Part shown: in pieces, positions 1 through 64,000 of the stretch | Position numbering within the stretch: position 1 is the first letter of the stretch | Layout of the letters: each line of letters starts with the position of its first letter | Source of the DNA: a virus | Taxonomy: Duplodnaviria > Caudoviricetes | IMG/VR virus record: IMGVR_UViG_2832410175_000003 | Location: 1-64,000 of that record | Length of the DNA stretch: 64,000 nucleotides | Reading direction: 5' to 3' (one strand) | Program-made: the position numbers and the translations under genes | The notes under the pieces: generated by a model | Seen by the model: the letters and a program-made list of their open reading frames with translations, nothing else | Databases searched by the model: none | What the model was told of the DNA's origin: nothing

Positions 1-342
1 TCATACGGTCTCTACCTCCTGTTCGGTCGTGCCATTTACAATCTTCGACATATCGCAGAGACTGTCGATCATCTTGGACAGCGTGTCCTCGTCTACAGGG
101 TAATTGATGTAGTCAGCCGAAGCCTTAACCATAGCCATGACCCATTCTTTTCTGGTTGCGCCGTCGTCGAACTTCTTCTCTGCCTGTTCCATCAGGGACA
201 TAACGAGGCCGAGCAGGTTCGCCCAGTTCTTTTCCTTGGTCGCGGTCTTAACATACTCCACCAGCTTTACAGCAAGCGGGATGCAGGTTGCCAGACCGGT
301 AAGAATAGCCACAATGAGCTGTACAATCTGATTAGTATCCAT
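1..342 (-). CDS. Phage holin (LL-H-like)
   Basis: 113 aa; N-terminal TM helix followed by AEKKFDDGATRKEWV motif; end of late operon; SD AAGGAGG. Confidence 0.7.
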   Translation of the reverse strand: MDTNQIVQLIVAILTGLATCIPLAVKLVEYVKTATKEKNWANLLGLVMSLMEQAEKKFDDGATRKEWVMAMVKASADYINYPVDEDTLSKMIDSLCDMSKIVNGTTEQEVETV

Positions 343-381
343 AATTGCCTCCTTTCGGGCATAAAATATACTTAAAAGTTA

Positions 382-693
382 TCAGCAGTCGCGGTCGTCG
401 TTCTCATATCCGAAGTCGGTATCTGTATAAGAAACTGGCGGCGCGATCTCAATTTTTTTAATGTTCTCCTTGCCGCTTTTGCTCTGATAGAAGCTGACAC
501 TCGTACCATATGCCGCCCAGACAGCGGAGATAAAGGTCGTCAGATAGGGGAGAGACCCTGTATAGTCCAACTCAATCGCCCGTCCGACAAAACCGAGAAC
601 CCTGTGCGACACATAAGCCACGAGTACGGTCTCAAAGACCAGAATCAGCTTGGAGAACTCGAGCTTACGCTTTTTTCTTCTTTTGCGAGCCAT
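382..693 (-). CDS. Two-TM membrane protein, holin-like
   Basis: Basic N-terminus, EFSKLIL motif, two hydrophobic helices; lies next to the holin. Confidence 0.55.
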   Translation of the reverse strand: MARKRRKKRKLEFSKLILVFETVLVAYVSHRVLGFVGRAIELDYTGSLPYLTTFISAVWAAYGTSVSFYQSKSGKENIKKIEIAPPVSYTDTDFGYENDDRDC

Positions 694-758
694 GACAGCT
701 CCTTTCGCGTTTTATTGAAAATTGGTAAAGAAAAAGCCGGGAAGCCCCGGCTTATCTT

Positions 759-1307
759 TTAAGATGCTGTGCTCATCAGGATAACCACAACAGGGATGTC
801 TACGGTCGGAACAGTGCCATCCGCAGTCATCGTCAGCAAATTTGCAGCCTGACCGGTAGCACGCAGAGATGCTTTCTTAGCAGCTTTCAAAGCGGCCGCC
901 GAGATATTCTGCGTCAGACTGATAACGCCGTTCTGGCTGGCAGCCAATCCTTTAATCGTCAGAGCCTGCGTCTTATTGCTCCAAGCAGCCGCCGACAGGG
1001 TAGTAAACACCGCCTCTGTCTCATAACCGGGGGTGAGGTCAACCCATGCCCCGCCGGTATAACGCCACAGGTGAGCCGTTTCTTTCACGAAGTAGAAACG
1101 CTCCATCGGCGCAAGAATTGCTTGTCGAGCCGACTCGGTAGCTACATCAATGATGTCGGTCAGGTGCTTGCGAACCTTATCCTTGGTGTCGTAGAAGACA
1201 TCGCCGGTGTCTGTGCAGATCAGATAACGTCCCGGCACAATCGGCACAGTGGTTGTATTCTGAGCCTTGCTGAGCACCGTCTCATAGGTTCGGAAGTAAT
1301 AGCCCAT
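759..1307 (-). CDS. Tail-fibre-associated structural protein
   Basis: C-terminal TLSAAAW...GQ...ADGTVPTVDIPVVVIL module shared with 8698..10401 and 10413..10817. Confidence 0.55.
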   Translation of the reverse strand: MGYYFRTYETVLSKAQNTTTVPIVPGRYLICTDTGDVFYDTKDKVRKHLTDIIDVATESARQAILAPMERFYFVKETAHLWRYTGGAWVDLTPGYETEAVFTTLSAAAWSNKTQALTIKGLAASQNGVISLTQNISAAALKAAKKASLRATGQAANLLTMTADGTVPTVDIPVVVILMSTAS

Positions 1308-1372
1308 TTCGCACCCCCTCCTTTATAAAGAATAGCCCCGCGAGAAGCGGGGCGGATAAACAACAGGGGCGA

Positions 1373-2419
1373 TCAGAACGTGCCAACCTCCAGAGCGGTC
1401 TCAACAGCGGCAACACGGCCGTCCATGGTGGTGTTCAGACCATCAGCGTAAGCCTTAGCATTGGTCTCAGCGGTTGTAGCAGAGCCCTTAGCATCGTAGT
1501 TGACAGCCAGACCATCAGCGTAGGTCTTAGCGGAAGCCAGAGCGGTATCAGCGGCACCCTTTGCGTCATAGTTCTTAGCCAGACCATCAGCATAAGCCTT
1601 AGCGTCAGCCAGAGCCTTAGCAACAGAGCCGGCAACGTCAGCGCCGCCGTTCAGAACTCCAACCTTGGACTCAAGGTCAGCAATGCGGGCAACAGCTGCA
1701 GTCAGGTCAGCAGCCTTTGCGTAGTCGCCGATCTTCAGAGCGTCGATAGCTGCGGTAACGTATGCAACAACGGTGGCCGGCTCATCGGTGCCGCCGATAC
1801 CCTTAACGATAGCTTCCAGAGCCTTGATAGCGGAGTTCATGGAAGCAGCGTCGGTCTTGTGGCCGGAAATCCAGTCAGCGATCTCCTTCAGGGTATCAAA
1901 AGAGGAGTCAGCGCCGTCAACGATCTTTGCAACCTCCTCAGCTGCGATTGCGCGAGCAGACTTGGAAGCGTCCTCGCCAACCAGAGTAGAAGCCTGAGCA
2001 GCAGCGTCGTTGATCTTCTTCTTCAGAGCGTCGCCGAGCTCGGTCTCGGTGACCTCGTCCTTCTTAGCCAGTGCGCCCAGAGCGCCGATGCCGCCGGTAA
2101 CAAGGTTGTCAACGTAGTCCTTTACAGCCTTAGCGGTTGCAATCTGCTCGTCAGTTACGCCAGCCTCAATCGTGGTAACGGTCGGCTTGATGACAGTCTT
2201 CCATGCAGAGCCGTCGTAAACCTCACCAAGGCCGGAGGGCAGAATGTACAGAACGCCCTGTGCCGGGGTGGTCTCACGCTCAGGTACAAAGCGTACCGGC
2301 TCGGTGTACAGGTTCTGGCCGAAGTATACCTCATGGGTATCAGTGGTCAGATAGAATGCCTGCTCACGAACTGCAGGCAGGTTTACCTTCTTACCGCAAA
2401 ATACAAGTTTAGTTGCCAT
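1373..2419 (-). CDS. Fibre-like structural protein (Ala-rich coiled coil, AKAYADGL repeats)
   Basis: 348 aa; repeated AKxYADGL; FDTLKEIADWI motif typical of phage fibres. Confidence 0.6.
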   Translation of the reverse strand: MATKLVFCGKKVNLPAVREQAFYLTTDTHEVYFGQNLYTEPVRFVPERETTPAQGVLYILPSGLGEVYDGSAWKTVIKPTVTTIEAGVTDEQIATAKAVKDYVDNLVTGGIGALGALAKKDEVTETELGDALKKKINDAAAQASTLVGEDASKSARAIAAEEVAKIVDGADSSFDTLKEIADWISGHKTDAASMNSAIKALEAIVKGIGGTDEPATVVAYVTAAIDALKIGDYAKAADLTAAVARIADLESKVGVLNGGADVAGSVAKALADAKAYADGLAKNYDAKGAADTALASAKTYADGLAVNYDAKGSATTAETNAKAYADGLNTTMDGRVAAVETALEVGTF

Positions 2420-2518
2420 AGTGTTTTCTTCCTTTCTTGCCGCATTGAGCGGCCATCATGATGTGAAAAGTGTGAAAATATTAGAAAAGGACGCCCGAGA
2501 GCGCCCGAATCTACTTTA

Positions 2519-2992
2519 TTAGAAGCCGTTAACTTCAACCAGATCGTCAGCCGAAGCAATGCCCTGACCGCGTGGAATACCAAGATTCAGAACATAGTTC
2601 GGTGCTACACCGGTAATATCGGCCGTCGCCTGCTCGTCAGGAGCCAGCGTAGTTACCGTGCCGATTGTCAGATAAGCAGCCTGTCCATCTTCGCCGGTCT
2701 CGCCACGAGGAAGACTGATTACCAGATGCGGATTCTCTGCGTCTCCGCTGACGGAAACGGTCGGAGCATCCGTAGGCTCGAGAGCTTTTACCTCGAAGGA
2801 AAGATTTGGCGTTGCGCCGGTCTCTCCCTTTTCACCCTGCGGGATAGAAAACTTCAGCTTTGCTTCATTTGCAGTGCCGACATTTTCAACCAGAGCAGGG
2901 GAGTCTGCAGCCACAGTTTCGGTCGATTCAACCTCAACGGTCGCGGCTTTGCCCTCTGGGCCAACTACTTTACCAAGAATAAGTTTCGCCAT
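2519..2992 (-). CDS. Collagen-like fibre protein
   Basis: Three repeats of L.F.IP.GE.G. Confidence 0.6.
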   Translation of the reverse strand: MAKLILGKVVGPEGKAATVEVESTETVAADSPALVENVGTANEAKLKFSIPQGEKGETGATPNLSFEVKALEPTDAPTVSVSGDAENPHLVISLPRGETGEDGQAAYLTIGTVTTLAPDEQATADITGVAPNYVLNLGIPRGQGIASADDLVEVNGF

Positions 2993-3006
2993 GCGCGTTC
3001 ACCCCC

Positions 3007-3777
3007 TCAAATTTCCGCCACAAGATAACCATCTTCATTGATGGAAAGATTGGGCGCAGCTGTGTTGTCTGCATAATGCAGTTCGAGATATCCGTCAGGA
3101 TTGACTTCAAAGCCGTACAAGCCCTCATGTGCCACAACGTCACCCGGGTCGCCCTTCTCACCTTTAGGAATAGAGAAGTTCAGTGAAATGCTGCCGTCTT
3201 CATCGACAGTCTTTTCAACAGAGGCTTCCTCGTCAGGCTCTACCGATTTGGCCGTCGCGCCCATGTTTTCGATGGCGTTCTTGGCTTTTTCAGCCTCGGC
3301 AGCCGTGTTCTTAACCTTCTCATAGGTCTCGTTTACACGATGCTCAATCTGGGTAAACTCAGATGGAATTTCCGGCCACTGTGCTTCTCCGGCCATCGAC
3401 TTCGGAATACGGATGGTGATGAGATTGGTATGACGAACTTCTTCGCCTTTGACTCCTCGAAGCTGAACAGAGTATTTGCCCGATTCGCCGACCCAGCCGC
3501 GTTCGAGAACCGCGCCGATTAGCTTGGGTTTCTTCTCTGGCTCGCCGTCCTCTTCCGGAAGATCAGCCACAGCCGAAGCAGTATCTTCGATGGGTTCCAT
3601 CAACACGATGTTGAAATTATCGCCGCACTGCACAAGCATGTGCCAGATGTAACCGTCTGGCAGATTGCCCGCCACCAGAAGCGAGCGGGAGAGATGGTCA
3701 TACTGCTGAGCAATCGTTCCAACAGGCTTGTCAAGATACCAATCGTCAAATGTAAATACAGAGGAGTAGTATTCCAT
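3007..3777 (-). CDS. Baseplate-upper (BppU-like) / fibre anchoring protein
   Basis: BppU-like N-terminus, coiled coil, IPKGEKGDPG repeat. Confidence 0.5.
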   Translation of the reverse strand: MEYYSSVFTFDDWYLDKPVGTIAQQYDHLSRSLLVAGNLPDGYIWHMLVQCGDNFNIVLMEPIEDTASAVADLPEEDGEPEKKPKLIGAVLERGWVGESGKYSVQLRGVKGEEVRHTNLITIRIPKSMAGEAQWPEIPSEFTQIEHRVNETYEKVKNTAAEAEKAKNAIENMGATAKSVEPDEEASVEKTVDEDGSISLNFSIPKGEKGDPGDVVAHEGLYGFEVNPDGYLELHYADNTAAPNLSINEDGYLVAEI

Positions 3778-3780
3778 GCG

Positions 3781-4326
3781 TTACGCCTCCTTTCCCGATG
3801 AGTTCGGACATTCCCTTACAATCAGTTCGGTCATCGCTGGCTGAACTACTGAGTGCATATATCCGTTGCCGCCGGCCTCTTCATAATCGCGAAACAACCC
3901 CCAGAAGGCTTCAGCCTCCATCTGTGTCCATGACTTACTGGGGTTGGTTTCTTCGTTTGTGTAGTAACGGTAACTCTGAAGAAGCCTGTCACGGAGCTTG
4001 TTGCACTCGCGGCGTTTATTGGCTTCTTCTACTGAGTCCAGTCTGGCTTGGTAGCGCTCCATTGCTTGGCGGATAGTCTGTATCTCGTTTTCCAGCGTTT
4101 GCTGTATCTTGATGCTCTGGGCGCGGTACTCAGGGTATTTATGCACAGCGTCGAGTGCTTCATTGATTCGCTGGTCGCGGGCTTTTTCAGCCTCGTAGCG
4201 TTCAATGAGAAAATCTCTGACCTTTTTGTAGATCAGATAAAGAAAAACGCCGGCGAGAACTAACTCGACGACGGTAGAAAGGGTGACTTGCCCAAATAGA
4301 TTTATAAAATTATTAAGGCCGGTCAT
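3781..4326 (-). CDS. Lysis-module membrane protein (single TM + coiled coil)
   Basis: TM at ~aa 15-33; C-terminal LRDRLLQSYRYY...YEEAGGNGYMH motif common beside phage holins. Confidence 0.6.
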   Translation of the reverse strand: MTGLNNFINLFGQVTLSTVVELVLAGVFLYLIYKKVRDFLIERYEAEKARDQRINEALDAVHKYPEYRAQSIKIQQTLENEIQTIRQAMERYQARLDSVEEANKRRECNKLRDRLLQSYRYYTNEETNPSKSWTQMEAEAFWGLFRDYEEAGGNGYMHSVVQPAMTELIVRECPNSSGKEA

Positions 4327-4370
4327 TACGCATCACGCTCATGGCGAGCCTCCTTTCTTTGCAAAATTTA

Positions 4371-4399
4371 TTGACGTTAGGTGGATTCTATTGTATAAT
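4371..4399 (+). promoter_or_regulatory. sigma-A promoter of the plus-strand moron
   Basis: TTGACG-17 bp-TATAAT. Confidence 0.8.
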
Positions 4400-4422
4400 T
4401 TATACAATAAAGAAATGAAGGT

Positions 4423-5457
4423 GTGAGACCAGTGACAGAGAACGAAACTCCGCTCAAGTTATGCAGAAAGTGGAGCGAGATGGCTCCCGGCTGCTTCGAC
4501 ACGTTAGACGTGTTGTGCAGAGAGTCTCACGAAGAAATGGGAGTGAGCGATGTGTGCGACCTCCCAATAGGTGCAGCATATGAATATCTGCGAGTGAAGT
4601 GCCATTTGGAAAAAGACGGACGTGCTCGTCTCGCCAGTGAACTTACGGGATTATACATTTGGCGAAAGCATAAGGTTATCTACAACTTCGACCATACTCT
4701 TGCGCAAGAGTTAGTCGCTCAAGCCGATGCCATAACAGAAGATGACAAAATCCCTACAGAAATTCTGCTGAGACCGCCTTATCCGTGTGTGTATATTCAG
4801 ACCGATAAGCCGCTCGCCGGAGATTCACTACCTCTCAAGTTTATGGCTTGGATAGAAGAAGACGCGAATTCTCACGTTAGAGAGTTCCGCGTCCAATCTT
4901 TTTCAGATGACATGGAACACACCAAGACGTTCATGTTAGAGCTGACGAAGCCCACGGTTTATGACTGTATTTATGATACCGTAGCCACAACCGCAAAATA
5001 TCACACTTTTGCCAAATTTCAGTTGAACAACATTCACATTGACGAAAGTGTTCGTGTGGTGCTCCGCGCTATGCAGTTATATCTGTATGTCTGCAGTGAC
5101 CAAGCGGATATCCGAGAAAATCCTAAACAGCAAGGGATTTATCGGCCTCGCCAGCCGGGTCAGCCGATCAAAGATAAATTCCGCGAGATAGACATGAAGG
5201 ACGTCGGTGTTGTAATTGGCCACACGCTGCGCCGCGCCGAACAGGAATCCAGCGCTCCGCAAGCAACCCCTTCGACGGATGAAGCGAAGCAGGGAAATCA
5301 TAAACGCCCGCATACTCGTCGAGGCCATTGGCATCACTATTGGACTGGCCCAAAGAGCGAGCCAGAACAGAGAAAACTGATTCTGAAGTGGACTCACCCG
5401 ATACTCGTCGGCGGTTACACAGATAATGTCGTTACCATGTTCCCGGTAAAGGAGTAA
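4423..5457 (+). CDS. AcrVA2/FinQ-family protein (putative anti-CRISPR)
   Basis: C-terminal RPHTRRGHWHHYWTG...LKWTHPILV signature; WRKHKVIYNFD and PPYPCVYI motifs; true start may be GTG at 4432. Confidence 0.65.
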   Translation: MRPVTENETPLKLCRKWSEMAPGCFDTLDVLCRESHEEMGVSDVCDLPIGAAYEYLRVKCHLEKDGRARLASELTGLYIWRKHKVIYNFDHTLAQELVAQADAITEDDKIPTEILLRPPYPCVYIQTDKPLAGDSLPLKFMAWIEEDANSHVREFRVQSFSDDMEHTKTFMLELTKPTVYDCIYDTVATTAKYHTFAKFQLNNIHIDESVRVVLRAMQLYLYVCSDQADIRENPKQQGIYRPRQPGQPIKDKFREIDMKDVGVVIGHTLRRAEQESSAPQATPSTDEAKQGNHKRPHTRRGHWHHYWTGPKSEPEQRKLILKWTHPILVGGYTDNVVTMFPVKE

Positions 5458-5460
5458 TGT

Positions 5461-5745
5461 ATGAAAAACAGAAGTTCTAACACTGTTGCTGTAATCATGT
5501 GGGTGTATGCAATAGTCAACGCGGTTGTTGGTATTATTTTTGCTTGTTCAATGTATGATACCTATGAAGTCTTGAGCATCTTGTTTATAGCAGTAACTGT
5601 TGTTTTCAGTTTTGGCATCTATGCTGTTGGTGAAATCATCCAACTTTTGCAGGACATCAAAGATAATACCAATGGTGCGATTCAACCTATCACATTATCG
5701 CAAAAGCAGAGCAGCTCGGTAGATGATGATTTGCCTTCGATATAA
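5461..5745 (+). CDS. Small two-TM membrane protein
   Basis: Two hydrophobic helices, GEIIQLLQDIKDN tail. Confidence 0.65.
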   Translation: MKNRSSNTVAVIMWVYAIVNAVVGIIFACSMYDTYEVLSILFIAVTVVFSFGIYAVGEIIQLLQDIKDNTNGAIQPITLSQKQSSSVDDDLPSI

Positions 5746-5766
5746 GCATCACTAGAGGTGAATGAT

Positions 5767-6696
5767 ATGTCTGAAAAATATACGGTTATACAACATGAAA
5801 AGCGTGCGTTCTGGGCGCATGATTGTCCTGTACTACTGCAGGCTCATGCTTTAACAAAGAACAATGTAGACAACAGTATCCTGGTTCAATGCAAATTTGA
5901 AAATCTATCTGAACAGAACATAAAGGCGATGTTTGTTTCCGTCAAGTGTTTTGATGTTCTGAATAGAGAATTAACTGGAGTGGACAAATTTTCTTATCTG
6001 GATATTTCGATACAACCATATACGTTGTTTGGAGACAGGACAGCTATACTACTGCCGGATAATGAAACCAGAAATATTCGCATCACTCCTGAGCAAATAG
6101 TGTTCTCTGACAACACAGTCTGGGAAAACAAATATAGGCAAGCATATGAGTTAGCGAAATATGATCAACTACCAATTTCTTCTTTAGGAGAATTAGCAAG
6201 CCAGTATAGCCGAGATTTAAGTTACATCAGCCCCACACAGCAGCATAACTATTTGCCTTGTCATGAAAATGGATTTGTTATTTGCGGATGTGGAAAAATT
6301 GTTATGAATTCGGTTGCGAATTGCCCCTGCTGCAAGGTTCCCTTGAAAGCATTGTTCGACTTGAATAATGTCAAAAATCTGGAAAAACATCTCTCTGAAT
6401 ACAATGCTGAACTAGAAGATAATTATAAAAAAATTGAGATTCAACGCGCCAAAGAGAAAGCCATACTATCTGAAAAGGCCCGACAAGAGGAACTTCAACA
6501 TCTGCAGAGAAATCCTTTTATAAAACAAAATCCGAGTTCAGATCATACAAAAGTATATAATCTGAAGAAAAAAATCGAGTTAAGTATCTTTGAGAAGGTA
6601 GATAGTAAGATTGAAAAAAATAAAAATGCTGTTCTCATCGTTCTCTTCGTTTTGGTCATATTACTCGCAATCGTGTTACCTCTATATTTGGGGTAG
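5767..6696 (+). CDS. Zn-ribbon membrane-anchored protein
   Basis: CGCG...CPCC motif, coiled coil, C-terminal TM; AT-rich; SD GAGGTG before ATG 5767. Confidence 0.65.
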   Translation: MSEKYTVIQHEKRAFWAHDCPVLLQAHALTKNNVDNSILVQCKFENLSEQNIKAMFVSVKCFDVLNRELTGVDKFSYLDISIQPYTLFGDRTAILLPDNETRNIRITPEQIVFSDNTVWENKYRQAYELAKYDQLPISSLGELASQYSRDLSYISPTQQHNYLPCHENGFVICGCGKIVMNSVANCPCCKVPLKALFDLNNVKNLEKHLSEYNAELEDNYKKIEIQRAKEKAILSEKARQEELQHLQRNPFIKQNPSSDHTKVYNLKKKIELSIFEKVDSKIEKNKNAVLIVLFVLVILLAIVLPLYLG

Positions 6697-6736
6697 TCAA
6701 AAAATGTGGCACTTTTGTCATTCAGAAAAAATAAGA

Positions 6737-6763
6737 AAAGCACCCTTTTATAGGGTGCTTTTT
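6737..6763. terminator. Bidirectional intrinsic terminator
   Basis: AAAAGCACCCT-TTTAT-AGGGTGCTTTTT, T-runs on both strands. Confidence 0.75.
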
Positions 6764-6768
6764 CGCGT

Positions 6769-7065
6769 AAATTATGATTTTGAATACAAATCCTGTTAAA
6801 AGCAAGCCACAAACCGTAACAGGGAGTGTAGGCAGTTACTTTCATTGTTATTGGTATGATGGGATAACTTTTCACGAAGATTCAGGCAATTCAAACATGA
6901 CTGTAGCGGCTAATAGTGTCTTTGTCGTCAGAGATACTGGCAGTAGTATTACTTTTTCCGGAGGGATTGAAGAAGTATATACGGAAGAAAGCAGATTTTC
7001 CAATACTCATATTTGCAAAGTTGCCGGAGATTTCGAGATTACCTAATCGTCCCAAATCATAATTT
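6769..7065. repeat. 12-bp inverted repeats (AAATTATGATTT) bounding a putative invertible segment
   Basis: 6769-6780 and reverse complement at 7054-7065; both contain the ATG start. Confidence 0.7.
6774..7046 (+). CDS. Small 'MIxN' fibre-associated paralog, inverted orientation
   Basis: MILNTNP start like its minus-strand neighbours; no SD in the present orientation. Confidence 0.6.
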   Translation: MILNTNPVKSKPQTVTGSVGSYFHCYWYDGITFHEDSGNSNMTVAANSVFVVRDTGSSITFSGGIEEVYTEESRFSNTHICKVAGDFEIT

Positions 7066-7092
7066 CATTCCTCCTATAATAGCAATCAAGGT

Positions 7093-7158
7093 TTAAGGTG
7101 CAATACCGCCGAGCGTACCGACCAGCGACAGCGCCGCTGTAATCACTTCTGCTGGCAT
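7093..7158 (-). pseudogene. Truncated holin-like remnant (MPAEVITAALSLVGTLGGIAP*)
   Basis: Strong SD AAGGAGG; hydrophobic N-terminus of a clostridial-phage small membrane protein, stops after 21 codons. Confidence 0.5.
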
Positions 7159-7170
7159 AGATGCCTCCTT

Positions 7171-7518
7171 TTAATCGTCCATAATGATTCTAAAATCTTT
7201 TAGAACCTTATAGGTGCCATAATTAGAATACGGCGTACTATCTGCCGAATAACCGGTTTCAGACACTTTTAATAAAGCATCTGTCGGATCTACAATCATT
7301 GGAAATCCTCCGATCGTATCAGGCAATACGATATATGAATTTTTACAAATTCGGGCTTGGGATGCATTAGTCGAACTGATAGCCATAGGTAAAATGATTT
7401 TGAGATTTTCAGATGTTGTAACTTCGCATAAAGCGTAAAAAAGCTGGCTAGTGCCTTTGCATTTTACCGTTTCAATGTTTCGGGAATTGTTTCTATCCTG
7501 CGTGGCGTTCATAATCAT
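7171..7518 (-). CDS. Small 'MIxN' fibre-associated paralog B
   Basis: MIMNATQ start; SD GGAGGTG; beta-rich 115 aa. Confidence 0.65.
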   Translation of the reverse strand: MIMNATQDRNNSRNIETVKCKGTSQLFYALCEVTTSENLKIILPMAISSTNASQARICKNSYIVLPDTIGGFPMIVDPTDALLKVSETGYSADSTPYSNYGTYKVLKDFRIIMDD

Positions 7519-7889
7519 GCCGCCACCTCCGTTACGAGATGGTTACATCCTCCGCAGGCATGACAAACCAATAATGGCGTCTCCCATTTGGAAATGTTAT
7601 TCCCTGTACTTTGCCTTCCCCCATAGGAATCATTGTCCCAGATGCGGTTTTTACAAAACTTTCTCCAAAATCGAACATGAACTTGTCGTCGGTCCCCATT
7701 CCAACGATTTGTCCTGCTTCTGCATACTCCGAATTGAACCAAACCAGTACGTTTTGATTTAATATATGGTACTTCTTCTGCCCTCCGGCAGTCCGATTGA
7801 GTATCATGCCGCACCGCCTTTTGTGCAATGCGACGAAGCAGCGTTAGGAGCTGCCCCCCCCCGGATTTTAGTATGCTAAAGTTGTGCAT
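7515..7889 (-). CDS. Poly-G leader ORF (frame set by G9 tract at 7854-7862)
   Basis: SD AAGGAGG; MHNFSILKSGGG...; its TGA overlaps the ATG of 7171..7518. Confidence 0.45.
   Translation of the reverse strand: MHNFSILKSGGGQLLTLLRRIAQKAVRHDTQSDCRRAEEVPYIKSKRTGLVQFGVCRSRTNRWNGDRRQVHVRFWRKFCKNRIWDNDSYGGRQSTGNNISKWETPLLVCHACGGCNHLVTEVAA
7532..7807 (-). CDS. Small 'MIxN' fibre-associated paralog A
   Basis: MILNRTAGG start at 7807 after SD AAGGCGGTG; C-terminal FVMPAEDVTI resembles a beta-repeat (InlB B-repeat-like) strand. Confidence 0.65.
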   Translation of the reverse strand: MILNRTAGGQKKYHILNQNVLVWFNSEYAEAGQIVGMGTDDKFMFDFGESFVKTASGTMIPMGEGKVQGITFPNGRRHYWFVMPAEDVTIS

Positions 7890-7899
7890 ATTATCCTCC

Positions 7900-8247
7900 T
7901 TACTGTTTCACAGCGTTTGCCTGTAACCATTTGAGCAGGTCGCCAGTGGGCGGCTCAAGGAATGTGATTGTACGAAGTGAATCAGATAACCAACCTGTAA
8001 AGTAAACAAGCATACAGTCCCCAGCGGAATATACGATATCGTCAGCATGGTTAAAGCCTATATACGCTATGCTATGTCCCGTCTTTCCACCAGCATAAAG
8101 AAAAATTCTGTCGGATTCTTTGGTTACACCATTGTACTCATATGTGAATTTGATACTCACATCAAGATTCGTAGTTGTTGGAGTGCTGTTAATAATCCAC
8201 ATATTTTCAGGATTATTTGTCCGCTTCCTCGGTAAATTATAAATCAT
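7900..8247 (-). CDS. Small 'MIxN' fibre-associated paralog
   Basis: MIYNLPRK start; C-terminal RTITFLEPPTGDLLKWLQANAVKQ. Confidence 0.7.
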   Translation of the reverse strand: MIYNLPRKRTNNPENMWIINSTPTTTNLDVSIKFTYEYNGVTKESDRIFLYAGGKTGHSIAYIGFNHADDIVYSAGDCMLVYFTGWLSDSLRTITFLEPPTGDLLKWLQANAVKQ

Positions 8248-8645
8248 CGCCGCACCTCCAATCCAATCAGCTCTGCAACGTATTCCAGCTCGCCAATCTC
8301 TGCATCATAGAACGCCTTGTTCCAAATCCAGAAATCCGCGTATTCCTTGCGCTTGAATTTTGCGCAGAGCTTGTCTGCCCAAACCTTGTCCCAGCGCTTC
8401 TGGTAATCGCCGTCGCGTTTCGCAAGCCTGCGTTTGATGTCGCCAATCAGCTTGCCGCGCAGTAAACCCTTGCCGTCATCGTCTCGTGCAAAGTGGCAGA
8501 GCGCGTTCTCACTGGCTGCAAAGCAAAGCGGCTTGCCCTCGTAGAAAATAATGCCCTCTGATTCCCAACAGGGAAGAGTAGCTTTCAAGTTCACAGGACC
8601 ACAGAGGGCAGCGTCCTTGAACCGTTTGTATACGATATATCGCAT
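8244..8645 (-). CDS. Conserved phage protein of fibre/DGR-type loci
   Basis: 133 aa, RWDKVWAD...FWIWNKAFYDA; ATGA overlap with the next gene. Confidence 0.65.
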   Translation of the reverse strand: MRYIVYKRFKDAALCGPVNLKATLPCWESEGIIFYEGKPLCFAASENALCHFARDDDGKGLLRGKLIGDIKRRLAKRDGDYQKRWDKVWADKLCAKFKRKEYADFWIWNKAFYDAEIGELEYVAELIGLEVRR

Positions 8646-8697
8646 GAAAAACCTCTTTTACGCCCGTTTTCGCGGGCGTTGTTTGTTTAATTAAAGA

Positions 8698-10401
8698 TTA
8701 GACCTTGAACATTGGGGCAACGTCATTACTAAAGCTAGCTTTTTTCGTCGTCTCGTGACCGGTGTCATTCACACAGCAAAAATGTCTGCCGCTGGCGGAA
8801 GAAGGCGAACGACACAACCAGTTACCCTCCAAAGATTGATCTGAGTATTTATACTTGGTTGTAACATATTGGTCATTAACATCAGCAGCAAAAGGATCGA
8901 TATTACCATCTTTGAAATACTTATACTGTGCCTGATGATTTTGTTCTGCTGAATTTGCATAGGTTCGAGCACCGTGAATCTCAAATTCCGCCAGAAGTGG
9001 AAGGAAATCAATGGTCGTCGTAACAAAAGACGCAGTATCAGAACCGCCGCCCGTATTATCCGTATAAATACACATCGGACGCATCACAGCGCGGAGATCG
9101 GCCGGCAAGCAGCTCATCAGGGAATAAGCTACCGGAGACGTTGCTGTTGTCGCAGTTGCATCACCGTTCTGAACGTTTGTAGAACCTAAAACATTGTAGC
9201 GCATTTCGGAATTCTTCCAGCCACCAGAGTTGGTATCAGGAAAAGGATTCATAACAAAAGTGAGATCGTCCAGACAAATATCCTTGCCACCGGTAAGCGC
9301 CGTCTTAAACGTGCCGAATGTAATGCCATCCTTCGTGCCGCCAACCGTACTGCTGTCGTGGTCAAAGTCCAAAATGTAAACATACAGCTCAGTATTCAGG
9401 CTCAGTTTCCCTGCCGTGCCGCTCAGCTTAATCTTCTTACAGTCGCCGACCGCCCACAGATTCTTAGCATTACCTGCTAAAGACTGCTTGCTGATATAAT
9501 CCCAGCTTGCCTGATCAAGTGTCGGCGGCGTCACATCATTCACACTCTGCACCACAACCCAGACCTCAACATCCGCCGTCGGCACGGTATCCGCCGTAAA
9601 CGTAACCGAGTTATCGCCCTGCGCCGTCATCTGAATGCCTGCTTCGTTGTAAGCGCTCATGCTCGTTCCCGCAGGCATCGGCATGATAAGCTGCTTGCTC
9701 TCGTCTTCAAGTACGCCGGAGACCGTTGCGGATTGGGTTTTCGCAGTGGAATCCCAGCCGGAAGCGGTGAGCGTTACTTTGCAGGCGTTCGGAGTGACAG
9801 CAGAAGTAGCCGCGTCTACATAGCTTTTAGGTGTCGGCATGGTATCGGTGGTAGGGGTGACTACGTTGTTGATATGTACACCATCGGGCTGCAAGAGCAT
9901 TGCGGTTTCGCTTCCATTACGACTGACGATAGCTTCCACTCCGTCCACGCCAAGCAGAACGTGTGCATTACTGTATACCTTGCCATCTTTTTTATAATGA
10001 ATCGCCGCAATCAAAGGATTACTTTGGTATACGGCAAAACCTTTGACGTATCGGTCTCCATTATGGTTCTCACCCTGCGTCTTGTAAAAATAACCTTCGT
10101 TATCTCCGCCCGTGATCGCGCCCGTCATCTTGCCGCCTGCAAGCGGCAGATACTTCGCAAACTGACTTGCGTGTGCATCCGTTGCGGAATTGTGGGAACT
10201 AACCGCGTCTGAAACATCGGTTTTAACATCATCCGCATTCGGAATCTGTGTGTTCGTGCCATCAGCGTTACCGGTATACAGCCGCTTTTCATCGGTTACA
10301 TACGCAACCTTGCCCTCTTCCAGCGATGGCAAACCGGGTTTAGGGCCAGTATAATCGACGGTGCTTTCGCCCGTCGGAAATGCCGAAATAATAGGCATCA
10401 T
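8698..10401 (-). CDS. Tail fibre / receptor-binding protein with C-terminal DUF6273 (C-type-lectin-like) domain
   Basis: YLPLAGGKMTG fibre motif; NSGGWKNSEMR; WLCRSP...FCCVN..G...VAPMFKV C-terminus. Confidence 0.7.
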   Translation of the reverse strand: MMPIISAFPTGESTVDYTGPKPGLPSLEEGKVAYVTDEKRLYTGNADGTNTQIPNADDVKTDVSDAVSSHNSATDAHASQFAKYLPLAGGKMTGAITGGDNEGYFYKTQGENHNGDRYVKGFAVYQSNPLIAAIHYKKDGKVYSNAHVLLGVDGVEAIVSRNGSETAMLLQPDGVHINNVVTPTTDTMPTPKSYVDAATSAVTPNACKVTLTASGWDSTAKTQSATVSGVLEDESKQLIMPMPAGTSMSAYNEAGIQMTAQGDNSVTFTADTVPTADVEVWVVVQSVNDVTPPTLDQASWDYISKQSLAGNAKNLWAVGDCKKIKLSGTAGKLSLNTELYVYILDFDHDSSTVGGTKDGITFGTFKTALTGGKDICLDDLTFVMNPFPDTNSGGWKNSEMRYNVLGSTNVQNGDATATTATSPVAYSLMSCLPADLRAVMRPMCIYTDNTGGGSDTASFVTTTIDFLPLLAEFEIHGARTYANSAEQNHQAQYKYFKDGNIDPFAADVNDQYVTTKYKYSDQSLEGNWLCRSPSSASGRHFCCVNDTGHETTKKASFSNDVAPMFKV

Positions 10402-10412
10402 TTCATCCTCCT

Positions 10413-10817
10413 TTATCCTAAGAGTACAACCACAGTAGGAATATCCACCGTGGGCTTCTTGCCGTCGCAGTTCAGAGTAAGCAATCCATCAGCCTGCGCC
10501 GCAATCGAAAGCTGAGCCTTGCGGACAGCTGCACGCTGATCTGCCGTCGCGCCGCTTGCAATCGCAATAGACCCGTTGGTATCAGCCTTCAGATTTGCTA
10601 CTGCAACCTGCTGCGAAAATGGCGCGGCGTCGCCAATCCAGCCGTCAGCCGTCAGCGTAATTTCGACCGAACGGCTTTGCTCAGCCTTTCCGGAAAGGGC
10701 GGCGTCGATCTTCACCATATTGGAATTGGACTCGGACGCCATCTGTTCGCGCCAGTCCTTGAATTTAGTCCCTGCATCATCTGTGACGAACAGGTCGTAG
10801 TTAGGTGTTTTGCTCAT
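10413..10817 (-). CDS. Tail fibre adaptor protein
   Basis: SKTPNYDL...SNMVKIDAAL N-terminus plus the shared C-terminal module. Confidence 0.6.
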   Translation of the reverse strand: MSKTPNYDLFVTDDAGTKFKDWREQMASESNSNMVKIDAALSGKAEQSRSVEITLTADGWIGDAAPFSQQVAVANLKADTNGSIAIASGATADQRAAVRKAQLSIAAQADGLLTLNCDGKKPTVDIPTVVVLLG

Positions 10818-10832
10818 CTCACACCGCCTTTC

Positions 10833-12050
10833 TTACAAAATCACATAGTCTAAGTCGTCGAGTGTCATCGTGTCTATATCAGCCAGAGACCTATCATCAA
10901 CTTCAGACAGCAGTCGATATTTTCGGATAAACTCCTCAATCGCACAGCCGAGCACCACAACAGAAGCCAGTTCAGGAGAAGAACCAGTCAACGCTGCATC
11001 ACACGCAACCGTGATAACGCTATCAGAATCAGCGTGCTCTCTCTTTTCGAGCAGAAAATGGCCGGCGGCCATATTCTCTATTTGGACAGCATTTTCAAAG
11101 CCGCCGAGCGGGAAGTGTTCCTCAAGCTCGCCGAGCTTCGCTGTGATCTCCATACCAGAGTTGCCGCCGGAGAAGTAGTTGTAGCACAGATTAGTAACTG
11201 CCGCAGAAACTACTGTTTGAGTCTCTGCGCCTACGGCATAGGTCAGTAAAAACTGAACCGGGAACGCGACTGGAATTACGGAAGTCTCAGTCTGCAGAAA
11301 ACTATTCTTTGATATTTCTACAACTGTAGAATCAAGAGTGAAAGAAGAAGCGCCGCCGCCCAGAGAATAAAGAATATCCACCTGCAGCGGTGCCGCGTAA
11401 GGCTCCATCGCTGTCATGCCGCCATCAGAGAAAAGCTGATAGCATAAACTTTGCAATTCTGCCTGAAAATGCAATGCGTTCTCGGCTTTGTCGAATTTGT
11501 GGCTCCAAGTCTGCTGAACTTCTGCGGAGAAGGGAAGTGCGCCGGTTGCTTTTTCAAGCGTCTGCTTAGTCTCCTGCGCGGTGGTCTGAATCTCCAAACC
11601 ATTCTCCGTGCCGGAGAGCTTTTTGCGTACTTCCATATTCAGCTTGTCTACCGCCAGAACAACAACGTCACCAGCCTGTTCGAAGGTCTCGGCGTGCAGC
11701 TCGGTCGGCTCGCTGTGAATCGTGAGCGCGTCAGGGAAGGAGCTCAGAATCTTGTGAGAGGTGAGCTCCGCTTTGCTGTCGATAACAAGCGCGTTCATGC
11801 CGTGTTCCATAACGTGCCGCAGAATCTGGTCAATCTCCGAATGGATAACCACACCTTCATCTACAGAGAAAAGGCCGGTCAGATAAGTATCGACCACATG
11901 GCTGTCTACGATGATTGCGTCATATACCTCGCCGACATATTCACGGAAGGGGATAGAGGATATCGTCAGGTCACATTCGGTGTAACGAGACTTGGTGACC
12001 AGATCAATGTCGATCAGACGGTCACGAAGATAGAGTTTATAATCCTTCAT
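10833..12050 (-). CDS. Hypothetical baseplate/structural protein
   Basis: 405 aa acidic ORF in the tail-tip cluster. Confidence 0.6.
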   Translation of the reverse strand: MKDYKLYLRDRLIDIDLVTKSRYTECDLTISSIPFREYVGEVYDAIIVDSHVVDTYLTGLFSVDEGVVIHSEIDQILRHVMEHGMNALVIDSKAELTSHKILSSFPDALTIHSEPTELHAETFEQAGDVVVLAVDKLNMEVRKKLSGTENGLEIQTTAQETKQTLEKATGALPFSAEVQQTWSHKFDKAENALHFQAELQSLCYQLFSDGGMTAMEPYAAPLQVDILYSLGGGASSFTLDSTVVEISKNSFLQTETSVIPVAFPVQFLLTYAVGAETQTVVSAAVTNLCYNYFSGGNSGMEITAKLGELEEHFPLGGFENAVQIENMAAGHFLLEKREHADSDSVITVACDAALTGSSPELASVVVLGCAIEEFIRKYRLLSEVDDRSLADIDTMTLDDLDYVIL

Positions 12051-12071
12051 GCTTGTCCCCTTATCTTAAAC

Positions 12072-12482
12072 TTAGGCGGTCGGGTTCTGAACGGACAGCT
12101 TGAGGTAATTCTCCTTGATGGTCATGATGGTAGCCGTCTCGACCGTTCTCGGCGTAGTCAGTGCGCCGTACATCAGCAGATTGCCTGCGCCGACCTCGTT
12201 GGAATCATATACAACAAAGTGGGTAACAGTGCCCCAGCCGTTGGTAGACTCGTTGAAATTGATTGCCTGCTGGTTGGTTACCATACCGTCAACCGGTTCA
12301 CCCAGACTGTTCAGCTCAACACGAGCGTAGCCTGCTGCAGTCTCCGGCTCCGTTACATTGCCGCCGGTCTCATTGGGCTCGGTCTTGCTCAGGCCGATGT
12401 AATACTTCGTCGGAATAGCCGGCGTCTCCTTGGAACGGAATACATTGCCCGCCACAAGGTTCAGAAAATACTTAGTATTCAT
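12072..12482 (-). CDS. Phage tail fibre/baseplate protein
   Basis: YIGLS...GYARV...WGTVTHFVVYD...GNLLMYGAL motif. Confidence 0.7.
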   Translation of the reverse strand: MNTKYFLNLVAGNVFRSKETPAIPTKYYIGLSKTEPNETGGNVTEPETAAGYARVELNSLGEPVDGMVTNQQAINFNESTNGWGTVTHFVVYDSNEVGAGNLLMYGALTTPRTVETATIMTIKENYLKLSVQNPTA

Positions 12483-12494
12483 GCCTTTTCTCCT

Positions 12495-12875
12495 TTACTT
12501 AATGATTGGTTTGTCAATATTGCGCGTCACATACATGATGCCCTGATAGGGAATGTCCACATCTCCCTCGGAGCCTTTGATAGTGACCTGATAAATAAAT
12601 TTCCCCGCCAGATTGACCGTGTCAGATGGTTCGAGTTCGACGCGAAGAATGTTGTCTGTCGCGTCGGTTTTGCTCTCGATGATATCCATCGTTTTGGTAA
12701 TCAGCGGGGAAGATTTATTCAGATACTCAGCTACAGAAAAGTAGCCGGTGCAGCCTCTCATGCTGAGCGGGCGGCCGTTGTCCTCAAAGTAGGTATGAAA
12801 CGCCAGCTGCTGTGTTGCACCGCCAACAAATGTGACGGTCGGCAGCTGATAGGGCGATTGGTCGCAAAGCGACAT
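12495..12875 (-). CDS. BppU-like baseplate protein
   Basis: V.L.PSDT.NL.GKFIYQVTI motif. Confidence 0.55.
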   Translation of the reverse strand: MSLCDQSPYQLPTVTFVGGATQQLAFHTYFEDNGRPLSMRGCTGYFSVAEYLNKSSPLITKTMDIIESKTDATDNILRVELEPSDTVNLAGKFIYQVTIKGSEGDVDIPYQGIMYVTRNIDKPIIK

Positions 12876-12891
12876 AAGTTCACCGCCTTTC

Positions 12892-13056
12892 TTAGGCCGC
12901 AGAGTTGTCCTCTTCTGCGAGTTTTGAGAGTTGCTGTGCGAGGTTTCGGCAGCGCGTCAGCACTTCTGCCATGCGGATAGCATCATCGCCGCGGACTGAG
13001 ATTTCCGCCAGACGATTGTGAATCTGTGCTACTTCCGCGAGAATTTCTTTTGTCAT
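12892..13056 (-). CDS. Small hypothetical protein (54 aa, not in ORF track)
   Basis: SD AAGGAG; MTKEILAEVAQIHNRLAEISVRGDDAIRMA...; fills the gap between two genes. Confidence 0.65.
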   Translation of the reverse strand: MTKEILAEVAQIHNRLAEISVRGDDAIRMAEVLTRCRNLAQQLSKLAEEDNSAA

Positions 13057-13066
13057 GTGTGCTCCT

Positions 13067-13969
13067 TTAGATTTGATCTATCCACTCATTCATACATCGG
13101 GCGAGCGTGGTAAAGTACCAAGCGTACACAGTGTCGCCTGAGGCAACTTCGTTAATACCGGTAGAGTAACTGCGGCCGATATTATAGCGAAGTGAATTGA
13201 AGCGTTTCGCGGTCAGCCTTTTATCAGATGTTGTCATTTTAGTGTCAGTATATTGGGCATATTTTGTGCTCCAAGTCTGCCCGAGCGCGTTTTCAATCTC
13301 AATAACCTTACCACACATATCGTTCCAGACTTTATAGGAGAAGTCTGAAAGTGCCCCTTTGTTTATCAGAGCATCATACGCCGCTTTGGTCTGAGCTGCT
13401 GAAGCAGTACCGTTTGAAGAACTCCACGACCATTTAGATATGGCGGGCTTGTCTGTCGTAAATTCATCTGCGTCCAGCCATGAACCGTCAACGCGTACAT
13501 TGATGGCGTAACGTGTGTTCGGCGAAAGATTTTTGTATGTTTTCGAAAAAGAAGAGCCGCTCGCACTATAGTCTTGATTAACGACAGTCGTACTGGAATC
13601 ATTGTACGGTCGAATCAGTACACGAATGCTTTGGCCATACGCGAGATCTTCAACATAAACAGTAACAGAGTTTGTTCCGATATTGCCGGTATAAAAATAA
13701 GGATTAAGTTCCGTTTTTGTTCGGAATTTTGCGCCAGTTTGCCATACATTATTTACTCGGACATTGGCGATATAAGCAGTATCAGGTTCGAGACCACCTA
13801 TATCTGTGCTCATCGTTGTACTGGTCGCAGTCGCATAATCAGTTCCCGACACGTCCGACGAATCGTCTTGTCGGCGAACGAAGAAAAACAGGTCGTCGCC
13901 CTTTTTTACGCCGCTGACACGGACGGTAACGCTGGTAGACTCAATATTTCTTACGGAAACGGTAGCCAT
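13067..13969 (-). CDS. Fibronectin type III repeat virion protein
   Basis: Two repeats with GLEPDTAY / NLSPNTRY motifs. Confidence 0.7.
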   Translation of the reverse strand: MATVSVRNIESTSVTVRVSGVKKGDDLFFFVRRQDDSSDVSGTDYATATSTTMSTDIGGLEPDTAYIANVRVNNVWQTGAKFRTKTELNPYFYTGNIGTNSVTVYVEDLAYGQSIRVLIRPYNDSSTTVVNQDYSASGSSFSKTYKNLSPNTRYAINVRVDGSWLDADEFTTDKPAISKWSWSSSNGTASAAQTKAAYDALINKGALSDFSYKVWNDMCGKVIEIENALGQTWSTKYAQYTDTKMTTSDKRLTAKRFNSLRYNIGRSYSTGINEVASGDTVYAWYFTTLARCMNEWIDQI

Positions 13970-13981
13970 AGATCAGCCTCC

Positions 13982-16900
13982 TTATCCGAATGTAGCCGTA
14001 TTAGCAAGTCCGGTTACGGTTGCACTGCTGAAGTCAACATCTCCATAGAACACAATCTCATTTGATGAACCTTCTTTACCAATTACGATACGAGCACCAG
14101 CCGGAGACATCAATGTCACTTCCGGATAGTCAGATGGATAGTATGAGATTTCGAACATATGGTACTGTTTGTTATTATACATTCCGTACAAACTAAAAGA
14201 TCCATTGCCGTTTGACTCACTGATGACATTAAATGTATTGCCATAAAATTCTCCGCCATAAATTTTTGGAGATTTGATACTTGTTCCATCTATAAAAGTA
14301 GCTTTCGGTGCACTATATTGTCCCTTAGCAAGAGCCAAAACATCGTCAGCCGCACCTTCTGCGGTAGACATAGCATCGTCAGCTCGGTTTTGGGCAGAAT
14401 TTGCTTTGGTTACCGCTGAATTAGCCGTGGATTGTGCGTTCTCGATTTTCTGGTCAATCTCATCGGTTCCGGTAACTGCGCCCCAGCTGATGTTGCCGCT
14501 CTTAATAGTTACGTTGCCAGAACTATCTACTTGAAACGCTCCGTTGCCGATATTCAAGCTAACGCCTTCCAATGCTCCTCCAGTCTTTTCATCAGACTTA
14601 ATCGTGCCGGAAATCATACCGCCGTCAATCCTACCAGCCTTCAGCGTACCCGAAAAAGTGCCCGAAGCACCCTTCAGCTCGCCGGAGAATTCACCGCTCG
14701 TCGCAGTAATCTTGCCGGTAAACTCGCCGTCCTTGGCATAAACGGTGCCGTTGAAAATGCCGTCCTCGGCATAGATATTGCCACGAAAATAAGCCTTGCC
14801 GTCATTGGCGTCGATGTAGAAGTTCGTACCCTTTGGAATCTTCAAGCCCTTCAGTGTGATATCATCATCGAAAACAATCTTGCCGTCCTCGTCGATAAAC
14901 GAAGGGGTGACTGTCGTGCCGTTCGTTGTATACAGGTCTCCCTTGCCGGATGCAATGCCGTAGCGTGGGTCGATTAAAATCTTACCGCCGCCGTCCTTCG
15001 CCAAAACAAAGGTAGAGTTATACAGCCAAGCGCCGGTAGCGTCAACCTTGAACTGCATCACACCGTCATCATTCGGAGCCTCGATTACCAGACCGTTACC
15101 GATAAGCAGCTTGCCGCCGATGATGTCGGCATTTACGCCCCAGTGATCGCCCAGTTCATCAGTTGCAAAGTGCCCGATGGCAACTTTTGCGCTCTGGAAA
15201 CCGTCGTCGGACATGGCAATCATGCCGTTAATAATGCGAATCTGATACGGAGAGTCGGGCTCGCCGATATGCAGACCAGCGCCGTCAATGCGGACACTCT
15301 GGTTCTTTGCGCCGATGATAGAATTGACCGCCGCGTCCAGAGAACTGTTCATGAACTCGGAAACCTTAGAAGCCTGATTCGCCGTCTGATTGTAGGTATA
15401 CTTCGCCGCGTCAAAACTGCGGCTTGAAGAATAGCTGTTCTCAATCATCTCTTTCAGGTTCGCCACGTTGTCATGACGCTTAAACCTGTTGGAGAAGGTG
15501 AGCGACAGCTTTTCCTGATCCTCAAAGTCGAGATCGAATCCAATCAGAACAGGGGTGATAACCTCATCATTGTGCAGACGCAGGTAAACGCCTTTGCCGA
15601 GTTCCAGCCCTTTTCGGAACGGCTCGAACTCCTGCGCCCAAATGAAGTTGCCGGTTTCAACGCTGAACTCATAGGTCGGCGAAGCAACGTCGGCGAGCGT
15701 CTTGACTGCATGGTCGTAAAGCTCCATCTCGACGGAATACTTCTGGTAGTCCGACACATTGGTTGTCATATAAAGGTCGGCCGCCGTGATATCAAACGAC
15801 AGAGATGTACCCTCATAGGTAATGACCTCTTTGTCGTTTACCTCGTGAATATCATTCTTAAGGTTGGACAGCGTACCGGTCAGCGTAATCAGACCGCTCG
15901 GTGCGGTTTTTTCGCCGATTTTCATTTCGCCGCAGTATAAACTGAGTACAAACTCGTCGCCGGCCTTGTGTTCCAGAGTACCACGGATAATTGAAACGGA
16001 CATTTTGTTCGCCGCTGTTACTACGGCAGTGCCACCAGCGATGGTGTACATCTTCTTCTTGATCTCGCCGAAGTCAACCTGCGCGATTGTAGAATTAGAA
16101 ATAGCAATCGCGCCGTTTGTAACCTTTGAACTCTCTCCGGTCACGGCGGTGTCAACATCGGAAGCAACAAATGTATCATCCGAAAGCGGCTGCTCGATAA
16201 AGTAGTGCCGTAACAGCGCATACTCGTCTGCGGTAAAGAAAGCCGTCAGCTTCAGCTCGTCATTCACGGCTTTGATTTGCGCCGGATAGGAGTCGGGGTT
16301 GGAAGCGTCGAGCGTGGTCTTGATATCTGCTACCACAGCTTCTTGGTCGGCGACCTCTTTCTTTTTCTTCTCCATGTTGGCGTTGATCTCGTCGAGCTTT
16401 TTCTGCTGCGAAGCCTTACCGTCCGCGGTCGTTTCCAGAGCCAGAGCCTGAATGGTTACAGACTGCTGATTCGTCAGGTCGTCCAATTCGGATTTTCGGT
16501 CAACCAGCTTAGCTTGTTCGGAGAGCAGCCGCGCTGTTGCAGAAGCTCGCAGTCCGACCAAACCCTTGTAGTATTCCTGACGGTTCAGCACGCTTTTCTG
16601 CCACTCTGTCCATTTTTCAGCCAGAGCAGAAGGAATATCGCCGTTCTCAATGAAGTACGAGATGTCGTAAATCCAGTTCGTGCCGGTCGGGTTTACTTGT
16701 CGTATGTCAAGGTCGTCCGCGCCGCTTGGGGTCATGGCAGTTACTAACTCATCAGTCAGTTCTGTGATATCAAGGTCAGTCACGAGGTTGTCGAACCCGA
16801 GGTAAATCGGCAGGGTAGACACATCATCGTCCGCATCATAAGCGTTGATCGTCTTATTATACACGTCGAATACAACCACGCAGCGAAACGTATCCATTGC

Positions 16901-17431
16901 GTCATCATACAGAAAACTCAGCGCGTAGTCGTCATACTGGTCGAACGTGCGGTAACGTCCAATTAAAGACGGCGCAACATATCCTGCCTTCCAACCCGGA
17001 GATACTTCCAGAATTCGCCCCAGAATGGTATCATCCGGCGTTGCGGGATTCCAAAAATTGAACGTGCCTTCCTCAAGGAAGAACTGCTTGTTTTCCAGTT
17101 TCTTCTCCAGAGAATATCCGGTCACCGACTTAATCTCTTCAATGCCGTCACCGGAGATTTCCGGCTTCATCAGTAAGAAGATTCCGTAATGTTCGGTGCG
17201 AATCACTTTGTAGCCAACCACTTTATCATAGAGCGGCGTCGGCACGCCGTCAGAATAGGCGGGAAGGTCAAAAGAGATTTCGCTTGTCTCGGAAAAGTTA
17301 ACTGTGATTTTCAGATTCGCCACGTTGGGAAGCGTGCCAATCGTGCGCTCGTCAGCCGTTTGGAGCAGCAGGGTAGGCGGCTCCGGCCGACCAAATTTGT
17401 CAAAGGCGATTTGCGTATAATCGAGATACAT
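13982..17431 (-). CDS. Tail-associated (Tal) / tail spike protein
   Basis: 1149 aa directly after Dit; G-x-x-x-G repeats near the C-terminus. Confidence 0.75.
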   Translation of the reverse strand: MYLDYTQIAFDKFGRPEPPTLLLQTADERTIGTLPNVANLKITVNFSETSEISFDLPAYSDGVPTPLYDKVVGYKVIRTEHYGIFLLMKPEISGDGIEEIKSVTGYSLEKKLENKQFFLEEGTFNFWNPATPDDTILGRILEVSPGWKAGYVAPSLIGRYRTFDQYDDYALSFLYDDAMDTFRCVVVFDVYNKTINAYDADDDVSTLPIYLGFDNLVTDLDITELTDELVTAMTPSGADDLDIRQVNPTGTNWIYDISYFIENGDIPSALAEKWTEWQKSVLNRQEYYKGLVGLRASATARLLSEQAKLVDRKSELDDLTNQQSVTIQALALETTADGKASQQKKLDEINANMEKKKKEVADQEAVVADIKTTLDASNPDSYPAQIKAVNDELKLTAFFTADEYALLRHYFIEQPLSDDTFVASDVDTAVTGESSKVTNGAIAISNSTIAQVDFGEIKKKMYTIAGGTAVVTAANKMSVSIIRGTLEHKAGDEFVLSLYCGEMKIGEKTAPSGLITLTGTLSNLKNDIHEVNDKEVITYEGTSLSFDITAADLYMTTNVSDYQKYSVEMELYDHAVKTLADVASPTYEFSVETGNFIWAQEFEPFRKGLELGKGVYLRLHNDEVITPVLIGFDLDFEDQEKLSLTFSNRFKRHDNVANLKEMIENSYSSSRSFDAAKYTYNQTANQASKVSEFMNSSLDAAVNSIIGAKNQSVRIDGAGLHIGEPDSPYQIRIINGMIAMSDDGFQSAKVAIGHFATDELGDHWGVNADIIGGKLLIGNGLVIEAPNDDGVMQFKVDATGAWLYNSTFVLAKDGGGKILIDPRYGIASGKGDLYTTNGTTVTPSFIDEDGKIVFDDDITLKGLKIPKGTNFYIDANDGKAYFRGNIYAEDGIFNGTVYAKDGEFTGKITATSGEFSGELKGASGTFSGTLKAGRIDGGMISGTIKSDEKTGGALEGVSLNIGNGAFQVDSSGNVTIKSGNISWGAVTGTDEIDQKIENAQSTANSAVTKANSAQNRADDAMSTAEGAADDVLALAKGQYSAPKATFIDGTSIKSPKIYGGEFYGNTFNVISESNGNGSFSLYGMYNNKQYHMFEISYYPSDYPEVTLMSPAGARIVIGKEGSSNEIVFYGDVDFSSATVTGLANTATFG

Positions 17432-17444
17432 ACACAGACCTCCT

Positions 17445-18233
17445 TTATGCGCCCACGTTGTACAGCATTCTGCCGCTGATTGTGAGCTTGCCGCTGCCAG
17501 TGATTTTCAGGTGATTATCACCGCGAACCAGCCGGAAAAAATTCATATTGAACTTGTCATACAGGTTTGTATCGTGGGATTCGGTGATGATACCAGCGTT
17601 GTTATCCACTGTAATGATAGAGTCAGCTGCGGGTACGCCCGTCAGCTTAAACTCGCGCCCATTGTCATCAGCGTTCACGATAGAGAAATCAGCCGCCGTC
17701 GGTTCAATGGTCAGCACGGGTTTGATATACTCCCGAACAGAGCTGTTGTTCCGAAAGACGATTTCAGTTTCGTCGACCACTTCGTATGTCTCTGTGAAAG
17801 GGAAGCCGTAAGCGTAAGGGCAGTCGCAGGTGACTGTAGCCTCAAATGCGAATGGCAGCCAGCCAACAGAGATTGGCTCGAGGTTTGTAATCAGGCAGCG
17901 GTACTGATAGTCTTCCATGTCGGGCTGACAAATGGAGAGCCATTGGTATTCCTGATAGCCGGTCAGCCAGAGTTGAACCTCTTGAAAATCGTAACGGTCG
18001 AGCGGCGTTTCCGAACCAAAGACAAGGTTAAACTCCAGAGGCTTCTCGTGGTAGTTTACGCCTTGATGAATTGGCTGAACGCGGCCGGTCGTTCTCGTTT
18101 CGATGATACTGGCTTCGTTACCGAACGCCGTGTCTTCGTTGCTTTTGCTGTCCAGATCACAGATAAAAAGGTTATATGCCAGAGACGACTCTCCGGCGAA
18201 CGTGAATTCGTAGGTGTTAAACAGGTTAAGCAC
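17445..18233 (-). CDS. Distal tail protein (Dit); probable start at CTG 18224
   Basis: Directly after TMP; CDCPYAY, FFRLVRGDN motifs. Confidence 0.75.
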   Translation of the reverse strand: MLNLFNTYEFTFAGESSLAYNLFICDLDSKSNEDTAFGNEASIIETRTTGRVQPIHQGVNYHEKPLEFNLVFGSETPLDRYDFQEVQLWLTGYQEYQWLSICQPDMEDYQYRCLITNLEPISVGWLPFAFEATVTCDCPYAYGFPFTETYEVVDETEIVFRNNSSVREYIKPVLTIEPTAADFSIVNADDNGREFKLTGVPAADSIITVDNNAGIITESHDTNLYDKFNMNFFRLVRGDNHLKITGSGKLTISGRMLYNVGA

Positions 18234-18276
18234 CTCCTATAGAAAGGCGCGGCATGTTTCCATACCGCGCCGGCCA

Positions 18277-21200
18277 TTATTTTTTGATTTTGAGAACTTC
18301 GATAATGTCGTTTACCATGCGGCGGGATACAGCTTCATGCTGCTTAACCGTGTCTCCGTCCGCACCCTTGATGATTGTGTCGCCGAAGGTAACGTTCGTG
18401 ACGTTTTCACGCGGGATCGTGACAACTTCACGGTTTACGCCGGAAACAGGCATCTGAGCGGTCTTGGACAGGTCAGGCAGGGCAGAAGCGGATAAACCGC
18501 TGGTAATGGCGGACATTACCTTGAGAATGGAGTCGAGCGACTGCTGTTTAGGCTTGTCGAGCACAATTTCGCCCTTCTGCAGAATCGCCACCATCTCGTC
18601 TTGACGCAGGGTAGAGGCATCGCCGACAACGCCGCCGGTGTGGTATATACCGAGGTACTTATCATAGATGTTATTGCCATACTTGTCATACCAAACACCA
18701 GTGTGGCCATCATAGTGAACACCGAGATCGTACTGGCTGTTGAGTTGACCAGCATAGTCGGCATTCTTTTGATTGAGTGCTTTCTTCTGCTCCGCCGTCA
18801 TATTGGCAGACCAAGTATCACTGTTTTTCTTCATCTTCGCCACGATTCGAGCGATCCCGGCCACATCTGCGTCCCCAGTGCCGTATTTATTCGAATTACC
18901 GATAATGTTGGAGTTGGAACCGCTCGAGGAAGAACCAGAGCCATCTGTGCCGATTGCATCAAGCGCAGCCAAGTAGCTTCCGTAGCGTTTTGCCGCCTCA
19001 AGGGCATTGTCCCACGCCGAGCAGATCTGTTTATTGATGACGCTGCCACTCTCAGTATTCCATTCGATGAGTTCGTCGTACAATGTGCTCCAATTTTTCT
19101 CAATGTAGTCGCGTGCTTGACGATATAATTTCTCTTGGGATGAAATGGAATCTTGCAGCTTCTTAATCTCCTCGTCCTTCTGCTTTTCATAAGCCTCCTG
19201 CAACTTGTCCAAGTTTTCAGTTTGCTTATCATAGGCATAGTCCGCCTGAGAATTTTGCAATTCCTTTTGGAGATCAGCCATTTGTTCCTCGAGTTCTTTA
19301 CGCTTAGCGATGGACTCGCGGCTGTCGTCCAAAGACAGAGCATTGAGCTTTTCTTGGATTTTTGCAAGTTCCTTGACTTTGTCGGCTACATCTTCCTGAT
19401 AGTCGTTCTCGTCTTTGGTTAACTGCAGGCTTTCCTTCTTCAAATCAATAATCTCGGCGTATTTATCTTTAAGGTCTTCCAGAGCATCAACCTGCTTGTC
19501 GATTTTATCCTTAATCATGTCTTCGACATAACCAAGGAGATCATCCACACCAGATTTCATATCATCAAAGTCGACACCGGTTCCGTCTTTCACGTTGGCC
19601 AGAATGCTGCGGTACGCATCTACATTCTTAACAGCCTGCGCATAGCCTTCCTCAGTGAGGTCGAGCATAGCAAGCTGTGCATAGACGGAACCCCACTGAA
19701 CCTCGGTCAGATCGGCCGTCGCGTTCAGCAGATTATTCAGAGAAACAACGTCGTTCTCCTGCAGAGCCAGACGCAGACGTTCCACATAAGCGGAGGCACT
19801 CTCCAACGCCATCTGCTCAGTTTTAGCTTTAATAACACGGTTGATCATTTCCTCATTGATGGTCAGAAGACCATTCTCGTCTTTGAGGTATCCCATGTAT
19901 TCGACGCCAAGTTTGGAGATTTCTTGGAAGGTATCGACGGAGATAAATCCACCATTTGTCGAGTATTCCTCGGCAGCCTTCTTGAACGTGTCGAGAACGT
20001 CCTGAATCGTATCAACAGAGTCGCTTGCCGCATCAACAATATCAGAGAGATAGTCGATAACTTTCTGCTTAACATCCTTAACAGCGTCTTCGTATTCCCA
20101 CCACTGATCTGAGAGGTCGGCCACTTCGTCGCTAAGGTCGGAATATCCCATGCCACGGTAATACTGCGCTTCCTTGTGCAGGTTCTTCTGAGCTTCGCGA
20201 TAATGGTCAATGATGCCGTTGAGCGTAGACTCAATTGCGTCGCCATCGATAGACGAGAAGATAGTATCAACAGTCTTGGTTTCGAAACTGTCTGCAATGC
20301 CGCCGAAGATGCCGGCCAGAGGATTGCCCTTCTTGGCGACACCGTTCAGAATATTCTGCGACAGCTTTGCCGAATTGAAAATCTTACGCTGAGCACGAGT
20401 GAAAGAGCGTTCGAGCTTATCAGTATCGAGCAGACGGTCAAGGCTTCGCTCGGCCAGTTTAACAGCATTTTCATGTTCCGACGTGATCTTGTCGTACATG
20501 TCCTTCATCGTGTCGATGATGCTGTCATGCGCTTCCCACCATGTCTTTTGCTGTGACCTCACATACTCTGATGAATCCTTTTGGCCTTGGGCGCGAAATC
20601 TATCGGCAGCCTTCTTGGCTTCATTTTGAATCTGCTTATAATATGCAACAATCTGCATCGGGTCGCCACGCTGCTTTTCGACGAGGTAGATCTTATGCTC
20701 AATCTGGTCGATAATGTCTTCGACTTCTTCTTTAATCTTGTCGAGAGCTTCCTTTGCAGAATCTGAAAGCTGAGAGGTATCAGCAGAGACTTTGACGGTG
20801 GCATTAGATTTTTTAGAGGAACTGGAAGATGTCCAGTTTCTGAATTTACCGCCCGTACCATAGTTCAAATTACTCAAAGGGTTACTTGCGCTAACGCCGC
20901 CCCAAGTATTATATGCTTGATGGGGAATACCGCCGTGCATCAGACCAGCAGTCAGATTAGCAGGAACAATCGCGTCACCGGGTTTAGTGTTGATGACTTC
21001 CATTCCATGCAAGCCAACAAATTTACTATGCTTGCCGTCTCGAGAAATCCACTGTTCGGGTCCAAGTTCACCGACAAGTGTCTTGCCTCCAATCGCATTG
21101 CCACCAGAAGCGTATTGAGCCATTTTGCCAACGTGCCCTGTATAGAACTGTTTTGGATTTCGACGTGGAGAACCAGTAGCGCTTGGATAGCTATTTGATC

Positions 21201-24200
21201 CACTGTAAACTGGAGCTTTTGGGACGCTACCAGTAGTAAAATTGATAGCATAACTCAGATGGCCTAGTGTACTATCTAACGTTACTTTCAGTGAGTTTAT
21301 CGCTCGATTAGCGTTTGCCGTCTCAATTTTTATTCCGCGCTCGCGTTCGATAGGAGCGAGCGCTTCATCGATAGCGTTGCCCTTTTGTTCAGCTTCAACG
21401 GTGTTTCCCTCAATGGTGAGCTGAACGGGGTTACCAGACTCATCTTGGATTTTAGCCAATGTGTTCAGCACTATCTGCGCTTGCTCGTTCGTAACACCAA
21501 GACTACCCGCGAACGCATCCAAGTTGGTTACGTTAATCGACCAGCCGCCGTCGCTAAGACGTTCAACACTTGCCGCAGCTTCACCTGACGCTGTCTTAAC
21601 ACTTTCAAGTGAGGCTTTCAACCCATCGAACGTAGGTGTGTCTCCACCTATACTTGCTTTGAACCGATTCATAGCAGCCACGAGAGAATCAAGTTCGGTT
21701 ACAGACATATTCTTAACGTCAATGTCCATACCTTCAGTCAACGACTCGAGTGCGACCTTGGCACTACTACTCATGTGCTCCCAAGCCTTAGTGGTTGATT
21801 GGTCTGCTTCATTCACAGATTGTTTGATACGATAAGTCTCATTATTCAATGTCTGAATACTTGACACAACAGAACCAACCGTTTTGGGAACATAGTCCGA
21901 ATAAGTAGAAATTAAGTCGAGAGACTGTTGCAAAGAAGCCGCCGAAATGCCAAAAGCATCGGCTAGGGCGACAACATCATGTTGCGCAACTTGCATGGAA
22001 CCGGTGTTCCAATCTACGTCCATTAGTCCATCGACGGCTTTTTTCTTGTCAGCACTCAGTTCGTTGTACTTCTTATGAAGGGTATTAAGCGTCCCGGTCA
22101 GGTCTTGACCGACATTATCCTCGTCTGTACCTGTCAAGAAGAGACCCTCATTGTCCTTAACCCACTGTTTCGCTTCTTTCAGGCTAACAACCTTGCCGAT
22201 GAGAAGCTCCATTTGGTTGCGAGCTTCCTCTGTGTTGATTTGTCCTTTATTTACTGATTCTGCGAAATCATCATAAATTGAAACCATGCTCTCGTGGTCT
22301 TGAACGTGGTCGGTCACACCTTCCATCGATGTCTCGTATTCTGTAAGAGCGCCGGAAACTGTATTCAATGATTCCGCCTGAGTATCCAACGATTTAGAGA
22401 TTGCATCCAGAGCTTCAGGAAGAGCTCCTGCTTGAGCGAGGGTCGCGAGACGGACAGCAAATTCTGAAGCCCGTTCACCGGTGTCAATCAGGGCTGAGTT
22501 TAGAGCAGAAAGCTGATTCTTAGATAACTTTTCAAGGTCTAACCCATTGAGCAAAGCCTCAAGCGAAGTTCCATCAAATTCTGCACCACTGAGAGCTTCG
22601 GTAAAATTACTGCGGATGGCCTCTCGCATTTGCTTCATATCTTCCTCAAATTGAGTAAGCCCGAAAATTTTCGAGAGGTCAACACTTGCCATCTCATTAT
22701 CTGTCAAATAGTTAGAAAGCTGGGCGCGGATAATATCAAAAAGTTGAGTCGCTTGTCCTTCGAATTGGTCGAACGGCATACTGTCACGTTTATCAAGCAA
22801 TTTGTAATAAGAATCGATAGCGTTCTTGCCAGCATCAGTTTCGGTTACGACCTTCATCATCGCATTTGCATAATTCAGCGCGGCTTTTTCGCCTTTGCCT
22901 TTTAACATAGAAGTGTCAATGCCGGAGACGTAATCAGAAAGAAATGCCTGTTGTGACTGTGAAAGGTCGTAGTATTGAGCGTTTGCCTCAAGAGCTGCTT
23001 GCATAACTTGCTTCAGAGAACCGCTCGCGTTATCATAAGTATCCATTGCAGCAGACCAAGTCCGTTCGACATTAACTCCTTCCGAGGCGAGATCTTTAGA
23101 AAGCAAGTTGGCATCATTTAATTGATTGATGATGTCTTGAATATTATCTCCAAATTTGTCGCTGTTTCCGAGAATAAAGCCATCCATTCCAACTTTTTTC
23201 GAGCCTTTAGCTTTCCAGTAATCGGCATATTCGTTGAACGTCTGACCGGCTGCAGATTCTAATATTTTTTGAAATTTTGATGCTTCACCTGTTCCAGCTT
23301 CAGCAGCTTCTTTGTATGCTTTTTTGAGGAAAGAAGCTATGCCACCCTTAGCATTGTCCAGTTCTTGATTTGCCTGATCAATCTGGCCTTCCATGTCGAT
23401 ATAAGCGGCTTCGTAATTTTGTTTGTGGCCATCGTTTGTCGAAGAACCGCCATAAACCGTTTCGTTTGCTTCCTGAATACGCTGTTGCTTGAGTAGATCA
23501 ATTGTCTGCTGAATAGCTTCGTTCTTATTGATGATAGCTTGCTGTTCATCGTTGTATCCTTGAATAAGAGCTGGGTTGATGGACACAAGCTGGGATACCA
23601 TATCCTGATATTCCTGATATTGCTCAGCGGAAAGAGAAACGTTTTTGCCGCTTTCGGTTACACCTTTAGACAATTCTTCAAACCGCTCGCGCATATTGTC
23701 CACAGACGAAAGATTATTATCAATTTCGGACGTAGCTTTGGAATAGTTACTCAGCACAGTTCCGGTTACTTCCGAGGCTTCTTTTGCGGACATAATCGCT
23801 TTATCAATAACAGTTGCAATTCCGGTTATTGCAATTTGAATAGCCATAACTGCTGCCATCGAAACGGCCATACTTGCAATAGCAGACCCAATCCCCTTAA
23901 AAGTCGATGTAATCTTAGCTCCGAGGGTTCCTATTTTTTCTTGCTTTGCAGTGAAGTTATCGATTTGTCCGGTAACAACATCATACTCATTCCCAACGGT
24001 GTCAAGGGATTTAGCGAACTCACGGCTTTGAATAGTTGCACCAGAAAGAGCTTTTTCAAAATCAGCACCGCGGAGTTTTTGCTTCATCTGAGCGTAGCTT
24101 TTCAGAATATCATTTTGTTCCTTCCAGTAGTCGTGATTTTTGGTGTTATAATTTTTAAGCCAACTGAACAAACCACTTCCGTCCAAAGTGTTTTCTCCAG

Positions 24201-27200
24201 ATTCTCCTTTCCCTCCGATAATGCTTTTCCCGTTCATTGACAGAAGCAGGGAAGCTACAGGGGTGATAAGTCCCGGAAGGACGCCAAGTTTATCAATCAG
24301 AGTGTTGAAGAACCCGAGAATGCCAGAGCCGGCGTCGATTGTGCCTTTCACAAAGCCTGAGTCAAGAACACTCGTGCTTGCGGACTGGAATTGCGCTTGG
24401 AACTGTGCAAGTTTACCTTGAATAGAATCAAGATATTTTGCGTTCTCGGCATCAGCTGAGCCAGTTGCGTTTTTAGTTGACTCGATGACGTCCTCAACGG
24501 TCGACCAGTTCTGGATGAGCGCTGAAGTTGTATTCGCCATTCTCTTCGTTTGTGTTTACAAGGTTTGCAAAGCCTTATGTTGTATCTACAACCTCATGTT
24601 TTCACATGAGACCCGACTATTTCTTCACCCTTGCAACCAAGGGGCATACCTTTTCCATTTAAGGGATTTTCACCCACGCCTTTGCTTGCGCCGTACTCCT
24701 GTTGCTCATAAAGAGCCGAGGGATAGTCTGTGAACCTTCTCCGTGTCATGAGACCGATAGGAGCTTGGCTGCATGATCACCCATTGTTACTGCACTTAGG
24801 CTTTTGACCGTATGCAATCCGCACGTTGTTTCTGCTTTCGCACCGTCATAAACTGCTTTCGCGCTTATTGTGGTGTGCGGCTTTAGGGGGTACCTGCAAT
24901 TAAATATGTTGTTATTGCACATTACTGTACAACCGGGCAAGGTTGATCTACCCGAAATGGTTTTGAGCAAAGCGGCCTGATCCACGTCGCTGAGGCTGTC
25001 ATAAACTTCTGCAATTTCACGCATAATTTGCGTAGTGCTCTTAAATTGCGTTCCAGCCTCATCAGACATAATGTCCACTTTGTCGTGAGTTAAAGTTTCG
25101 ATGGTTTCGCGAAGCTCACTTACAGAGTTTGCCATACCATCCGTTTCGATTCCGGCCTCTTCAGCATCGGCTTTAGCGGCACGGAGGTACATACTAAGGG
25201 TTTTAGCCCATGTCAATCTGTTACTTTCGGCGGGTCGCCTACTGACCACTTTTGTGGCGGCAAGGCCGTTAAACCTTGCTCTCGCGTTTCGTTGTTAGAT
25301 TATAGCGCGAGTTCGGACTGTATCTTCACCCCAGAGCGGGGGAATGGCGAAGCCCCGCTTGTTACCAAGCGGGGCTTTACAGTCTCTACGGATTTTGAAT
25401 TAGCTTAAAGGAATATAGATAGGTTCATTAAGCTCACAAGATTCATGGTTATCATCAAAATATTTTGTTATGGCAAACGCCACAATTTTGTCTCGTTTGT
25501 TCCACATATCAAAAGTATCGTCTATATAAACAGCTGTACTAAACTTACGACTTGGCTCAACTGTAGAACCACACGGAGCACCTAATGTAGTCAATGTGCG
25601 TCCTTTTTTATCAAGTAAATCAACTAAAAACCCAGCATTCTCTAAGGTATCCTGAGAAATATTTTCTCCGGTAAACCAATATTCAATAGAACCATCGTAT
25701 GGAGATTTCTGCGAATCAAATTCTATTTTTAGGGGAAAATAACAGTCAGCATTAGCGTCGCCGCTGCCACTTCCGGGTTTAACTCTACTGGAACAACCAC
25801 ATAACACTCCCAACAACATAACGATGAGAGCAATAATACTAATATTCCTTTTCATTTTCATCCACTCCTTTACCTCAATTATACATTAAGATAGAAGAGA
25901 ATGGAAGCTAAAATTCAATCTTTCCTCGGTCTGAACCGTCTCCGGCCTTTAACCGATATAGCCATTTGCTTGCTCGCATATTACTATGCGGCTGGGCGCA
26001 TGGATTCACCCACTGTATCAGGATCTTGTCGTTTCTGTTACTTGTTAGCGCTGATATACCACTAATCTGACCGCAAAGCGGCGGCAAGGTCTTTCGGCCT
26101 TACTCTCACGTTTCCTTTCATTATTGCGTGAGTCCGGACTGTATATTACACCCTTCCCAGAGGAGTGGGGTGGATTGGTTCAGCTCTGGTGTTACCATCA
26201 GAACCCCGCAGTCTCTACGGATATTGCTACCCACGGTCTCTGCTGTCGCCAGCCTTTGACCGTTTTACCAATCTGCTTGCGAACGTATTACTACGCCGCG
26301 TGGCAAAGATCTACCACTTCGTTTGCTGCTGTTACGAGGCCCAAACTCTCATCGAGAGAGTTGCCGCCTGCGTACAGAGCTGCTGCTGATCTTTTGAGGG
26401 CTTCGCCAAGCCCTTCTGCGTACCTTTAGCGCGGGTCGTTACTCCGCACCGACATAAAGTCCTCCGTCTTTCAACGGAGCCGAGATCATATCTTCACCCC
26501 ATAGGGTGCCTACCACTTTCAGAGCACTTGCTCCTACTTTGATCGTTGAACCTTCCTCTATTCGAGGCTTGGCTGCTGATTATCCATTGTCACGGCGTTT
26601 AGGATTTAACCTTGCGCCATCTCTCATTTTTTTCTGCTTTCGCCGCATTCACGTCTGCGCCTGTTCGGCACTGCGTTGTAGCATGAGAGCTTTAGGACGT
26701 CCCAGCAATTCAATAGGTGATTTTACGAACACATTTCTGTGAACGAAGTCCAATGATTAAACTTATCGCGTAGTTGTTTCCGCTGTTTGTTACTTTTTCG
26801 CCTTAAAAACGAAAAGAACAGGTCATTTCTGCCTGTTTCTGCAATTTTATTATTCGATTATATTTGCAGACCCGACTATATCTTCACCTCCAGAAAAGGA
26901 GGGGATGGCATGACCTCACACGTTACCGTATGAAATCGGTTAGTCTGTACGGATTCTTGTGGTCAAGCACAAGTCTTTCCTCGGTATTGCCCATCTCTGG
27001 GTGTTCACCGATATAGCCATCTTTTACGCTGCACATCGCTGTGCAGGGAGGCCGGTCAAAACCTCATTGAAACGGTCTACAACACTTCCAACATCATCAG
27101 CAGCAAGATGGAAGCCCTGCAGAGTAGAAACAAGCGACTGTGCCGCGTCCTCAATATTCGTGTACTCCGACACGTTCATATATTTGGTTGCCCAGTCGCC

Positions 27201-28736
27201 AAGATTGGAGGCATCCTCCAAATTAAATCCGAGTCGGCTAAACTCAGATGTTGCTCCAATTACATCCGTAATCGAAGCGCCGAGGCTCTTCGCGCGTTCA
27301 CCAGCACTATCAAGATAATTAGCGTAATCCTGACTTGAGCCTTCCGAAACCTTTTTCAGGTCGGTCATCGCCGTGTCAACGTCGATAACATTCTGGAGCG
27401 TCTGCTGTAAGCCATTCTGCAATAAGTGCAGTCCTGCCATTGCAATAGCCGTGTTAAAGTGATCTTTGAACAGACGAGTCAGCTTCTGCCCGACAGTTTC
27501 AGACGTAAACCCGAGTTCTTCCATACTGGAGCGAACTGCCGCGAGGTCTCTTTGAAGTCCCTCAACGCTATCACCTTCGCCTGGGTTTCTCGCACGGCTC
27601 ATAATGTTCCGCAGTTCACCTTGAAAATAAGAGCCCGCCGCTTTGGGGTTATTTTTAAGCGTTTCGCTGGCCTGCCGATAAATGTTCGCCAAATGTTCCT
27701 GCGATCTCTGAGAACGAACGGTCGCAGTTTGCTTAGCATTAAACAAATCCGCCTGTGCGCTCGCATCAGCCCACGCGGAACGGAGTCCATTCAGGCCCTG
27801 CGCCAGCTCATAAGTACCGGCCGCCGCATTCTGGAAAACAGATTTTGCATTCTTGAATGCCGTCCAGTCATAATTCTGCAGCGTCCCTTTATCTTTTAGA
27901 GCCTGAAGCTGCGTTATATATTTCTGGCCGGATGCCAAAACATTATCAGTAACCGACTGAGAGTTCTGTCTGGACACTGTAGTCCACATCTTCTTGATGC
28001 TTTTCTCAAGCGCATACTTCTCTGGCGTAAAATCCGCCATGCTCTTGTACTGTTTGAGCATCTTATCAAGGCTGGCTACATTCTCCTCACCAAAAAGGTT
28101 GCCCTGCTTGAGCTTTCCAAACTTAGAGCGAATCTGCTGAACATCCAACATAGATCGCTCGGCCTTTTCCGCAGCCTTCAAATTGTTGCGAGAGAACGCA
28201 ATATTGGTCGCCTGCTGTGCCTCTTTCAGCGCGTTAACGCTTTCTACAGTTCCCTTGGTCGTTGACTCAAACTTCTTCATCGCGGTTTCAGCCGCCGAGA
28301 TAGCCTTTGAATCGATAGGACTCGGCATGTTCTTCAGATACGACATCGTCTGTCTCAAGCCGGTTGCCTGACGCTCCATTGTGCGCAGCTGCCGTTCCGC
28401 AGCTTTTTCTGCGTCTGTTTTGCCCGATGTGGAGCTTTTAGACGAGATTCTCTTCGTGGTAGAAGAGCGAGTTGAAGCCGCAGAAGACTTAGCTTTGCCG
28501 GAGCTGTTTGTTCCAGTTCCGGCCGCCGAGATAGCCTTTTTAATCTGAGCAGTGATATTGGCAGTATCAACGTTTACTTTCAGCTTGGTTGAGGAAGCGT
28601 TTTTGATTGCTGAACTGATACTTTTCTGCAGAGCTGCAGCATCAACTTGAATTGGAAAATCCTTGTAGTTACTGAGGGCGCTTTCGAGTTTGTCAAAATT
28701 AGGGATAAGTTCGACAGTAACGCCTAAATCAGCCAT
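18277..28736 (-). CDS. Tape measure protein, spliced: join(28736-27061, 26782-26760, 26418-26313, 26029-26008, 25213-24950, 24546-18277), 2786 aa
   Basis: Exon sum 8361 nt in one frame; junction peptide FNEV-GNNYAIS-SEGLGEALKRSAAAL...AANEV-VQDPDTVG-TWAKTLSM...TISG-KRMANTT matches the TP901-type TMP core. Confidence 0.9.
24547..24949 (-). ncRNA. Group I intron 5 of TMP gene (403 nt, no ORF)
   Basis: P1 CGGGU/GCCCG with U.G at the splice site; P7 strands CACAGACUA / GAAGAAAUAGUCG; terminal G. Confidence 0.85.
25400..25861 (-). CDS. Intron-encoded lipoprotein (FxLYD-like Ig fold), candidate superinfection exclusion
   Basis: Signal peptide with lipobox LCG/C; FLVDLLDKKG motif; SD AAGGAG; AT-rich. 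Confidence 0.75.
   Translation of the reverse strand: MKMKRNISIIALIVMLLGVLCGCSSRVKPGSGSGDANADCYFPLKIEFDSQKSPYDGSIEYWFTGENISQDTLENAGFLVDLLDKKGRTLTTLGAPCGSTVEPSRKFSTAVYIDDTFDMWNKRDKIVAFAITKYFDDNHESCELNEPIYIPLS
25878..25906 (-). promoter_or_regulatory. sigma-A promoter inside intron 4
   Basis: TTCCAT-17 bp-TATAAT just upstream of the lipoprotein SD. Confidence 0.6.
26030..26312 (-). ncRNA. Group I intron 3 of TMP gene (283 nt)
   Basis: P1 GUGGU/GCCAC; P7 strands GUAGAGACUG / UAAUAUACAGUCC; terminal G. Confidence 0.85.
26419..26759 (-). ncRNA. Group I intron 2 of TMP gene (341 nt)
   Basis: P1 AAGUU/GACUU; covaried P7 CAACGAUCA / GAAGAUAUGAUCU; terminal G. Confidence 0.82.
26783..27060 (-). ncRNA. 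Group I intron 1 of TMP gene (278 nt)
   Basis: P1 GAGGU/GCCUC; P7 strands GUACAGACUA / GAAGAUAUAGUCG; terminal G. Confidence 0.85.
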
Positions 28737-28787
28737 AAATTCACCTTCCTTATAGCAAAAAAGCCGCGGAAAGGCGCGGCTAAAATA

Positions 28788-28815
28788 AAAGAAGCACCAC
28801 GGAAACGTGGTGCTT
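28788..28815 (-). terminator. Intrinsic terminator of the moron
   Basis: AAGCACCACG-TTTC-CGTGGTGCTT-CTTTT. Confidence 0.7.
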
Positions 28816-28825
28816 GGGAATCTTC

Positions 28826-29413
28826 TTAAATTTTAGAACTGTTCTTGGGATATTTAATTTCGACCCGAGAAATTTTCGCAGTGTCTAACGCAATTTTTCG
28901 AGTGTCGTCTTCTTTGTAATCAAATATCGGTTCATCCGCATGTGATTCGCTACCCTGATATTTTTTGTAATTAGTTAAAACAATCCACTGTCGGCCATCC
29001 TCGCTTTTGTGATCTTCTGTAAAATATCCACGATAAGACACATCAGAATCACTTAGATATACGCGGAGCGTAGTTCCTTTTTCGAAGTCGGATATTGCAT
29101 ACCAGACATCTTCTTCGAGCGTTTTATAGAAGAATTGGTCGAGAATACATGATACAAATTCAGAATTGCGGAGAATGCCACCAACGAACCCGAAAGCAAA
29201 AGAAAATGCAAGGATTGCTAAAATACTAATTTGAGGATAAACAGAGCGAAGAACGACAGTCAGAACATAGCTCCAAATAATTGTAGTTGCGGAGAAAATA
29301 TCTCTTTTAGCCGAATAGCGTGCTGTCAGTTTATATGCGAACATAAAAACAGTAGCAGGCACAAAATATACCATTATTTTGTCGAGATTTTCTAAAATAT
29401 ACTCAATGTTCAT
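28826..29413 (-). CDS. Three-TM membrane protein (DUF6338-like moron)
   Basis: AT-rich; 3 TM helices plus soluble C-terminal domain (YRG...WIVL...ISRVEI). Confidence 0.65.
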   Translation of the reverse strand: MNIEYILENLDKIMVYFVPATVFMFAYKLTARYSAKRDIFSATTIIWSYVLTVVLRSVYPQISILAILAFSFAFGFVGGILRNSEFVSCILDQFFYKTLEEDVWYAISDFEKGTTLRVYLSDSDVSYRGYFTEDHKSEDGRQWIVLTNYKKYQGSESHADEPIFDYKEDDTRKIALDTAKISRVEIKYPKNSSKI

Positions 29414-29421
29414 AGATGCTC

Positions 29422-29628
29422 CTATTCATCATCGATAGGTTTGCGACGCTTTCCACCACACACAAGGCGTGCGGGCTTTGTAAATCCACGGCGAGCATGT
29501 CGTTTGCATTGCCCTTTGAAGCATCCGTAAATACGGATATTGGAAGTCCTGCGATGATTATCGCTCATATACCAACCGTGCATATTGCTGCTGGTTCGAA
29601 TTCTTCCTCTAACAGTCTTCCGTTTCAT
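29422..29628 (-). CDS. Small basic protein (68 aa)
   Basis: MKRKTVRGR start downstream of the promoter; Arg/Lys-rich. Confidence 0.4.
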   Translation of the reverse strand: MKRKTVRGRIRTSSNMHGWYMSDNHRRTSNIRIYGCFKGQCKRHARRGFTKPARLVCGGKRRKPIDDE

Positions 29629-29659
29629 AATATCTCCGCCAATCTTTATTTCTGGAGAC

Positions 29660-29688
29660 ATTATACATCTTTCCGTTTCGCCTGTCTA
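29660..29688 (-). promoter_or_regulatory. sigma-A promoter of the moron
   Basis: TAGACA-17 bp-TATAAT. Confidence 0.7.
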
Positions 29689-29690
29689 CT

Positions 29691-30881
29691 TTATTTGAAC
29701 AGCTTAGCGAACAGTTTACTTGCGCTGCTTCTTACATCCTCATCAAGGTAAATGCACCCGAAGGACTTCTCGCCGCGCAGTTCATTACACATCTTTACCA
29801 GTGGATTGTTCGCAGTTCTGTCCACCAGTGACTGACCATAATCGCCGCTCAAGAAAATACGGCTGTTCTGGCCGAGACGGGTTCCTACAAGTCGAATCTG
29901 TGCTTCAGACAAGTCTTCCGCCTCGTCCACAAGCATAATCGTGTCGTTGTAGGTCGTGCCCTTCATATAATATGGGATGTTCGTATCAAGCTGGCCGCGC
30001 TGACGAAGAGCTTCAAGCTCAAACTCGCCGCCCTTCAGCTGCTGCTCAATCGGCAGGAAGAAGTTGCGCGTCTTGTCTTCGAGCGTTCCTTTCAAATAGC
30101 CGACCGGAGCGCCTTCCCCGGCAGGCTCGCGGATTCCCAACAGCTTGCTCTGGTTTCCCTTTTCGAGCACATGGTACAACCCCATCTGTGTGGTCAGAAA
30201 AGACTTGCCGCTGCCGTAAGTGCCGAGAATTGCCACAATGTCAATGTCTCGGTTCATCAGCAGGTCAAGCGCACAACGCTGAAGCGAGTTCTTCCCCTTT
30301 AGATAGCCGGAATGCGGCAAGCGCAGTTCAACAAACTTCTCGCCGTCGAATCGCATTTCGCTCGTCTTGCCGGTCTCCGTGTCTGTCAGCAGAAGATACT
30401 GATTCGGGAACATAGTAGCAGTGTCGAGCCGCTCCATGTACTGGTTGATTTCATCAGAAGTACCAGCGAACTGAACATATCCGGTATAGACATCATCCTC
30501 TACGTCAGAAGATGCTACTTCCATGTGATACAGCCCCCGCGCAATACAGCGACAGGAGAGGTCATCCGTCACGAATACAATCGGCTCTGCCGCGCGGGTT
30601 TGTGCCGCATCATAACAAATAAGGTAATCCGGGGAACCGTCATGCAGAGCGATAGATGTGCTCGGGATCACGGTAGCGTGGTTTGCCACCGTGTACATCT
30701 CTGGGTGACTATCCAGCAGTCGGGTCACCTTACGAGCCTTATGCTTGACCTCGGCATCCTTGCTGCGGCTGGTCTTGATATTCTCCAGTTCGCGTAGCGT
30801 CACCATAGAGATGTAAAAAGGCTCCGCGAACGCACGTTCACCGGCGTTCAGCAGAGCACAAGTGTCATAGAATTTCTTCAT
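29691..30881 (-). CDS. phoH: PIN-PhoH family ATPase
   Basis: N-terminal PIN (FYDTCALL...FVTDD); Walker A GTYGSGKS; DEAED; TRLGQNSRI.LSGD. Confidence 0.9.
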   Translation of the reverse strand: MKKFYDTCALLNAGERAFAEPFYISMVTLRELENIKTSRSKDAEVKHKARKVTRLLDSHPEMYTVANHATVIPSTSIALHDGSPDYLICYDAAQTRAAEPIVFVTDDLSCRCIARGLYHMEVASSDVEDDVYTGYVQFAGTSDEINQYMERLDTATMFPNQYLLLTDTETGKTSEMRFDGEKFVELRLPHSGYLKGKNSLQRCALDLLMNRDIDIVAILGTYGSGKSFLTTQMGLYHVLEKGNQSKLLGIREPAGEGAPVGYLKGTLEDKTRNFFLPIEQQLKGGEFELEALRQRGQLDTNIPYYMKGTTYNDTIMLVDEAEDLSEAQIRLVGTRLGQNSRIFLSGDYGQSLVDRTANNPLVKMCNELRGEKSFGCIYLDEDVRSSASKLFAKLFK

Positions 30882-31462
30882 GCGCCAATTACCTCATCCA
30901 CAAGACCATACTTGAGCATATCATCCGAGTCCATGTACCATTCGTAGCGTTCCATGCGCTCGTATTCATCCTCCGTGATTTTGGAATGAGAGAGTGTGTA
31001 GTCGCGAAGACGCTGTTCAAAGCGTTCCGTAAACTTAAACGTATCCTTCACCGATGAGCTCGTGCCTTCCATATAACTGGAGCCACCGTGCAGCAGGGCA
31101 GTAGAGTGCTTGAAGCACTTCTTGGTTACGTTTGGGTTGCTGTATCCGGCCATCAGAAAATAGCCGCCCATCGAATAGGCGTGGCCGGTCACCAAAATGG
31201 TTGTCGGAGTCTTGAGATTGTCAATAATATCACAAAGAGGCATGCCGTCAAACAGAGAGCCACCGCAGGTATTCAGTACAATCGTGATTGGCTTGCCGCT
31301 GCCGTCGTTGTCCATCTCCAGCAAGGGAAGCATGACGCTCTCGACAATACGGTCGTCAACCTCATCATTGAATACGATGCGGCGATCCTGCAAACCCTTA
31401 AAATACTGATAGATGGTCGGGTCCATTGCGTCTTTTGCAATATTCTCCAGAAAAAGTTCCAT
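30878..31462 (-). CDS. clpP: ClpP-like protease
   Basis: LNTCGGS, AYSMG (catalytic Ser), LLHGG, YGLVDEVI. Confidence 0.85.
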   Translation of the reverse strand: MELFLENIAKDAMDPTIYQYFKGLQDRRIVFNDEVDDRIVESVMLPLLEMDNDGSGKPITIVLNTCGGSLFDGMPLCDIIDNLKTPTTILVTGHAYSMGGYFLMAGYSNPNVTKKCFKHSTALLHGGSSYMEGTSSSVKDTFKFTERFEQRLRDYTLSHSKITEDEYERMERYEWYMDSDDMLKYGLVDEVIGA

Positions 31463-31522
31463 TTGGTTTCTCCTTAAATTTTAGAAAATTTGAGCGAATG
31501 CTCATTGGTGTGAGGGAACCCC

Positions 31523-31960
31523 TCAAATGTTGGCTAAAAAGCCGGCGCGAACCACAGAAATAAGCTCGCTGGAACCGTCAAGAGCCTTGACAGTTTCATC
31601 ATAAAAGCGGCGCGGATGCATCCACGGATAGTCGGCATTATTGAATACGTTCGGCGCACCAGTATCGTTAATCATCTGGGCGAAATATCCTGGGCCCGGA
31701 GGATTGCCGCTTCTTTGCGGCGTGTTTGCGGAGTTAATATCAAAGATACGGAGTGTGTAAGTTCCGGGAATTTCCGCAAATACTGTACCCAAACCACCTC
31801 GGCGAACATACTGAGTAGGAGAGTAGCTATCATAAACTACTTCCTGTGCCTTTTCTCGTATTTTCTTCTCCACAAGGTCTTTCACTTGATAGTTCAGTGT
31901 TTTTCTTGCCGAAGCCTTGGCGGCAGCTTCCAGAGCTGCAATACTCTTAAAAGTCTTCAT
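31523..31960 (-). CDS. Putative tail-completion protein
   Basis: VYDSYSPTQYVRRGGL and PRRFY motifs; position in the tail module. Confidence 0.55.
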   Translation of the reverse strand: MKTFKSIAALEAAAKASARKTLNYQVKDLVEKKIREKAQEVVYDSYSPTQYVRRGGLGTVFAEIPGTYTLRIFDINSANTPQRSGNPPGPGYFAQMINDTGAPNVFNNADYPWMHPRRFYDETVKALDGSSELISVVRAGFLANI

Positions 31961-31973
31961 AGGTCGCCTCCAA

Positions 31974-32981
31974 TCACTTTTCGGCTTTTTCTGCCTCCGC
32001 AGCGCGTTTGTTCTCAAAGAACTTGCTCAGTCGCTCGCTAGCTGGCACATCGTTATAAACCTGTACCATCGCGCTATTCGCCCAGCCGACTACATCGGTA
32101 ATATCACTCTCAGACATACCGTCACGTACCAGATTGGACACGAAAAGATGCCGCATAGAGTGCCAGTAGAACGGCTTAACCGTGAATCGGTCAATCGTCT
32201 GTGCCCAGCTGTTCAAAGTCTCGGCCGAAGCTTGCTCGTAACCCTTATCGGTTTTTGTCACGAACAGCCACTCGCTGTTAATGCTGAGGTCTTTACGCTG
32301 CTGTAACCAGCGTTTCAGGTACGGGTCAAATCCTGATTTTATAACGTAGCAGTCGATCATCTTAGCACCCTTGGTCAAAACCTTCTCAGGAGTGCAGTAA
32401 AAATAGTCAAAAACCACGTTTTCAGGCTTAAACCAGTCCACTTTGAATCGAGTCAGTTCCGCCTTTCGGCGACCGCTGTAGACCGCCAGAGCGAGAGCAC
32501 AGGCAATCTGAAACTTGCCCGCCTCGGTCAGCTTCTGCAGAATTACCTCCATCTCCTCGGTGGAGAAGACGCTCTTCTCACGGACGGGCGTATTCTGCGG
32601 GTTCTCAATCTTGCGGATAATCGGACGGAAGTCCTCGTATTCATCGTCAAGAATGTTCTCGATGTAGTTTGAGAGAGAAGAAAGCGCCGCCTTTACACGG
32701 CGCACACGGGCAGGGGAGTTGCCGTTCTCGTTGATAAGCCAGTTCTGGAGAGAAACAATTTCTCGCTTTTTCAAATCAATAAACGACTTATTCCCGCAGT
32801 TCTGGAGCACATAAGTGAATACGATAAGCAAGTCGCTCTTGTATCCTTTAATCGTGCCTTCACTGCGTTTCAGAGAACGAAGATACTCCAGAAAATCATT
32901 CATCAACTGAATGTTCTCCGGATTTATCTGCTTCGTCAGCTCCGGAGAGGTCAGCTTGTTCATCTGTGTCTGGCGTCCCAT
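31974..32981 (-). CDS. Tyrosine recombinase / integrase family
   Basis: SAM-like N domain; SGRRKAEL (R), TKG (K), HSMRH, VGW, VY catalytic set. Confidence 0.88.
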   Translation of the reverse strand: MGRQTQMNKLTSPELTKQINPENIQLMNDFLEYLRSLKRSEGTIKGYKSDLLIVFTYVLQNCGNKSFIDLKKREIVSLQNWLINENGNSPARVRRVKAALSSLSNYIENILDDEYEDFRPIIRKIENPQNTPVREKSVFSTEEMEVILQKLTEAGKFQIACALALAVYSGRRKAELTRFKVDWFKPENVVFDYFYCTPEKVLTKGAKMIDCYVIKSGFDPYLKRWLQQRKDLSINSEWLFVTKTDKGYEQASAETLNSWAQTIDRFTVKPFYWHSMRHLFVSNLVRDGMSESDITDVVGWANSAMVQVYNDVPASERLSKFFENKRAAEAEKAEK

Positions 32982-33561
32982 CTTCACCCTCCTTTCCGAA
33001 AAGGCCGTAGACGAGGTTGTCCGCTGCGGAATCATCCAGTGTGCCGGACAGCAGTGCCTTCGCAGTATCAACATCAATGCCGGTAATCACATTCTTCAGA
33101 CCACTCATCAGGTCAGTCGCCGCGTCTGCGATGCGGTCAAACGGGTTGGACTGGGTCATTGCCTGCATCAGTACCAATTCGGTATCAATCGCGGCGTTAA
33201 TCTGCTTGTAACAAGCCTCTTCCAGCTCAGCCAGCTTATCCTCGCCGATAACCTCTGCAATCAGAGCATAGATATCGGTCTTATACAGCAGAGCAGCTTC
33301 AAAGCCGCCATCCAGTGAGATATGCAGGTCAGTGCAAACCTTCACGACAGCGGAGCGGAAAGCCCAGTCAACCAGGCCAAAATTGCGGCCGTCACCGTCA
33401 TCAATATGCTGGCCGACCTCGTTTACAATAGTCGCACGCATCTTCGGGGTAATCAGCGGCTTAATCTTGATTGGAATAATAGTCTCGCCGATAGTGAGAT
33501 CCTTGGTTACAGACTCTACATACGGAGTCAGAGCCGCCATAATATCAGTCTTCTTGGACAT
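32896..33561 (-). CDS. Hypothetical protein (possible tail assembly chaperone)
   Basis: 221 aa acidic; overlaps both neighbours. Confidence 0.6.
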   Translation of the reverse strand: MSKKTDIMAALTPYVESVTKDLTIGETIIPIKIKPLITPKMRATIVNEVGQHIDDGDGRNFGLVDWAFRSAVVKVCTDLHISLDGGFEAALLYKTDIYALIAEVIGEDKLAELEEACYKQINAAIDTELVLMQAMTQSNPFDRIADAATDLMSGLKNVITGIDVDTAKALLSGTLDDSAADNLVYGLFGKEGEDGTPDTDEQADLSGADEADKSGEHSVDE

Positions 33562-34045
33562 TTTTCTTTTGTTCCTCCAAATTTTTAAGATACGCCAACG
33601 CGATGCAAAGCGCGTCGGCTTCGTCCGTCTCCACGGACAGGTTATAGGTTTCGCGAATCAGGTCGATAGCCTGTTGTTTCAGATTTTCGCGAGTGACGCG
33701 CCCTTGCTTAAAGCCGAGCACCTTGCGCCACTGAGTAGGCAGGTAAATCGTTACGGGAACCTGAAAAATGTGACAGTATCCCAGAATGACACCCTGCAGT
33801 CGGGCAAGAACAATAAGCGCCTGCGCCGACTTCATGTACATAACATCCTCGACAACCACTTGGTCGGGCTTGTATTTTGTGATGACATCACGAATAGCAA
33901 GACACATCTCCGTAAAGCGTATACTGCCATCTTTCTGGCTGTGCAAGTCGATCATTCCGTGACGGACATATTCACCGTCATCGAAAACAGCCCAGCCGGT
34001 TATCAAGGTTGATTGGTCAAAACTTAATACGCGCATTGGATTCAC
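33545..34045 (-). CDS. ruvC: RuvC-like Holliday junction resolvase
   Basis: LSFDQSTLITGWAV, VVVED, PTQWRK, DEADALCIA. Confidence 0.8.
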   Translation of the reverse strand: MNPMRVLSFDQSTLITGWAVFDDGEYVRHGMIDLHSQKDGSIRFTEMCLAIRDVITKYKPDQVVVEDVMYMKSAQALIVLARLQGVILGYCHIFQVPVTIYLPTQWRKVLGFKQGRVTRENLKQQAIDLIRETYNLSVETDEADALCIALAYLKNLEEQKKNVQED

Positions 34046-34876
34046 TCAACCTTTATTCAAAACACGCGCAATGACCGCTGCGAGTTCCTCTCGGGTTACA
34101 GCAGCCTTTGGTCGGAACTTCCCGTTCGCGTCTCCCTGCATAATGCCGGATACAACCATCTTCTCAACATAGGGTCGTGCCCAGCTTGCAATCTCGTTCT
34201 GGTCGGCCAGCTTCGCGAGCGGGTCTTCTTTCAGATACACACAGAACACATTGTCAACCGGTCGGTTTTCAATCGGCGTATTCACAACCTTGTTCTCGTG
34301 CATCTTGCGGACAGAGCCGCCGCCATCGAGGTTCATCGCATACTGTGCATCGTATTCAACGAAGATTTTCGCCATCTCGGCAAACTTCATGCCCGGTTTG
34401 TCTACCGTCAGGATGAGAAGCGTTCCATCCTCACGAACACCCACCGCCGATCGCAAGGTTAAGTAGTTGAGGTTAGAAGCATTGCCGTAAACGGTGTTTG
34501 CCTTGCCGTTAATAACGAGCATAGGGTATGCGGTCATGAAATATTTCCACTTCCGCGCCTTGTCAGTTCCGTATACCAACTTCGCCGGGTCGCTGCCAAG
34601 CACACCCATACCTGTAAAGCCGTTCTGGTAGTTCTGCTCCTTTCCGTCGCAGACAAAGGACATAACGTTGTGCCCGGTGGACATGTTGAAGAGACCGCCG
34701 TTAATCATGATCTGCGGTTTCTTTTCCTTACTGGAATAGTAACCGCCGAGTGTCTCTTTCGGGTCAGCGCATTTTTCAAAAGCCACAGCCTCAATCGAGC
34801 TGTGCGGCACGATGTCAAGCTGTGTATAGCTGTTGATCTTTACCGTCTGAAACGGTTTATAATCGGTTAAAGCCAT
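34046..34876 (-). CDS. Phosphodiester glycosidase (NAGPA) domain + SLH domain protein
   Basis: INGGLF, RSAVG, AMNLDGGGS; C-terminal SLH (WARPYV...GIMQGD..GKFRP...TREE). Confidence 0.85.
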   Translation of the reverse strand: MALTDYKPFQTVKINSYTQLDIVPHSSIEAVAFEKCADPKETLGGYYSSKEKKPQIMINGGLFNMSTGHNVMSFVCDGKEQNYQNGFTGMGVLGSDPAKLVYGTDKARKWKYFMTAYPMLVINGKANTVYGNASNLNYLTLRSAVGVREDGTLLILTVDKPGMKFAEMAKIFVEYDAQYAMNLDGGGSVRKMHENKVVNTPIENRPVDNVFCVYLKEDPLAKLADQNEIASWARPYVEKMVVSGIMQGDANGKFRPKAAVTREELAAVIARVLNKG

Positions 34877-34946
34877 TCGCGTTCGCCTCCATTCAAAAAA
34901 TTTTCGTTTTATTTGCAAAATGTAAAGAAACCGAGGACAAAAACGG

Positions 34947-35228
34947 TCATTCCTCGGTTGATACACTTACATCCGCGTCATATACATCCTCAGCAGGACG
35001 CGAATCCTCATAGGTGATGGTCGGAATCTCTTCGACAACGGGAGTTTCTACGACCGGTTCCTTCGCCGCAGCTTCAGCGGCTTTGCGTGCGCGAACAGTG
35101 TCTACCCAGATGTTCCAGCATTCGGGCGAGCATGCTACAGCACGCCAGCTGCCGATCTGTTCACACTTCTCGCAATGGTGATACTTTTTACCGCAGACTT
35201 TGCAGACTGCGTTCAGATATTCAGCCAT
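34947..35228 (-). CDS. Small Cys-rich (Zn-finger) protein
   Basis: CKVCGKKYHHCEKC...WRAVACSPEC. Confidence 0.7.
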   Translation of the reverse strand: MAEYLNAVCKVCGKKYHHCEKCEQIGSWRAVACSPECWNIWVDTVRARKAAEAAAKEPVVETPVVEEIPTITYEDSRPAEDVYDADVSVSTEE

Positions 35229-35252
35229 AATAGTTTCCTTTCTTATTTAATG

Positions 35253-35328
35253 TGGCACGAGTGCTTCGAGTCGAACGAAGATCATACGGTTTTGGAGACC
35301 GATAGCGTACCAATTAGCCCACACTCGC
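35253..35328 (-). tRNA. tRNA-Trp(CCA)
   Basis: 76 nt cloverleaf; anticodon loop CTCCAAA; T arm CTTCG-TTCGACT-CGAAG; encoded CCA end. Confidence 0.85.
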
Positions 35329-35333
35329 ATGTA

Positions 35334-35426
35334 TGGCAGAGATGGTTGGATTCGAACCAACGAGCGAGAGCGTTACCTCCCTTGGCGGAGTCAAATTCCG
35401 CTGCCTTACCGCTTGGCCACACCTCT
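35334..35426 (-). tRNA. tRNA with UUG (Gln) anticodon and long variable arm
   Basis: 93 nt; D arm GCCAAGCGGTAAGGC; anticodon arm GCGGA-ATTTGAC-TCCGC; T arm GTTGG-TTCGAAT-CCAAC; CCA end. Confidence 0.85.
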
Positions 35427-35430
35427 GTAT

Positions 35431-35455
35431 AAAAAGGGAGGCTCGAAAGCCTCCC
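35431..35455 (-). terminator. Hairpin/terminator after the major tail gene
   Basis: GGGAGGCT-TTCG-AGCCTCCC-TTTTT. Confidence 0.7.
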
Positions 35456-35470
35456 GATGAATCAGATAAC

Positions 35471-36274
35471 TTAGGCTACCAGATAGATGTTCCAGAGGGT
35501 CTTATCCTTGGCGCATACGTCGGTCAGAGTCTTAGCGCTGAACGCATGAACAGCCGGCTCGTCGCCGATATCCAGAGTGTAGTTGCCGTCGATCTTAGCC
35601 TTCGGAATCTCGAGAATTGCATGGTGCTTGATGTTCTCGTCGCACTTCTCAGCAACGGTGCAGTCAACCAGAATGCGAGCATTCTTCGAGAAGTTGTCTG
35701 CGATGTTGGAAATCTTGCGGCCCTCGGTGATCTCGTGGTCGTAAGCAACGTAGATCTCGGAACCCTTCTTCAGGTCATCAGCTGCGAAGGTGATGGTCTT
35801 CTCTGCAGCATTAACAGTGAAGGACTTGCCCTTAACCGGGGTGTCAGCAACAACAGTGTACTCAGCACCCTGCGTGCCATCGCTTGCAACCAGCCAGATG
35901 CGCTTAACCTCAGCACCCTCAACGCCTACCGGAACGTAGGACAGCTTAGCGGTAGTGTCGGTGTCCAGCTCAACGCGCTCGAAGTTCGGAACCTGAATCT
36001 TGTTGTCCTCAGATGCCTCTTCAATGTCGGTACCAGCCTGAGCAGCCAGCAGACCGGCTACGAGGAATGCGTTGTTCCAAGTAATCGTTGCAGCCTTGTT
36101 ACGGTCGAGGGATGCGAGCAGCATGCCCATCTTACCGGTAACATCGCTGGAATCAACGGTGTTCTCCAGAGAACCATCCTTAATCTGGTCGCACAGTGCG
36201 TACAGCTCACCGGTGGTGATGTCGTAGATAGACGCCAGATCGAAGGACTCCAGAAGGAAATTCTCCATATTCAT
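35471..36274 (-). CDS. Major tail protein
   Basis: Highly biased codon use, strong SD, position after head-tail genes. Confidence 0.7.
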   Translation of the reverse strand: MNMENFLLESFDLASIYDITTGELYALCDQIKDGSLENTVDSSDVTGKMGMLLASLDRNKAATITWNNAFLVAGLLAAQAGTDIEEASEDNKIQVPNFERVELDTDTTAKLSYVPVGVEGAEVKRIWLVASDGTQGAEYTVVADTPVKGKSFTVNAAEKTITFAADDLKKGSEIYVAYDHEITEGRKISNIADNFSKNARILVDCTVAEKCDENIKHHAILEIPKAKIDGNYTLDIGDEPAVHAFSAKTLTDVCAKDKTLWNIYLVA

Positions 36275-36318
36275 AGTGTGTCTCTTCCTTTCTTTAGTGT
36301 AAGTTAGTAAAGGAAACC

Positions 36319-37044
36319 TCAACTCAGGTTCCCTAACCAGTTCAGAGCGTCATCGCTGATGCTCTTTTTATCCAACGTGCCGGCATACAATCCGGCCGTC
36401 AGTTGCCTTGCTTCGGTGATTTTTTGTGTCCGCTTTAAGCTGTCATAAAACACAAAAATCCGCACATCCCAAACCGTATCGGGGTTGTATTTGAACCCCT
36501 CATGGTTGCAGAGTGCGGAAATCAAAGGGAACAGGACAGATTCAAAGTGCTGGTGGCGGCGAGCGTACTTTGCAGCACGTCTCTCCTTAGCCAGCATATA
36601 TTCTCTGTCATGCTCGGTTACCGTCTTGACGATCTTCTTCGTCATCGAATGCATCTGACGAATGAATGACGTGATCTGTTGATAGACCGCATTGTCAACG
36701 ACGGATTGTGTTTTAGGATTGTATAAGCGAAGCTGACCGTCCTGCGGATTGAGCTGCGGCTCATAAGCAGATAAGTCTAAATCTCCGAGTAAAATACGGG
36801 TATCATCTGGTGTTAAGTTGCGAGTGAGCATCAAGAACAGTTGAAAGTCCGTGATCTCCTCGTATCGGATACCCATGTCATCAAGTGCCACCATAAAGTC
36901 GCTCGGCGAACCACAGATAGCGGAAAGCATCTGAAAATAACGCTCTTCGCCAAAATCTGCAATCTCTCCGAGTGTCGGCTGCCGCACTTGGATTAAGTCA
37001 TTGATGACCAAAGGGTCGCCTCGGTACATTTTCAGGTCATTCAA
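36319..37044 (-). CDS. Conserved phage protein (tail assembly region)
   Basis: QPTLGEI...GE..YF motif; 241 aa. Confidence 0.65.
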   Translation of the reverse strand: MNDLKMYRGDPLVINDLIQVRQPTLGEIADFGEERYFQMLSAICGSPSDFMVALDDMGIRYEEITDFQLFLMLTRNLTPDDTRILLGDLDLSAYEPQLNPQDGQLRLYNPKTQSVVDNAVYQQITSFIRQMHSMTKKIVKTVTEHDREYMLAKERRAAKYARRHQHFESVLFPLISALCNHEGFKYNPDTVWDVRIFVFYDSLKRTQKITEARQLTAGLYAGTLDKKSISDDALNWLGNLS

Positions 37045-37544
37045 TGAATATTGGCCTGCCCCTTCTTCAGGTCATTTCCACGAATTGCAGTGAACTGCAG
37101 TGTTCTGAAATAGTATTGCTGGGCAGACATAACGCCTTCCTGCTCATTTACGAGTTTCAAACGGAACATGCCGAGGCTGCGGTTCCAGTTGAGCGTTTCT
37201 GAAATATCTCCGGCGAGAATATCAGTGCGCGTACCTTTCTGTCCTTTTACCTGCATATTGGTAATCGGGCAAAAGGCCGTCACTGTTACAAGCAACTGCT
37301 TGAATCGGTCGTTCTCCAGCGGGCCATTGGAGTCAATGGTCACACCGATGAAAGTGCCAACCTCCTCCTGAATATTAGCCAGCTTTACATACGGGAAAAT
37401 ACAAACCCATTCAGCGGTATCTGGGCAGTCAGGGTCAACCTGCTCGTTGTCCAGAATTTCAATGATTTCAGGATTGGAATACAGCAGCTTGATGATCTCT
37501 CGCTTGAGCTTCGTTACTTCGGACTGCTTGTCTCCGTTTCTCAC
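37041..37544 (-). CDS. Putative tail terminator/completion protein
   Basis: IFPY...RTDILA motif; synteny. Confidence 0.55.
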   Translation of the reverse strand: MRNGDKQSEVTKLKREIIKLLYSNPEIIEILDNEQVDPDCPDTAEWVCIFPYVKLANIQEEVGTFIGVTIDSNGPLENDRFKQLLVTVTAFCPITNMQVKGQKGTRTDILAGDISETLNWNRSLGMFRLKLVNEQEGVMSAQQYYFRTLQFTAIRGNDLKKGQANIH

Positions 37545-38563
37545 GAAACCACCTCCACATCCAGACTTCCTTCAATATCGCCATGCTTAGCGATAAGCTG
37601 AACCACTGCGCCTTGCAATTCGACAAAATCCATAGCCGCCAGACGAGCAAAAGCGCCGCTCGGTGTCAATGTGAATTTGTCCATTAGCACTCCGTCTACA
37701 GCAATACTCCACTCAAACTCAGCATCGAGAATCTCATTGTCCGCACCGTCATACAGATGCGCGGTGAACTTCTTAGCTGAACCACCTTGACGAATCGTTG
37801 CGTTACCGTTATAGGTAAACGTAATTTTCCCGTCATCGGCAGGGGATGGTGTTGGGTCTGGCATTTGCGCCGGTTCAACATAATCGCAAAGGAGCAAGTC
37901 CTTGCGGTCGGTCTTGGGGTTGTAAAGGTCTTGTGTTAAGTTGAGCACCAAGAATCCGCGAATCTCGCCGCTCTGGTAAGAACGCGCGGTAATGGTATCG
38001 ACAGCAGTAACCTTGTACGTTTTTGGGCTTTCGCCGATGATTTCGAGCATGAATCGCTTGTCTACGTCGATAAGAGAGGTCTCTTCGTCGAACGTAACCT
38101 GAATCTTGTACTCACGACTGGAAACTGTGAGCGGTTTTGACTCATCCAGATTGGAGTAATACGGCTTTTCGGCCGTAATCCAGCGGCGAAGAATCTCGCC
38201 GGTATGGCGATTCTGCCAGATAAGCTCGCGGTTGCAGAGCTGCATAATGCCCTTGGTGTATACTTCTTTGTTCTGATCAACTTCTGTGATCAGCCACTTG
38301 GCATTAAGTGCATCTACCACATCACCCGCATAAAATGTTTCGCCCGGATAAGCGTAAATACGGCGGGTGTTGGTAACGCTCTTGTTTTTTGCCACAATTA
38401 GTTCTTGTTGTTTTCCATTGACCTTCGCTTCCGGCTGATAATCAATCGAATCTTTGAAGTGATTTGCAAAGTCCTTTTGAAGAGCAGCAATACGCGAGTC
38501 TTTGGCATAAGTGGCTTCTTTGCCGAAACAAATCCAACGGTTTTTTTCCAGCGCGTTCATCAA
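37541..38563 (-). CDS. Putative head-closure/adaptor protein with C-terminal Ig-like domain
   Basis: WLIT...KGIMQLCN..L.W motif; synteny. Confidence 0.55.
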   Translation of the reverse strand: MMNALEKNRWICFGKEATYAKDSRIAALQKDFANHFKDSIDYQPEAKVNGKQQELIVAKNKSVTNTRRIYAYPGETFYAGDVVDALNAKWLITEVDQNKEVYTKGIMQLCNRELIWQNRHTGEILRRWITAEKPYYSNLDESKPLTVSSREYKIQVTFDEETSLIDVDKRFMLEIIGESPKTYKVTAVDTITARSYQSGEIRGFLVLNLTQDLYNPKTDRKDLLLCDYVEPAQMPDPTPSPADDGKITFTYNGNATIRQGGSAKKFTAHLYDGADNEILDAEFEWSIAVDGVLMDKFTLTPSGAFARLAAMDFVELQGAVVQLIAKHGDIEGSLDVEVVS

Positions 38564-39075
38564 CTTTCCTCCGTTTCGTAGGAGGTATAGTCAATACTGC
38601 GCTGCTTACCGGTCGTTCGGTCTCTGCGAGCATAACGGTCGAGCTTTACCTTGTTCTCCTCTACGACCGTATTGTACATAGCCATAAAGGTCTTTCGGTC
38701 ATTAGCAGGGGAGAATACCTGAAGGTCGCTCGGCGTATATTGGTGCTGGAATGCACGGAGCTTGGAAATATCTCGCTTCAGATAGCCCTCATACATCAGG
38801 TTGGCGAGAAGGTCGATTTCGAAGGGAGTTAAGTCAGCAGTGAAAAACTCCTTTTGTTTGCGCCCTTCGCCTTCCGTATAGGTGTCAGTGAAGTCGATTT
38901 CAGCATCGCATTCCATCTGCATTCTGATTGCGGCGTCGCGGAGCAGAGCTTTCGCTCGCTGAAGGGCAAGCATGTAACTCTCTTCATCAGTCGCTTCATA
39001 GTAGTTGAAAAAGTCACGATCTTCTTCGATCAGGTCGAAAAAAACATCGTAGACAGATTCACAAGGAGTGGACAT
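38560..39075 (-). CDS. Putative head-tail connector
   Basis: STP..VYDVF...DLTPFEIDLLANLM...FSPAN; follows the capsid region. Confidence 0.6.
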   Translation of the reverse strand: MSTPCESVYDVFFDLIEEDRDFFNYYEATDEESYMLALQRAKALLRDAAIRMQMECDAEIDFTDTYTEGEGRKQKEFFTADLTPFEIDLLANLMYEGYLKRDISKLRAFQHQYTPSDLQVFSPANDRKTFMAMYNTVVEENKVKLDRYARRDRTTGKQRSIDYTSYETEES

Positions 39076-39096
39076 TGGGCGTACACCTCCTCGTGC

Positions 39097-39762
39097 TTAC
39101 TCAGCGTCGGTCTTTGCAGCCGGAGCAGCCTTCTTGCGAGTGGTCTGCTTCTTCGGTGCGGGCGCAGTCGCAGTCTGCGATGCAGTCTGCATGGCCGCCA
39201 GCTGTGCCTGAAGTGCAGCCATCTGCTCCATCATTACCGAGATACGCGGGTCTTCGTCCTGCATTGCGCGTTCTTTGGTCTTGCCGAGGTTGACCTTGGT
39301 GTTGCGAACGCCGTGGTTAATCTCATCATAGCGCTGGTCGATCAGGTCGATCATGCGCTTGGAGATATCCAGATTGTCGTCGTTTGCCAGAGCGACCATG
39401 TGACCGCGAACACGATGAATCTCAGCAACAGTAGTCAGCTTGAGGAACTTCTCAGCCGCGTCCATATCGTTTTCACGAATAATGCGGTCGATTTCCTCAT
39501 CGAACAGAACGGTATCACGCCAGTTGTCGAGATACAGCGCACGATAAACATCCTCGCGCTCTGCCTCGCTGAACTGTACCGTGCCGTTGCGGAACACAGG
39601 CGAACGAGAGTTGATGTACTCTACATCCGAGAACGGCATCGTTACAACGGTCGGAACACCGCGCGTGCCATCAAGGTAATATGCACGGAACTGACCGGGC
39701 AGGTTGATTGGGCTGACGCTGTGGTTATATACCTTTACTGGGGTATCTGCTTTATAAGTCAA
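39097..39762 (-). CDS. Conserved hypothetical protein
   Basis: TTG start with SD AAGGAG; 221 aa. Confidence 0.65.
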   Translation of the reverse strand: MTYKADTPVKVYNHSVSPINLPGQFRAYYLDGTRGVPTVVTMPFSDVEYINSRSPVFRNGTVQFSEAEREDVYRALYLDNWRDTVLFDEEIDRIIRENDMDAAEKFLKLTTVAEIHRVRGHMVALANDDNLDISKRMIDLIDQRYDEINHGVRNTKVNLGKTKERAMQDEDPRISVMMEQMAALQAQLAAMQTASQTATAPAPKKQTTRKKAAPAAKTDAE

Positions 39763-39825
39763 GATATTGTCTCCTTGAAAATTTATTTTTTGGGCGGGCT
39801 GTTGCCCGCCCTACGCGAGGGCAGA

Positions 39826-40824
39826 TTACTGATTGTAAACTACCTTTGCAGCCTTGGAAATGTCGGTAACAACAGTACCGAAAGAGTAACCGCCGACCTT
39901 AATGTGGATCTGCTCGTTGTTGATGTCAGTCTCCTGATAGGTGCGGGTCTCGCCGCGGGTGATGACCTTACCAATCTTGCCAGCAGCTGCGAACAGACGC
40001 TTGTCAGGAATGATGAGATTGCCGTTAGCCAGCTTCTTAACACCAGACAGACCGAACAGACGGCAGCCAGCATACATATCCAGCTTGCCAACCTTGTTGT
40101 ACTGGTTCTTTACAGCATCAGAGAAGCCGTACTGAGCGGACTGCAGACCAGTCATGCCAACGATGTACTTGTTCTGGCCGAAAATAGCCGGGGTCTCGCC
40201 GTTGGTTACGTCCATCAGATAGGTAGCCAGCTTGCGGCAGATTTCCTCAGTCGGGGTAGCGCCGGTCTCGGTGAATACGTTCTCGCCGCCAGCCAGAGCC
40301 TTGTCGAGGATTTCCAGAATGCGGGTAACGCGAGCCAGCTCGAAAGCCTCGTTGATGTTGGTGATCATGTTTGCAACAGACTTGTAGCCGCCGCGACGGA
40401 TGTCCTCCAACTTCAGAGAGGTCTCAGCCTGCAGAAGGCAGTAGGTCGGCTTCAGAACCTTGTGGTCAATGAAAGAACGCGGTACGTTGCCGCCGGTGAT
40501 TGCGTCATATACCTCGATGGTGTTCTTCGGGTCAACGGTTACACGGTAATCGTCAAACTCACCGATGGAATCGGTGTCGAACAGCATATCGATCAGCTCA
40601 GACGGAGCAGAAACGGTCTCCGGAGTGAAGGTCTTGGTAATCAGAGCGGACAGCTCGTGATCCTTGTCATAGCCGGTCTTGCCCAGCTCCTTTACCCAAG
40701 CGTCGGTAACTGCGGAGATTTCCTTGTCCTCAGCAGACAGCTCAGCCGGGGAATACTTTACAGCATTAGCCCAGTCCAGAACACGGCCAGACTGATCCAT
40801 AATTGCACTGATTTCAGTGTTCAT
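39826..40824 (-). CDS. Major capsid protein
   Basis: 332 aa; strongly biased codons; follows scaffold and decoration genes; hairpin downstream. Confidence 0.75.
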   Translation of the reverse strand: MNTEISAIMDQSGRVLDWANAVKYSPAELSAEDKEISAVTDAWVKELGKTGYDKDHELSALITKTFTPETVSAPSELIDMLFDTDSIGEFDDYRVTVDPKNTIEVYDAITGGNVPRSFIDHKVLKPTYCLLQAETSLKLEDIRRGGYKSVANMITNINEAFELARVTRILEILDKALAGGENVFTETGATPTEEICRKLATYLMDVTNGETPAIFGQNKYIVGMTGLQSAQYGFSDAVKNQYNKVGKLDMYAGCRLFGLSGVKKLANGNLIIPDKRLFAAAGKIGKVITRGETRTYQETDINNEQIHIKVGGYSFGTVVTDISKAAKVVYNQ

Positions 40825-40896
40825 GTGTATCTTCCTTTCTTTGAAAAATAGAAAAGAGGAGTACAAGACTCCTCAAATGTAGTTGGTTTACAGGGT

Positions 40897-41343
40897 TTAC
40901 GCTACGGTAGAAACCTCTACGCGCACGATCTTGCCCATCTTGATACCGGTCGGATCAGAGTAGATGCCGCGGTACTCGTAAGCGTACTGACCAGCAGTTG
41001 CCTTTACGAACTTGCCGTCCTTAGCCTGCAGCTTGTCGCCAGCCTGCAGGGTCTCGGTGTCCAGCTCGGAAGTAGCATACATCTCGCCCGGCAGGGTCTG
41101 GATAACGCGAACGTGCTCGCCAGCTGCAGCCTTCTCGAACTCGCCGTCGGTCGGCTCAACGATAGAGTAGATGCCCTCGTACTTTGCGTTTACGTCGCAC
41201 AGCTTGGTGCCAAGACCTTCTGCGGTTGCCTTTACGGTCTGGTCCTCAGAGTCAACGTCTACCGGCGCGCCCTTCTTAACAACTGCGGAAGTCAGAAGCA
41301 GCTCAACGGGCTTGCCCTGTACAGTTTCAAGCTCTCGAATCAT
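40897..41343 (-). CDS. Capsid decoration/cement protein
   Basis: 148 aa between scaffold and capsid genes. Confidence 0.55.
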   Translation of the reverse strand: MIRELETVQGKPVELLLTSAVVKKGAPVDVDSEDQTVKATAEGLGTKLCDVNAKYEGIYSIVEPTDGEFEKAAAGEHVRVIQTLPGEMYATSELDTETLQAGDKLQAKDGKFVKATAGQYAYEYRGIYSDPTGIKMGKIVRVEVSTVA

Positions 41344-41368
41344 GTCAATTTCTCCTTTTCTTTTGATT

Positions 41369-42901
41369 TTAGTGGCGCAGGAACGCACGCATCAGAGATA
41401 CGCCGTCTGCGGACGGTTCATTGACCGTCAGGTTGGAAGTATTGGACAGCTGAACCTGCGGTGCAGATACAGTTGCCTGAATCTGCTGCGCCTGTGCGGA
41501 AACCACACGGTCAGCAATCATCATCTTCAGCGCGGACTCATCCAGTTCGCTGAAAATCTTCGTCATTTCCTCGCTCTGCAGCTCTTCTTCGGTGAACTGC
41601 TTGGAATTCTCTGCATAAGCGCGGAGCTTTGCCTCAGCCGCATCGTGTTCTGCCTTCTGAGCAGCTTCACGGTACGGAGTCAGCGTCTCAACCTCAGCCG
41701 TCAGGTCATTCACCTTCTGGTTGAGAGAAGCAATCGTATCCGTCAGTTCAGCGACCTTGCTGTTGATTTCTGACACGGAAACAGACAGCTTTACGTCAAC
41801 CGGGTCAGATACGGTAACGGTATCGTCGTCGTTTACAACGTAAGATACCTGCATATAGGACAGTTCGTCGCTGCCTTCTACGCGCAGAAGTGCCTTGTGC
41901 TCCTCCGGGAACAGATAAGCCACCCAGTACCAGCCGTCAATCAGGTCTCGTGCACCCTGATCTACCTTTCGCTGGATATCCCAGTCAGTCAGGGAAGCAA
42001 CTACCGGCTCGCCCTGCGGCTCTTCCGGCTGCGGTTCTGCAGGCTCTTCTGGCTGTGGCTCAGAAGCGGTTTCCGGTTCTGCGGGCTGCGGTTCTGCAGG
42101 CTCAGTCTGTGCCGGCTCAACGGCCGGCTCAACAGGAGCTGCCTGTGCAGGCTCAACAGCAGGCTCGGTTGCCTGCGGGTCAACCTGAGGGTCAACCTGC
42201 GGCTCAACCTGTGCAGAAGTCTTATTCTTCTTCAAAGTTTCGTCCTCCTTACTCGATTTTTGGTCGATCAGGTCGCGGCTCAACGCTTCAGCAACCATCA
42301 GCTCATCGGTCTGTGACAAAGAAACAACCTTCGCGTCCTTGCCATAAGCAGGGTCGGCAAATTCATAGCCGAGGAAGGTATTGCCCTCAAATTCATAGCC
42401 GGTGATGGTCTTTACGCCATCTGCAAAGCTGTATTCATAGCTGGCAATCTCCCACGAATTGTGGAGTTTACCCTCGGCAAATAGCCGTTTTATAGCCGCT
42501 ACAGCGTTTTTATTGCGCTTCCAGATCTTTTGAGTTGCAAAAAGGCAGGGGAGTGTCTCCAGCTTCCCGTTTACGTCCACCGTGTCATCTTTAATTTCAA
42601 CAGCTGTGTGAACACCAATCGGAGTCGTGTCGAAGAACAGCTCTCCATCTGCATCCAGTGCAACTTCGTGACTGCCGAATGTCGGCTCGCCGTCTGCGTT
42701 CGTGCGGCATTTTGCATATACCGGCATGTCAATCAGCGACTGAGCGCACTCTTCAGCAGTATCGGAGGGAAGCAGAACCGAGTTCAGATTTGGCTCATCG
42801 TAGTAGCAGATACGGTTGACAAGCGTAAGAAACTGAGAATTCTCTTCGTCCTCGCTCAGTTCAATCGTGCTACTGGTCAGAAATGTCTTTTCTTTATTCA
42901 T
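41369..42901 (-). CDS. Prohead protease/scaffold
   Basis: SWEI...GNTFLG...PAY protease motif; Pro/Glu/Gln linker; coiled-coil C-terminus. Confidence 0.7.
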   Translation of the reverse strand: MNKEKTFLTSSTIELSEDEENSQFLTLVNRICYYDEPNLNSVLLPSDTAEECAQSLIDMPVYAKCRTNADGEPTFGSHEVALDADGELFFDTTPIGVHTAVEIKDDTVDVNGKLETLPCLFATQKIWKRNKNAVAAIKRLFAEGKLHNSWEIASYEYSFADGVKTITGYEFEGNTFLGYEFADPAYGKDAKVVSLSQTDELMVAEALSRDLIDQKSSKEDETLKKNKTSAQVEPQVDPQVDPQATEPAVEPAQAAPVEPAVEPAQTEPAEPQPAEPETASEPQPEEPAEPQPEEPQGEPVVASLTDWDIQRKVDQGARDLIDGWYWVAYLFPEEHKALLRVEGSDELSYMQVSYVVNDDDTVTVSDPVDVKLSVSVSEINSKVAELTDTIASLNQKVNDLTAEVETLTPYREAAQKAEHDAAEAKLRAYAENSKQFTEEELQSEEMTKIFSELDESALKMMIADRVVSAQAQQIQATVSAPQVQLSNTSNLTVNEPSADGVSLMRAFLRH

Positions 42902-43082
42902 CGGTCTCGTTCACCTCCTTCGTCACGCCAAACTCCAGGCCGCGCTCTTTCAGCTTTTGTGCGATCAGTTCAGCGTTTTCTTCTTCAAAAAAGGCATCTG
43001 CTGGTTTGCAGATGCCTGATTTGCATAATAGAAAGTAGTCCCGCTTGCAATGCGGGCAAACCAGTTTCAGCTTTATTCCCAT
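42894..43082 (-). CDS. Small Cys-containing protein
   Basis: CPHC motif; tightly packed in the operon. Confidence 0.5.
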   Translation of the reverse strand: MGIKLKLVCPHCKRDYFLLCKSGICKPADAFFEEENAELIAQKLKERGLEFGVTKEVNETDE

Positions 43083-43085
43083 GGC

Positions 43086-44681
43086 TTACTCCCGTGTGTC
43101 GTTGTAGGTTTCGTCGTATCCCTGTTTGTCCGGGTCATTGGAATCAGCCGGTCGGCCGGGTTCGCTCTCGCCGTCAGCGCTGCCATCAGAATTATACGAG
43201 GTAGCATACGGCAGGAAGATATCGCTAAGCCCATCAGCCTCTTCCTTTTCGCGCTTAACCCGTTCATCCTCAAGGTCGATGCCGACCATGCCGAGGGCAG
43301 TCTCACGGCTGACGGCAAACGTGCTGTACAGCAGCTTACTAAGCTCCATACGCATATCCATGTCGAGCAGCTCAGAGTCGATAATCTTTACACTCGGGAT
43401 ATACTCGGCACCAATGCCGTTGAGCGACAGAACCTGACGGTAGAAATGCTCCAACATACGCTCTACCTGCTCAGAGATAGAGTTGATGCACTTGAGCAGC
43501 TGTGACAGGTTGATGTTAGCCGTAGAAGCCGTCTGGGACTTATCTGCCGCCAGAAAGGCAACACCCAGAGACGAAAGAACTTTGTTGCGGTACAGGTTTA
43601 CCGTTTCCGCGGAGGTTTCGTTTACCTCCGGCTCAACATACTTGATTTCCTTAACGGATGGACCAGTGGTAACAACAACCGTGCTGGCTTTCCACGCCTG
43701 CATCAGGTTGTCATGGTTATATGCCTGCTCTTCAAAACAACGGCGGTCAGCACTGGGGCCAAGACATTTCTCATTCATCACCTGATGGATGATTTTCTTA
43801 GCCTTGCTTTTCGCCGTGGTCTCATCTGCGTTGCGGTAAGTCTCCAGCATCAAAACGGAAGACATTGCACGGAAGATAGGGGAAACACCATATTTCTTGC
43901 CAAAATTGTTGACGCGAACCATGTAAGTGTAGTTGTTGTCAAGAATAGCATAGGTCTCCTTAGCCTTCATCGCTTCACCGACCTCTTTCGGGAAGGTTGC
44001 TTCAACCTCTTCCTGCGTGTCGTTGAAGAACAGAGGCTTGCGCTGCTTGTTCTTGAGCATGGTCTTCTGCAGTGCAGACTTCAGGTTTTCGATGCCCACC
44101 AGAAGAACCGGATTGCCATTGCTCTCATAGCCGGAGTTCTCGATGATGTCCAACGGGAGCCAATCAATCTGCCAGTTCTCCGTGTTATTGCGAAGCACAG
44201 CCGCGAAGTTGCCCTCGATATATGCCGTGATGATCGCTTCTCGGATAAACTGCTCAACGCGCACCTGAGAGTTGAAATCATTCAGGATAGCCTGTGCCTT
44301 TTCCAGCGTTTTGGTCTTGTTGCGGGCACCGTTGAAATTACGGTACGACAGCCGGATATCCGTGTTGATATTGTTCTGGATGGACTGCACGACCATGCCG
44401 ACAATGTCATCAATGTTGATGTACTTGCGGATAATAGCATTGATGCTCTGGACGCTGGACAGATTGGACTGTGCTCCTTCACCCAGAGAGGAGATCGTGC
44501 TGGTAGTCAGCGTACTTGCTGAAGCGCCATCGTTGAGATATGCGCTGTACATGCGATTTTGCGGGTCATATGTCGCAACAGCGTGCTTGTATCGCTCCGC
44601 AGTTTCGCGGTCGGCAAATGAGGTGACGATAGTTGCACCATCTTCCGCCTCATCAATCAGCGGCTTTGGATTTTCAGCCAT
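43086..44681 (-). CDS. Portal protein
   Basis: 531 aa after terL; YGVSPI motif; acidic GRP tail. Confidence 0.75.
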   Translation of the reverse strand: MAENPKPLIDEAEDGATIVTSFADRETAERYKHAVATYDPQNRMYSAYLNDGASASTLTTSTISSLGEGAQSNLSSVQSINAIIRKYINIDDIVGMVVQSIQNNINTDIRLSYRNFNGARNKTKTLEKAQAILNDFNSQVRVEQFIREAIITAYIEGNFAAVLRNNTENWQIDWLPLDIIENSGYESNGNPVLLVGIENLKSALQKTMLKNKQRKPLFFNDTQEEVEATFPKEVGEAMKAKETYAILDNNYTYMVRVNNFGKKYGVSPIFRAMSSVLMLETYRNADETTAKSKAKKIIHQVMNEKCLGPSADRRCFEEQAYNHDNLMQAWKASTVVVTTGPSVKEIKYVEPEVNETSAETVNLYRNKVLSSLGVAFLAADKSQTASTANINLSQLLKCINSISEQVERMLEHFYRQVLSLNGIGAEYIPSVKIIDSELLDMDMRMELSKLLYSTFAVSRETALGMVGIDLEDERVKREKEEADGLSDIFLPYATSYNSDGSADGESEPGRPADSNDPDKQGYDETYNDTRE

Positions 44682-44696
44682 GATGTCACCTCCAAG

Positions 44697-46409
44697 TTAA
44701 AATTCCACGGTCGAAACGCACCGTGGCGCGTATTTGAATTCATCCGTTGACCGTCGGCGCAGGTCGCGCTCTAGTTCGGATGCGATGTAGTTGGCATAAG
44801 CCAGACTCGAGTAACGGTCTTTACGCATACCGGATACTTCGTACACCCTGATGTTCTGACCAGCCATCTCGTATTCGAGGTTGATCGTCTCGTTTACAAA
44901 GGCGGTAGTCTGGTAGTACGGATGCTGGTATGCAACCTGCTCCTCGACGGACAGCTTGCGGTAAGCCTTGCTCTTTTCGAGCAGCTCAACGCCATCAATT
45001 TCGTTGATGAGCAGACGTAGTTTGCCTCGCTTGATGCAGTCTCGAAGGGAAACTGCCATCTCAGAGTTCTTACTAGCACTCGCTTTAATGGAGTACACAA
45101 CACGCGGCGCATTCGGATTACGGCTGCGGGCAGCCATATTCTCATCGTTAATGCACGACCACGCTTTGTATTCCACTCCTCGGGTCTCGTCATAAAGGTC
45201 TTGAACAAGCTGGTCGAAAATTGAGATGCCTACACCATTGGTATCAACTACGACATAATCCACATCCAAATCGTCATAAAGCTGACGGATGCGGATTGCT
45301 TGATCTTGACCATGACCACCATCAATGGTCTCCATGTAACACTCATTACGGATATACTGTCCGGAGTTGTTAGGCAGGAGCTGCAACAGGGTGATCGCTG
45401 TTGCGTCGTTCTTCGCGCCGCCGGAGGTTGCGATATCGCAGCTCAGCAGGCGAATTTCCCCCGGTTCCTTGCTTGGGTACTTCAGCTTGGGATCGCCAAG
45501 TGCCGCATACATAGGCCGCGGATAGATTGGGCGCGTGATGCGCCGTACAGAGTTCAGGTCTGTAAAAGAGAAGAATGCACGTTCAGATTCGCCATAGAAT
45601 TCTGAGCACATTTCCATGCTCCATGAGATTTCGTTGAAATCATCTTCCTGCATCTCTTCTCGAATCTGTTCCATCGGATAATATCCTGCAGAAACAGGCA
45701 ACTGATAAGGGAAACCGCACACGATATACGGCTCGCTCTTGATCATCGACTTAAAATAAGCCTTAAATTTCGCCCAGCTGTAATGCCATTTGAAGTATGC
45801 CGAGCTGATATAGGTCTCCGTGTTACGTTCCTTTGGATAGTTCTTGTATTTCGGGAAACTGTAAAAGCCCGGGGTACGCTCGCCAGCTTTGAACTTTCTG
45901 AGCACCTTATCAATAATATCCTTCGGAATCTGCACGAATTCGTCCGCAATCATCCAGTTTGTACGCGCAGAACGTGAAGAATCACGTGCTGTTACAACTT
46001 TGACCACGGAGCCATTTTTGAATTTGATATACGCCTCGCTAGGCGTCACCTTGTAATCTTCAATCTCGTTCGTTAGATTGGGCGAGTCAGGCATGAACTT
46101 TTCGACTATCTTGTTCAATAGGTTCGTTGACTGACTTCGGACGCCGGCTGCGACAGTGACTTCCAGACCGGGATACAAAATGCATCGAACACAAATAGCC
46201 GCCGCCACGATCATGGACTTACCCATGCCGCGAGAAGCGATAATCATCACATAGGTGTTCAGACAGATTAAGTCCAGTAGAATGCACTGGAACATCGCCA
46301 GCCATTTCATGCCGAGATAATCCTGAGCAAAACGATGTGGATTAGCTCGATAGAAACTAACCCACTTGCACATACCTCGTTCAATTTTTTCAGCTTTGGT
46401 GGCATCCAT
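44697..46409 (-). CDS. terL: Terminase large subunit
   Basis: ASRGMGKS Walker A; IADE; ISSA; nuclease DIA...ND, VDTNGVG, KDRYSSLAY. Confidence 0.9.
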   Translation of the reverse strand: MDATKAEKIERGMCKWVSFYRANPHRFAQDYLGMKWLAMFQCILLDLICLNTYVMIIASRGMGKSMIVAAAICVRCILYPGLEVTVAAGVRSQSTNLLNKIVEKFMPDSPNLTNEIEDYKVTPSEAYIKFKNGSVVKVVTARDSSRSARTNWMIADEFVQIPKDIIDKVLRKFKAGERTPGFYSFPKYKNYPKERNTETYISSAYFKWHYSWAKFKAYFKSMIKSEPYIVCGFPYQLPVSAGYYPMEQIREEMQEDDFNEISWSMEMCSEFYGESERAFFSFTDLNSVRRITRPIYPRPMYAALGDPKLKYPSKEPGEIRLLSCDIATSGGAKNDATAITLLQLLPNNSGQYIRNECYMETIDGGHGQDQAIRIRQLYDDLDVDYVVVDTNGVGISIFDQLVQDLYDETRGVEYKAWSCINDENMAARSRNPNAPRVVYSIKASASKNSEMAVSLRDCIKRGKLRLLINEIDGVELLEKSKAYRKLSVEEQVAYQHPYYQTTAFVNETINLEYEMAGQNIRVYEVSGMRKDRYSSLAYANYIASELERDLRRRSTDEFKYAPRCVSTVEF

Positions 46410-47476
46410 CAGGCATCACCGCCGTTCTCTTCTCCGGCTTCCTTTTCTGCCAGAAGGTCAACACCCTCCATAGCGCGATTCATAATGGCGTCAAAGACGT
46501 CCTCATCATCGAGATCCTCCAAATCAGGGTCATCGACGCGATATTTGTTCATTTCGTCCTCGTACATCTTGGCGTGTCGGTTCTTAATGCCAAGCATATG
46601 GCACAAATGGCCGAGGAAGTAAATGCTGATGAGACGGATGATACCGTCCACATCCTTCCACTCTGGAAGCGGTTCCGGAATCGGGTCGTGATCCTCGAAT
46701 CGTTTAATCATCTTTCCGAGCGGGATTTCCGACTCTCGATCCTTTGCTTCAACGATTTTCGGCGTCAGAGCAGCACGGTCGAGTGTCTTCTGATAGGTGT
46801 CGGTCAATTTCTGATAGACGTCCACCTTGCCGTCCAACAGCATCTTGTTCTGCTGCAGCTTGATGATACAGAGCTCGCGAACCAGAGATTGCTGTGATTT
46901 GCCTTTAACGACACACTTCGCCAGCCAGTCCTCATACTCATTCTGCAAGAATTCATACTCGGTGGCGGTAAAGTTAAGCCCCCACTCATTCATCAGTTCC
47001 TTGGTTACTTGGAAATCTGTCTGCTGAGTAGGGGTTTCGGTATCTTCATAGGTCTGCAAAGCCAAGTCCTGTTCCTCACGAATCGTCGAATCGTAAGTCT
47101 TGCTGTCATAAGCGTTAAGGTTCAGTTTTGCGATATAAGCCGACATACGGCTCTTATGTGCTCCCATCTCTTTGGATGCTTCAACCAGAGTAGGGGAGTA
47201 GTATAGATCAAACTTCATGCAGATACGCCGAATCGCCGTGTCTGCATCGAACATTTCCTGATAGCGGTCGAACAGCGCATCAATACAGCCGCGGCAGACA
47301 GGAAGTCGGCCGCTGTTGTTGCGATACAGCATTGTGTTCGGTGCATTGTAAAAATCAGTCGCGCGGGAATATTCCGTCCCGCAGCAGACGCATCGCTTAA
47401 TCTGGTGCGGCTTTACTGCGGGTGTGAGCTTGTCTTCTTTTTTAGGGATGGTGGGAATCTTAGGCACTAATGCCAT
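46409..47476 (-). CDS. Putative terminase small subunit (Zn-binding)
   Basis: CxxCG...CxxC; immediately upstream of terL. Confidence 0.55.
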   Translation of the reverse strand: MALVPKIPTIPKKEDKLTPAVKPHQIKRCVCCGTEYSRATDFYNAPNTMLYRNNSGRLPVCRGCIDALFDRYQEMFDADTAIRRICMKFDLYYSPTLVEASKEMGAHKSRMSAYIAKLNLNAYDSKTYDSTIREEQDLALQTYEDTETPTQQTDFQVTKELMNEWGLNFTATEYEFLQNEYEDWLAKCVVKGKSQQSLVRELCIIKLQQNKMLLDGKVDVYQKLTDTYQKTLDRAALTPKIVEAKDRESEIPLGKMIKRFEDHDPIPEPLPEWKDVDGIIRLISIYFLGHLCHMLGIKNRHAKMYEDEMNKYRVDDPDLEDLDDEDVFDAIMNRAMEGVDLLAEKEAGEENGGDA

Positions 47477-47835
47477 TAACCCTCACCACCTTCCGCCTCC
47501 TGCATCGTAGCGTAGAACTGGTCGGAGGCTTCGTTCAGCTTCGGGAAAGCAGTGAATCGTACCGTGTGCTTAGTCGGTACAATGCGCTTCTTGCCATCAG
47601 AACCCGGGAAGTTGTCTACCATCTGGTAGGATTTACGCTCGTGGTTTTCAAACTTGCCGAAATCCGGCAGCGAGAGCACCTCGCATTCCTTGAGAAGCTG
47701 CTTAATGCTATCCAGCACGCTGTTTACAACCTTCTTGCTGTCTTCGTAAGCCATCTCATACAGTTCGGAGTGCTTCGAATACAGCGCAGCGTAATACAGC
47801 GTGTTCTTATCTTCTTTCTTCTTGGCTCTTGCCAT
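47476..47835 (-). CDS. HU/IHF-family DNA-binding protein
   Basis: LPDFGKFE...RK...P...VRF. Confidence 0.75.
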   Translation of the reverse strand: MARAKKKEDKNTLYYAALYSKHSELYEMAYEDSKKVVNSVLDSIKQLLKECEVLSLPDFGKFENHERKSYQMVDNFPGSDGKKRIVPTKHTVRFTAFPKLNEASDQFYATMQEAEGGEG

Positions 47836-47838
47836 GCT

Positions 47839-49044
47839 TTAATTTTCCTCCAGTTTGAGATAATACACGGCATCGCGGCCATAGTCCTGCTCGAAAGTCA
47901 TCAGGAGCTGGCTCGGCTTAGCATAAAGTCGCTTGCCATGTGCATGATTATCCGAACCGCAAAGAGCCGGCGCGATCATGCTGTCCACACCGAATCGGTC
48001 AAGCGATTCTGCATGGTGCTTGTCACCCATGATGGCAATATCCACCGGAGTGCCAAGGTCGCGCGACAGCAGCATATTCGCCGTCACGCCAAAGTCTCGA
48101 ACAGTGTCCAGATCGCCGTGTGTAGAAACAACGGTCTTGCCGCCGATGAAGTCTGTGATGAACTCCTCGCACATCGGGCAGACGTTGATGGTATCGTCAT
48201 CCTTGAGTCGTGTTGCCAGCCACCAAGGTATGATTTTCTCCATGTTATCGGCGTGGATGCTTTCTTTTTTGTTCTGGACGGTTCGCATATGATTGCCGTA
48301 AGTAGAAAACACATCTACACGGTCTACAGCCGCAGAGATCTCATGAATTGCCTCGGCAAGAATTTCTGAGACGCGCATCAGCTGGTCACAGGTGTTCTCG
48401 ACTGATTCCAGTCGCACCGTAGGATGAATTGCTCCATGAGCAAAATCGCCCAGCAGATGAATGTGCAGGTCGGTGACCTGATGCATCAGCAGACGCTCTA
48501 CCGTCTCATCAACCAGGCGGCGGACACGCTGAGCGCATACCTCTGGGTTATAGCTATTGAACGGGTTGTCGCATACCATGCCATAGTGCCAGTCGGTCAG
48601 GACAAGCAGGGCTTCCGTTCCGAGGCGATGGACTTCTCCCGCTCGAGACAGCGGAACCAGTGGTTTGCTCATATTGAGCTGCTCAGCTGAGCGGATAATA
48701 CACTCGTGCAGGCTTTCTTCGCGTGCCTTTGCGTTGACTACGCGGGTCAGTGCCTGACGCTGGTCGTAGAACTTGCGCTGTTCCTTGCGGAGCTCAAGCT
48801 CGCGCTGTTCAATCTCGTGAAGCTGAACACTGTTATCGGTCAGCTTATCGCGGTTGGCTTCAAAGAGTTTGCAGAATGCCGCATAGTCCTTGCGGTACTT
48901 GCTCTCGGTGTACTGGTAGCCAAGCTGATAGTTCAACAGGTCAGCGACGTCCTGCCAAGAACCAATCTGCTCTTTGATGTTACCGATACGATAAATGTAG
49001 GCGTACTCGCTCTCATCTTCTTTTCTGAGCCAGTCAGTCTTCAC
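47839..49044 (-). CDS. Metallophosphoesterase
   Basis: DWHYG, LGDFAHG, GNH, HGD, GDKHH motifs. Confidence 0.8.
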   Translation of the reverse strand: MKTDWLRKEDESEYAYIYRIGNIKEQIGSWQDVADLLNYQLGYQYTESKYRKDYAAFCKLFEANRDKLTDNSVQLHEIEQRELELRKEQRKFYDQRQALTRVVNAKAREESLHECIIRSAEQLNMSKPLVPLSRAGEVHRLGTEALLVLTDWHYGMVCDNPFNSYNPEVCAQRVRRLVDETVERLLMHQVTDLHIHLLGDFAHGAIHPTVRLESVENTCDQLMRVSEILAEAIHEISAAVDRVDVFSTYGNHMRTVQNKKESIHADNMEKIIPWWLATRLKDDDTINVCPMCEEFITDFIGGKTVVSTHGDLDTVRDFGVTANMLLSRDLGTPVDIAIMGDKHHAESLDRFGVDSMIAPALCGSDNHAHGKRLYAKPSQLLMTFEQDYGRDAVYYLKLEEN

Positions 49045-49253
49045 GCATTAGCCTCCTCGGCAAGGGCAGCCAGTCGTGCGCGGCGACGGTCGATAACGTC
49101 AAGCAGTGCAGCGGCGTCCTTGTTATGTGGAATAACGCGGAGGTACTTCTCTTCTTCGCACAGCCAATACTTGCCGGTGGCGGTACGCGGAACACGAAGC
49201 TCGGGATAAAGTTTGTAGATAGTGGCTCTCTCAGCCTTGGAAATTCGGATCAA
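49041..49253 (-). CDS. Small hypothetical protein
   Basis: TTG start (MIRISKAE) after SD AAGGAG. Confidence 0.6.
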   Translation of the reverse strand: MIRISKAERATIYKLYPELRVPRTATGKYWLCEEEKYLRVIPHNKDAAALLDVIDRRRARLAALAEEANA

Positions 49254-49327
49254 ATCGTTATGTCTCCTTAATTTTTGATAGGTTAGAACGACGAAAAATC
49301 GCTTTCTATACCACTTTGGAGAAAAAT

Positions 49328-49374
49328 AAAAAATGGGGCGATTCCCGAAATTTCGGAATATCGCCCCATTTTTA
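49328..49374. terminator. Long hairpin between the RNAP gene and the late operon
   Basis: AAAAATGGGGCGAT...ATCGCCCCATTTTT with an inner CCGAAATTTCGG palindrome. Confidence 0.6.
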
Positions 49375-49402
49375 TGTGTCATACTTCTCTCGATTTTTTA
49401 TG

Positions 49403-52348
49403 TCAACTTGTCATTTTCTGCTTTTTCTCGATGTTCGCTCGGAGGATCTTCGCAATTTCCTGCATAGTGTGAGGTCGATTTCGTTCTTTGCGACGTTCTT
49501 CTTTTTCTGCTTCGTAGAGCTCTTCGAACACACGGCGTTTTGCCTCATACGCCTCAAATGTATAACCGTACAGCTTTACACTACCTGTCAGGCATTCGGT
49601 CGCGATCTGAATTGGCTCACGGCTCGTCTCGAGCATCTCGTAGAACGAAGAGTTCGCCGTCCCGAACAAAGAATCGAAGAGCAGCTTACTCACGTCTGAA
49701 TTTTCTTCTTTCTCCATGTCACGCAAGATAACATACATAGTAGCCGTATTGCATTTGTATTTTCCAACATATTCAATCAAATCTCGCTTAATTTCCTTGA
49801 TTTCATCCCAGTATGCTTCGTAACGTTCATTGGCATCATGATTATCTCCATCTTTAACAGGAGATGCCAGAGCTCCATAAATGGAAGCTATCTGTCTGCG
49901 AGCATCCCGGACAGCTTCGATGAACTTCCGTGCCAGCTCATACCGCGCTCCGGCCGTACCGACCATTACCGGGTCGATTACATAACTAAAGGGCTTGTTT
50001 GCTTTGTACGAGCCTCTCCAAAACCGGCAGCGGTTGATTGTGTGCTGAACGTAGTCCATCGTGGTTTTGTGAAACAGATAGGCTTTCTTTTCGCTGTCGT
50101 AGTATCCTTTACGGCGAGCCAGCGTCCCGAAGAAGTTCGGTTTAATCGCGCGACCCTTGTCGTCGCGGCGCTCATACTTAGCCTTCAGTCGCTTATACTC
50201 GTCGCGGTTGTTTACCACGAATTCTTTTTTTGCTTTGTCAATTTCCAGGCCACTCATGACATCCAGCATAGACGTGTCATAGTAAATCTCAGCCACATCC
50301 TCAAAAGCCGCGCCGCTGTTGAGCTTATCCCAAAGCAGACTGTTAAGCTCCTGAGAAAGGTTGATAATCTCGCCGATCATATTTTCGCTAGTTTTGATGT
50401 CGAGGTCTGTCTGCTGGGCACTGGTATAAGCACGCTTGGTTTTTTTAGACTCAACCAACGAAGTCGGAACTTTGAAGAGGGAGTAATTCTTCTCAGCCGC
50501 TTTAATCAGCATTGGATCGTCAGTCAACATACATGTGTCCGAGTCAAAATCAGCGCCTGACAATCTTTGTAAAATATTTTCGCCGATAGAATTCAAGCAT
50601 ACGATTTCTTCTGTTAAGTTCATATACCGGCGCACTTCAGGCACATACAGGTTGTCCGCCAGCAAGATATTCCCCTGACACACATGCGGACTGCGCGACC
50701 CCAACAGACGCTGACCTTCATCAAACCGCAGTGACATCACATGACCGGCCGGGATAGACGACTCGCCGTCGAACTGCCCGATAGACGCTTTCAGCATTTC
50801 CAGTGGATTGCCGACCAGAGTCGAATAATTACCGTTGACCAAAACATGTCCGCGACGGATGTTGTTCTGATACGCACGAATCAGCCCGTCTCGGAACTCG
50901 GCATACATCTGCGTCTGTGCGAATCTGTCGTTGATACCCAACAGACGGAAGATAATGTCGTTTCTGGTCAGCAGGGGAGATTTCATCTCACTAGCCGCCG
51001 ACTGCTGTTTCAGATGATAGCGCATAACCGCCGGATTGTTCTTCAGCTGTCGCATGTACTCGATGGACGGCTCGAGGAACTCATCCACCTCTTCCTGCGA
51101 CATCTGCAGAGTATTCAGCAATTGATAATGGGTAGACACCATACGTCCGTCAAAGAAGTGCGTCTTCTTCTCATGCTTTACCACACCGAACATAGGGTCG
51201 GTGCGCTTCAGCCACTCGCGCAGCCGGCCAAACTTCAAATACTTAATGCTGGACGGCGTAGTTATCAGCTTGATGTCCTCTATGGACTTCGCCAACGTGA
51301 ATCCGTTCAGCTGCTCGATTTTCGTAATCCCGTGGTCAGCAAGGAACTGTTGAATGTTCGCGTTGAAGCAGCAGGACTTGAAAAATCGGTTCCGGAGCAG
51401 CAGCATGCCGTACTGCTCGTACTTGGGGCCAAACAGGGACTTGTCCATCAAAGACTGACCGTCCCAGATGCTGTTCGTGATCTCGACGTGCTCGGGGCCA
51501 GACACCAGATGACCGTCTTCACGCACTCTGGTCGCGATAACGTCATCCGTAAACGTGCTCTCAAAATCATCGATTACCAGAAAGTTCTCCGGCCGCACCT
51601 CCAGCGTGTCCACAATAGAGCTTGCCGTCAGCGCGATATAGCTTTCCAGAGCAGCGAGGTCAATCGCCTGTCCCGGCTGCACTTTAATGCCGCACATCTC
51701 CCACTTGTGCATAGCAGGGTAGAGGCGTTCGTCGATGTACAAACATTTGCCGACACGAGAGGAACCGGCCGACCGCTTGTAACGAACATAATGGATGCCG
51801 TCACAATAGAAGCCTTTTTCGTAAAGCTCCTCGCGGATGTCAGCAACACTAACCTCAGTGGCAATGTTAATCTTCGCTTTGTACTGGCCGTCTTCCAGAT
51901 AAAAATACTTGCCGAGTACGGAAGGGGGTAGGGGGTTCTGGACATTCGTGTCACACTGGATGGCAATCAGCTCGCCGTCGACAACATACGCACAGTCATC
52001 CATATTCTCGGCAATCTCATCGTATCGCCAGCCGTTTTTGATGTACAGCGTCTTGCGGATACGATTGAATGCCTTGACGGCGTAATGCGCCGTCACGTTG
52101 ATAACACGGTGGGTGTATTCCTTACCGCCCAGCTCAAAAGAGAAATTCCTGCGGCGGTATACCCGCTCGTAGACATCTCTCAACTTGAGCAGGTCGAGCG
52201 AGTAATCCAGCGTGTTTCTGAATCGCTTCAGATTGAACCCGCCGTCCGAAGACCGGATGTTGTATCCGATCTCGGTTGGACGGTCATAGTGGTTTGCGAG
52301 GTAGACATCCTTGCCGTCCACACTTGGAATGTATACGGCATTCGTCAT
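49403..52348 (-). CDS. yonO: YonO-like single-subunit RNA polymerase
   Basis: KRSAGSSRVG, WDGQSL, LLRNRFFKS, RSPH and catalytic LSGADFDSD; upstream of late genes as in SPbeta. Confidence 0.85.
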   Translation of the reverse strand: MTNAVYIPSVDGKDVYLANHYDRPTEIGYNIRSSDGGFNLKRFRNTLDYSLDLLKLRDVYERVYRRRNFSFELGGKEYTHRVINVTAHYAVKAFNRIRKTLYIKNGWRYDEIAENMDDCAYVVDGELIAIQCDTNVQNPLPPSVLGKYFYLEDGQYKAKINIATEVSVADIREELYEKGFYCDGIHYVRYKRSAGSSRVGKCLYIDERLYPAMHKWEMCGIKVQPGQAIDLAALESYIALTASSIVDTLEVRPENFLVIDDFESTFTDDVIATRVREDGHLVSGPEHVEITNSIWDGQSLMDKSLFGPKYEQYGMLLLRNRFFKSCCFNANIQQFLADHGITKIEQLNGFTLAKSIEDIKLITTPSSIKYLKFGRLREWLKRTDPMFGVVKHEKKTHFFDGRMVSTHYQLLNTLQMSQEEVDEFLEPSIEYMRQLKNNPAVMRYHLKQQSAASEMKSPLLTRNDIIFRLLGINDRFAQTQMYAEFRDGLIRAYQNNIRRGHVLVNGNYSTLVGNPLEMLKASIGQFDGESSIPAGHVMSLRFDEGQRLLGSRSPHVCQGNILLADNLYVPEVRRYMNLTEEIVCLNSIGENILQRLSGADFDSDTCMLTDDPMLIKAAEKNYSLFKVPTSLVESKKTKRAYTSAQQTDLDIKTSENMIGEIINLSQELNSLLWDKLNSGAAFEDVAEIYYDTSMLDVMSGLEIDKAKKEFVVNNRDEYKRLKAKYERRDDKGRAIKPNFFGTLARRKGYYDSEKKAYLFHKTTMDYVQHTINRCRFWRGSYKANKPFSYVIDPVMVGTAGARYELARKFIEAVRDARRQIASIYGALASPVKDGDNHDANERYEAYWDEIKEIKRDLIEYVGKYKCNTATMYVILRDMEKEENSDVSKLLFDSLFGTANSSFYEMLETSREPIQIATECLTGSVKLYGYTFEAYEAKRRVFEELYEAEKEERRKERNRPHTMQEIAKILRANIEKKQKMTS

Positions 52349-52569
52349 TCAGTCACCTCGCCACTGTACTCGGCGCGGAGACGATCACGCATAGACAAGT
52401 GCGCGTCAGGGTCGCCCGCTTGGTAGTAACTCATTTCGAGCCAATATTCACTTGGCTCAAGATCTACCTATACAACTGCGTACCCGCAGACATCATCTGC
52501 TGTCATGTTGCAGGAGTTGTAGCGCGAGCAATACTCGCAGTCATCGTGGATGCAGTGGTTTTTCTTCAT
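52345..52569 (-). CDS. Small Cys-rich protein with an in-frame TAG at codon 34 (52468-52470)
   Basis: SD AAGGAG; frame stays open after the TAG and ends in ATGA overlapping the RNAP start. Confidence 0.5.
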
Positions 52570-52667
52570 TTGGTTTTCTCCTTTTATTGGTTTTCTGGCG
52601 GCAAAAGCGGCCGCCTCGCTCTCCTTATTTGTGTTTGCGTTCATAATATTTTGCACTTCCTTGAAAA

Positions 52668-53738
52668 TTAGTTTTCTGGTTTCTTGCGTCGTTTTTTATA
52701 TTTGCCACGCTTCCGCACCAGAAACAGAGGTTCAAGCTCGGCGGCTATCGCTTTGTTGCCGGTGTAAAATACGCGGGGGTTTAACATAATGCTTCCGACC
52801 GGCAAACCGTGGAACGGTTCTTTCAGCCGGGTCATAATCGTCTCCGTTCCTTTGCTGGTTCGGATGACTTGGTTGTAATAGAGGCTGGTCAACTCTCCGT
52901 AACCGCTTCGCTCATAGCCGCCAGCGGCACAAAGCCGAGCGGCGGTAAGAGGAGCCACCAGAAACGGATCATCCTGAAAGGGGTTCAGACAAAACACGTT
53001 GAAGTCCTTATGCAGATAAGGAAGCATCGGAAGCAGGTATTTCAGCCCCAGACTCATGGACTCAGTCCTATACATCTGTGCGATAGAGGAGAAATACATC
53101 CTCACATACCTGAAACCGCTTTGCTCCGCTTTCGTAGACTCGCGTCGTGTAATCTCACCCCTGCGAAACAGGTCTTGGTTGAACAACCACTCGCCGCGGT
53201 CATTCTGCCAGATGAAGTCTCTCTCTCGGAACGTCCTCAGCATCCCTTGAACAACTGGCGCGGTCAGTTGGAACACCTTTGACAAATAGTTCACGATGTC
53301 CGGCGGATACACATCAGCCGCAATCATCAGGTGCTTATCCGTAGTAGTCAGGAGCATCATCAGCTTTTGCGCCTCGGTTGGTGTGACGTCATAATAGCTC
53401 CCGCCTTCGAGCGGGACGCGTAGCCAGACGAAAGAGCCATAGGCCGGAGTGGCTGTTGAAACATCTCGCTGATAAGGTTTCGCGACTGGATTGGCTCCGA
53501 TATCTCTAATGCGTGCTTCAAAGAAGTCCGGGTCGAGATAACGGATATCCTTTGGCTCAAGTCTCACCTTGGGGTTGTAGTACCGCAGCACCGAGGTCGG
53601 AATATAAGCCCGCTGTCCATTGCCCTCCAGCGTGAAGGGAACAACGGCGGCGAACTCATGTAAATCAGCCCCGGCGTTGGCTATGTCACGCAGGGTCAGC
53701 TCGGCCAACTGCGTTTTTTCTGGCTGGGATTTACCCAT
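52668..53738 (-). CDS. Winged-helix DNA-binding / RepL-like replication protein
   Basis: Two wHTH-like halves ending WLFNQDLFRRG and IMLNPRVFYTG; adjacent to iterons. Confidence 0.5.
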   Translation of the reverse strand: MGKSQPEKTQLAELTLRDIANAGADLHEFAAVVPFTLEGNGQRAYIPTSVLRYYNPKVRLEPKDIRYLDPDFFEARIRDIGANPVAKPYQRDVSTATPAYGSFVWLRVPLEGGSYYDVTPTEAQKLMMLLTTTDKHLMIAADVYPPDIVNYLSKVFQLTAPVVQGMLRTFRERDFIWQNDRGEWLFNQDLFRRGEITRRESTKAEQSGFRYVRMYFSSIAQMYRTESMSLGLKYLLPMLPYLHKDFNVFCLNPFQDDPFLVAPLTAARLCAAGGYERSGYGELTSLYYNQVIRTSKGTETIMTRLKEPFHGLPVGSIMLNPRVFYTGNKAIAAELEPLFLVRKRGKYKKRRKKPEN

Positions 53739-53747
53739 GTTGCTTCC

Positions 53748-54014
53748 CGTCCTTCCAAATCGAACTCGCGTCCTTCCAAATCAAACTCGTCGTCCTTCCA
53801 AATCAAACTCGTCGTCCTTCCAAATCAAACCCTAATCATAAATACACTAATCATAAATACACTAATCATAAATACATAATCAAAAATACTTAATCATAAA
53901 TACATAGGCTGAGCTGGGCAGATTTTGAAAATGCCAGCCAGAGAAATGGAGAAATGGAATCACGCGGAATGAGGCTCACTCAGAATGAGGCTCACTCAGA
54001 ATGAGGCTTACTCA
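53748..54014. repeat. Iteron-like origin with three tandem repeat families
   Basis: 4x CGTCCTTCCAAATCAAACTCGT (53748-53831); 5x TAATCATAAATACA(C) (53833-53904); 3x GAATGAGGCTCACTCA (53967-54014). Confidence 0.8.
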
Positions 54015-54023
54015 AGAGGAGCG

Positions 54024-54404
54024 TCACGCTTCGTCTGAACGATTGGTCGGTATATAAATGCGCGGGGTAGAGAACTGACATTGGCTGTGTCGGCGAATCA
54101 GATGTGCTTCTTCAAGTTCCTTAAATATCTGCAGCGCTTTCTTCTCTCCACAAGAGATGTCGTTCATAACATCTTTGAGAGAGTAATAGATGAATGGCTC
54201 GCCATCTTCGTCAATCCATTCTGGCCGGCTTTTTGATAGCTGCATTCGATAGAGCATGAGAGAATACAGGATCTTCCCAGCCGGAGAGACAGACTTGAGG
54301 TCAGGAGTTACGGGGATAGGGATGAAATCGAATCCGCTGCGGCCATCGTAACTGCGGAACTTCGGGTTATTCTATGTCGTGTGGATAGCTGGTCGTTTTG
54401 CCAT
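54024..54404 (-). CDS. RepA_N-family replication initiator N-domain with an in-frame TAG at codon 11 (54372-54374)
   Basis: KILYSLMLYRMQLS...WIDEDGEPFIYYS...KELEEAHLI...PRIY; SD GGAGGAGG before ATG 54404. Confidence 0.7.
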
Positions 54405-55484
54405 CTGGATACCTCCTCCGCGGGGTAATTGGATTTTTTTGCTTCTATTAACTACTATACAAAAAAGGCGTTTTTGGGACGCGGAGTTGAAGAAAAAGAT
54501 GCATAAAGATTGAGAATTCTTTTGTGCATGTTGCTTAATGGAAAAATAGCTAGCTGAAGTAGGTCTTCTGGCTGGCTTAGACCTATGCAGCAATACTGAA
54601 ATAGATAAAGCCGACCATTAGACATTGGCCGGCTGTATTTATGACTGGATACGCCCCTGGGATAGAGTAGGTATGGATAGATGCGCCTGCTGTCGAAGAA
54701 CCATTTTTGTTCTGGCGGCAGAATTGAGCTGTAATCGCTTTTGACATATTGATGGGAAATTATACCACGAGAATACAAAAAGCCAGTACGGAGCATCCTG
54801 AGGCGAATACGGGGCATTGTAGGCAATATGTGGAAATACAGGAGGATAGAAGCAGTGCACAGGCGGCTTATAGAGGGTGTATGCGACGGGTCGCTCGGGG
54901 CAATTATTTAGTAGACTGTAAGCTATGGGAATACAAGCGAGTGTGGTGCTGTGTAGGACTACGGTAATAGTATTTCCTTCTGGCGGGAGATAAGGAAGCA
55001 ATGGGTTAGCTACAGGTTTGTTTAGCAGCTGTATGACAGGAGCTGTGGTAGAGCTTGCGTAGAGCTTCTGCAGAGCTCCAGTAGAGCTTCCTGGCTGGCT
55101 ATACTCGAGCTGACGGTTACAGCAGATTATAGGAATGCACCTTTTTCGAGTGTTCGGGAAAAGAGAGATGGCGAAAACTCGGGAACAGCGCACGAAATTG
55201 AGGAAACGGGGTTTGAAGAAGGGAAAAGGGAGGGGAAGGAGAGCGAAAGTTCGGGGAAAGAGGGGGAAAATATGGGGTAGAGTGAGATGAGGCAACTACC
55301 CTTCCTGAAACTGGTAAAATATCTGGAAAAGTGTAAAATATGCCCCCTATGATAAAAAAGAAGCATTTACACTGCTGAAAAGTACCGGAACGCTGTTTTA
55401 TAGTATACTCGAAAAGTCGATTTTCGGATCAGGCCCGTTCTGTGTATTTTTGTGCATTCTGTGCTTTTCTGTGCTTTTTCGCCC

Positions 55485-55525
55485 TGTGGGAAACCCTGTG
55501 CATAACTGCTTTTCCTTGTGGATAA
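55485..55525. promoter_or_regulatory. DnaA-box cluster
   Basis: TGTGGATAA 55517-55525 (perfect), TGTGCATAA 55497-55505, TGTGGGAAA 55485-55493. Confidence 0.5.
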
Positions 55526-55795
55526 CTCCATACAATATAGTTTTCAATACTACGTCGCTTGGTGTACTCTGTCCGCATATGCAGGGCGTGACAGAGGGCG
55601 AAAATTTCAAAAAATCGGCGCGCAGCACGACAGAAAAAATCTTTTTTGCGCGCTTTTTCTGATTTTTTCAAAAAACTTTTCCGCGCTCAAAACCCCTGTT
55701 TTCGCCTGTTTTCGCTTGTTTTGCGAACCCCTACGCGCGCGTGCGTTTTCATTATCTTTGAAAAAATTGCCCCAAAAATTTTTTGAAAAAAAGGG

Positions 55796-55824
55796 TTGAC
55801 AAGGGGGTACACCCGCGCTATAAT
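55796..55824 (+). promoter_or_regulatory. Consensus sigma-A early promoter
   Basis: TTGACA-17 bp-TATAAT with upstream A/T tracts. Confidence 0.9.
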
Positions 55825-55829
55825 GGAGA

Positions 55830-56800
55830 CACTCCAAAAGGGGGGTACACCCCAAAGACACCCGCTGTGCGGTGTACGGTATCCGGTTCGAGAAGTCGAA
55901 CGTTTAACTGTGCTACGCCGTTCACGGTGAAAAGGGCGGTTAAACTCCGTTAGGTGTCCACCTTGTGAGAAGTCATAGCCCCCGCGGACAGCATTCCGCG
56001 GACAGGCGTCGGGTATAGCACCCCGAACGTGCACGCCGAAAGTCGGCGCGGTATCGGAACGCGTATAGCGTGCATTATGACGAGCGCGGACACGGTGTAA
56101 ACCGTGTAGCGCGGACAGTGCGAAAGACCTGTGAACCACAGCGTACACAGTACGGGCACACAGTGCCAAGCGGAACGCAGTTCGGAAACACCGCCCAAAG
56201 CACCTTGAAAACTTAACAGGCGTGAAAGCTACTTTTCAAGCGCGGAATGCACCGCGCGGATAAAGTAGCAATGCGAAAACCTTAACCCTCTTTTTATATG
56301 AAAAGTCGCGCGGGGACATTCCACCGTTGCAATGCTCATTTGCAAACCACGGCGGAAAACCCCTGTAAAGTGAATGTGCGGTGTAGCTATCATCTGGTAA
56401 AGCCGTAAAGAAAACCTGTCAAGCGCGGAAAAGCGGAAAAAATGGTTAAGTAGTAGCGTGGAAAAAGTAGCGTCTCTGGTAGTCCGTGCTATACCGGAAG
56501 TACGACAGGAAAGACTTAACGCCTGCCCCTGTTCCGCTCTGTGAAAACAGCTAAGTCCGGTTTGAAAAACACGCTTTTCCCGTGTATGGATGAAAGCCTA
56601 TGCACGAACCGCGTCCAAAGTGGCACTTGGGGCGGGGGCACTACGAAAGCGGGGTGTAAACCCCTTTAGGAATCGGCGGACGCAAAAACCTAAAAGCGCA
56701 ACAGTACGATATTTTTGTATCTTTTACAAGCGCACAAGCTACGACTTGTGCGCTTTCTAAAGGACACAAGTCCCGACACAGAAAACCATATACACAACAG
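55830..56800 (+). ncRNA. Putative large structured leader / ncRNA
   Basis: ~1 kb with no plus-strand ORF between the promoter and the first gene; many hairpins; boxA-like GCACCTTGAAAACT at 56200-56213. Confidence 0.5.
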
Positions 56801-56815
56801 AAAGAGGTATTTATT

Positions 56816-57838
56816 ATGACTAAGAACAACACTACTGCAAAGGCAACCTTTAGCGCAAAGACCCTAAAAGCTATGTCCCTGTCCACCCTCGAAACCCTGT
56901 ATAACAGCGCAGACACCAAGCCCGCGCAGAAAGAGAAGGTAAAGGCTGTCTACACTGATAAGGTAAAGGAAGCAAACACCAAGACCCGCGCCGACTTTAT
57001 CGCTGAGTCTGCAAAGGGCACGGCTGAGGAATTCCTGCGCAAGCAGTTTATCACGGCACAGCGCGTAAAGGACGACGATAACGGCCTGCGCACCGTAGAA
57101 GTAAACGTTCGTATTCCGTTCACCGCTATTGACGCCTTTATGAAGAAGGAAAAAATGCCGGAAAAGACCCTCGCACATGACGCGGAATACTTCGAGTATA
57201 TTCAACGGTTCGCTGACAATATCGCCCTGTATCACGGCGATATGCTGTCCGATGAAAACCGCCCTGCAAAGGTGTCGCACCTGCGTTACGGCGTGAATAA
57301 GAAGGGCGAAGCGCGTATCATCGACTTCACCGCGCATGATGACAAGGCATTGTATTCTCAGCTTGACACAATCTTCATGATGATTCTTGGCAAGGATACC
57401 AAGATTCACCCGACGAACGCAAGCCTTCACTTCATCAAGACCTCTGCGGGCAATGCCAAGCGCAATGTGAACGGCGTCATGAAGATTGATCGAGATAAGT
57501 CTATCCTTGGCCTGATCCAGAACGTTATCGCAATGCGCATTGAAGAAAAGTCCTTTGCAGTAGACACCGGCGTAAAGGAAAAGAAGGTATCCGCGCCCAA
57601 GCAGACCAAGGCCGAGAAGAAAGCTGAGGACGCAATCGCCAAGAAGGAAACCGGCACGCCTAACGCGCTTTCTGGCAAGGTTGAAGAAGGCAAGAAGGAA
57701 TCCGTAGCAACCGAGAAGTCCGTGGCCTGCGCACGCAAGAATTCCGTTATCACTGCCAAGCCGGACGCCAAGACCGCACGCAAGAACCGTGCAATCGTAG
57801 AAAAGGCACGCAAGACCACCGCCAAGACCGCCAAGTAA
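56816..57838 (+). CDS. Basic Lys/Ala-rich early protein
   Basis: SD GAGGT; biased codons; histone-like tail KTARK..KARKTTAKTAK. Confidence 0.8.
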   Translation: MTKNNTTAKATFSAKTLKAMSLSTLETLYNSADTKPAQKEKVKAVYTDKVKEANTKTRADFIAESAKGTAEEFLRKQFITAQRVKDDDNGLRTVEVNVRIPFTAIDAFMKKEKMPEKTLAHDAEYFEYIQRFADNIALYHGDMLSDENRPAKVSHLRYGVNKKGEARIIDFTAHDDKALYSQLDTIFMMILGKDTKIHPTNASLHFIKTSAGNAKRNVNGVMKIDRDKSILGLIQNVIAMRIEEKSFAVDTGVKEKKVSAPKQTKAEKKAEDAIAKKETGTPNALSGKVEEGKKESVATEKSVACARKNSVITAKPDAKTARKNRAIVEKARKTTAKTAK

Positions 57839-57996
57839 ACGCAACCGCTTTTTCATAATCTGAAAGTATACGAAAACAGTATGCAATACATAGCAAAAAC
57901 AGGCGTGTCGCAATAAACCGGCACGCCTGAAAACACAAGCAAAAAGACCGCAGGGAAAGTGCACCCTTTTTTAGAATAAATCACCGTCTGCACAAT

Positions 57997-58025
57997 TTGA
58001 AAAATCCGCGCAAGCGTGATATAAT
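57997..58025 (+). promoter_or_regulatory. sigma-A promoter (extended -10)
   Basis: TTGAAA-17 bp-TATAAT, with TG at -15/-14. Confidence 0.75.
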
Positions 58026-58057
58026 ACGCCTATACCATAATTTTAGGCGGTGATACT

Positions 58058-58234
58058 GTGAGTAGTGAAGCATACAAGAAAGCAAACTATGAACGTGTAG
58101 TTTATCAAGTTCCAAAAGGAAACCGTGAGGTTTTGCAAAGAGAAGCAAACCTTCGCGGAAAATCCGTAAACGCGCTCATAACCGAAGCGTTAGAGGCTCA
58201 ATACGGTCTCGATCTCAGCAAGAAAACAAAATAA
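58058..58234 (+). CDS. Arc-like ribbon-helix-helix regulator (58 aa, not in ORF track)
   Basis: KANYERVVYQVPKG...EAN.RGKSVNALITEAL; own promoter and terminator (58248-58274). Confidence 0.75.
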   Translation: MSSEAYKKANYERVVYQVPKGNREVLQREANLRGKSVNALITEALEAQYGLDLSKKTK

Positions 58235-58309
58235 ATCCATTCACACAAGCACCCAATCCGGGTGCTTTTCTTTTACCCAAAACCGACACATAGAAAGGAA
58301 GTTTCACCT

Positions 58310-58654
58310 ATGAAAACCGCATTATCTCTTATTCTCGCAGCACTCACCACGACCGCAACCGCAACTGCAACCGTTCCGGCAGCAAATCCGATTGAAAATA
58401 AACCGGAAACGCGCACAATCGCTGGCGAAATCTATTCGGTTTCGTATCCAACCGATGACCGCGACTACTGTGTAACAACCATCGAGACGGAAGACGGCAA
58501 CTTCTGGAACATCGAGGACTACGTTGCACCGCGCAGGCATGCCGTGACCGTTCCGACGTATTTATCACGGACGATGCTGTCCGTGACGAAAACGGCCGTA
58601 TCATCGGCTGTAAGGCAATCGCCCGCATCTGATGATCTGCAACAAATGAAATGA
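58310..58654 (+). pseudogene. Secreted-type protein N-terminus fused out of frame to another gene's 3' end
   Basis: MKTALSLILAAL...TEDGNFW; a second frame at 58531-58632 encodes AQACRDRSDVFITDDAVRDENGRIIGCKAIARI*. Confidence 0.5.
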
Positions 58655-58668
58655 AAGGAGTGTTGCCT

Positions 58669-58776
58669 ATGATTGCCGAGCATGGGAAAAAGCCTGTGCC
58701 CAACAATAGAAAAGGCCGAGCCTTTCAGGTCTTGCAATCTGCACCGCAGGGCGGAGAACAAGAAACCGAAAGGTAA
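58669..58776 (+). CDS. Small peptide (35 aa)
   Basis: SD AAGGAG; MIAEHGKKPVP... Confidence 0.35.
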   Translation: MIAEHGKKPVPNNRKGRAFQVLQSAPQGGEQETER

Positions 58777-58911
58777 GTAATTTGAAAATGATTCCTGCCG
58801 GAAGGTTCTCGAGGGTTCATCCTTAAAGCCCTCATCCGCGCCGAAAGGCGGTGATAATCTGGTTGTCACAAAATAAAAACACCGACAAGCGCAAGCCTGC
58901 CGGTGTTGTCA

Positions 58912-58974
58912 TCAACCGCACTTGATTGCCAGTACGATCAGTGCAAAGCAAAGCACGAAGACGTTCTGCTCCAC
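58912..58974 (-). CDS. 20-aa hydrophobic peptide, type I toxin-like
   Basis: SD GGAGGGG; MEQNVFVLCFALIVLAIKCG; upstream TATAAT, downstream terminator. Confidence 0.5.
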   Translation of the reverse strand: MEQNVFVLCFALIVLAIKCG

Positions 58975-59192
58975 AGTGACCCCTCCATTTCATTATAAAA
59001 ATCTGCGGCTATGTATCGTAATGCCGCACACATACTTTCAGTATGTAAAGATTTATATCACTGGCCGGAGCGGATCAAAAGTTGGTGACAACCAGATTAT
59101 ATCACAACAAACGGAATAAATCAAATGCCCGCAGCACCCGAAAAGGGTGCATTTTTTATACCCAAAATCGAAAATAAAGGAGTCTGAACCTC

Positions 59193-59402
59193 ATGAAACA
59201 CTACTTTTCTACCGCAATGTTCGCAGGTCTCGCTATCATGGCAACCGTAGCAACGGTTGCAACCGGCGAGGATAACTTCCTCGGAACGGTTGTATTCGGA
59301 ACGTTTGCCGTGGGCAATTTCTGGAACACCACAAATGTACTCTGGAAGCGTTATCAAGCGGAGATAAATTACCGCGGCAAACACAGCCGCCGCGCAGCCT
59401 GA
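59193..59402 (+). CDS. Small membrane protein
   Basis: SD AAGGAG; two hydrophobic segments. Confidence 0.6.
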   Translation: MKHYFSTAMFAGLAIMATVATVATGEDNFLGTVVFGTFAVGNFWNTTNVLWKRYQAEINYRGKHSRRAA

Positions 59403-59415
59403 AAGGAGAATACAT

Positions 59416-60243
59416 ATGGCAGATGTTAACACGAAACGAATCCTCGACGTTCTCGGGCACGCAATCGAGCTTGCCCAAAACGAACTTGAGAGCAACCCGC
59501 CGGAACTTATTCCGGAGCCGGTCTTAAAGCCGGTGCCGAAACGAACGGGAACGAAACTGAAACCGATTCTGCCAGAAAACAAAATCGAAAAGTTTTTCCA
59601 CCCGGAATTTGGCACGGTCGAAGCAACCAGAATTGGAAATATTCCGTACTTCAAGGCGCTCCCCGTCTTGAAAGCATTGGGATACAAGAACCCCGCAAGC
59701 ATTGCAGAACTTTTCGAGGATAAACGAGTTATCCTCGCACCAAAAACAAACGGAAGTGTTGATTCCGTAACTTATCTATCGGTCTACGATGTTCATAATC
59801 TCATAAACCGGCGAAAGGTTGATCTGGTTTTTGAATTTGAAAAGTGGGTCGATGACGAAATAGTTCCGACACTTTGCGGCAAGAGTCCGGCAAAAAAGAA
59901 AAAGTATCCGCCACTGAAAGAATTCACGCACAGTGAATACGGAAAGGTTCTCGTCGCTTTCTCTGATGGCGAGACATACTATCGTGCAATCGATGTTTGT
60001 AAGATGTGCGGTTATAACCGCAGCGTAACCGCAACCATCGAGAACAAATATAGTTTTGCAACCAACGGCACTTCCTGCGCGACGAATTCAAGTTTCATCA
60101 AAGCAGATGAAGTCCGTAAGATATTTAGCCGCAAAAATCTGGACAAAATTCCAGTCACTCGCAAGATGATGGAGTGGCTCATTTACGATATTTCGGAACA
60201 AATGCGTTCCGAATTCACCGACAGCGATTCCACAATCGCCTAA
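59416..60243 (+). CDS. Tandem BRO-N domain protein (antirepressor-like)
   Basis: F.HPEFG.V...PYF.A..V.KALGY.N occurs twice; FEKWVDDEIVP. Confidence 0.8.
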   Translation: MADVNTKRILDVLGHAIELAQNELESNPPELIPEPVLKPVPKRTGTKLKPILPENKIEKFFHPEFGTVEATRIGNIPYFKALPVLKALGYKNPASIAELFEDKRVILAPKTNGSVDSVTYLSVYDVHNLINRRKVDLVFEFEKWVDDEIVPTLCGKSPAKKKKYPPLKEFTHSEYGKVLVAFSDGETYYRAIDVCKMCGYNRSVTATIENKYSFATNGTSCATNSSFIKADEVRKIFSRKNLDKIPVTRKMMEWLIYDISEQMRSEFTDSDSTIA

Positions 60244-60361
60244 TTACCATAAATTACAACGTCCCAAATCAGGGCGATTTGTATAGTAAATAATGTAGAG
60301 GTTCTCGCGGGTTCATCCATAAAGCCCGCAGCCAACATAATTTAAGAAAGGAAGTAATCAA

Positions 60362-60565
60362 ATGACGAAGAAGGAAATCAAAGAACAGTTGTCCCGTATC
60401 GAGCCGGACAAAATCGTTGACATTCATCAAGTATCAGGGGTAGTTGAGGTAATTACTATCCGCAATCACACAGTTCGCCGTAAGCGGTATGTTGTAACCC
60501 ATGAAGGTAAATTGCATTTTTACGAAAGTTATTTGCTGGATTTCTTTGGTGGAAAGGAAGTCTAA
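60362..60565 (+). CDS. Hypothetical early protein
   Basis: SD AAGGAAG; 67 aa. Confidence 0.6.
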   Translation: MTKKEIKEQLSRIEPDKIVDIHQVSGVVEVITIRNHTVRRKRYVVTHEGKLHFYESYLLDFFGGKEV

Positions 60566-60684
60566 AAATGGTACACGAAGTAGTAACCTTCCGTAACGGT
60601 AAGTGCGTATACGTTTGAGGACACCGGACGGTTCATTTTCGAACCGCAAGAAGGATTCATCATTGAAAAGGAGGAATCAGCAGT

Positions 60685-61518
60685 ATGAAAACATTAGTAT
60701 TCGAGGGTGCCGGCTGGTCTGGTGCCGAGCGCAGCAAAGAAACAATCGGCAACTGCCGCATTCGCACCGCATTCCATCTGGTAGATGGCCGTGCAGTGTA
60801 CCTTGAAATCACCTGTTGTAACACCAAAACAAACGGTGTCTATGACGGATTCATTAGCTATTGCTTTTATATTACCAGCGATCCGGATGATTGCAACAAG
60901 AATCGCGTTAAGTACCTCGGTAATCGGATTATTCCTTACACCCAAGAAAGCATACTGGCGTTTGCAAACGGTCTTAACGGTGACTTTGATGCAATCGTTG
61001 TTGCTCCCGATCTGGGCGGCTATCGCGTTTTCTCTGAACTCGGATATTTCAATTACGGCGATGAGTTCGAGTATGACGAGGAGCTGATTACGAAGCGTGA
61101 TGTAATCCACGATACGCTGCACACGGAAGAAAAGAAGTGGGATGAATTCCCGCTCTGTATCCTCTATGTAGATGAGGCAGACAAAAACGTCCTGCATTAC
61201 ACCCGCCAGCGCGGAGAAAATCGCGGCAAATTCCTCATCAACGTGAACGATGAGAACTGGCGCGATAATATGCAAATCGTTCCTAAGCCAGACAACATCA
61301 CGTTGGCCGACGTAATTCGCTGGGCAGCTCGTAACGATCCTAATGGTGAGTGGGACGAAGCACTCGCCATTGCAGATGGTGGTCACACCCGAGAGAGAGC
61401 ACATCTTGCACAGGATATGTGCAACACGCTCCGCCAGTGGAAAATAGACAGCGAAAGCACAACCGTACTTATGGAGCAAATGATTCAGCGCTGCACCGAA
61501 GATTCCCGACGTTGGTAA
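60685..61518 (+). CDS. Hypothetical early protein
   Basis: SD AAGGAGG; LVFEGAGW...GNCRIRTAF. Confidence 0.75.
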   Translation: MKTLVFEGAGWSGAERSKETIGNCRIRTAFHLVDGRAVYLEITCCNTKTNGVYDGFISYCFYITSDPDDCNKNRVKYLGNRIIPYTQESILAFANGLNGDFDAIVVAPDLGGYRVFSELGYFNYGDEFEYDEELITKRDVIHDTLHTEEKKWDEFPLCILYVDEADKNVLHYTRQRGENRGKFLINVNDENWRDNMQIVPKPDNITLADVIRWAARNDPNGEWDEALAIADGGHTRERAHLAQDMCNTLRQWKIDSESTTVLMEQMIQRCTEDSRRW

Positions 61519-61602
61519 CCACAAAACCGTCATTTGCAAGGGCGAAAGTCCTTGTTATTGTACCTTGACAATGTTATAATGGCAAGCAAAAGGAGGCAAA
61601 AC

Positions 61603-62028
61603 ATGGATCATTATGCATTCCACAGCAAATTTACGGACAAATACGGTATGGGGCTGGTGACCGCAATCGCTCGTATGGATTTGAGCGATGAACATATCGC
61701 AATTTATAGCAAATGGGCAGACGAAGTAGGCAAACCGACCAGTGACTTGGACAAGATGTTCGGTCGCGGAGAAACTGCAACCCTCGAAGACTGTCTCGAG
61801 GATTGCCATACAGAAGTATTCCGTCTTGTCCAAAAGGAATTCTTTACTCGGTTGACCAGAGAAAACGCAGTAGCACTCTGCAACGCATTGTTTCTCGCAG
61901 ACAGCAAAATCGAAATCTGCGAAAACGAACCCGATCTTCTCCTCAATGCGGAAAATTTCGCTTATGGATGGAACCGATTCCATCCAGAGGAAAAGAAAAT
62001 CACCAAATATATGGATTACATCGTATAA
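61603..62028 (+). CDS. Hypothetical acidic protein with own promoter and terminator
   Basis: TTGTTA-17-TATAAT (TG extension) ending at 61580; SD AAGGAGG; terminator 62047-62080. Confidence 0.7.
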   Translation: MDHYAFHSKFTDKYGMGLVTAIARMDLSDEHIAIYSKWADEVGKPTSDLDKMFGRGETATLEDCLEDCHTEVFRLVQKEFFTRLTRENAVALCNALFLADSKIEICENEPDLLLNAENFAYGWNRFHPEEKKITKYMDYIV

Positions 62029-62134
62029 TCAAATATCAACACAGTAAGAGCTTGCAACAACCTGCAAGCTCTTCTTTTTTACCCAAATTGCCGAACAAAT
62101 GTTTGGACGAACGCTTAAAAAGGAGCGAATACAT

Positions 62135-62641
62135 ATGAAAAAGAAAGTAATCTGGAGCAATTACAATCTCGATTATGAAGATTGGAAGGATTTCTTTGAC
62201 GATGAGTATCCCGATCTGGATGAAGATAAGCGCATCGACCTGATGTACGAATTGAATAACGAGCATCTTGACGACGAGCGCATGAACCTTGACATTCCCG
62301 TGGATGAAAAGATTGTCGTAATCGCCGATCTCGGCCGCTGGCACGGTCGTATTCCGGGGTATAAAGAAATCCAAGGTCGCTCGATTAAAGACTGCCTCGT
62401 TGCAAATACCGATTACGCAACATGGTATCTCGACGGCCGCGGCGACCTTTGCTGTGAAGCTATCCACCATGACGGAACCGACCACTATCTGTACCGAGTG
62501 TTCAAGCCTGACGTAAGCGACACCCGAAAGGAAAACTTCCTGAATAAAATCTGTCGCGGAACGGTAACCAGAGCAGATATAACCCGCATTACACGGCGTC
62601 TCGGTGACAAAATCGCCGAGGTATACGGTTGGAGGATTTGA
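62135..62641 (+). CDS. Conserved acidic phage early protein
   Basis: IADLGRWHGR..GYK...HHDGT.HYLYR; SD AAGGAG. Confidence 0.75.
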   Translation: MKKKVIWSNYNLDYEDWKDFFDDEYPDLDEDKRIDLMYELNNEHLDDERMNLDIPVDEKIVVIADLGRWHGRIPGYKEIQGRSIKDCLVANTDYATWYLDGRGDLCCEAIHHDGTDHYLYRVFKPDVSDTRKENFLNKICRGTVTRADITRITRRLGDKIAEVYGWRI

Positions 62642-62655
62642 AAGGAGCGTCATTT

Positions 62656-63288
62656 ATGAAAACAGAATTTGAAGTTACGTTCGAGAAGAACAGCGTATAT
62701 CAGGCAAGACTTATTCTTGCTTCTGATGAAAAAGCGGCGGAAGCCTACTTTCGTACTATCGAACCGGAAGCCCGGTTCATCGATGTGTCCGAGAATCAGG
62801 GCGGACATAAGCCCGGAATTCCCATCGAAGAAGTTCCGGATAACTGGAACAGAATTGCTTTTGATGAGCGGTGCGACAGTGATGTGTACAACACGACCAC
62901 GTTGTATTTCACCGCGCCCCGCATGTTGCTAGGTGGCAAGTATCCGGAAGCAGTATCCGCAGAGATCAGCATTGAGTTTCCGGTTGATTATCCGCTTTAC
63001 CAAGAAGCAAGTGTCATGATTTCTCCTACGAATGCAGAAGGTAGTGATTATGACTGGTGCGAGTGGTCGATTGACGCCGAGTTCTTTGATAAATTGATGC
63101 GTCTCGCAAGCGAAACTCCGCGTCATTCTATCAATGTCGGCTTCGCCACTTCCGACATTGAACATGACGAAACCCAGTTCGATTTGGAAGACCCGAGCAA
63201 TACGGTCGAACTGGTAAATCTCATCGTACATTTTTTCGCAGAAAACCACTTCGACAACCCTGTTGTAACCTACATTGAGGAGGCATAA
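62656..63288 (+). CDS. Hypothetical acidic protein
   Basis: SD AAGGAG before MKTEFEV. Confidence 0.7.
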   Translation: MKTEFEVTFEKNSVYQARLILASDEKAAEAYFRTIEPEARFIDVSENQGGHKPGIPIEEVPDNWNRIAFDERCDSDVYNTTTLYFTAPRMLLGGKYPEAVSAEISIEFPVDYPLYQEASVMISPTNAEGSDYDWCEWSIDAEFFDKLMRLASETPRHSINVGFATSDIEHDETQFDLEDPSNTVELVNLIVHFFAENHFDNPVVTYIEEA

Positions 63289-63292
63289 CAAA

Positions 63293-63622
63293 ATGGACAT
63301 CACAAAACTTCCTCGCTGGAACATCGAAGAAGTGTGCGGCTACAAGCCGTTCACCACCTTCTGGGATGATTTCAGCATCGCAGATAATTTCGGTGTTGAC
63401 GCGGTTTGTGATACATATAACCGCGCTTTTCAGGAATGGAAAACCGATTATAAGTACCTGACCGAGCTGGTCATGGTGCTCAACTGGAAGATCTGGCAGC
63501 ACTACGAACACAATGAACCGCTCGCCAGACTGTATAACACCATCTGGGAGCGTGCCGCACAGTACGCTCAGGAAAACCTCAAGGGTGACGAACTCACATA
63601 TTTTTACCAGACAACGGATTAA
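63293..63622 (+). CDS. Conserved phage protein
   Basis: TTFWDDFSIAD.FG...LTELVMVLNWKIW. Confidence 0.75.
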   Translation: MDITKLPRWNIEEVCGYKPFTTFWDDFSIADNFGVDAVCDTYNRAFQEWKTDYKYLTELVMVLNWKIWQHYEHNEPLARLYNTIWERAAQYAQENLKGDELTYFYQTTD

Positions 63623-63632
63623 GGAGATTTTT

Positions 63633-64000
63633 ATGGCTATCAGTTTTGAGAAAATGGCAAACGAATACAAAATGCTCCGTGAAGCAGCCGATCTTGCATA
63701 TCATAGCCTTATTGACAATGCTCATGATCGTTTTAACGAGAACCTCAAATGTTTCGTTGGCAACAACACCCTTGAATATGACGACATCGACTGGCTAATT
63801 GCTGGGCGAGGCGATGAAATTGATCGTATCGTTGCTGTTTACACCAGTCCGGAGGCCGCCGCAGAGAACCTTGCAAGGGGTTTAGGCTTGCTTTCCGACG
63901 ACAACGAAGCATATTTCAACCTGTCTGGGTTCCGAGACGATGAGATCACTCTCAGAAACGGTTACATTGAAACACCGCGTGGAGATGTCGTAGAAGTTGT
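63633..64000 (+). CDS. Hypothetical protein, 3' truncated by the window end
   Basis: SD AAGGAG; MAISFEKMANEY...; open to the window end. Confidence 0.7.
   Translation, partial: MAISFEKMANEYKMLREAADLAYHSLIDNAHDRFNENLKCFVGNNTLEYDDIDWLIAGRGDEIDRIVAVYTSPEAAAENLARGLGLLSDDNEAYFNLSGFRDDEITLRNGYIETPRGDVVEV

What the first reader, a model, noticed from the sequence alone, without database searches (positions are those of the whole stretch)
25214..26007. Group I intron carrying a self-promoted lipoprotein gene instead of a homing endonuclease
Seen: intron 4 shares its core with intron 1 (AUGGCUAUAUCGGU...ACCGAGGAAAGA-[stem-loop]-AAUCCGUANAGACU). Intron 1 has a short stem with a 6-nt loop there; intron 4 has ~520 nt closed by a TTGAATT/AATTCAA stem (25912-25918 / 25395-25401). 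The insert holds a TTCCAT-17-TATAAT promoter, an SD and a 153-aa lipobox protein. Known: peripheral-loop ORFs of phage group I introns are normally GIY-YIG/HNH/LAGLIDADG endonucleases, and Ltp-type phage lipoproteins block DNA injection by acting on the incoming tape measure protein. Inference: the ribozyme is a neutral harbour for a lysogen-expressed moron, possibly a superinfection-exclusion factor locked inside the TMP gene itself.
Basis: partly seen in the sequence, partly recalled or inferred. Interest (0 to 1): 0.92.

Follow-up and report, generated by a model that had tools for sequence, protein, structure and literature searches.

The report
Intron carrying a swappable lipoprotein gene
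A self-splicing RNA intron inside a gut prophage's tail tape-measure gene carries a complete, highly variable surface-lipoprotein gene with its own promoter and an RNA hairpin switch where the usual DNA-cutting enzyme would sit, so an intron can act as a safe docking site for exchangeable accessory genes.

Summary
Window 25214-26007 (minus strand) is a genuine group I intron, the fourth of five in a 2,786-aa tape measure gene of an SPbeta-like provirus. A covariance model built only from 21 cargo-free introns of other phages hits its two halves (51.7 and 65.8 bits). Intron-less homologues read straight through the predicted VG|TW junction. Loop L6 holds a 524-nt cassette: closing stem, TATAAT box, SD and a 153-aa lipoprotein with an Ig-like beta-sandwich fold, not a nuclease.

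New here:
- The same intron carries at least six cargo alleles (25-34% aa identity between lineages) in ribozymes that are 90-100% identical. None of about 24 further copies is empty.
- dN/dS within alleles is 0.2-0.28.
- The leader folds into a conserved hairpin that pairs the -35 region with the SD and holds the -10 box at its tip (z -4.7). This is the T4 I-TevI layout, in which only internally started transcripts are translatable.
- One chromosomal copy still carries an intron remnant.

Expression in lysogens and any role in superinfection exclusion remain untested, and the cargo is not Ltp-like in fold. The scan noted a comparable cargo-bearing tape-measure intron in another genome (e1-5676078).

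The parts
25214..26007 (-). Group I intron 4 of the tape measure gene (794 nt), in the same subclass as introns 1 and 3
   Evidence: It has U before the 5' splice site, a terminal G, and P1 UGGGU/GCCCA. P10 pairs CCAUG with CAUGG of exon 5. The R1 model hits both halves. Intron-less homologues are continuous across the junction.
25919..26007 (-). 5' ribozyme half: P1, P2 (GUAA loop), P3 5' strand, P4, P5 (GAGA loop), P4', P6 5' strand. An in-frame UAG lies 8 codons into the intron.
   Evidence: Changes in P2 and P5 among orthologues are compensatory.
25395..25918 (-). Cargo cassette in L6, closed by the P6a stem TTGAATT/AATTCAA. The stop codon overlaps the 3' arm.
   Evidence: In L022-type copies the whole cassette is replaced and closed by a different 13-bp stem.
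25856..25906 (-). Leader hairpin: the 5' arm is the -35 region, the tip holds the -10 box (TATAAT 25883-25878), and the 3' arm holds the SD (GGAG 25868-25865)
   Evidence: dG -18.5 kcal/mol, z -4.69, 0 of 200 shuffles as stable. The same layout is found in five cassette types. 4 of 15 consensus pairs have double changes.
25400..25861 (-). Cargo ORF, 153 aa (151 aa from the second ATG at 25855): signal peptide with lipobox Cys23, then an Ig-like beta-sandwich
   Evidence: dN/dS within alleles is 0.20-0.28. Homologues found at E 1.6e-11 to 4e-4 are all lipoproteins.
25214..25394 (-). 3' ribozyme half: P6 3' strand, J6/7, P7 (bulged A plus G-C pair), P7.1 hairpin 25376-25351, P3' GCCAT 25348-25344, P8, P7', P9 to P9.2
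26008..26029 (-). Exon 4, a 22-nt micro-exon (..QDPDTVG) between introns 3 and 4
24950..25213 (-). Exon 5 (TWAKTLSMYLR...TISG, 88 codons)
24547..27060 (-). The intron cluster: I1 27060-26783, I2 26759-26419, I3 26312-26030, I4 26007-25214, I5 24949-24547
   Evidence: Rfam RF00028 scores 70.3 bits (I2), 60.4 bits (I5) and 31.4 bits (I1). R1 scores 120 bits (I1) and 65.6 bits (I3). Joining the exons gives one open 2,786-aa frame.

Best explanation
Intron 4 is a working group I ribozyme of the phage IA-like subclass with a P7.1 hairpin. Its L6 loop, the slot that holds the homing endonuclease in T4 td, has been taken over by an autonomous gene cassette. The cassette consists of a closing stem (P6a), a promoter, a SD and a gene for a small membrane-anchored lipoprotein with an Ig-like (FxLYD/DUF4352-like) domain.

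Shown:
- The ribozyme core, splice junctions and cassette boundaries.
- The cassette is exchanged as a unit, and the ORF is also exchanged within a shared leader, between otherwise 90-100% identical ribozymes. The ribozyme arms therefore flank the cassette like homology arms.
- The ORF is under purifying selection within each allele.

Inferred mechanism:
- On the long late transcript of the tape measure gene, the leader hairpin pairs the SD with the -35 region. Ribosomes stay off the intron, P6a closes the cassette, and the ribozyme folds and splices.
- Transcripts that start at the internal TATAAT promoter begin inside the 3' arm and lack the 5' arm. Their SD is free, so the lipoprotein is made, exported, lipidated at Cys23 and displayed on the outer face of the membrane.

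Most likely role (inference, about 35-40%): a surface factor in phage-phage or phage-host conflict, such as superinfection exclusion. Its extreme allelic diversity would reflect an arms race.
For: Ribozyme:
- The R1 model from cargo-free introns hits both halves.
- RNAalifold on 21 family members recovers P4, P5, P6/P6a and P7, with 10 of 22 pairs covarying.
- Among I4 orthologues every stem change is compensatory (P2, P5, P9.1, P9.2) and the core is invariant.

Junction:
- The joined exons give a 2,786-aa open frame.
- MT837120.1 and phage Sundance read QDxxxVG-TxLK without interruption.
- L012 lacks introns 1-3 but has intron 4 at the same site.

Cassette exchange:
- Window versus L022: ribozyme 100%, exon 5 98%, leader 58%, ORF 27% aa identity.
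- Window versus L012: ribozyme 92-93%, leader 95%, ORF 33% aa identity.
- Six alleles were found, and none of about 24 further copies is empty.

Real gene:
- dN/dS is 0.20-0.28 within alleles, and allele A variants differ only by synonymous changes.
- The lipobox Cys is present in almost all alleles; allele D is less canonical.

Not a nuclease: the fold is an Ig-like sandwich, with best VIA-align Z of 9.7, 8.8 for IrmA and 7.7 for YjhA.

Gating hairpin:
- z is -4.5 to -5.1 for the A and B leaders.
- The same layout is present in types C, D and E.
- There are compensatory changes.

Promoter: TATAAT is retained in two free-standing copies, L014 and L015, which must be transcribed on their own.
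Against:
- The -35 match is poor (2 of 6), and the consensus scan does not call the promoter.
- The type C hairpin is not significantly more stable than shuffles (z -1.46).
- The -10 box could be conserved partly because it forms the tip of the hairpin.
- The cargo gave no Pfam match, only signal-peptide-level PHROGs matches (E >= 0.069), and no PADLOC match.
- Its fold is a generic sandwich that says nothing specific about function.
- Nothing links the cargo to the tape measure protein. Near-identical tape measure exons carry different alleles.
- Without a terminator, internal transcripts would read into exons 5-6. The P7.1 hairpin is not followed by a U tract.
Confidence: 0.6

Rival explanations
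1. The cargo is a lysogenic-conversion factor that serves the host cell, for example in adhesion, glycan binding or evasion of host immunity in the gut. It is not an anti-phage device, and the intron is only its harbour.
For: The fold resembles the Ig-like domains of glycoside hydrolases, the IrmA receptor mimic and biofilm scaffolds. Free-standing homologues lie in ordinary chromosomal contexts, one of them in a carbohydrate-utilisation locus. The cargo itself has no hit in the defence library.
Against: The chromosomal copy in the sugar locus (L015) carries an intron remnant, so it came from the phage and does not show a native host role. The extreme allelic replacement in near-identical phages fits conflict better than housekeeping.
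Confidence: 0.22
2. The lipoprotein acts during lytic growth, like T5 Llp. It would be made early by host RNA polymerase to block the receptor or entry site, protecting the infected cell from superinfection and the progeny from inactivation on debris. It would not be a lysogen-expressed moron.
For: The promoter is of host sigma-A type and its timing is unknown. The hairpin would silence translation only on the late tape measure transcript. Late genes of SPbeta-like phages use a phage polymerase (my own knowledge of YonO), which leaves the host polymerase free for such a gene.
Against: No timing data exist. This reading differs from the best explanation only in when the gene is on.
Confidence: 0.12
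3. The ORF is a passenger with no current function. The 'promoter' and hairpin are accidental or purely structural parts of an extended P6 arm.
For: The -35 is weak. One copy (L071) is frameshifted. There are no expression data.
Against: dN/dS is 0.2-0.28 and allele A variants show only synonymous changes. All but one of about 50 copies are intact. The lipobox, SD and start codon are kept across six deeply diverged alleles. No empty copies of this intron were found.
Confidence: 0.05
4. The cargo helps the intron itself, as a maturase or mobility factor of a new kind.
For: It occupies the slot where homing endonucleases and maturases sit.
Against: A signal peptide with a lipobox sends it out of the cytoplasm. 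The fold is an all-beta sandwich with no nuclease or RNA-binding features. The intron core is complete, and cargo-free relatives exist at the same site.
Confidence: 0.01

Closest known systems
T4 td intron with I-TevI (also nrdB/I-TevIII and nrdD/I-TevII)
   Same: It is a phage group I intron with an ORF in a peripheral loop. The ORF has its own internal promoter. Its SD is sequestered by a hairpin that forms only on read-through transcripts (PMC2988022).
   Different: The cargo is an exported lipoprotein, not a GIY-YIG or HNH endonuclease. The promoter is a host-type TATAAT box, not a T4 late promoter. The cargo is hypervariable and is exchanged as a cassette. The host gene is a structural gene of a temperate phage.
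TMP-IVS1/2/3 group I introns in tape measure genes of Bacillus cereus-group prophages (Tourasse and Kolsto 2008, PMC2504315)
   Same: These are group I introns of IA subclasses, inserted at several conserved sites of prophage tape measure genes. Most lack an ORF and a few carry GIY-YIG or HNH genes.
   Different: No non-nuclease cargo is described there. Here five introns lie within 2.5 kb, and one carries a lipoprotein cassette.
Ltp of Streptococcus thermophilus phage TP-J34 (PMC3952083)
   Same: It is a prophage-encoded, surface-exposed lipoprotein, and it is the known precedent for a lipoprotein that blocks DNA injection.
   Different: Ltp lies in the lysogeny module and, from my own knowledge, is built of helical repeat domains. 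The cargo here is all-beta, lies inside a late structural gene, and shares no detectable sequence similarity with Ltp.
FxLYD-domain / DUF4352 lipoproteins (NF038353, PF11611), including mycobacterial Mpr
   Same: They are small membrane-anchored proteins with an Ig-like sandwich. The homologue P0020 scores 60 bits on FxLYD_dom, and P0001 finds P0020 at E 7.7e-7. B. subtilis YjhA matches at Z 7.7. Mpr is linked to phage resistance (PMC9262609, PMC12596739).
   Different: The cargo itself does not reach either model's threshold. The nuclease and NTPase activities reported for Mpr cannot be inferred here.
Other group I introns with non-endonuclease cargo: IStrons of Clostridioides difficile and the rps3 gene in the fungal mitochondrial rnl intron (my own knowledge)
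   Same: They show that a group I intron can house a gene other than a homing endonuclease.
   Different: IStron cargo is a transposase that moves the element, and rps3 is a fixed housekeeping gene. Neither is a self-promoted, exchangeable accessory gene.

Membership tests
Group I intron | P1 with a U-G wobble pair at the 5' splice site and an internal guide sequence | tested here: met
   Exon UGGGU pairs with intron GCCCA, and the intron follows a U.
Group I intron | Terminal G at the 3' splice site, and a P10 pairing with the 3' exon | tested here: met
   The intron ends ..GAUUG at 25214. CCAUG in L1 pairs with CAUGG of exon 5. In L020 the pairing is kept through a wobble change.
Group I intron | Conserved core P3-P4-P5-P6 and P7-P3'-P8, with a bulged A and a G-C pair in P7 | tested here: met
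   R1 hits both halves. The family consensus has P4, P5, P6 and P7 with covariation. P3 AUGGC/GCCAU and P7 G(A)GACUG/CAGUCC can be read directly from the sequence. Rfam RF00028 itself does not reach E <= 1 on intron 4.
Group I intron | Removal of the intron restores a conserved open reading frame | tested here: met
   Joining the exons gives a 2,786-aa open frame. Intron-less homologues are continuous across the junction.
Group I intron | Self-splicing activity | not testable with these tools
Intron-encoded homing endonuclease (GIY-YIG, HNH, LAGLIDADG, PD-(D/E)XK) | A nuclease domain detectable by profile or fold | tested here: inconclusive
   No Pfam, PHROGs or NCBIfam nuclease family matched. 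The fold is an Ig-like sandwich. A signal peptide with a lipobox is present. I rejected the nuclease reading on these positive features, not on the missing profile matches.
Ltp-type superinfection exclusion lipoprotein | Lipoprotein signal sequence | tested here: met
   LCGC lipobox with Cys23. A lipobox Cys is present in all alleles, though allele D is less canonical.
Ltp-type superinfection exclusion lipoprotein | Sequence or fold similarity to Ltp, and a position in the lysogeny module | tested here: not met
   The model is all-beta. There is no phage exclusion family among the profile hits. The gene lies inside the tape measure gene.
Ltp-type superinfection exclusion lipoprotein | Blocks DNA injection of the superinfecting phage | not testable with these tools
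   This needs a plating or injection assay.
FxLYD domain (NF038353) / DUF4352 (PF11611) | A score above the curated cut-off of the family model | tested here: inconclusive
   The cargo P0001 gives no hit. The homologue P0020 scores 60.2 bits against a cut-off of 23, and P0001 finds P0020 at E 7.7e-7. PF11611 matches only at E 0.003, in 2 of 7 members.
T4-type intron-ORF regulation (internal promoter inside an RBS-sequestering hairpin) | A hairpin that pairs the SD with sequence upstream of the internal promoter's start point | tested here: met
   dG -18.5 kcal/mol, z -4.7, the same layout in five cassette types, and 4 covarying pairs.
T4-type intron-ORF regulation (internal promoter inside an RBS-sequestering hairpin) | A mapped internal transcription start and differential translation | not testable with these tools
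   No RNA data could be obtained.

The most novel reading that the evidence does not exclude
Group I introns in phage structural genes serve as cassette platforms. The conserved ribozyme arms around L6 act as recombination handles through which related phages trade self-promoted, hairpin-gated surface-lipoprotein genes. These lipoproteins are superinfection-exclusion or entry-blocking factors locked in an arms race. The intron then persists because of its cargo's benefit and not through a homing endonuclease.
Probability: 0.3. Interest if true: 0.88.

Novelty: new variant of a known kind. Interest (0 to 1): 0.8.

Why it matters
Peripheral-loop ORFs of bacterial and phage group I introns are treated as homing endonucleases or their remnants. 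Here the slot holds a functional, selected and rapidly exchanged accessory gene with T4-like translational gating. I found no description of this in three of my literature searches.

It gives a concrete answer to how endonuclease-free introns can be retained: the cargo pays the rent. It shows a new way for temperate phages to hide morons inside essential late genes without disrupting them.

It also supplies a natural allelic series (six or more alleles in one fixed context) for finding out what this widespread lipoprotein family does. The prophage is common in human gut assemblies (listed in 465 blocks of the collection) and is present in cultured isolates, so the predictions can be tested directly.

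Tried and rejected
- Host identity: two genome-contig scans, one with the intron pattern and one with the exon 1 protein, found nothing. The host is inferred only as a gut member of the Bacillota, from SPbeta-like gene content (YomN; the nearest cultured tape measure protein is in Brevibacillus phage Sundance).
- Cargo annotation: Pfam gave no hit. PHROGs gave only signal-peptide-level matches (E >= 0.069). The NCBIfam hit is noise.
- The PADLOC 'LeoB' hits (E 2e-5, 3 members) were not broken down by member. Allele B has exactly three members, all with an acidic linker, so I guessed a compositional match and set the hits aside.
- The Foldseek pdb, BFVD and atlas searches and the atlas feature search give only generic Ig-like neighbours.
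- The search for related loci with the family alignment failed because the alignment has no conserved stretch.
- Rfam RF00028 does not detect introns 3 and 4, and scores intron 1 below threshold. I therefore built my own model.
- The consensus promoter scan does not call the cassette promoter.
- A 212-aa ORF in a family member's intron (L027) has no Pfam match, so I make no claim that it is an HNH gene.
- I did not run complex prediction, because I do not claim binding to the tape measure protein.
- I considered and rejected an assembly artefact: identical architecture is seen in more than 40 independent contigs, including NCBI isolate genomes.
Full report
**Setting**

The window is the first 64 kb of a 175-kb IMG/VR provirus that CheckV rates 93% complete. 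Its gene content is SPbeta-like: integrase, YomN, ClpP, PhoH and a giant tape measure protein (TMP). The nearest cultured TMP is in Brevibacillus phage Sundance.

The TMP gene runs on the minus strand from 28736 to 18277 and is split by five group I introns:

| Intron | Coordinates | Length (nt) |
|---|---|---|
| I1 | 27060-26783 | 278 |
| I2 | 26759-26419 | 341 |
| I3 | 26312-26030 | 283 |
| I4 | 26007-25214 | 794 |
| I5 | 24949-24547 | 403 |

- Rfam calls I2 (70.3 bits) and I5 (60.4 bits) above threshold. It scores I1 at 31.4 bits and misses I3 and I4.
- Every intron follows a U and ends in G.
- Joining the six exons gives one 2,786-aa frame with no internal stop.
- The joined sequence (..VVDRFNEV-GNNYAISS-EGLGEAL..ANEVV-QDPDTVG-TWAKTLSMYLR..TISG-KRMANTT..) matches uninterrupted TMPs. 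These are MT837120.1 (..AVIQDADTVGTTLKSLSMYLR..) and Sundance (..TIQDPKIVGTALKTVSMRLR..).
- A related metagenomic phage (L012) lacks introns 1-3 but has intron 4 at the same VG|T site.

**Is intron 4 a group I intron?**

Its sequence shows the expected elements directly:
- P1 (UGGGU/GCCCA) and P10 (CCAUG/CAUGG).
- P2 with a GUAA loop.
- P3 (AUGGC/GCCAU) and P4.
- P5 with a GAGA loop.
- P6, and P7 with a bulged A followed by a G-C pair.
- A P7.1 hairpin, P8, and P9 to P9.2.
- An in-frame UAG eight codons into the intron.

For an independent test I scanned IMG/VR for the P4'-P6-P7 core with a short L6. This found 33 contigs from diverse phages. I aligned 21 non-redundant cargo-free introns. RNAalifold recovered P4, P5, P6/P6a and P7, with 10 of 22 pairs covarying.

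The covariance model R1 built from these contains no sequence from this phage lineage. Its hits in the window are:

| Target | Coordinates | Score | E-value |
|---|---|---|---|
| I1 | | 120 bits | |
| I3 | | 65.6 bits | |
| I4, 5' half | 25852-25976 | 51.7 bits | 1.3e-9 |
| I4, 3' half | 25265-25433 | 65.8 bits | 8.7e-13 |

The same split hit appears in L012, L020, L022 and L023.

Among I4 orthologues the core is invariant. All stem substitutions are compensatory or move to a wobble pair: P2 CGCAUA/UAUGCG to UGCGUA/UAUGCA or CACACA/UGUGUG, P5 G-C to A-U, P9.2 A-U to G-C, and P9.1 U-G to U-A.

Several of the cargo-free family members sit at the same TMP site (..SVG|) in other phages: L034, L058 and L059. 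Splicing itself was not observed.

**The cassette**

L6 holds 524 nt closed by TTGAATT/AATTCAA, and the stop codon overlaps the 3' arm. The ORF (25861-25400) encodes 153 aa with a signal peptide and the lipobox LCGC.
- There is no Pfam, PHROGs or defence-library family for the cargo.
- An exhaustive phmmer search finds six relatives at E 1.6e-11 to 4e-4, and all five that I fetched are lipoproteins.
- One chromosomal two-domain relative is a clear FxLYD-domain protein at 60 bits.
- AlphaFold2 on a 15-row alignment gives mean pLDDT 80.6 and an eight-strand Ig-like sandwich.
- The best structural neighbours are generic: GH2 Ig domains at Z 9.7, IrmA at 8.8, ApaG at 8.1, and B. subtilis YjhA at 7.7.
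- Nothing resembles a nuclease.

**The cargo is variable, exchanged and selected**

The exact window allele occurs in 465 blocks of the assembly collection, always in this architecture. The same intron elsewhere carries other alleles:

| Allele | Length (aa) | Found in |
|---|---|---|
| A | 153 | window |
| B | 194-197 | L012, L020 |
| C | 172 | L022, L031 |
| D | 174 | L060 |
| E | 172 | L062 |
| F | 179 | L072, L076 |

- Identities are 25-34% between lineages and 49-58% within the C/D/E group.
- Window versus L022: ribozyme 100%, exon 5 98%, leader 58%, ORF 27% aa identity. Here the whole cassette is replaced and closed by a different, 13-bp P6a stem.
- Window versus L012: ribozyme 92-93%, leader 95%, ORF 33% aa identity. 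Here the ORF is replaced within a shared leader.
- None of about 24 further copies found through a P7.1-specific pattern is empty, and one is frameshifted.
- Within alleles dN/dS is 0.20-0.28 (B: 34 synonymous against 39 non-synonymous differences). Allele A variants differ only by synonymous changes.

**Expression design**

TATAAT (25883-25878) is perfect and is kept in types A, B, C and E, with TATATT in D. The -35 match is weak, and the consensus scan does not call the site.

The leader folds into a hairpin (25856-25906, -18.5 kcal/mol, z -4.69, 0 of 200 shuffles as stable).
- Its 5' arm is the -35 region.
- Its tip holds the -10 box.
- Its 3' arm holds the SD.

The same layout appears in all five intron-borne leader types despite different sequences. 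One C-G to U-A double change separates A from B, and the consensus structure has 4 of 15 covarying pairs. The type C hairpin alone is not significant (z -1.46).

A transcript started 6-8 nt after the -10 box would lack the 5' arm and so leave the SD free. [quoted passage not shown] The need for a pyrimidine-rich anti-SD may explain the poor -35 match.

**Copies outside introns**

- L015, in a sugar-utilisation locus, has the A/B-type leader and an F-like ORF (71% identity). Immediately 3' of the cassette lies a decayed piece of the intron's P7 and P7.1. The whole insert is flanked by a roughly 55-bp direct repeat. This points to transfer from intron to chromosome.
- L014, beside a 5S rRNA gene, has a C-type leader with TATAAT but only a weak hairpin (-3.5 kcal/mol).

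Both copies support an autonomous promoter.

**Contrast within the lineage**

In close relatives (L023, L025) a further TMP intron (RF00028, 93.8 bits) is followed by a 346-aa GIY-YIG ORF. Conventional intron-endonuclease pairs therefore coexist with the lipoprotein-bearing intron.

**Function**

What is shown is an exported, selected, hypervariable lipoprotein. The role is inferred. Known prophage lipoproteins include Ltp (PMC3952083) and T5 Llp (my own knowledge), both entry blockers, and DUF4352-bearing Mpr is tied to phage resistance. I rate a conflict or exclusion role at 35-40%, a host-benefit surface factor at about 20%, and lytic-phase action at about 10%. Ltp membership fails on fold and on genomic position.

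**Prior knowledge**

TMP group I introns are known (PMC2504315). I found no paper describing a lipoprotein or other moron in a phage group I intron. The scan's own notes list a comparable case in another genome (e1-5676078), which I did not check.

Noticed in passing
window 24547-27060 (-): Five group I introns of two subclasses lie within 2.5 kb of the tape measure gene. They are separated by micro-exons of 23 and 22 nt, and all sit in the most conserved block (PhageMin_Tail region). Relatives carry different subsets: L012 lacks I1-I3, and L022 lacks I5.
   Followed up: partly
L015:4850-5590: A chromosomal copy of the cassette (P0019, 71% identical to allele F) sits in a carbohydrate-utilisation locus. 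It keeps the A/B-type leader and a decayed remnant of the intron's P7 and P7.1, and is flanked by a roughly 55-bp direct repeat that includes the stop codon of the upstream gene. It is either an escaped cassette or an assembly join.
   Followed up: partly
L014:600-1260: A free-standing homologue (P0018) forms an AT-rich island in GC-rich DNA, about 480 nt downstream of a 5S rRNA gene. It has a C-type leader and tail, including an 8-bp version of the closing stem, but no flanking intron core.
   Followed up: partly
L012:1720-2140: The related phage has another group I-like intron at a different tape measure site (after ..DVDQA, 8 codons upstream of the window's intron 5 site). Rfam did not call it at E <= 1.
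   Followed up: no
L023:10980-12414: In close relatives a further tape measure intron (RF00028, 93.8 bits) is followed by a 346-aa GIY-YIG/NUMOD ORF. This is a conventional endonuclease-associated intron in the same gene.
   Followed up: partly
L071:~8500-9150: One metagenomic copy of allele C has a 619-nt insert and a truncated 132-aa ORF. It is the only broken cargo copy seen.
   Followed up: no
L027:6069-6707: A member of the same intron family carries a 212-aa ORF that runs into the P4'-P6 core. It has no Pfam match, so this may be another unclassified intron cargo.
   Followed up: partly
window 35256-35426 (-): Two adjacent tRNA genes called by Rfam (53.2 and 50.4 bits) lie in the phage late region.
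   Followed up: no

What the first reader, a model, noticed from the sequence alone, without database searches (positions are those of the whole stretch)
24547..27060. Five consecutive group I introns with 22-23 nt micro-exons in the tape measure gene
Seen: introns of 278, 341, 283, 794 and 403 nt separated by exons of 23, 106, 22 and 264 nt. Each has an exon-terminal U paired to G in a 5-bp P1, recognisable P7 strands and a terminal G. Removing all five joins three apparent ORFs into one 2786-aa TMP with an uninterrupted conserved core. All insertions fall within 415 coding nt. Inference: tail assembly needs five successful splicing events, which could act as a timer or checkpoint. Skipping single exons 2, 3 or 4 frameshifts, whereas skipping exon 5 (264 nt) or exons 2+3 (129 nt) stays in frame and could give shorter tails.
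Basis: partly seen in the sequence, partly recalled or inferred. Interest (0 to 1): 0.88.

Follow-up and report, generated by a model that had tools for sequence, protein, structure and literature searches.

The report
Five self-splicing introns in tape-measure gene
The tail-length (tape measure) gene of this uncultured 175-kb phage is cut by five real group I self-splicing introns packed into 415 coding bases, a very dense example of a known phenomenon and probably a pile-up of selfish elements, not a timer.

Summary
On the minus strand, five introns of 278, 341, 283, 794 and 403 nt lie between exons of 23, 106, 22 and 264 nt. Removing them gives one open 8361-nt frame, a 2786-aa tape measure protein (TMP).

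- **Junctions:** near-identical relatives lack introns 1 and 2, or intron 5, exactly at the predicted junctions. More distant intron-less TMPs align without gaps across all five junctions.
- **Ribozyme identity:** Rfam finds introns 2 and 5 above threshold and intron 1 below it. A model built from intron 1 plus the RT-PCR-validated mycobacteriophage BAKA intron finds introns 3 and 4. All five have a 5-bp P1 ending in U·G, P7 strands and a terminal G.
- **Variation:** relatives at 97-99% identity in exon 1 carry four, five or six introns, and a more distant one carries two. This argues against an obligatory timer and for a hot spot of selfish elements in the conserved TMP core.
- **Precedents:** TMP introns in Bacillus cereus prophages, and Twort orf142 with three introns, a 23-nt exon and exon skipping.

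This scan has noted similar or denser TMP intron stacks in other genomes. Splicing itself is not shown, because no RNA data could be reached.

The parts
27061..28736 (-). TMP exon 1 (1676 nt). Unspliced, the frame runs 12 codons into intron 1 and stops at 27024.
   Evidence: ORF list. phrog_4211 tape measure, E 5e-24, and PF10145 profile positions 3-83 at its C-terminal end. Stop distance.
26783..27060 (-). Intron 1, group I, lineage A, 278 nt, no ORF
   Evidence: RF00028 31.4 bits, E 1.8e-5, below the gathering score. P1-P9 verified by coordinates. Its core aligns with the RT-PCR-validated BAKA intron. Absent exactly at this site in L012, L014, L015 and L004.
26760..26782 (-). Micro-exon 2 (23 nt, about 7 codons of the conserved TMP core)
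   Evidence: 100% identical in L007-L011 and L013. Contiguous with exons 1 and 3 in L012 DNA. Aligns ungapped to the Sundance TMP.
26419..26759 (-). Intron 2, group I, lineage B, 341 nt, no ORF
   Evidence: RF00028 70.3 bits, above the gathering score of 50. P1 and P7 verified. Absent in L012, L014, L015 and L004.
26313..26418 (-). Exon 3 (106 nt)
26030..26312 (-). Intron 3, group I, lineage A, 283 nt, no ORF
   Evidence: No Rfam hit. Model R1, built from intron 1 plus BAKA only, finds it full length at 31.6 bits, E 2.7e-8. P1, P3-P9 verified. The MFE/centroid fold recovers P1, P2, P3, P4/P5, P8 and P9. Absent in L004 and Sundance. The L014 version carries endonuclease-like ORFs.
26008..26029 (-). 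Micro-exon 4 (22 nt, about 7 codons of the conserved core)
   Evidence: 100% identical in L007-L013 and L015, and 95% in L014. Aligns ungapped to intron-less L004 and Sundance.
25214..26007 (-). Intron 4, group I, lineage A, 794 nt, with an ORF in the P6 loop
   Evidence: R1 hits the 5' half (25847-26013, E 1e-5) and the 3' half (25246-25389, E 9e-8). P1, P3, P4, P6, P7, P7.1, P8 and P9 verified. Absent in L004 and Sundance.
25400..25861 (-). Intron-4 cargo ORF of 153 aa, with a lipoprotein-type signal peptide and no endonuclease domains
   Evidence: No Pfam or PHROG family. The nearest Atlas cluster is 'Lipoprotein family protein'. Only 26% identical to the ORF at the same place in L008.
24950..25213 (-). 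Exon 5 (264 nt)
   Evidence: PF10145 profile positions 124-201. Contiguous with exon 6 in L015.
24547..24949 (-). Intron 5, group I, lineage B, 403 nt, no ORF
   Evidence: RF00028 60.4 bits. P1 and P7 verified. Absent in L015.
18277..24546 (-). TMP exon 6 (6270 nt including the stop)
   Evidence: phrog_4211, E 2.5e-60, profile positions 847-2620. Followed by Dit (17445-18233) and a Tal-like minor tail protein (13982-17431).

Best explanation
The tape measure gene of this roughly 175-kb SPbeta-like temperate phage is interrupted, inside its conserved PF10145 core, by five independent group I ribozyme introns.

- **Lineages:** the introns belong to two paralogous lineages, in the order A-B-A-A-B.
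- **How the protein is made:** the gene is transcribed as one precursor. Each intron folds, pairs its internal guide with the last five bases of the exon upstream (U.G at the cleavage site), and removes itself by the usual two guanosine-initiated transesterifications. Only an RNA that has lost all five encodes the 2786-aa TMP.
- **Why they are there:** the introns are selfish elements that piled up here because the DNA of the TMP core is conserved among phages and offers homing sites. In this genome all five have lost their homing endonuclease. Intron 4 carries a lipoprotein gene instead.
- **Linked pairs:** introns only 22-23 nt apart (1+2, 3+4) are gained or lost together.
- **Why it is tolerated:** the burden is probably acceptable because few TMP copies are needed per virion.

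Shown: the anatomy, the exact junctions, ribozyme family membership and the presence/absence polymorphism. Inferred: that splicing happens, the selfish origin, and tolerance through low demand.
For: 1. Joining the exons gives one open 8361-nt frame.
2. The joined product aligns at 39% identity, with no gap across any junction, to the intron-less Brevibacillus phage Sundance TMP. It also aligns to SPbeta YomI.
3. L012 is 98% identical over the aligned stretch and is contiguous across junctions 1 and 2. L015 is contiguous across junction 5. L004 is contiguous at protein level across junctions 1-4.
4. RF00028 hits introns 2, 5 and 1. Model R1, built from intron 1 plus the validated BAKA intron, hits introns 3 and 4 and nothing else.
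5. The helices are verified by coordinates, and paralogues differ by compensatory changes in P3, P7, P8 and P9.
6. The two lineages show 61-78% identity within each.
7. Relatives carry endonuclease-like ORFs in the same introns.
8. The same five-intron layout occurs on three other contigs and a six-intron layout on three more, so this is not an assembly artefact.
9. The gene order TMP-Dit-Tal supports the gene's identity.
Against: There are no RNA data, so splicing, its efficiency and its order are not shown.

- Introns 3 and 4 have no Rfam hit, and intron 1 is below the gathering score.
- The E-values of R1 are rough, because the model was built from two sequences with a shortened calibration.
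- No endonuclease that could have moved these introns was found in this genome. How the endonuclease-less copies spread is therefore open.
- Neutrality of the introns is inferred from polymorphism, not measured.
Confidence: 0.85

Rival explanations
1. Regulatory device. The need for five splicing events delays or gates TMP synthesis, or in-frame exon skipping (exon 5, or exons 2+3) makes shorter TMP isoforms and shorter tails.
For: - Only those two skips keep the frame.
- The guide of intron 5 can pair with the end of exon 4 at all five positions, and the guide of intron 3 with the end of exon 1 at four of five.
- Exon skipping across a 23-nt exon is documented for Twort orf142 and was reproduced with engineered tandem introns (PMC10136302).
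Against: - Intron number varies from four to six among relatives whose exon 1 is 97-99% identical. A more distant relative has two, and other TMP homologues have none in this stretch. No particular set of introns is conserved as a device.
- The skippable exons encode the conserved PF10145 core. The isoforms would probably be defective, not merely shorter.
- Skipping either micro-exon alone shifts the frame.
Confidence: 0.07
2. Decayed or inactive elements. One or more introns no longer splice, so the TMP is a pseudogene in a defective provirus, or the ORFs are translated as separate proteins.
For: - All five introns lack endonucleases, which is a late stage of the intron life cycle.
- Introns 3 and 4 are not recognised by Rfam.
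- IMG/VR classes the record as a provirus.
Against: - All core helices, the U.G pairs and the terminal G are intact.
- The 8.3-kb exon frame has no stop.
- The micro-exons are 100% conserved on seven or eight other contigs, while flanking exons differ by up to 10%.
- About 40 PF10145 profile positions are encoded only by exons 2-4.
Confidence: 0.05
3. Assembly artefact. A metagenome assembler stacked intron copies from different strains into one chimeric contig.
For: The region contains paralogous repeats, and the source is a metagenome.
Against: - The identical exon-intron order recurs on L007, L010 and L011.
- A six-intron version recurs on L008, L009 and L013 with consistent boundaries.
- The paralogues are only 61-78% identical, too divergent to mis-join.
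Confidence: 0.01

Closest known systems
Staphylococcus phage Twort orf142: three group I introns, a 23-nt exon between introns 2 and 3, and exon skipping (Landthaler & Shub 1999, as described in PMC10136302 and cited in PMC11878797)
   Same: Several group I introns in one phage gene. There is a micro-exon of about 23 nt between two back-to-back introns, and the flanking introns are similar to each other, as introns 3 and 4 are here.
   Different: Here there are five introns (six in relatives) and two micro-exons, all within 415 coding nt. The introns come from two lineages, and one carries a non-endonuclease gene. Splicing and skipping are not shown here.
Group I introns TMP-IVS1, IVS2 and IVS3a/b in tape measure genes of Bacillus cereus-group prophages (Tourasse & Kolsto 2008, PMC2504315)
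   Same: The host gene family is the same. There are several insertion sites, similar introns sit at different sites of one gene, and many copies lack an endonuclease.
   Different: That study reports three sites in all. In the passages I read, no strain is described with more than two TMP introns, and I did not see the figure. Here five sites are occupied at once, and at least seven sites are used among relatives within about 140 codons.
Cluster J mycobacteriophage introns (BAKA minor tail gene, LittleE capsid gene), spliced in vivo by RT-PCR (PMC3706429)
   Same: Intron 1 shares its catalytic core with the BAKA intron: 78% identity over 68 nt, and the two align along their whole length. Both are short, lack an endonuclease and sit in structural genes.
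   Different: Those are single introns in a different gene and host phylum.
Bastillevirinae DNA polymerase and terminase genes with up to three introns (PMC11878797)
   Same: Several self-splicing introns per phage gene, with variable occupancy among relatives.
   Different: The reported maximum is three per gene, mostly with endonuclease genes. I searched that paper for 'short exon' and found no such description.
Micro-exons between group I introns in mitochondrial cox1 of fungi and placozoans (PMC12308204, PMC5436844)
   Same: Very short coding exons lie between group I introns in a conserved gene that serves as an intron hot spot.
   Different: Those are organellar genomes, where splicing is often protein-assisted. 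They are not bacterial viruses with coupled transcription and translation.

Membership tests
Group I catalytic intron (Rfam RF00028) | Covariance-model score at or above the gathering score (50 bits) | tested here: inconclusive
   Met for intron 2 (70.3 bits) and intron 5 (60.4 bits). Intron 1 scores 31.4 bits (E 1.8e-5), below threshold. Introns 3 and 4 give no hit, even when intron 3 is searched alone. Model R1, built from intron 1 and the validated BAKA intron, finds introns 3 and 4 at E 3e-8 to 1e-5.
Group I catalytic intron (Rfam RF00028) | P1 helix formed by the 5' exon end and an internal guide sequence, with U.G at the cleavage site | tested here: met
   All five have four Watson-Crick pairs plus a terminal U.G. 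Each guide pairs best with its own exon.
Group I catalytic intron (Rfam RF00028) | [quoted passage not shown] | tested here: met
   All five introns end in G.
Group I catalytic intron (Rfam RF00028) | Conserved core: P3-P8 with the P3/P7 pseudoknot and J8/7 | tested here: met
   Shown for introns 1, 2 and 5 by the CM alignment and for introns 1, 3 and 4 by coordinate-checked helices. Compensatory differences between paralogues occur in P3, P7, P8 and P9. The J8/7-P7' motif occurs without mismatch in the 175-kb genome only at introns 1, 2, 4 and 5.
Group I catalytic intron (Rfam RF00028) | Precise removal restores the host gene | tested here: met
   The joined frame is open. Alignments to intron-less TMPs are ungapped. 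DNA of L012 and L015 is contiguous across junctions 1, 2 and 5.
Group I catalytic intron (Rfam RF00028) | Guanosine-dependent self-splicing of the RNA | not testable with these tools
This needs in vitro splicing or RT-PCR.
Phage tail tape measure protein (PF10145 core, phrog_4211) | Profile match to the TMP core and to a full-length TMP family | tested here: met
   phrog_4211 scores E 5e-24 (exon 1), 2e-5 (exon 5) and 2.5e-60 (exon 6), collinear along the profile. PF10145 is split between exon 1 and exon 5, and each piece is below the gathering score on its own. The joined product against the Sundance TMP gives E 1e-73. The joined protein could not be passed to the Pfam tool.
Phage tail tape measure protein (PF10145 core, phrog_4211) | Position in the tail module, upstream of Dit and Tal | tested here: met
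   Dit (phrog_33) lies at 17445-18233, and a minor tail protein (phrog_6211) at 13982-17431, directly downstream.

The most novel reading that the evidence does not exclude
The tandem introns are used by the phage. Controlled exon skipping would join exon 4 to exon 6, or exon 1 to exon 4 (the only two in-frame options), or the compound delay of five splicing steps would act as a gate. Either way the phage would tune how much TMP is made, or which isoform, and so tail assembly or tail length. The guide sequences allow both in-frame skips.
Probability: 0.06. Interest if true: 0.85.

Novelty: new member of a known kind. Interest (0 to 1): 0.52.

Why it matters
- **Annotation:** gene finders split this 2786-aa protein into three ORFs and cannot see the two 22-23-nt exons. 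TMP length, and tail length inferred from it, would be badly wrong.
- **Intron density:** in the literature I could search, the highest number of group I introns reported for one phage gene is three. Five, and six in sister contigs, within 415 coding bases is among the densest packings known.
- **A natural allelic series:** close relatives carry four, five or six introns and a more distant one two. This is a ready-made system to test how neighbouring ribozymes fold without interfering, and how often they skip a micro-exon.
- **Spread without an endonuclease:** the same series can show how endonuclease-less introns spread and are lost.
- **The TMP core as a hot spot:** the data show that the conserved TMP core is a preferred landing site for group I introns.

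Tried and rejected
- **Rfam on intron 3 alone:** it gave only noise hits.
- **blastn of intron 3 against phage records:** no match.
- **Genome-contig scan with exon 1:** no relative was found, so the host stays unknown.
- **Homologues of the L004 intron endonucleases in this genome:** none found, which is only a weak negative.
- **cmsearch with filters off:** it failed internally, so I used the default filters instead.
- **Landthaler & Shub 1999:** the paper is not held. Its content is cited second-hand from PMC10136302 and PMC11878797.
- **Promoter for the intron-4 ORF:** the consensus scan did not report one. By eye there is only an extended -10-like element, which I do not claim.
- **Twintron reading of the back-to-back introns:** rejected, because the 22-23-nt pieces encode conserved residues present in intron-less homologues.
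- **Intein or frameshift explanations:** rejected, because the intervening segments are full of stops and match ribozyme models.

Full report
**1. Observation**

The gene lies on the minus strand. The ORF list shows three large pieces: 27024-28736, 24746-25249 and 18277-24540.

- Exons: 28736-27061, 26782-26760, 26418-26313, 26029-26008, 25213-24950 and 24546-18277.
- Introns: 278, 341, 283, 794 and 403 nt.
- Internal exons: 23, 106, 22 and 264 nt, which sum to 415 nt.
- Every upstream exon ends in U and every intron ends in G.

**2. Are the junctions right?**

Pfam PF10145, the TMP core, is split. Profile positions 3-83 end exon 1 and positions 124-201 lie in exon 5, so about 40 positions must come from exons 2-4. 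PHROG 4211 (tape measure) matches exons 1, 5 and 6 collinearly.

The joined protein aligns to the intron-less TMP of Brevibacillus phage Sundance at 39% identity (E 1e-73), and to SPbeta YomI. There is no gap in the stretch holding all five junctions. Both micro-exons match seven-residue segments of Sundance almost letter for letter.

Nine related IMG/VR contigs and GenBank MT835469 give direct allelic evidence.

- L012 matches the joined exon sequence at 98% identity and is contiguous, without any indel, across junctions 1 and 2.
- L014 and L015 also lack introns 1 and 2.
- L015 is contiguous across junction 5.
- L004 (MT835469) is contiguous at protein level across junctions 1-4.

Every one of the five junctions is therefore seen in joined form in some natural relative. 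L007, L010 and L011 repeat the five-intron layout, so it is not an assembly artefact.

**3. Are they group I introns?**

Rfam RF00028 hits intron 2 (70.3 bits) and intron 5 (60.4 bits), both above the gathering score. It hits intron 1 at 31.4 bits (E 1.8e-5). Introns 3 and 4 are not found.

Intron 1 shares its core with Cluster J mycobacteriophage introns. One of these, the BAKA minor-tail intron, was shown to splice by RT-PCR (PMC3706429), and the two align along their whole length.

A covariance model built only from intron 1 and the BAKA intron was searched over the 64-kb window on both strands. Besides intron 1 itself it finds only three things:

- intron 3, full length (E 2.7e-8);
- the 3' half of intron 4 (E 8.5e-8);
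- the 5' half of intron 4 (E 1e-5).

In the whole 175-kb genome this model and RF00028 hit nothing outside this gene.

Helices checked by coordinates show the following:

- a five-pair P1 ending in U.G in all five introns;
- P3, P4, P5 or P6, P7, P8 and P9 in introns 1, 3 and 4;
- five-pair P7/P7' in all five introns;
- compensatory differences between paralogues in P3, P7, P8 and P9.

The thermodynamic fold of intron 3 recovers P1, P2, P3, P4/P5, P8 and P9. In intron 4 the ORF lies in the loop of P6.

**4. Relationships and dynamics**

The introns fall into two lineages.

- **Lineage A** is introns 1, 3 and 4, at 66-72% identity.
- **Lineage B** is introns 2 and 5, an extra intron in L008, and both introns of L004, at 61-78% identity.

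Occupancy varies among relatives.

| Contigs | Number of introns | Which introns |
|---|---|---|
| Window, L007, L010, L011 | 5 | 1-5 |
| L008, L009, L013 | 6 | 1-5 plus an extra intron about 24 nt upstream of intron 5, which creates a third micro-exon |
| L012 | 4 | 3, 4, the extra intron, and 5 |
| L015 | 2 | 3 and 4 |
| L004 | 2 | one at a site not used in the window, one at the site of the extra intron |

At least seven insertion sites are therefore used within about 140 codons.

Introns separated by only 22-23 nt (1+2, 3+4) are always present or absent together. This is expected if gene conversion moves them as one unit.

L004's introns carry ORFs of 379 and 476 aa with CapR, DUF4379, DUF723 and DUF2726 matches. 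These resemble the CapR-like/EDxHD-Vsr-like homing endonucleases described in PMC12350094. L014's version of intron 3 carries pieces of a similar gene.

None of the window's five introns has such a gene, and no homologue was found elsewhere in the genome. This pattern fits the usual cycle of invasion, endonuclease decay and loss.

**5.

The most likely account is ordinary self-splicing of five independent ribozymes from one precursor. The TMP is made only from fully spliced RNA. This step is inferred, because no RNA data could be reached.

A ribosome on unspliced RNA stops 12 codons into intron 1. Each guide sequence pairs best with its own exon. That fits the finding that differentiated splice-site recognition favours exon inclusion in tandem introns (PMC10136302).

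Micro-exon 4 is flanked by two similar lineage-A introns. This is the arrangement that gives exon skipping in Twort orf142. Here, skipping it would shift the frame, which is a cost and not a feature.

They would, however, delete part of the conserved core.

Because relatives differ in intron number, I rate a dedicated timer or checkpoint as unlikely, at about 0.07.

Tolerance of five introns may reflect the low copy number of TMP per virion. This rests on my own general knowledge of tail structure and was not tested.

**6. Context**

The TMP is followed by Dit and a Tal-like protein. The genome is an IMG/VR record of 175,415 bp classed as a provirus. Its TMP resembles those of SPbeta and Sundance, and the nearest GenBank record comes from human faeces. 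The host is unknown.

**7. Comparison and novelty**

- Group I introns in TMP genes are known. Three sites occur in B. cereus-group prophages, including similar introns at different sites and copies without an endonuclease (PMC2504315).
- Three introns in one phage gene, a 23-nt exon and exon skipping are known from Twort orf142 (PMC10136302). Up to three per gene occur in Bastillevirinae (PMC11878797).
- I found no report of more than three group I introns in a phage gene.
- This scan has, however, already noted comparable or denser TMP stacks in other genomes.

I therefore file this as a new, unusually dense member of a known kind.

**8. Verdict**

The structural interpretation is supported. 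The regulatory interpretation is unsupported and is mildly contradicted by the polymorphism among relatives.

Noticed in passing
L008:9828-10257 (also L009, L012, L013): Sister contigs carry an extra lineage-B intron of about 405 nt, roughly 24 nt upstream of intron 5. This gives six introns and a third micro-exon in L008, L009 and L013.
   Followed up: partly
L008:9823-9843; L004:5490-5516; L004:7347-7372: I placed the boundaries so that the protein alignment has no indel and the intron ends in G. On that basis three lineage-B introns in relatives appear to have C, not U, as the last exon base. It would pair C-G in P1, an unusual 5' splice site for group I introns. The window's own five introns all have U.G.
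   Followed up: partly
window 25400-25861 (-) and L008:8873-9400: The ORF in the P6 loop of intron 4 encodes a lipoprotein-like protein, not an endonuclease. Its counterpart in L008's version of the intron (859 nt against 794 nt) is only 26% identical. The cargo therefore looks fast-evolving, or has been replaced. Its function is unknown. A superinfection-exclusion role is only a guess.
   Followed up: partly
L004:5970-7109 and L004:7969-9399; L014:7950-8909: Intron ORFs in relatives have zinc-finger (CapR, DUF4379, DUF723) and DUF2726 or EDxHD-like matches. These resemble the homing-endonuclease group described in PMC12350094. The L014 copy is split into two ORFs and may be decaying.
   Followed up: partly
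L008 and L012, exon 5 and the start of exon 6: In contigs that carry the extra intron, exon 5 and the start of exon 6 drop to about 90-92% identity with the window. Exons 1-4 stay at 98-100%. This is consistent with co-conversion of flanking exon sequence from a divergent donor.
   Followed up: no
window 35256-35426 (-): Two adjacent tRNA genes (Rfam RF00005, 53 and 50 bits) lie upstream of the structural module. They are conserved in the related contigs.
   Followed up: no
window 29691-33077 (-): A PhoH-like gene, a head maturation protease and a tyrosine integrase lie just upstream of the TMP region. This is an unusual place for an integrase.
   Followed up: no
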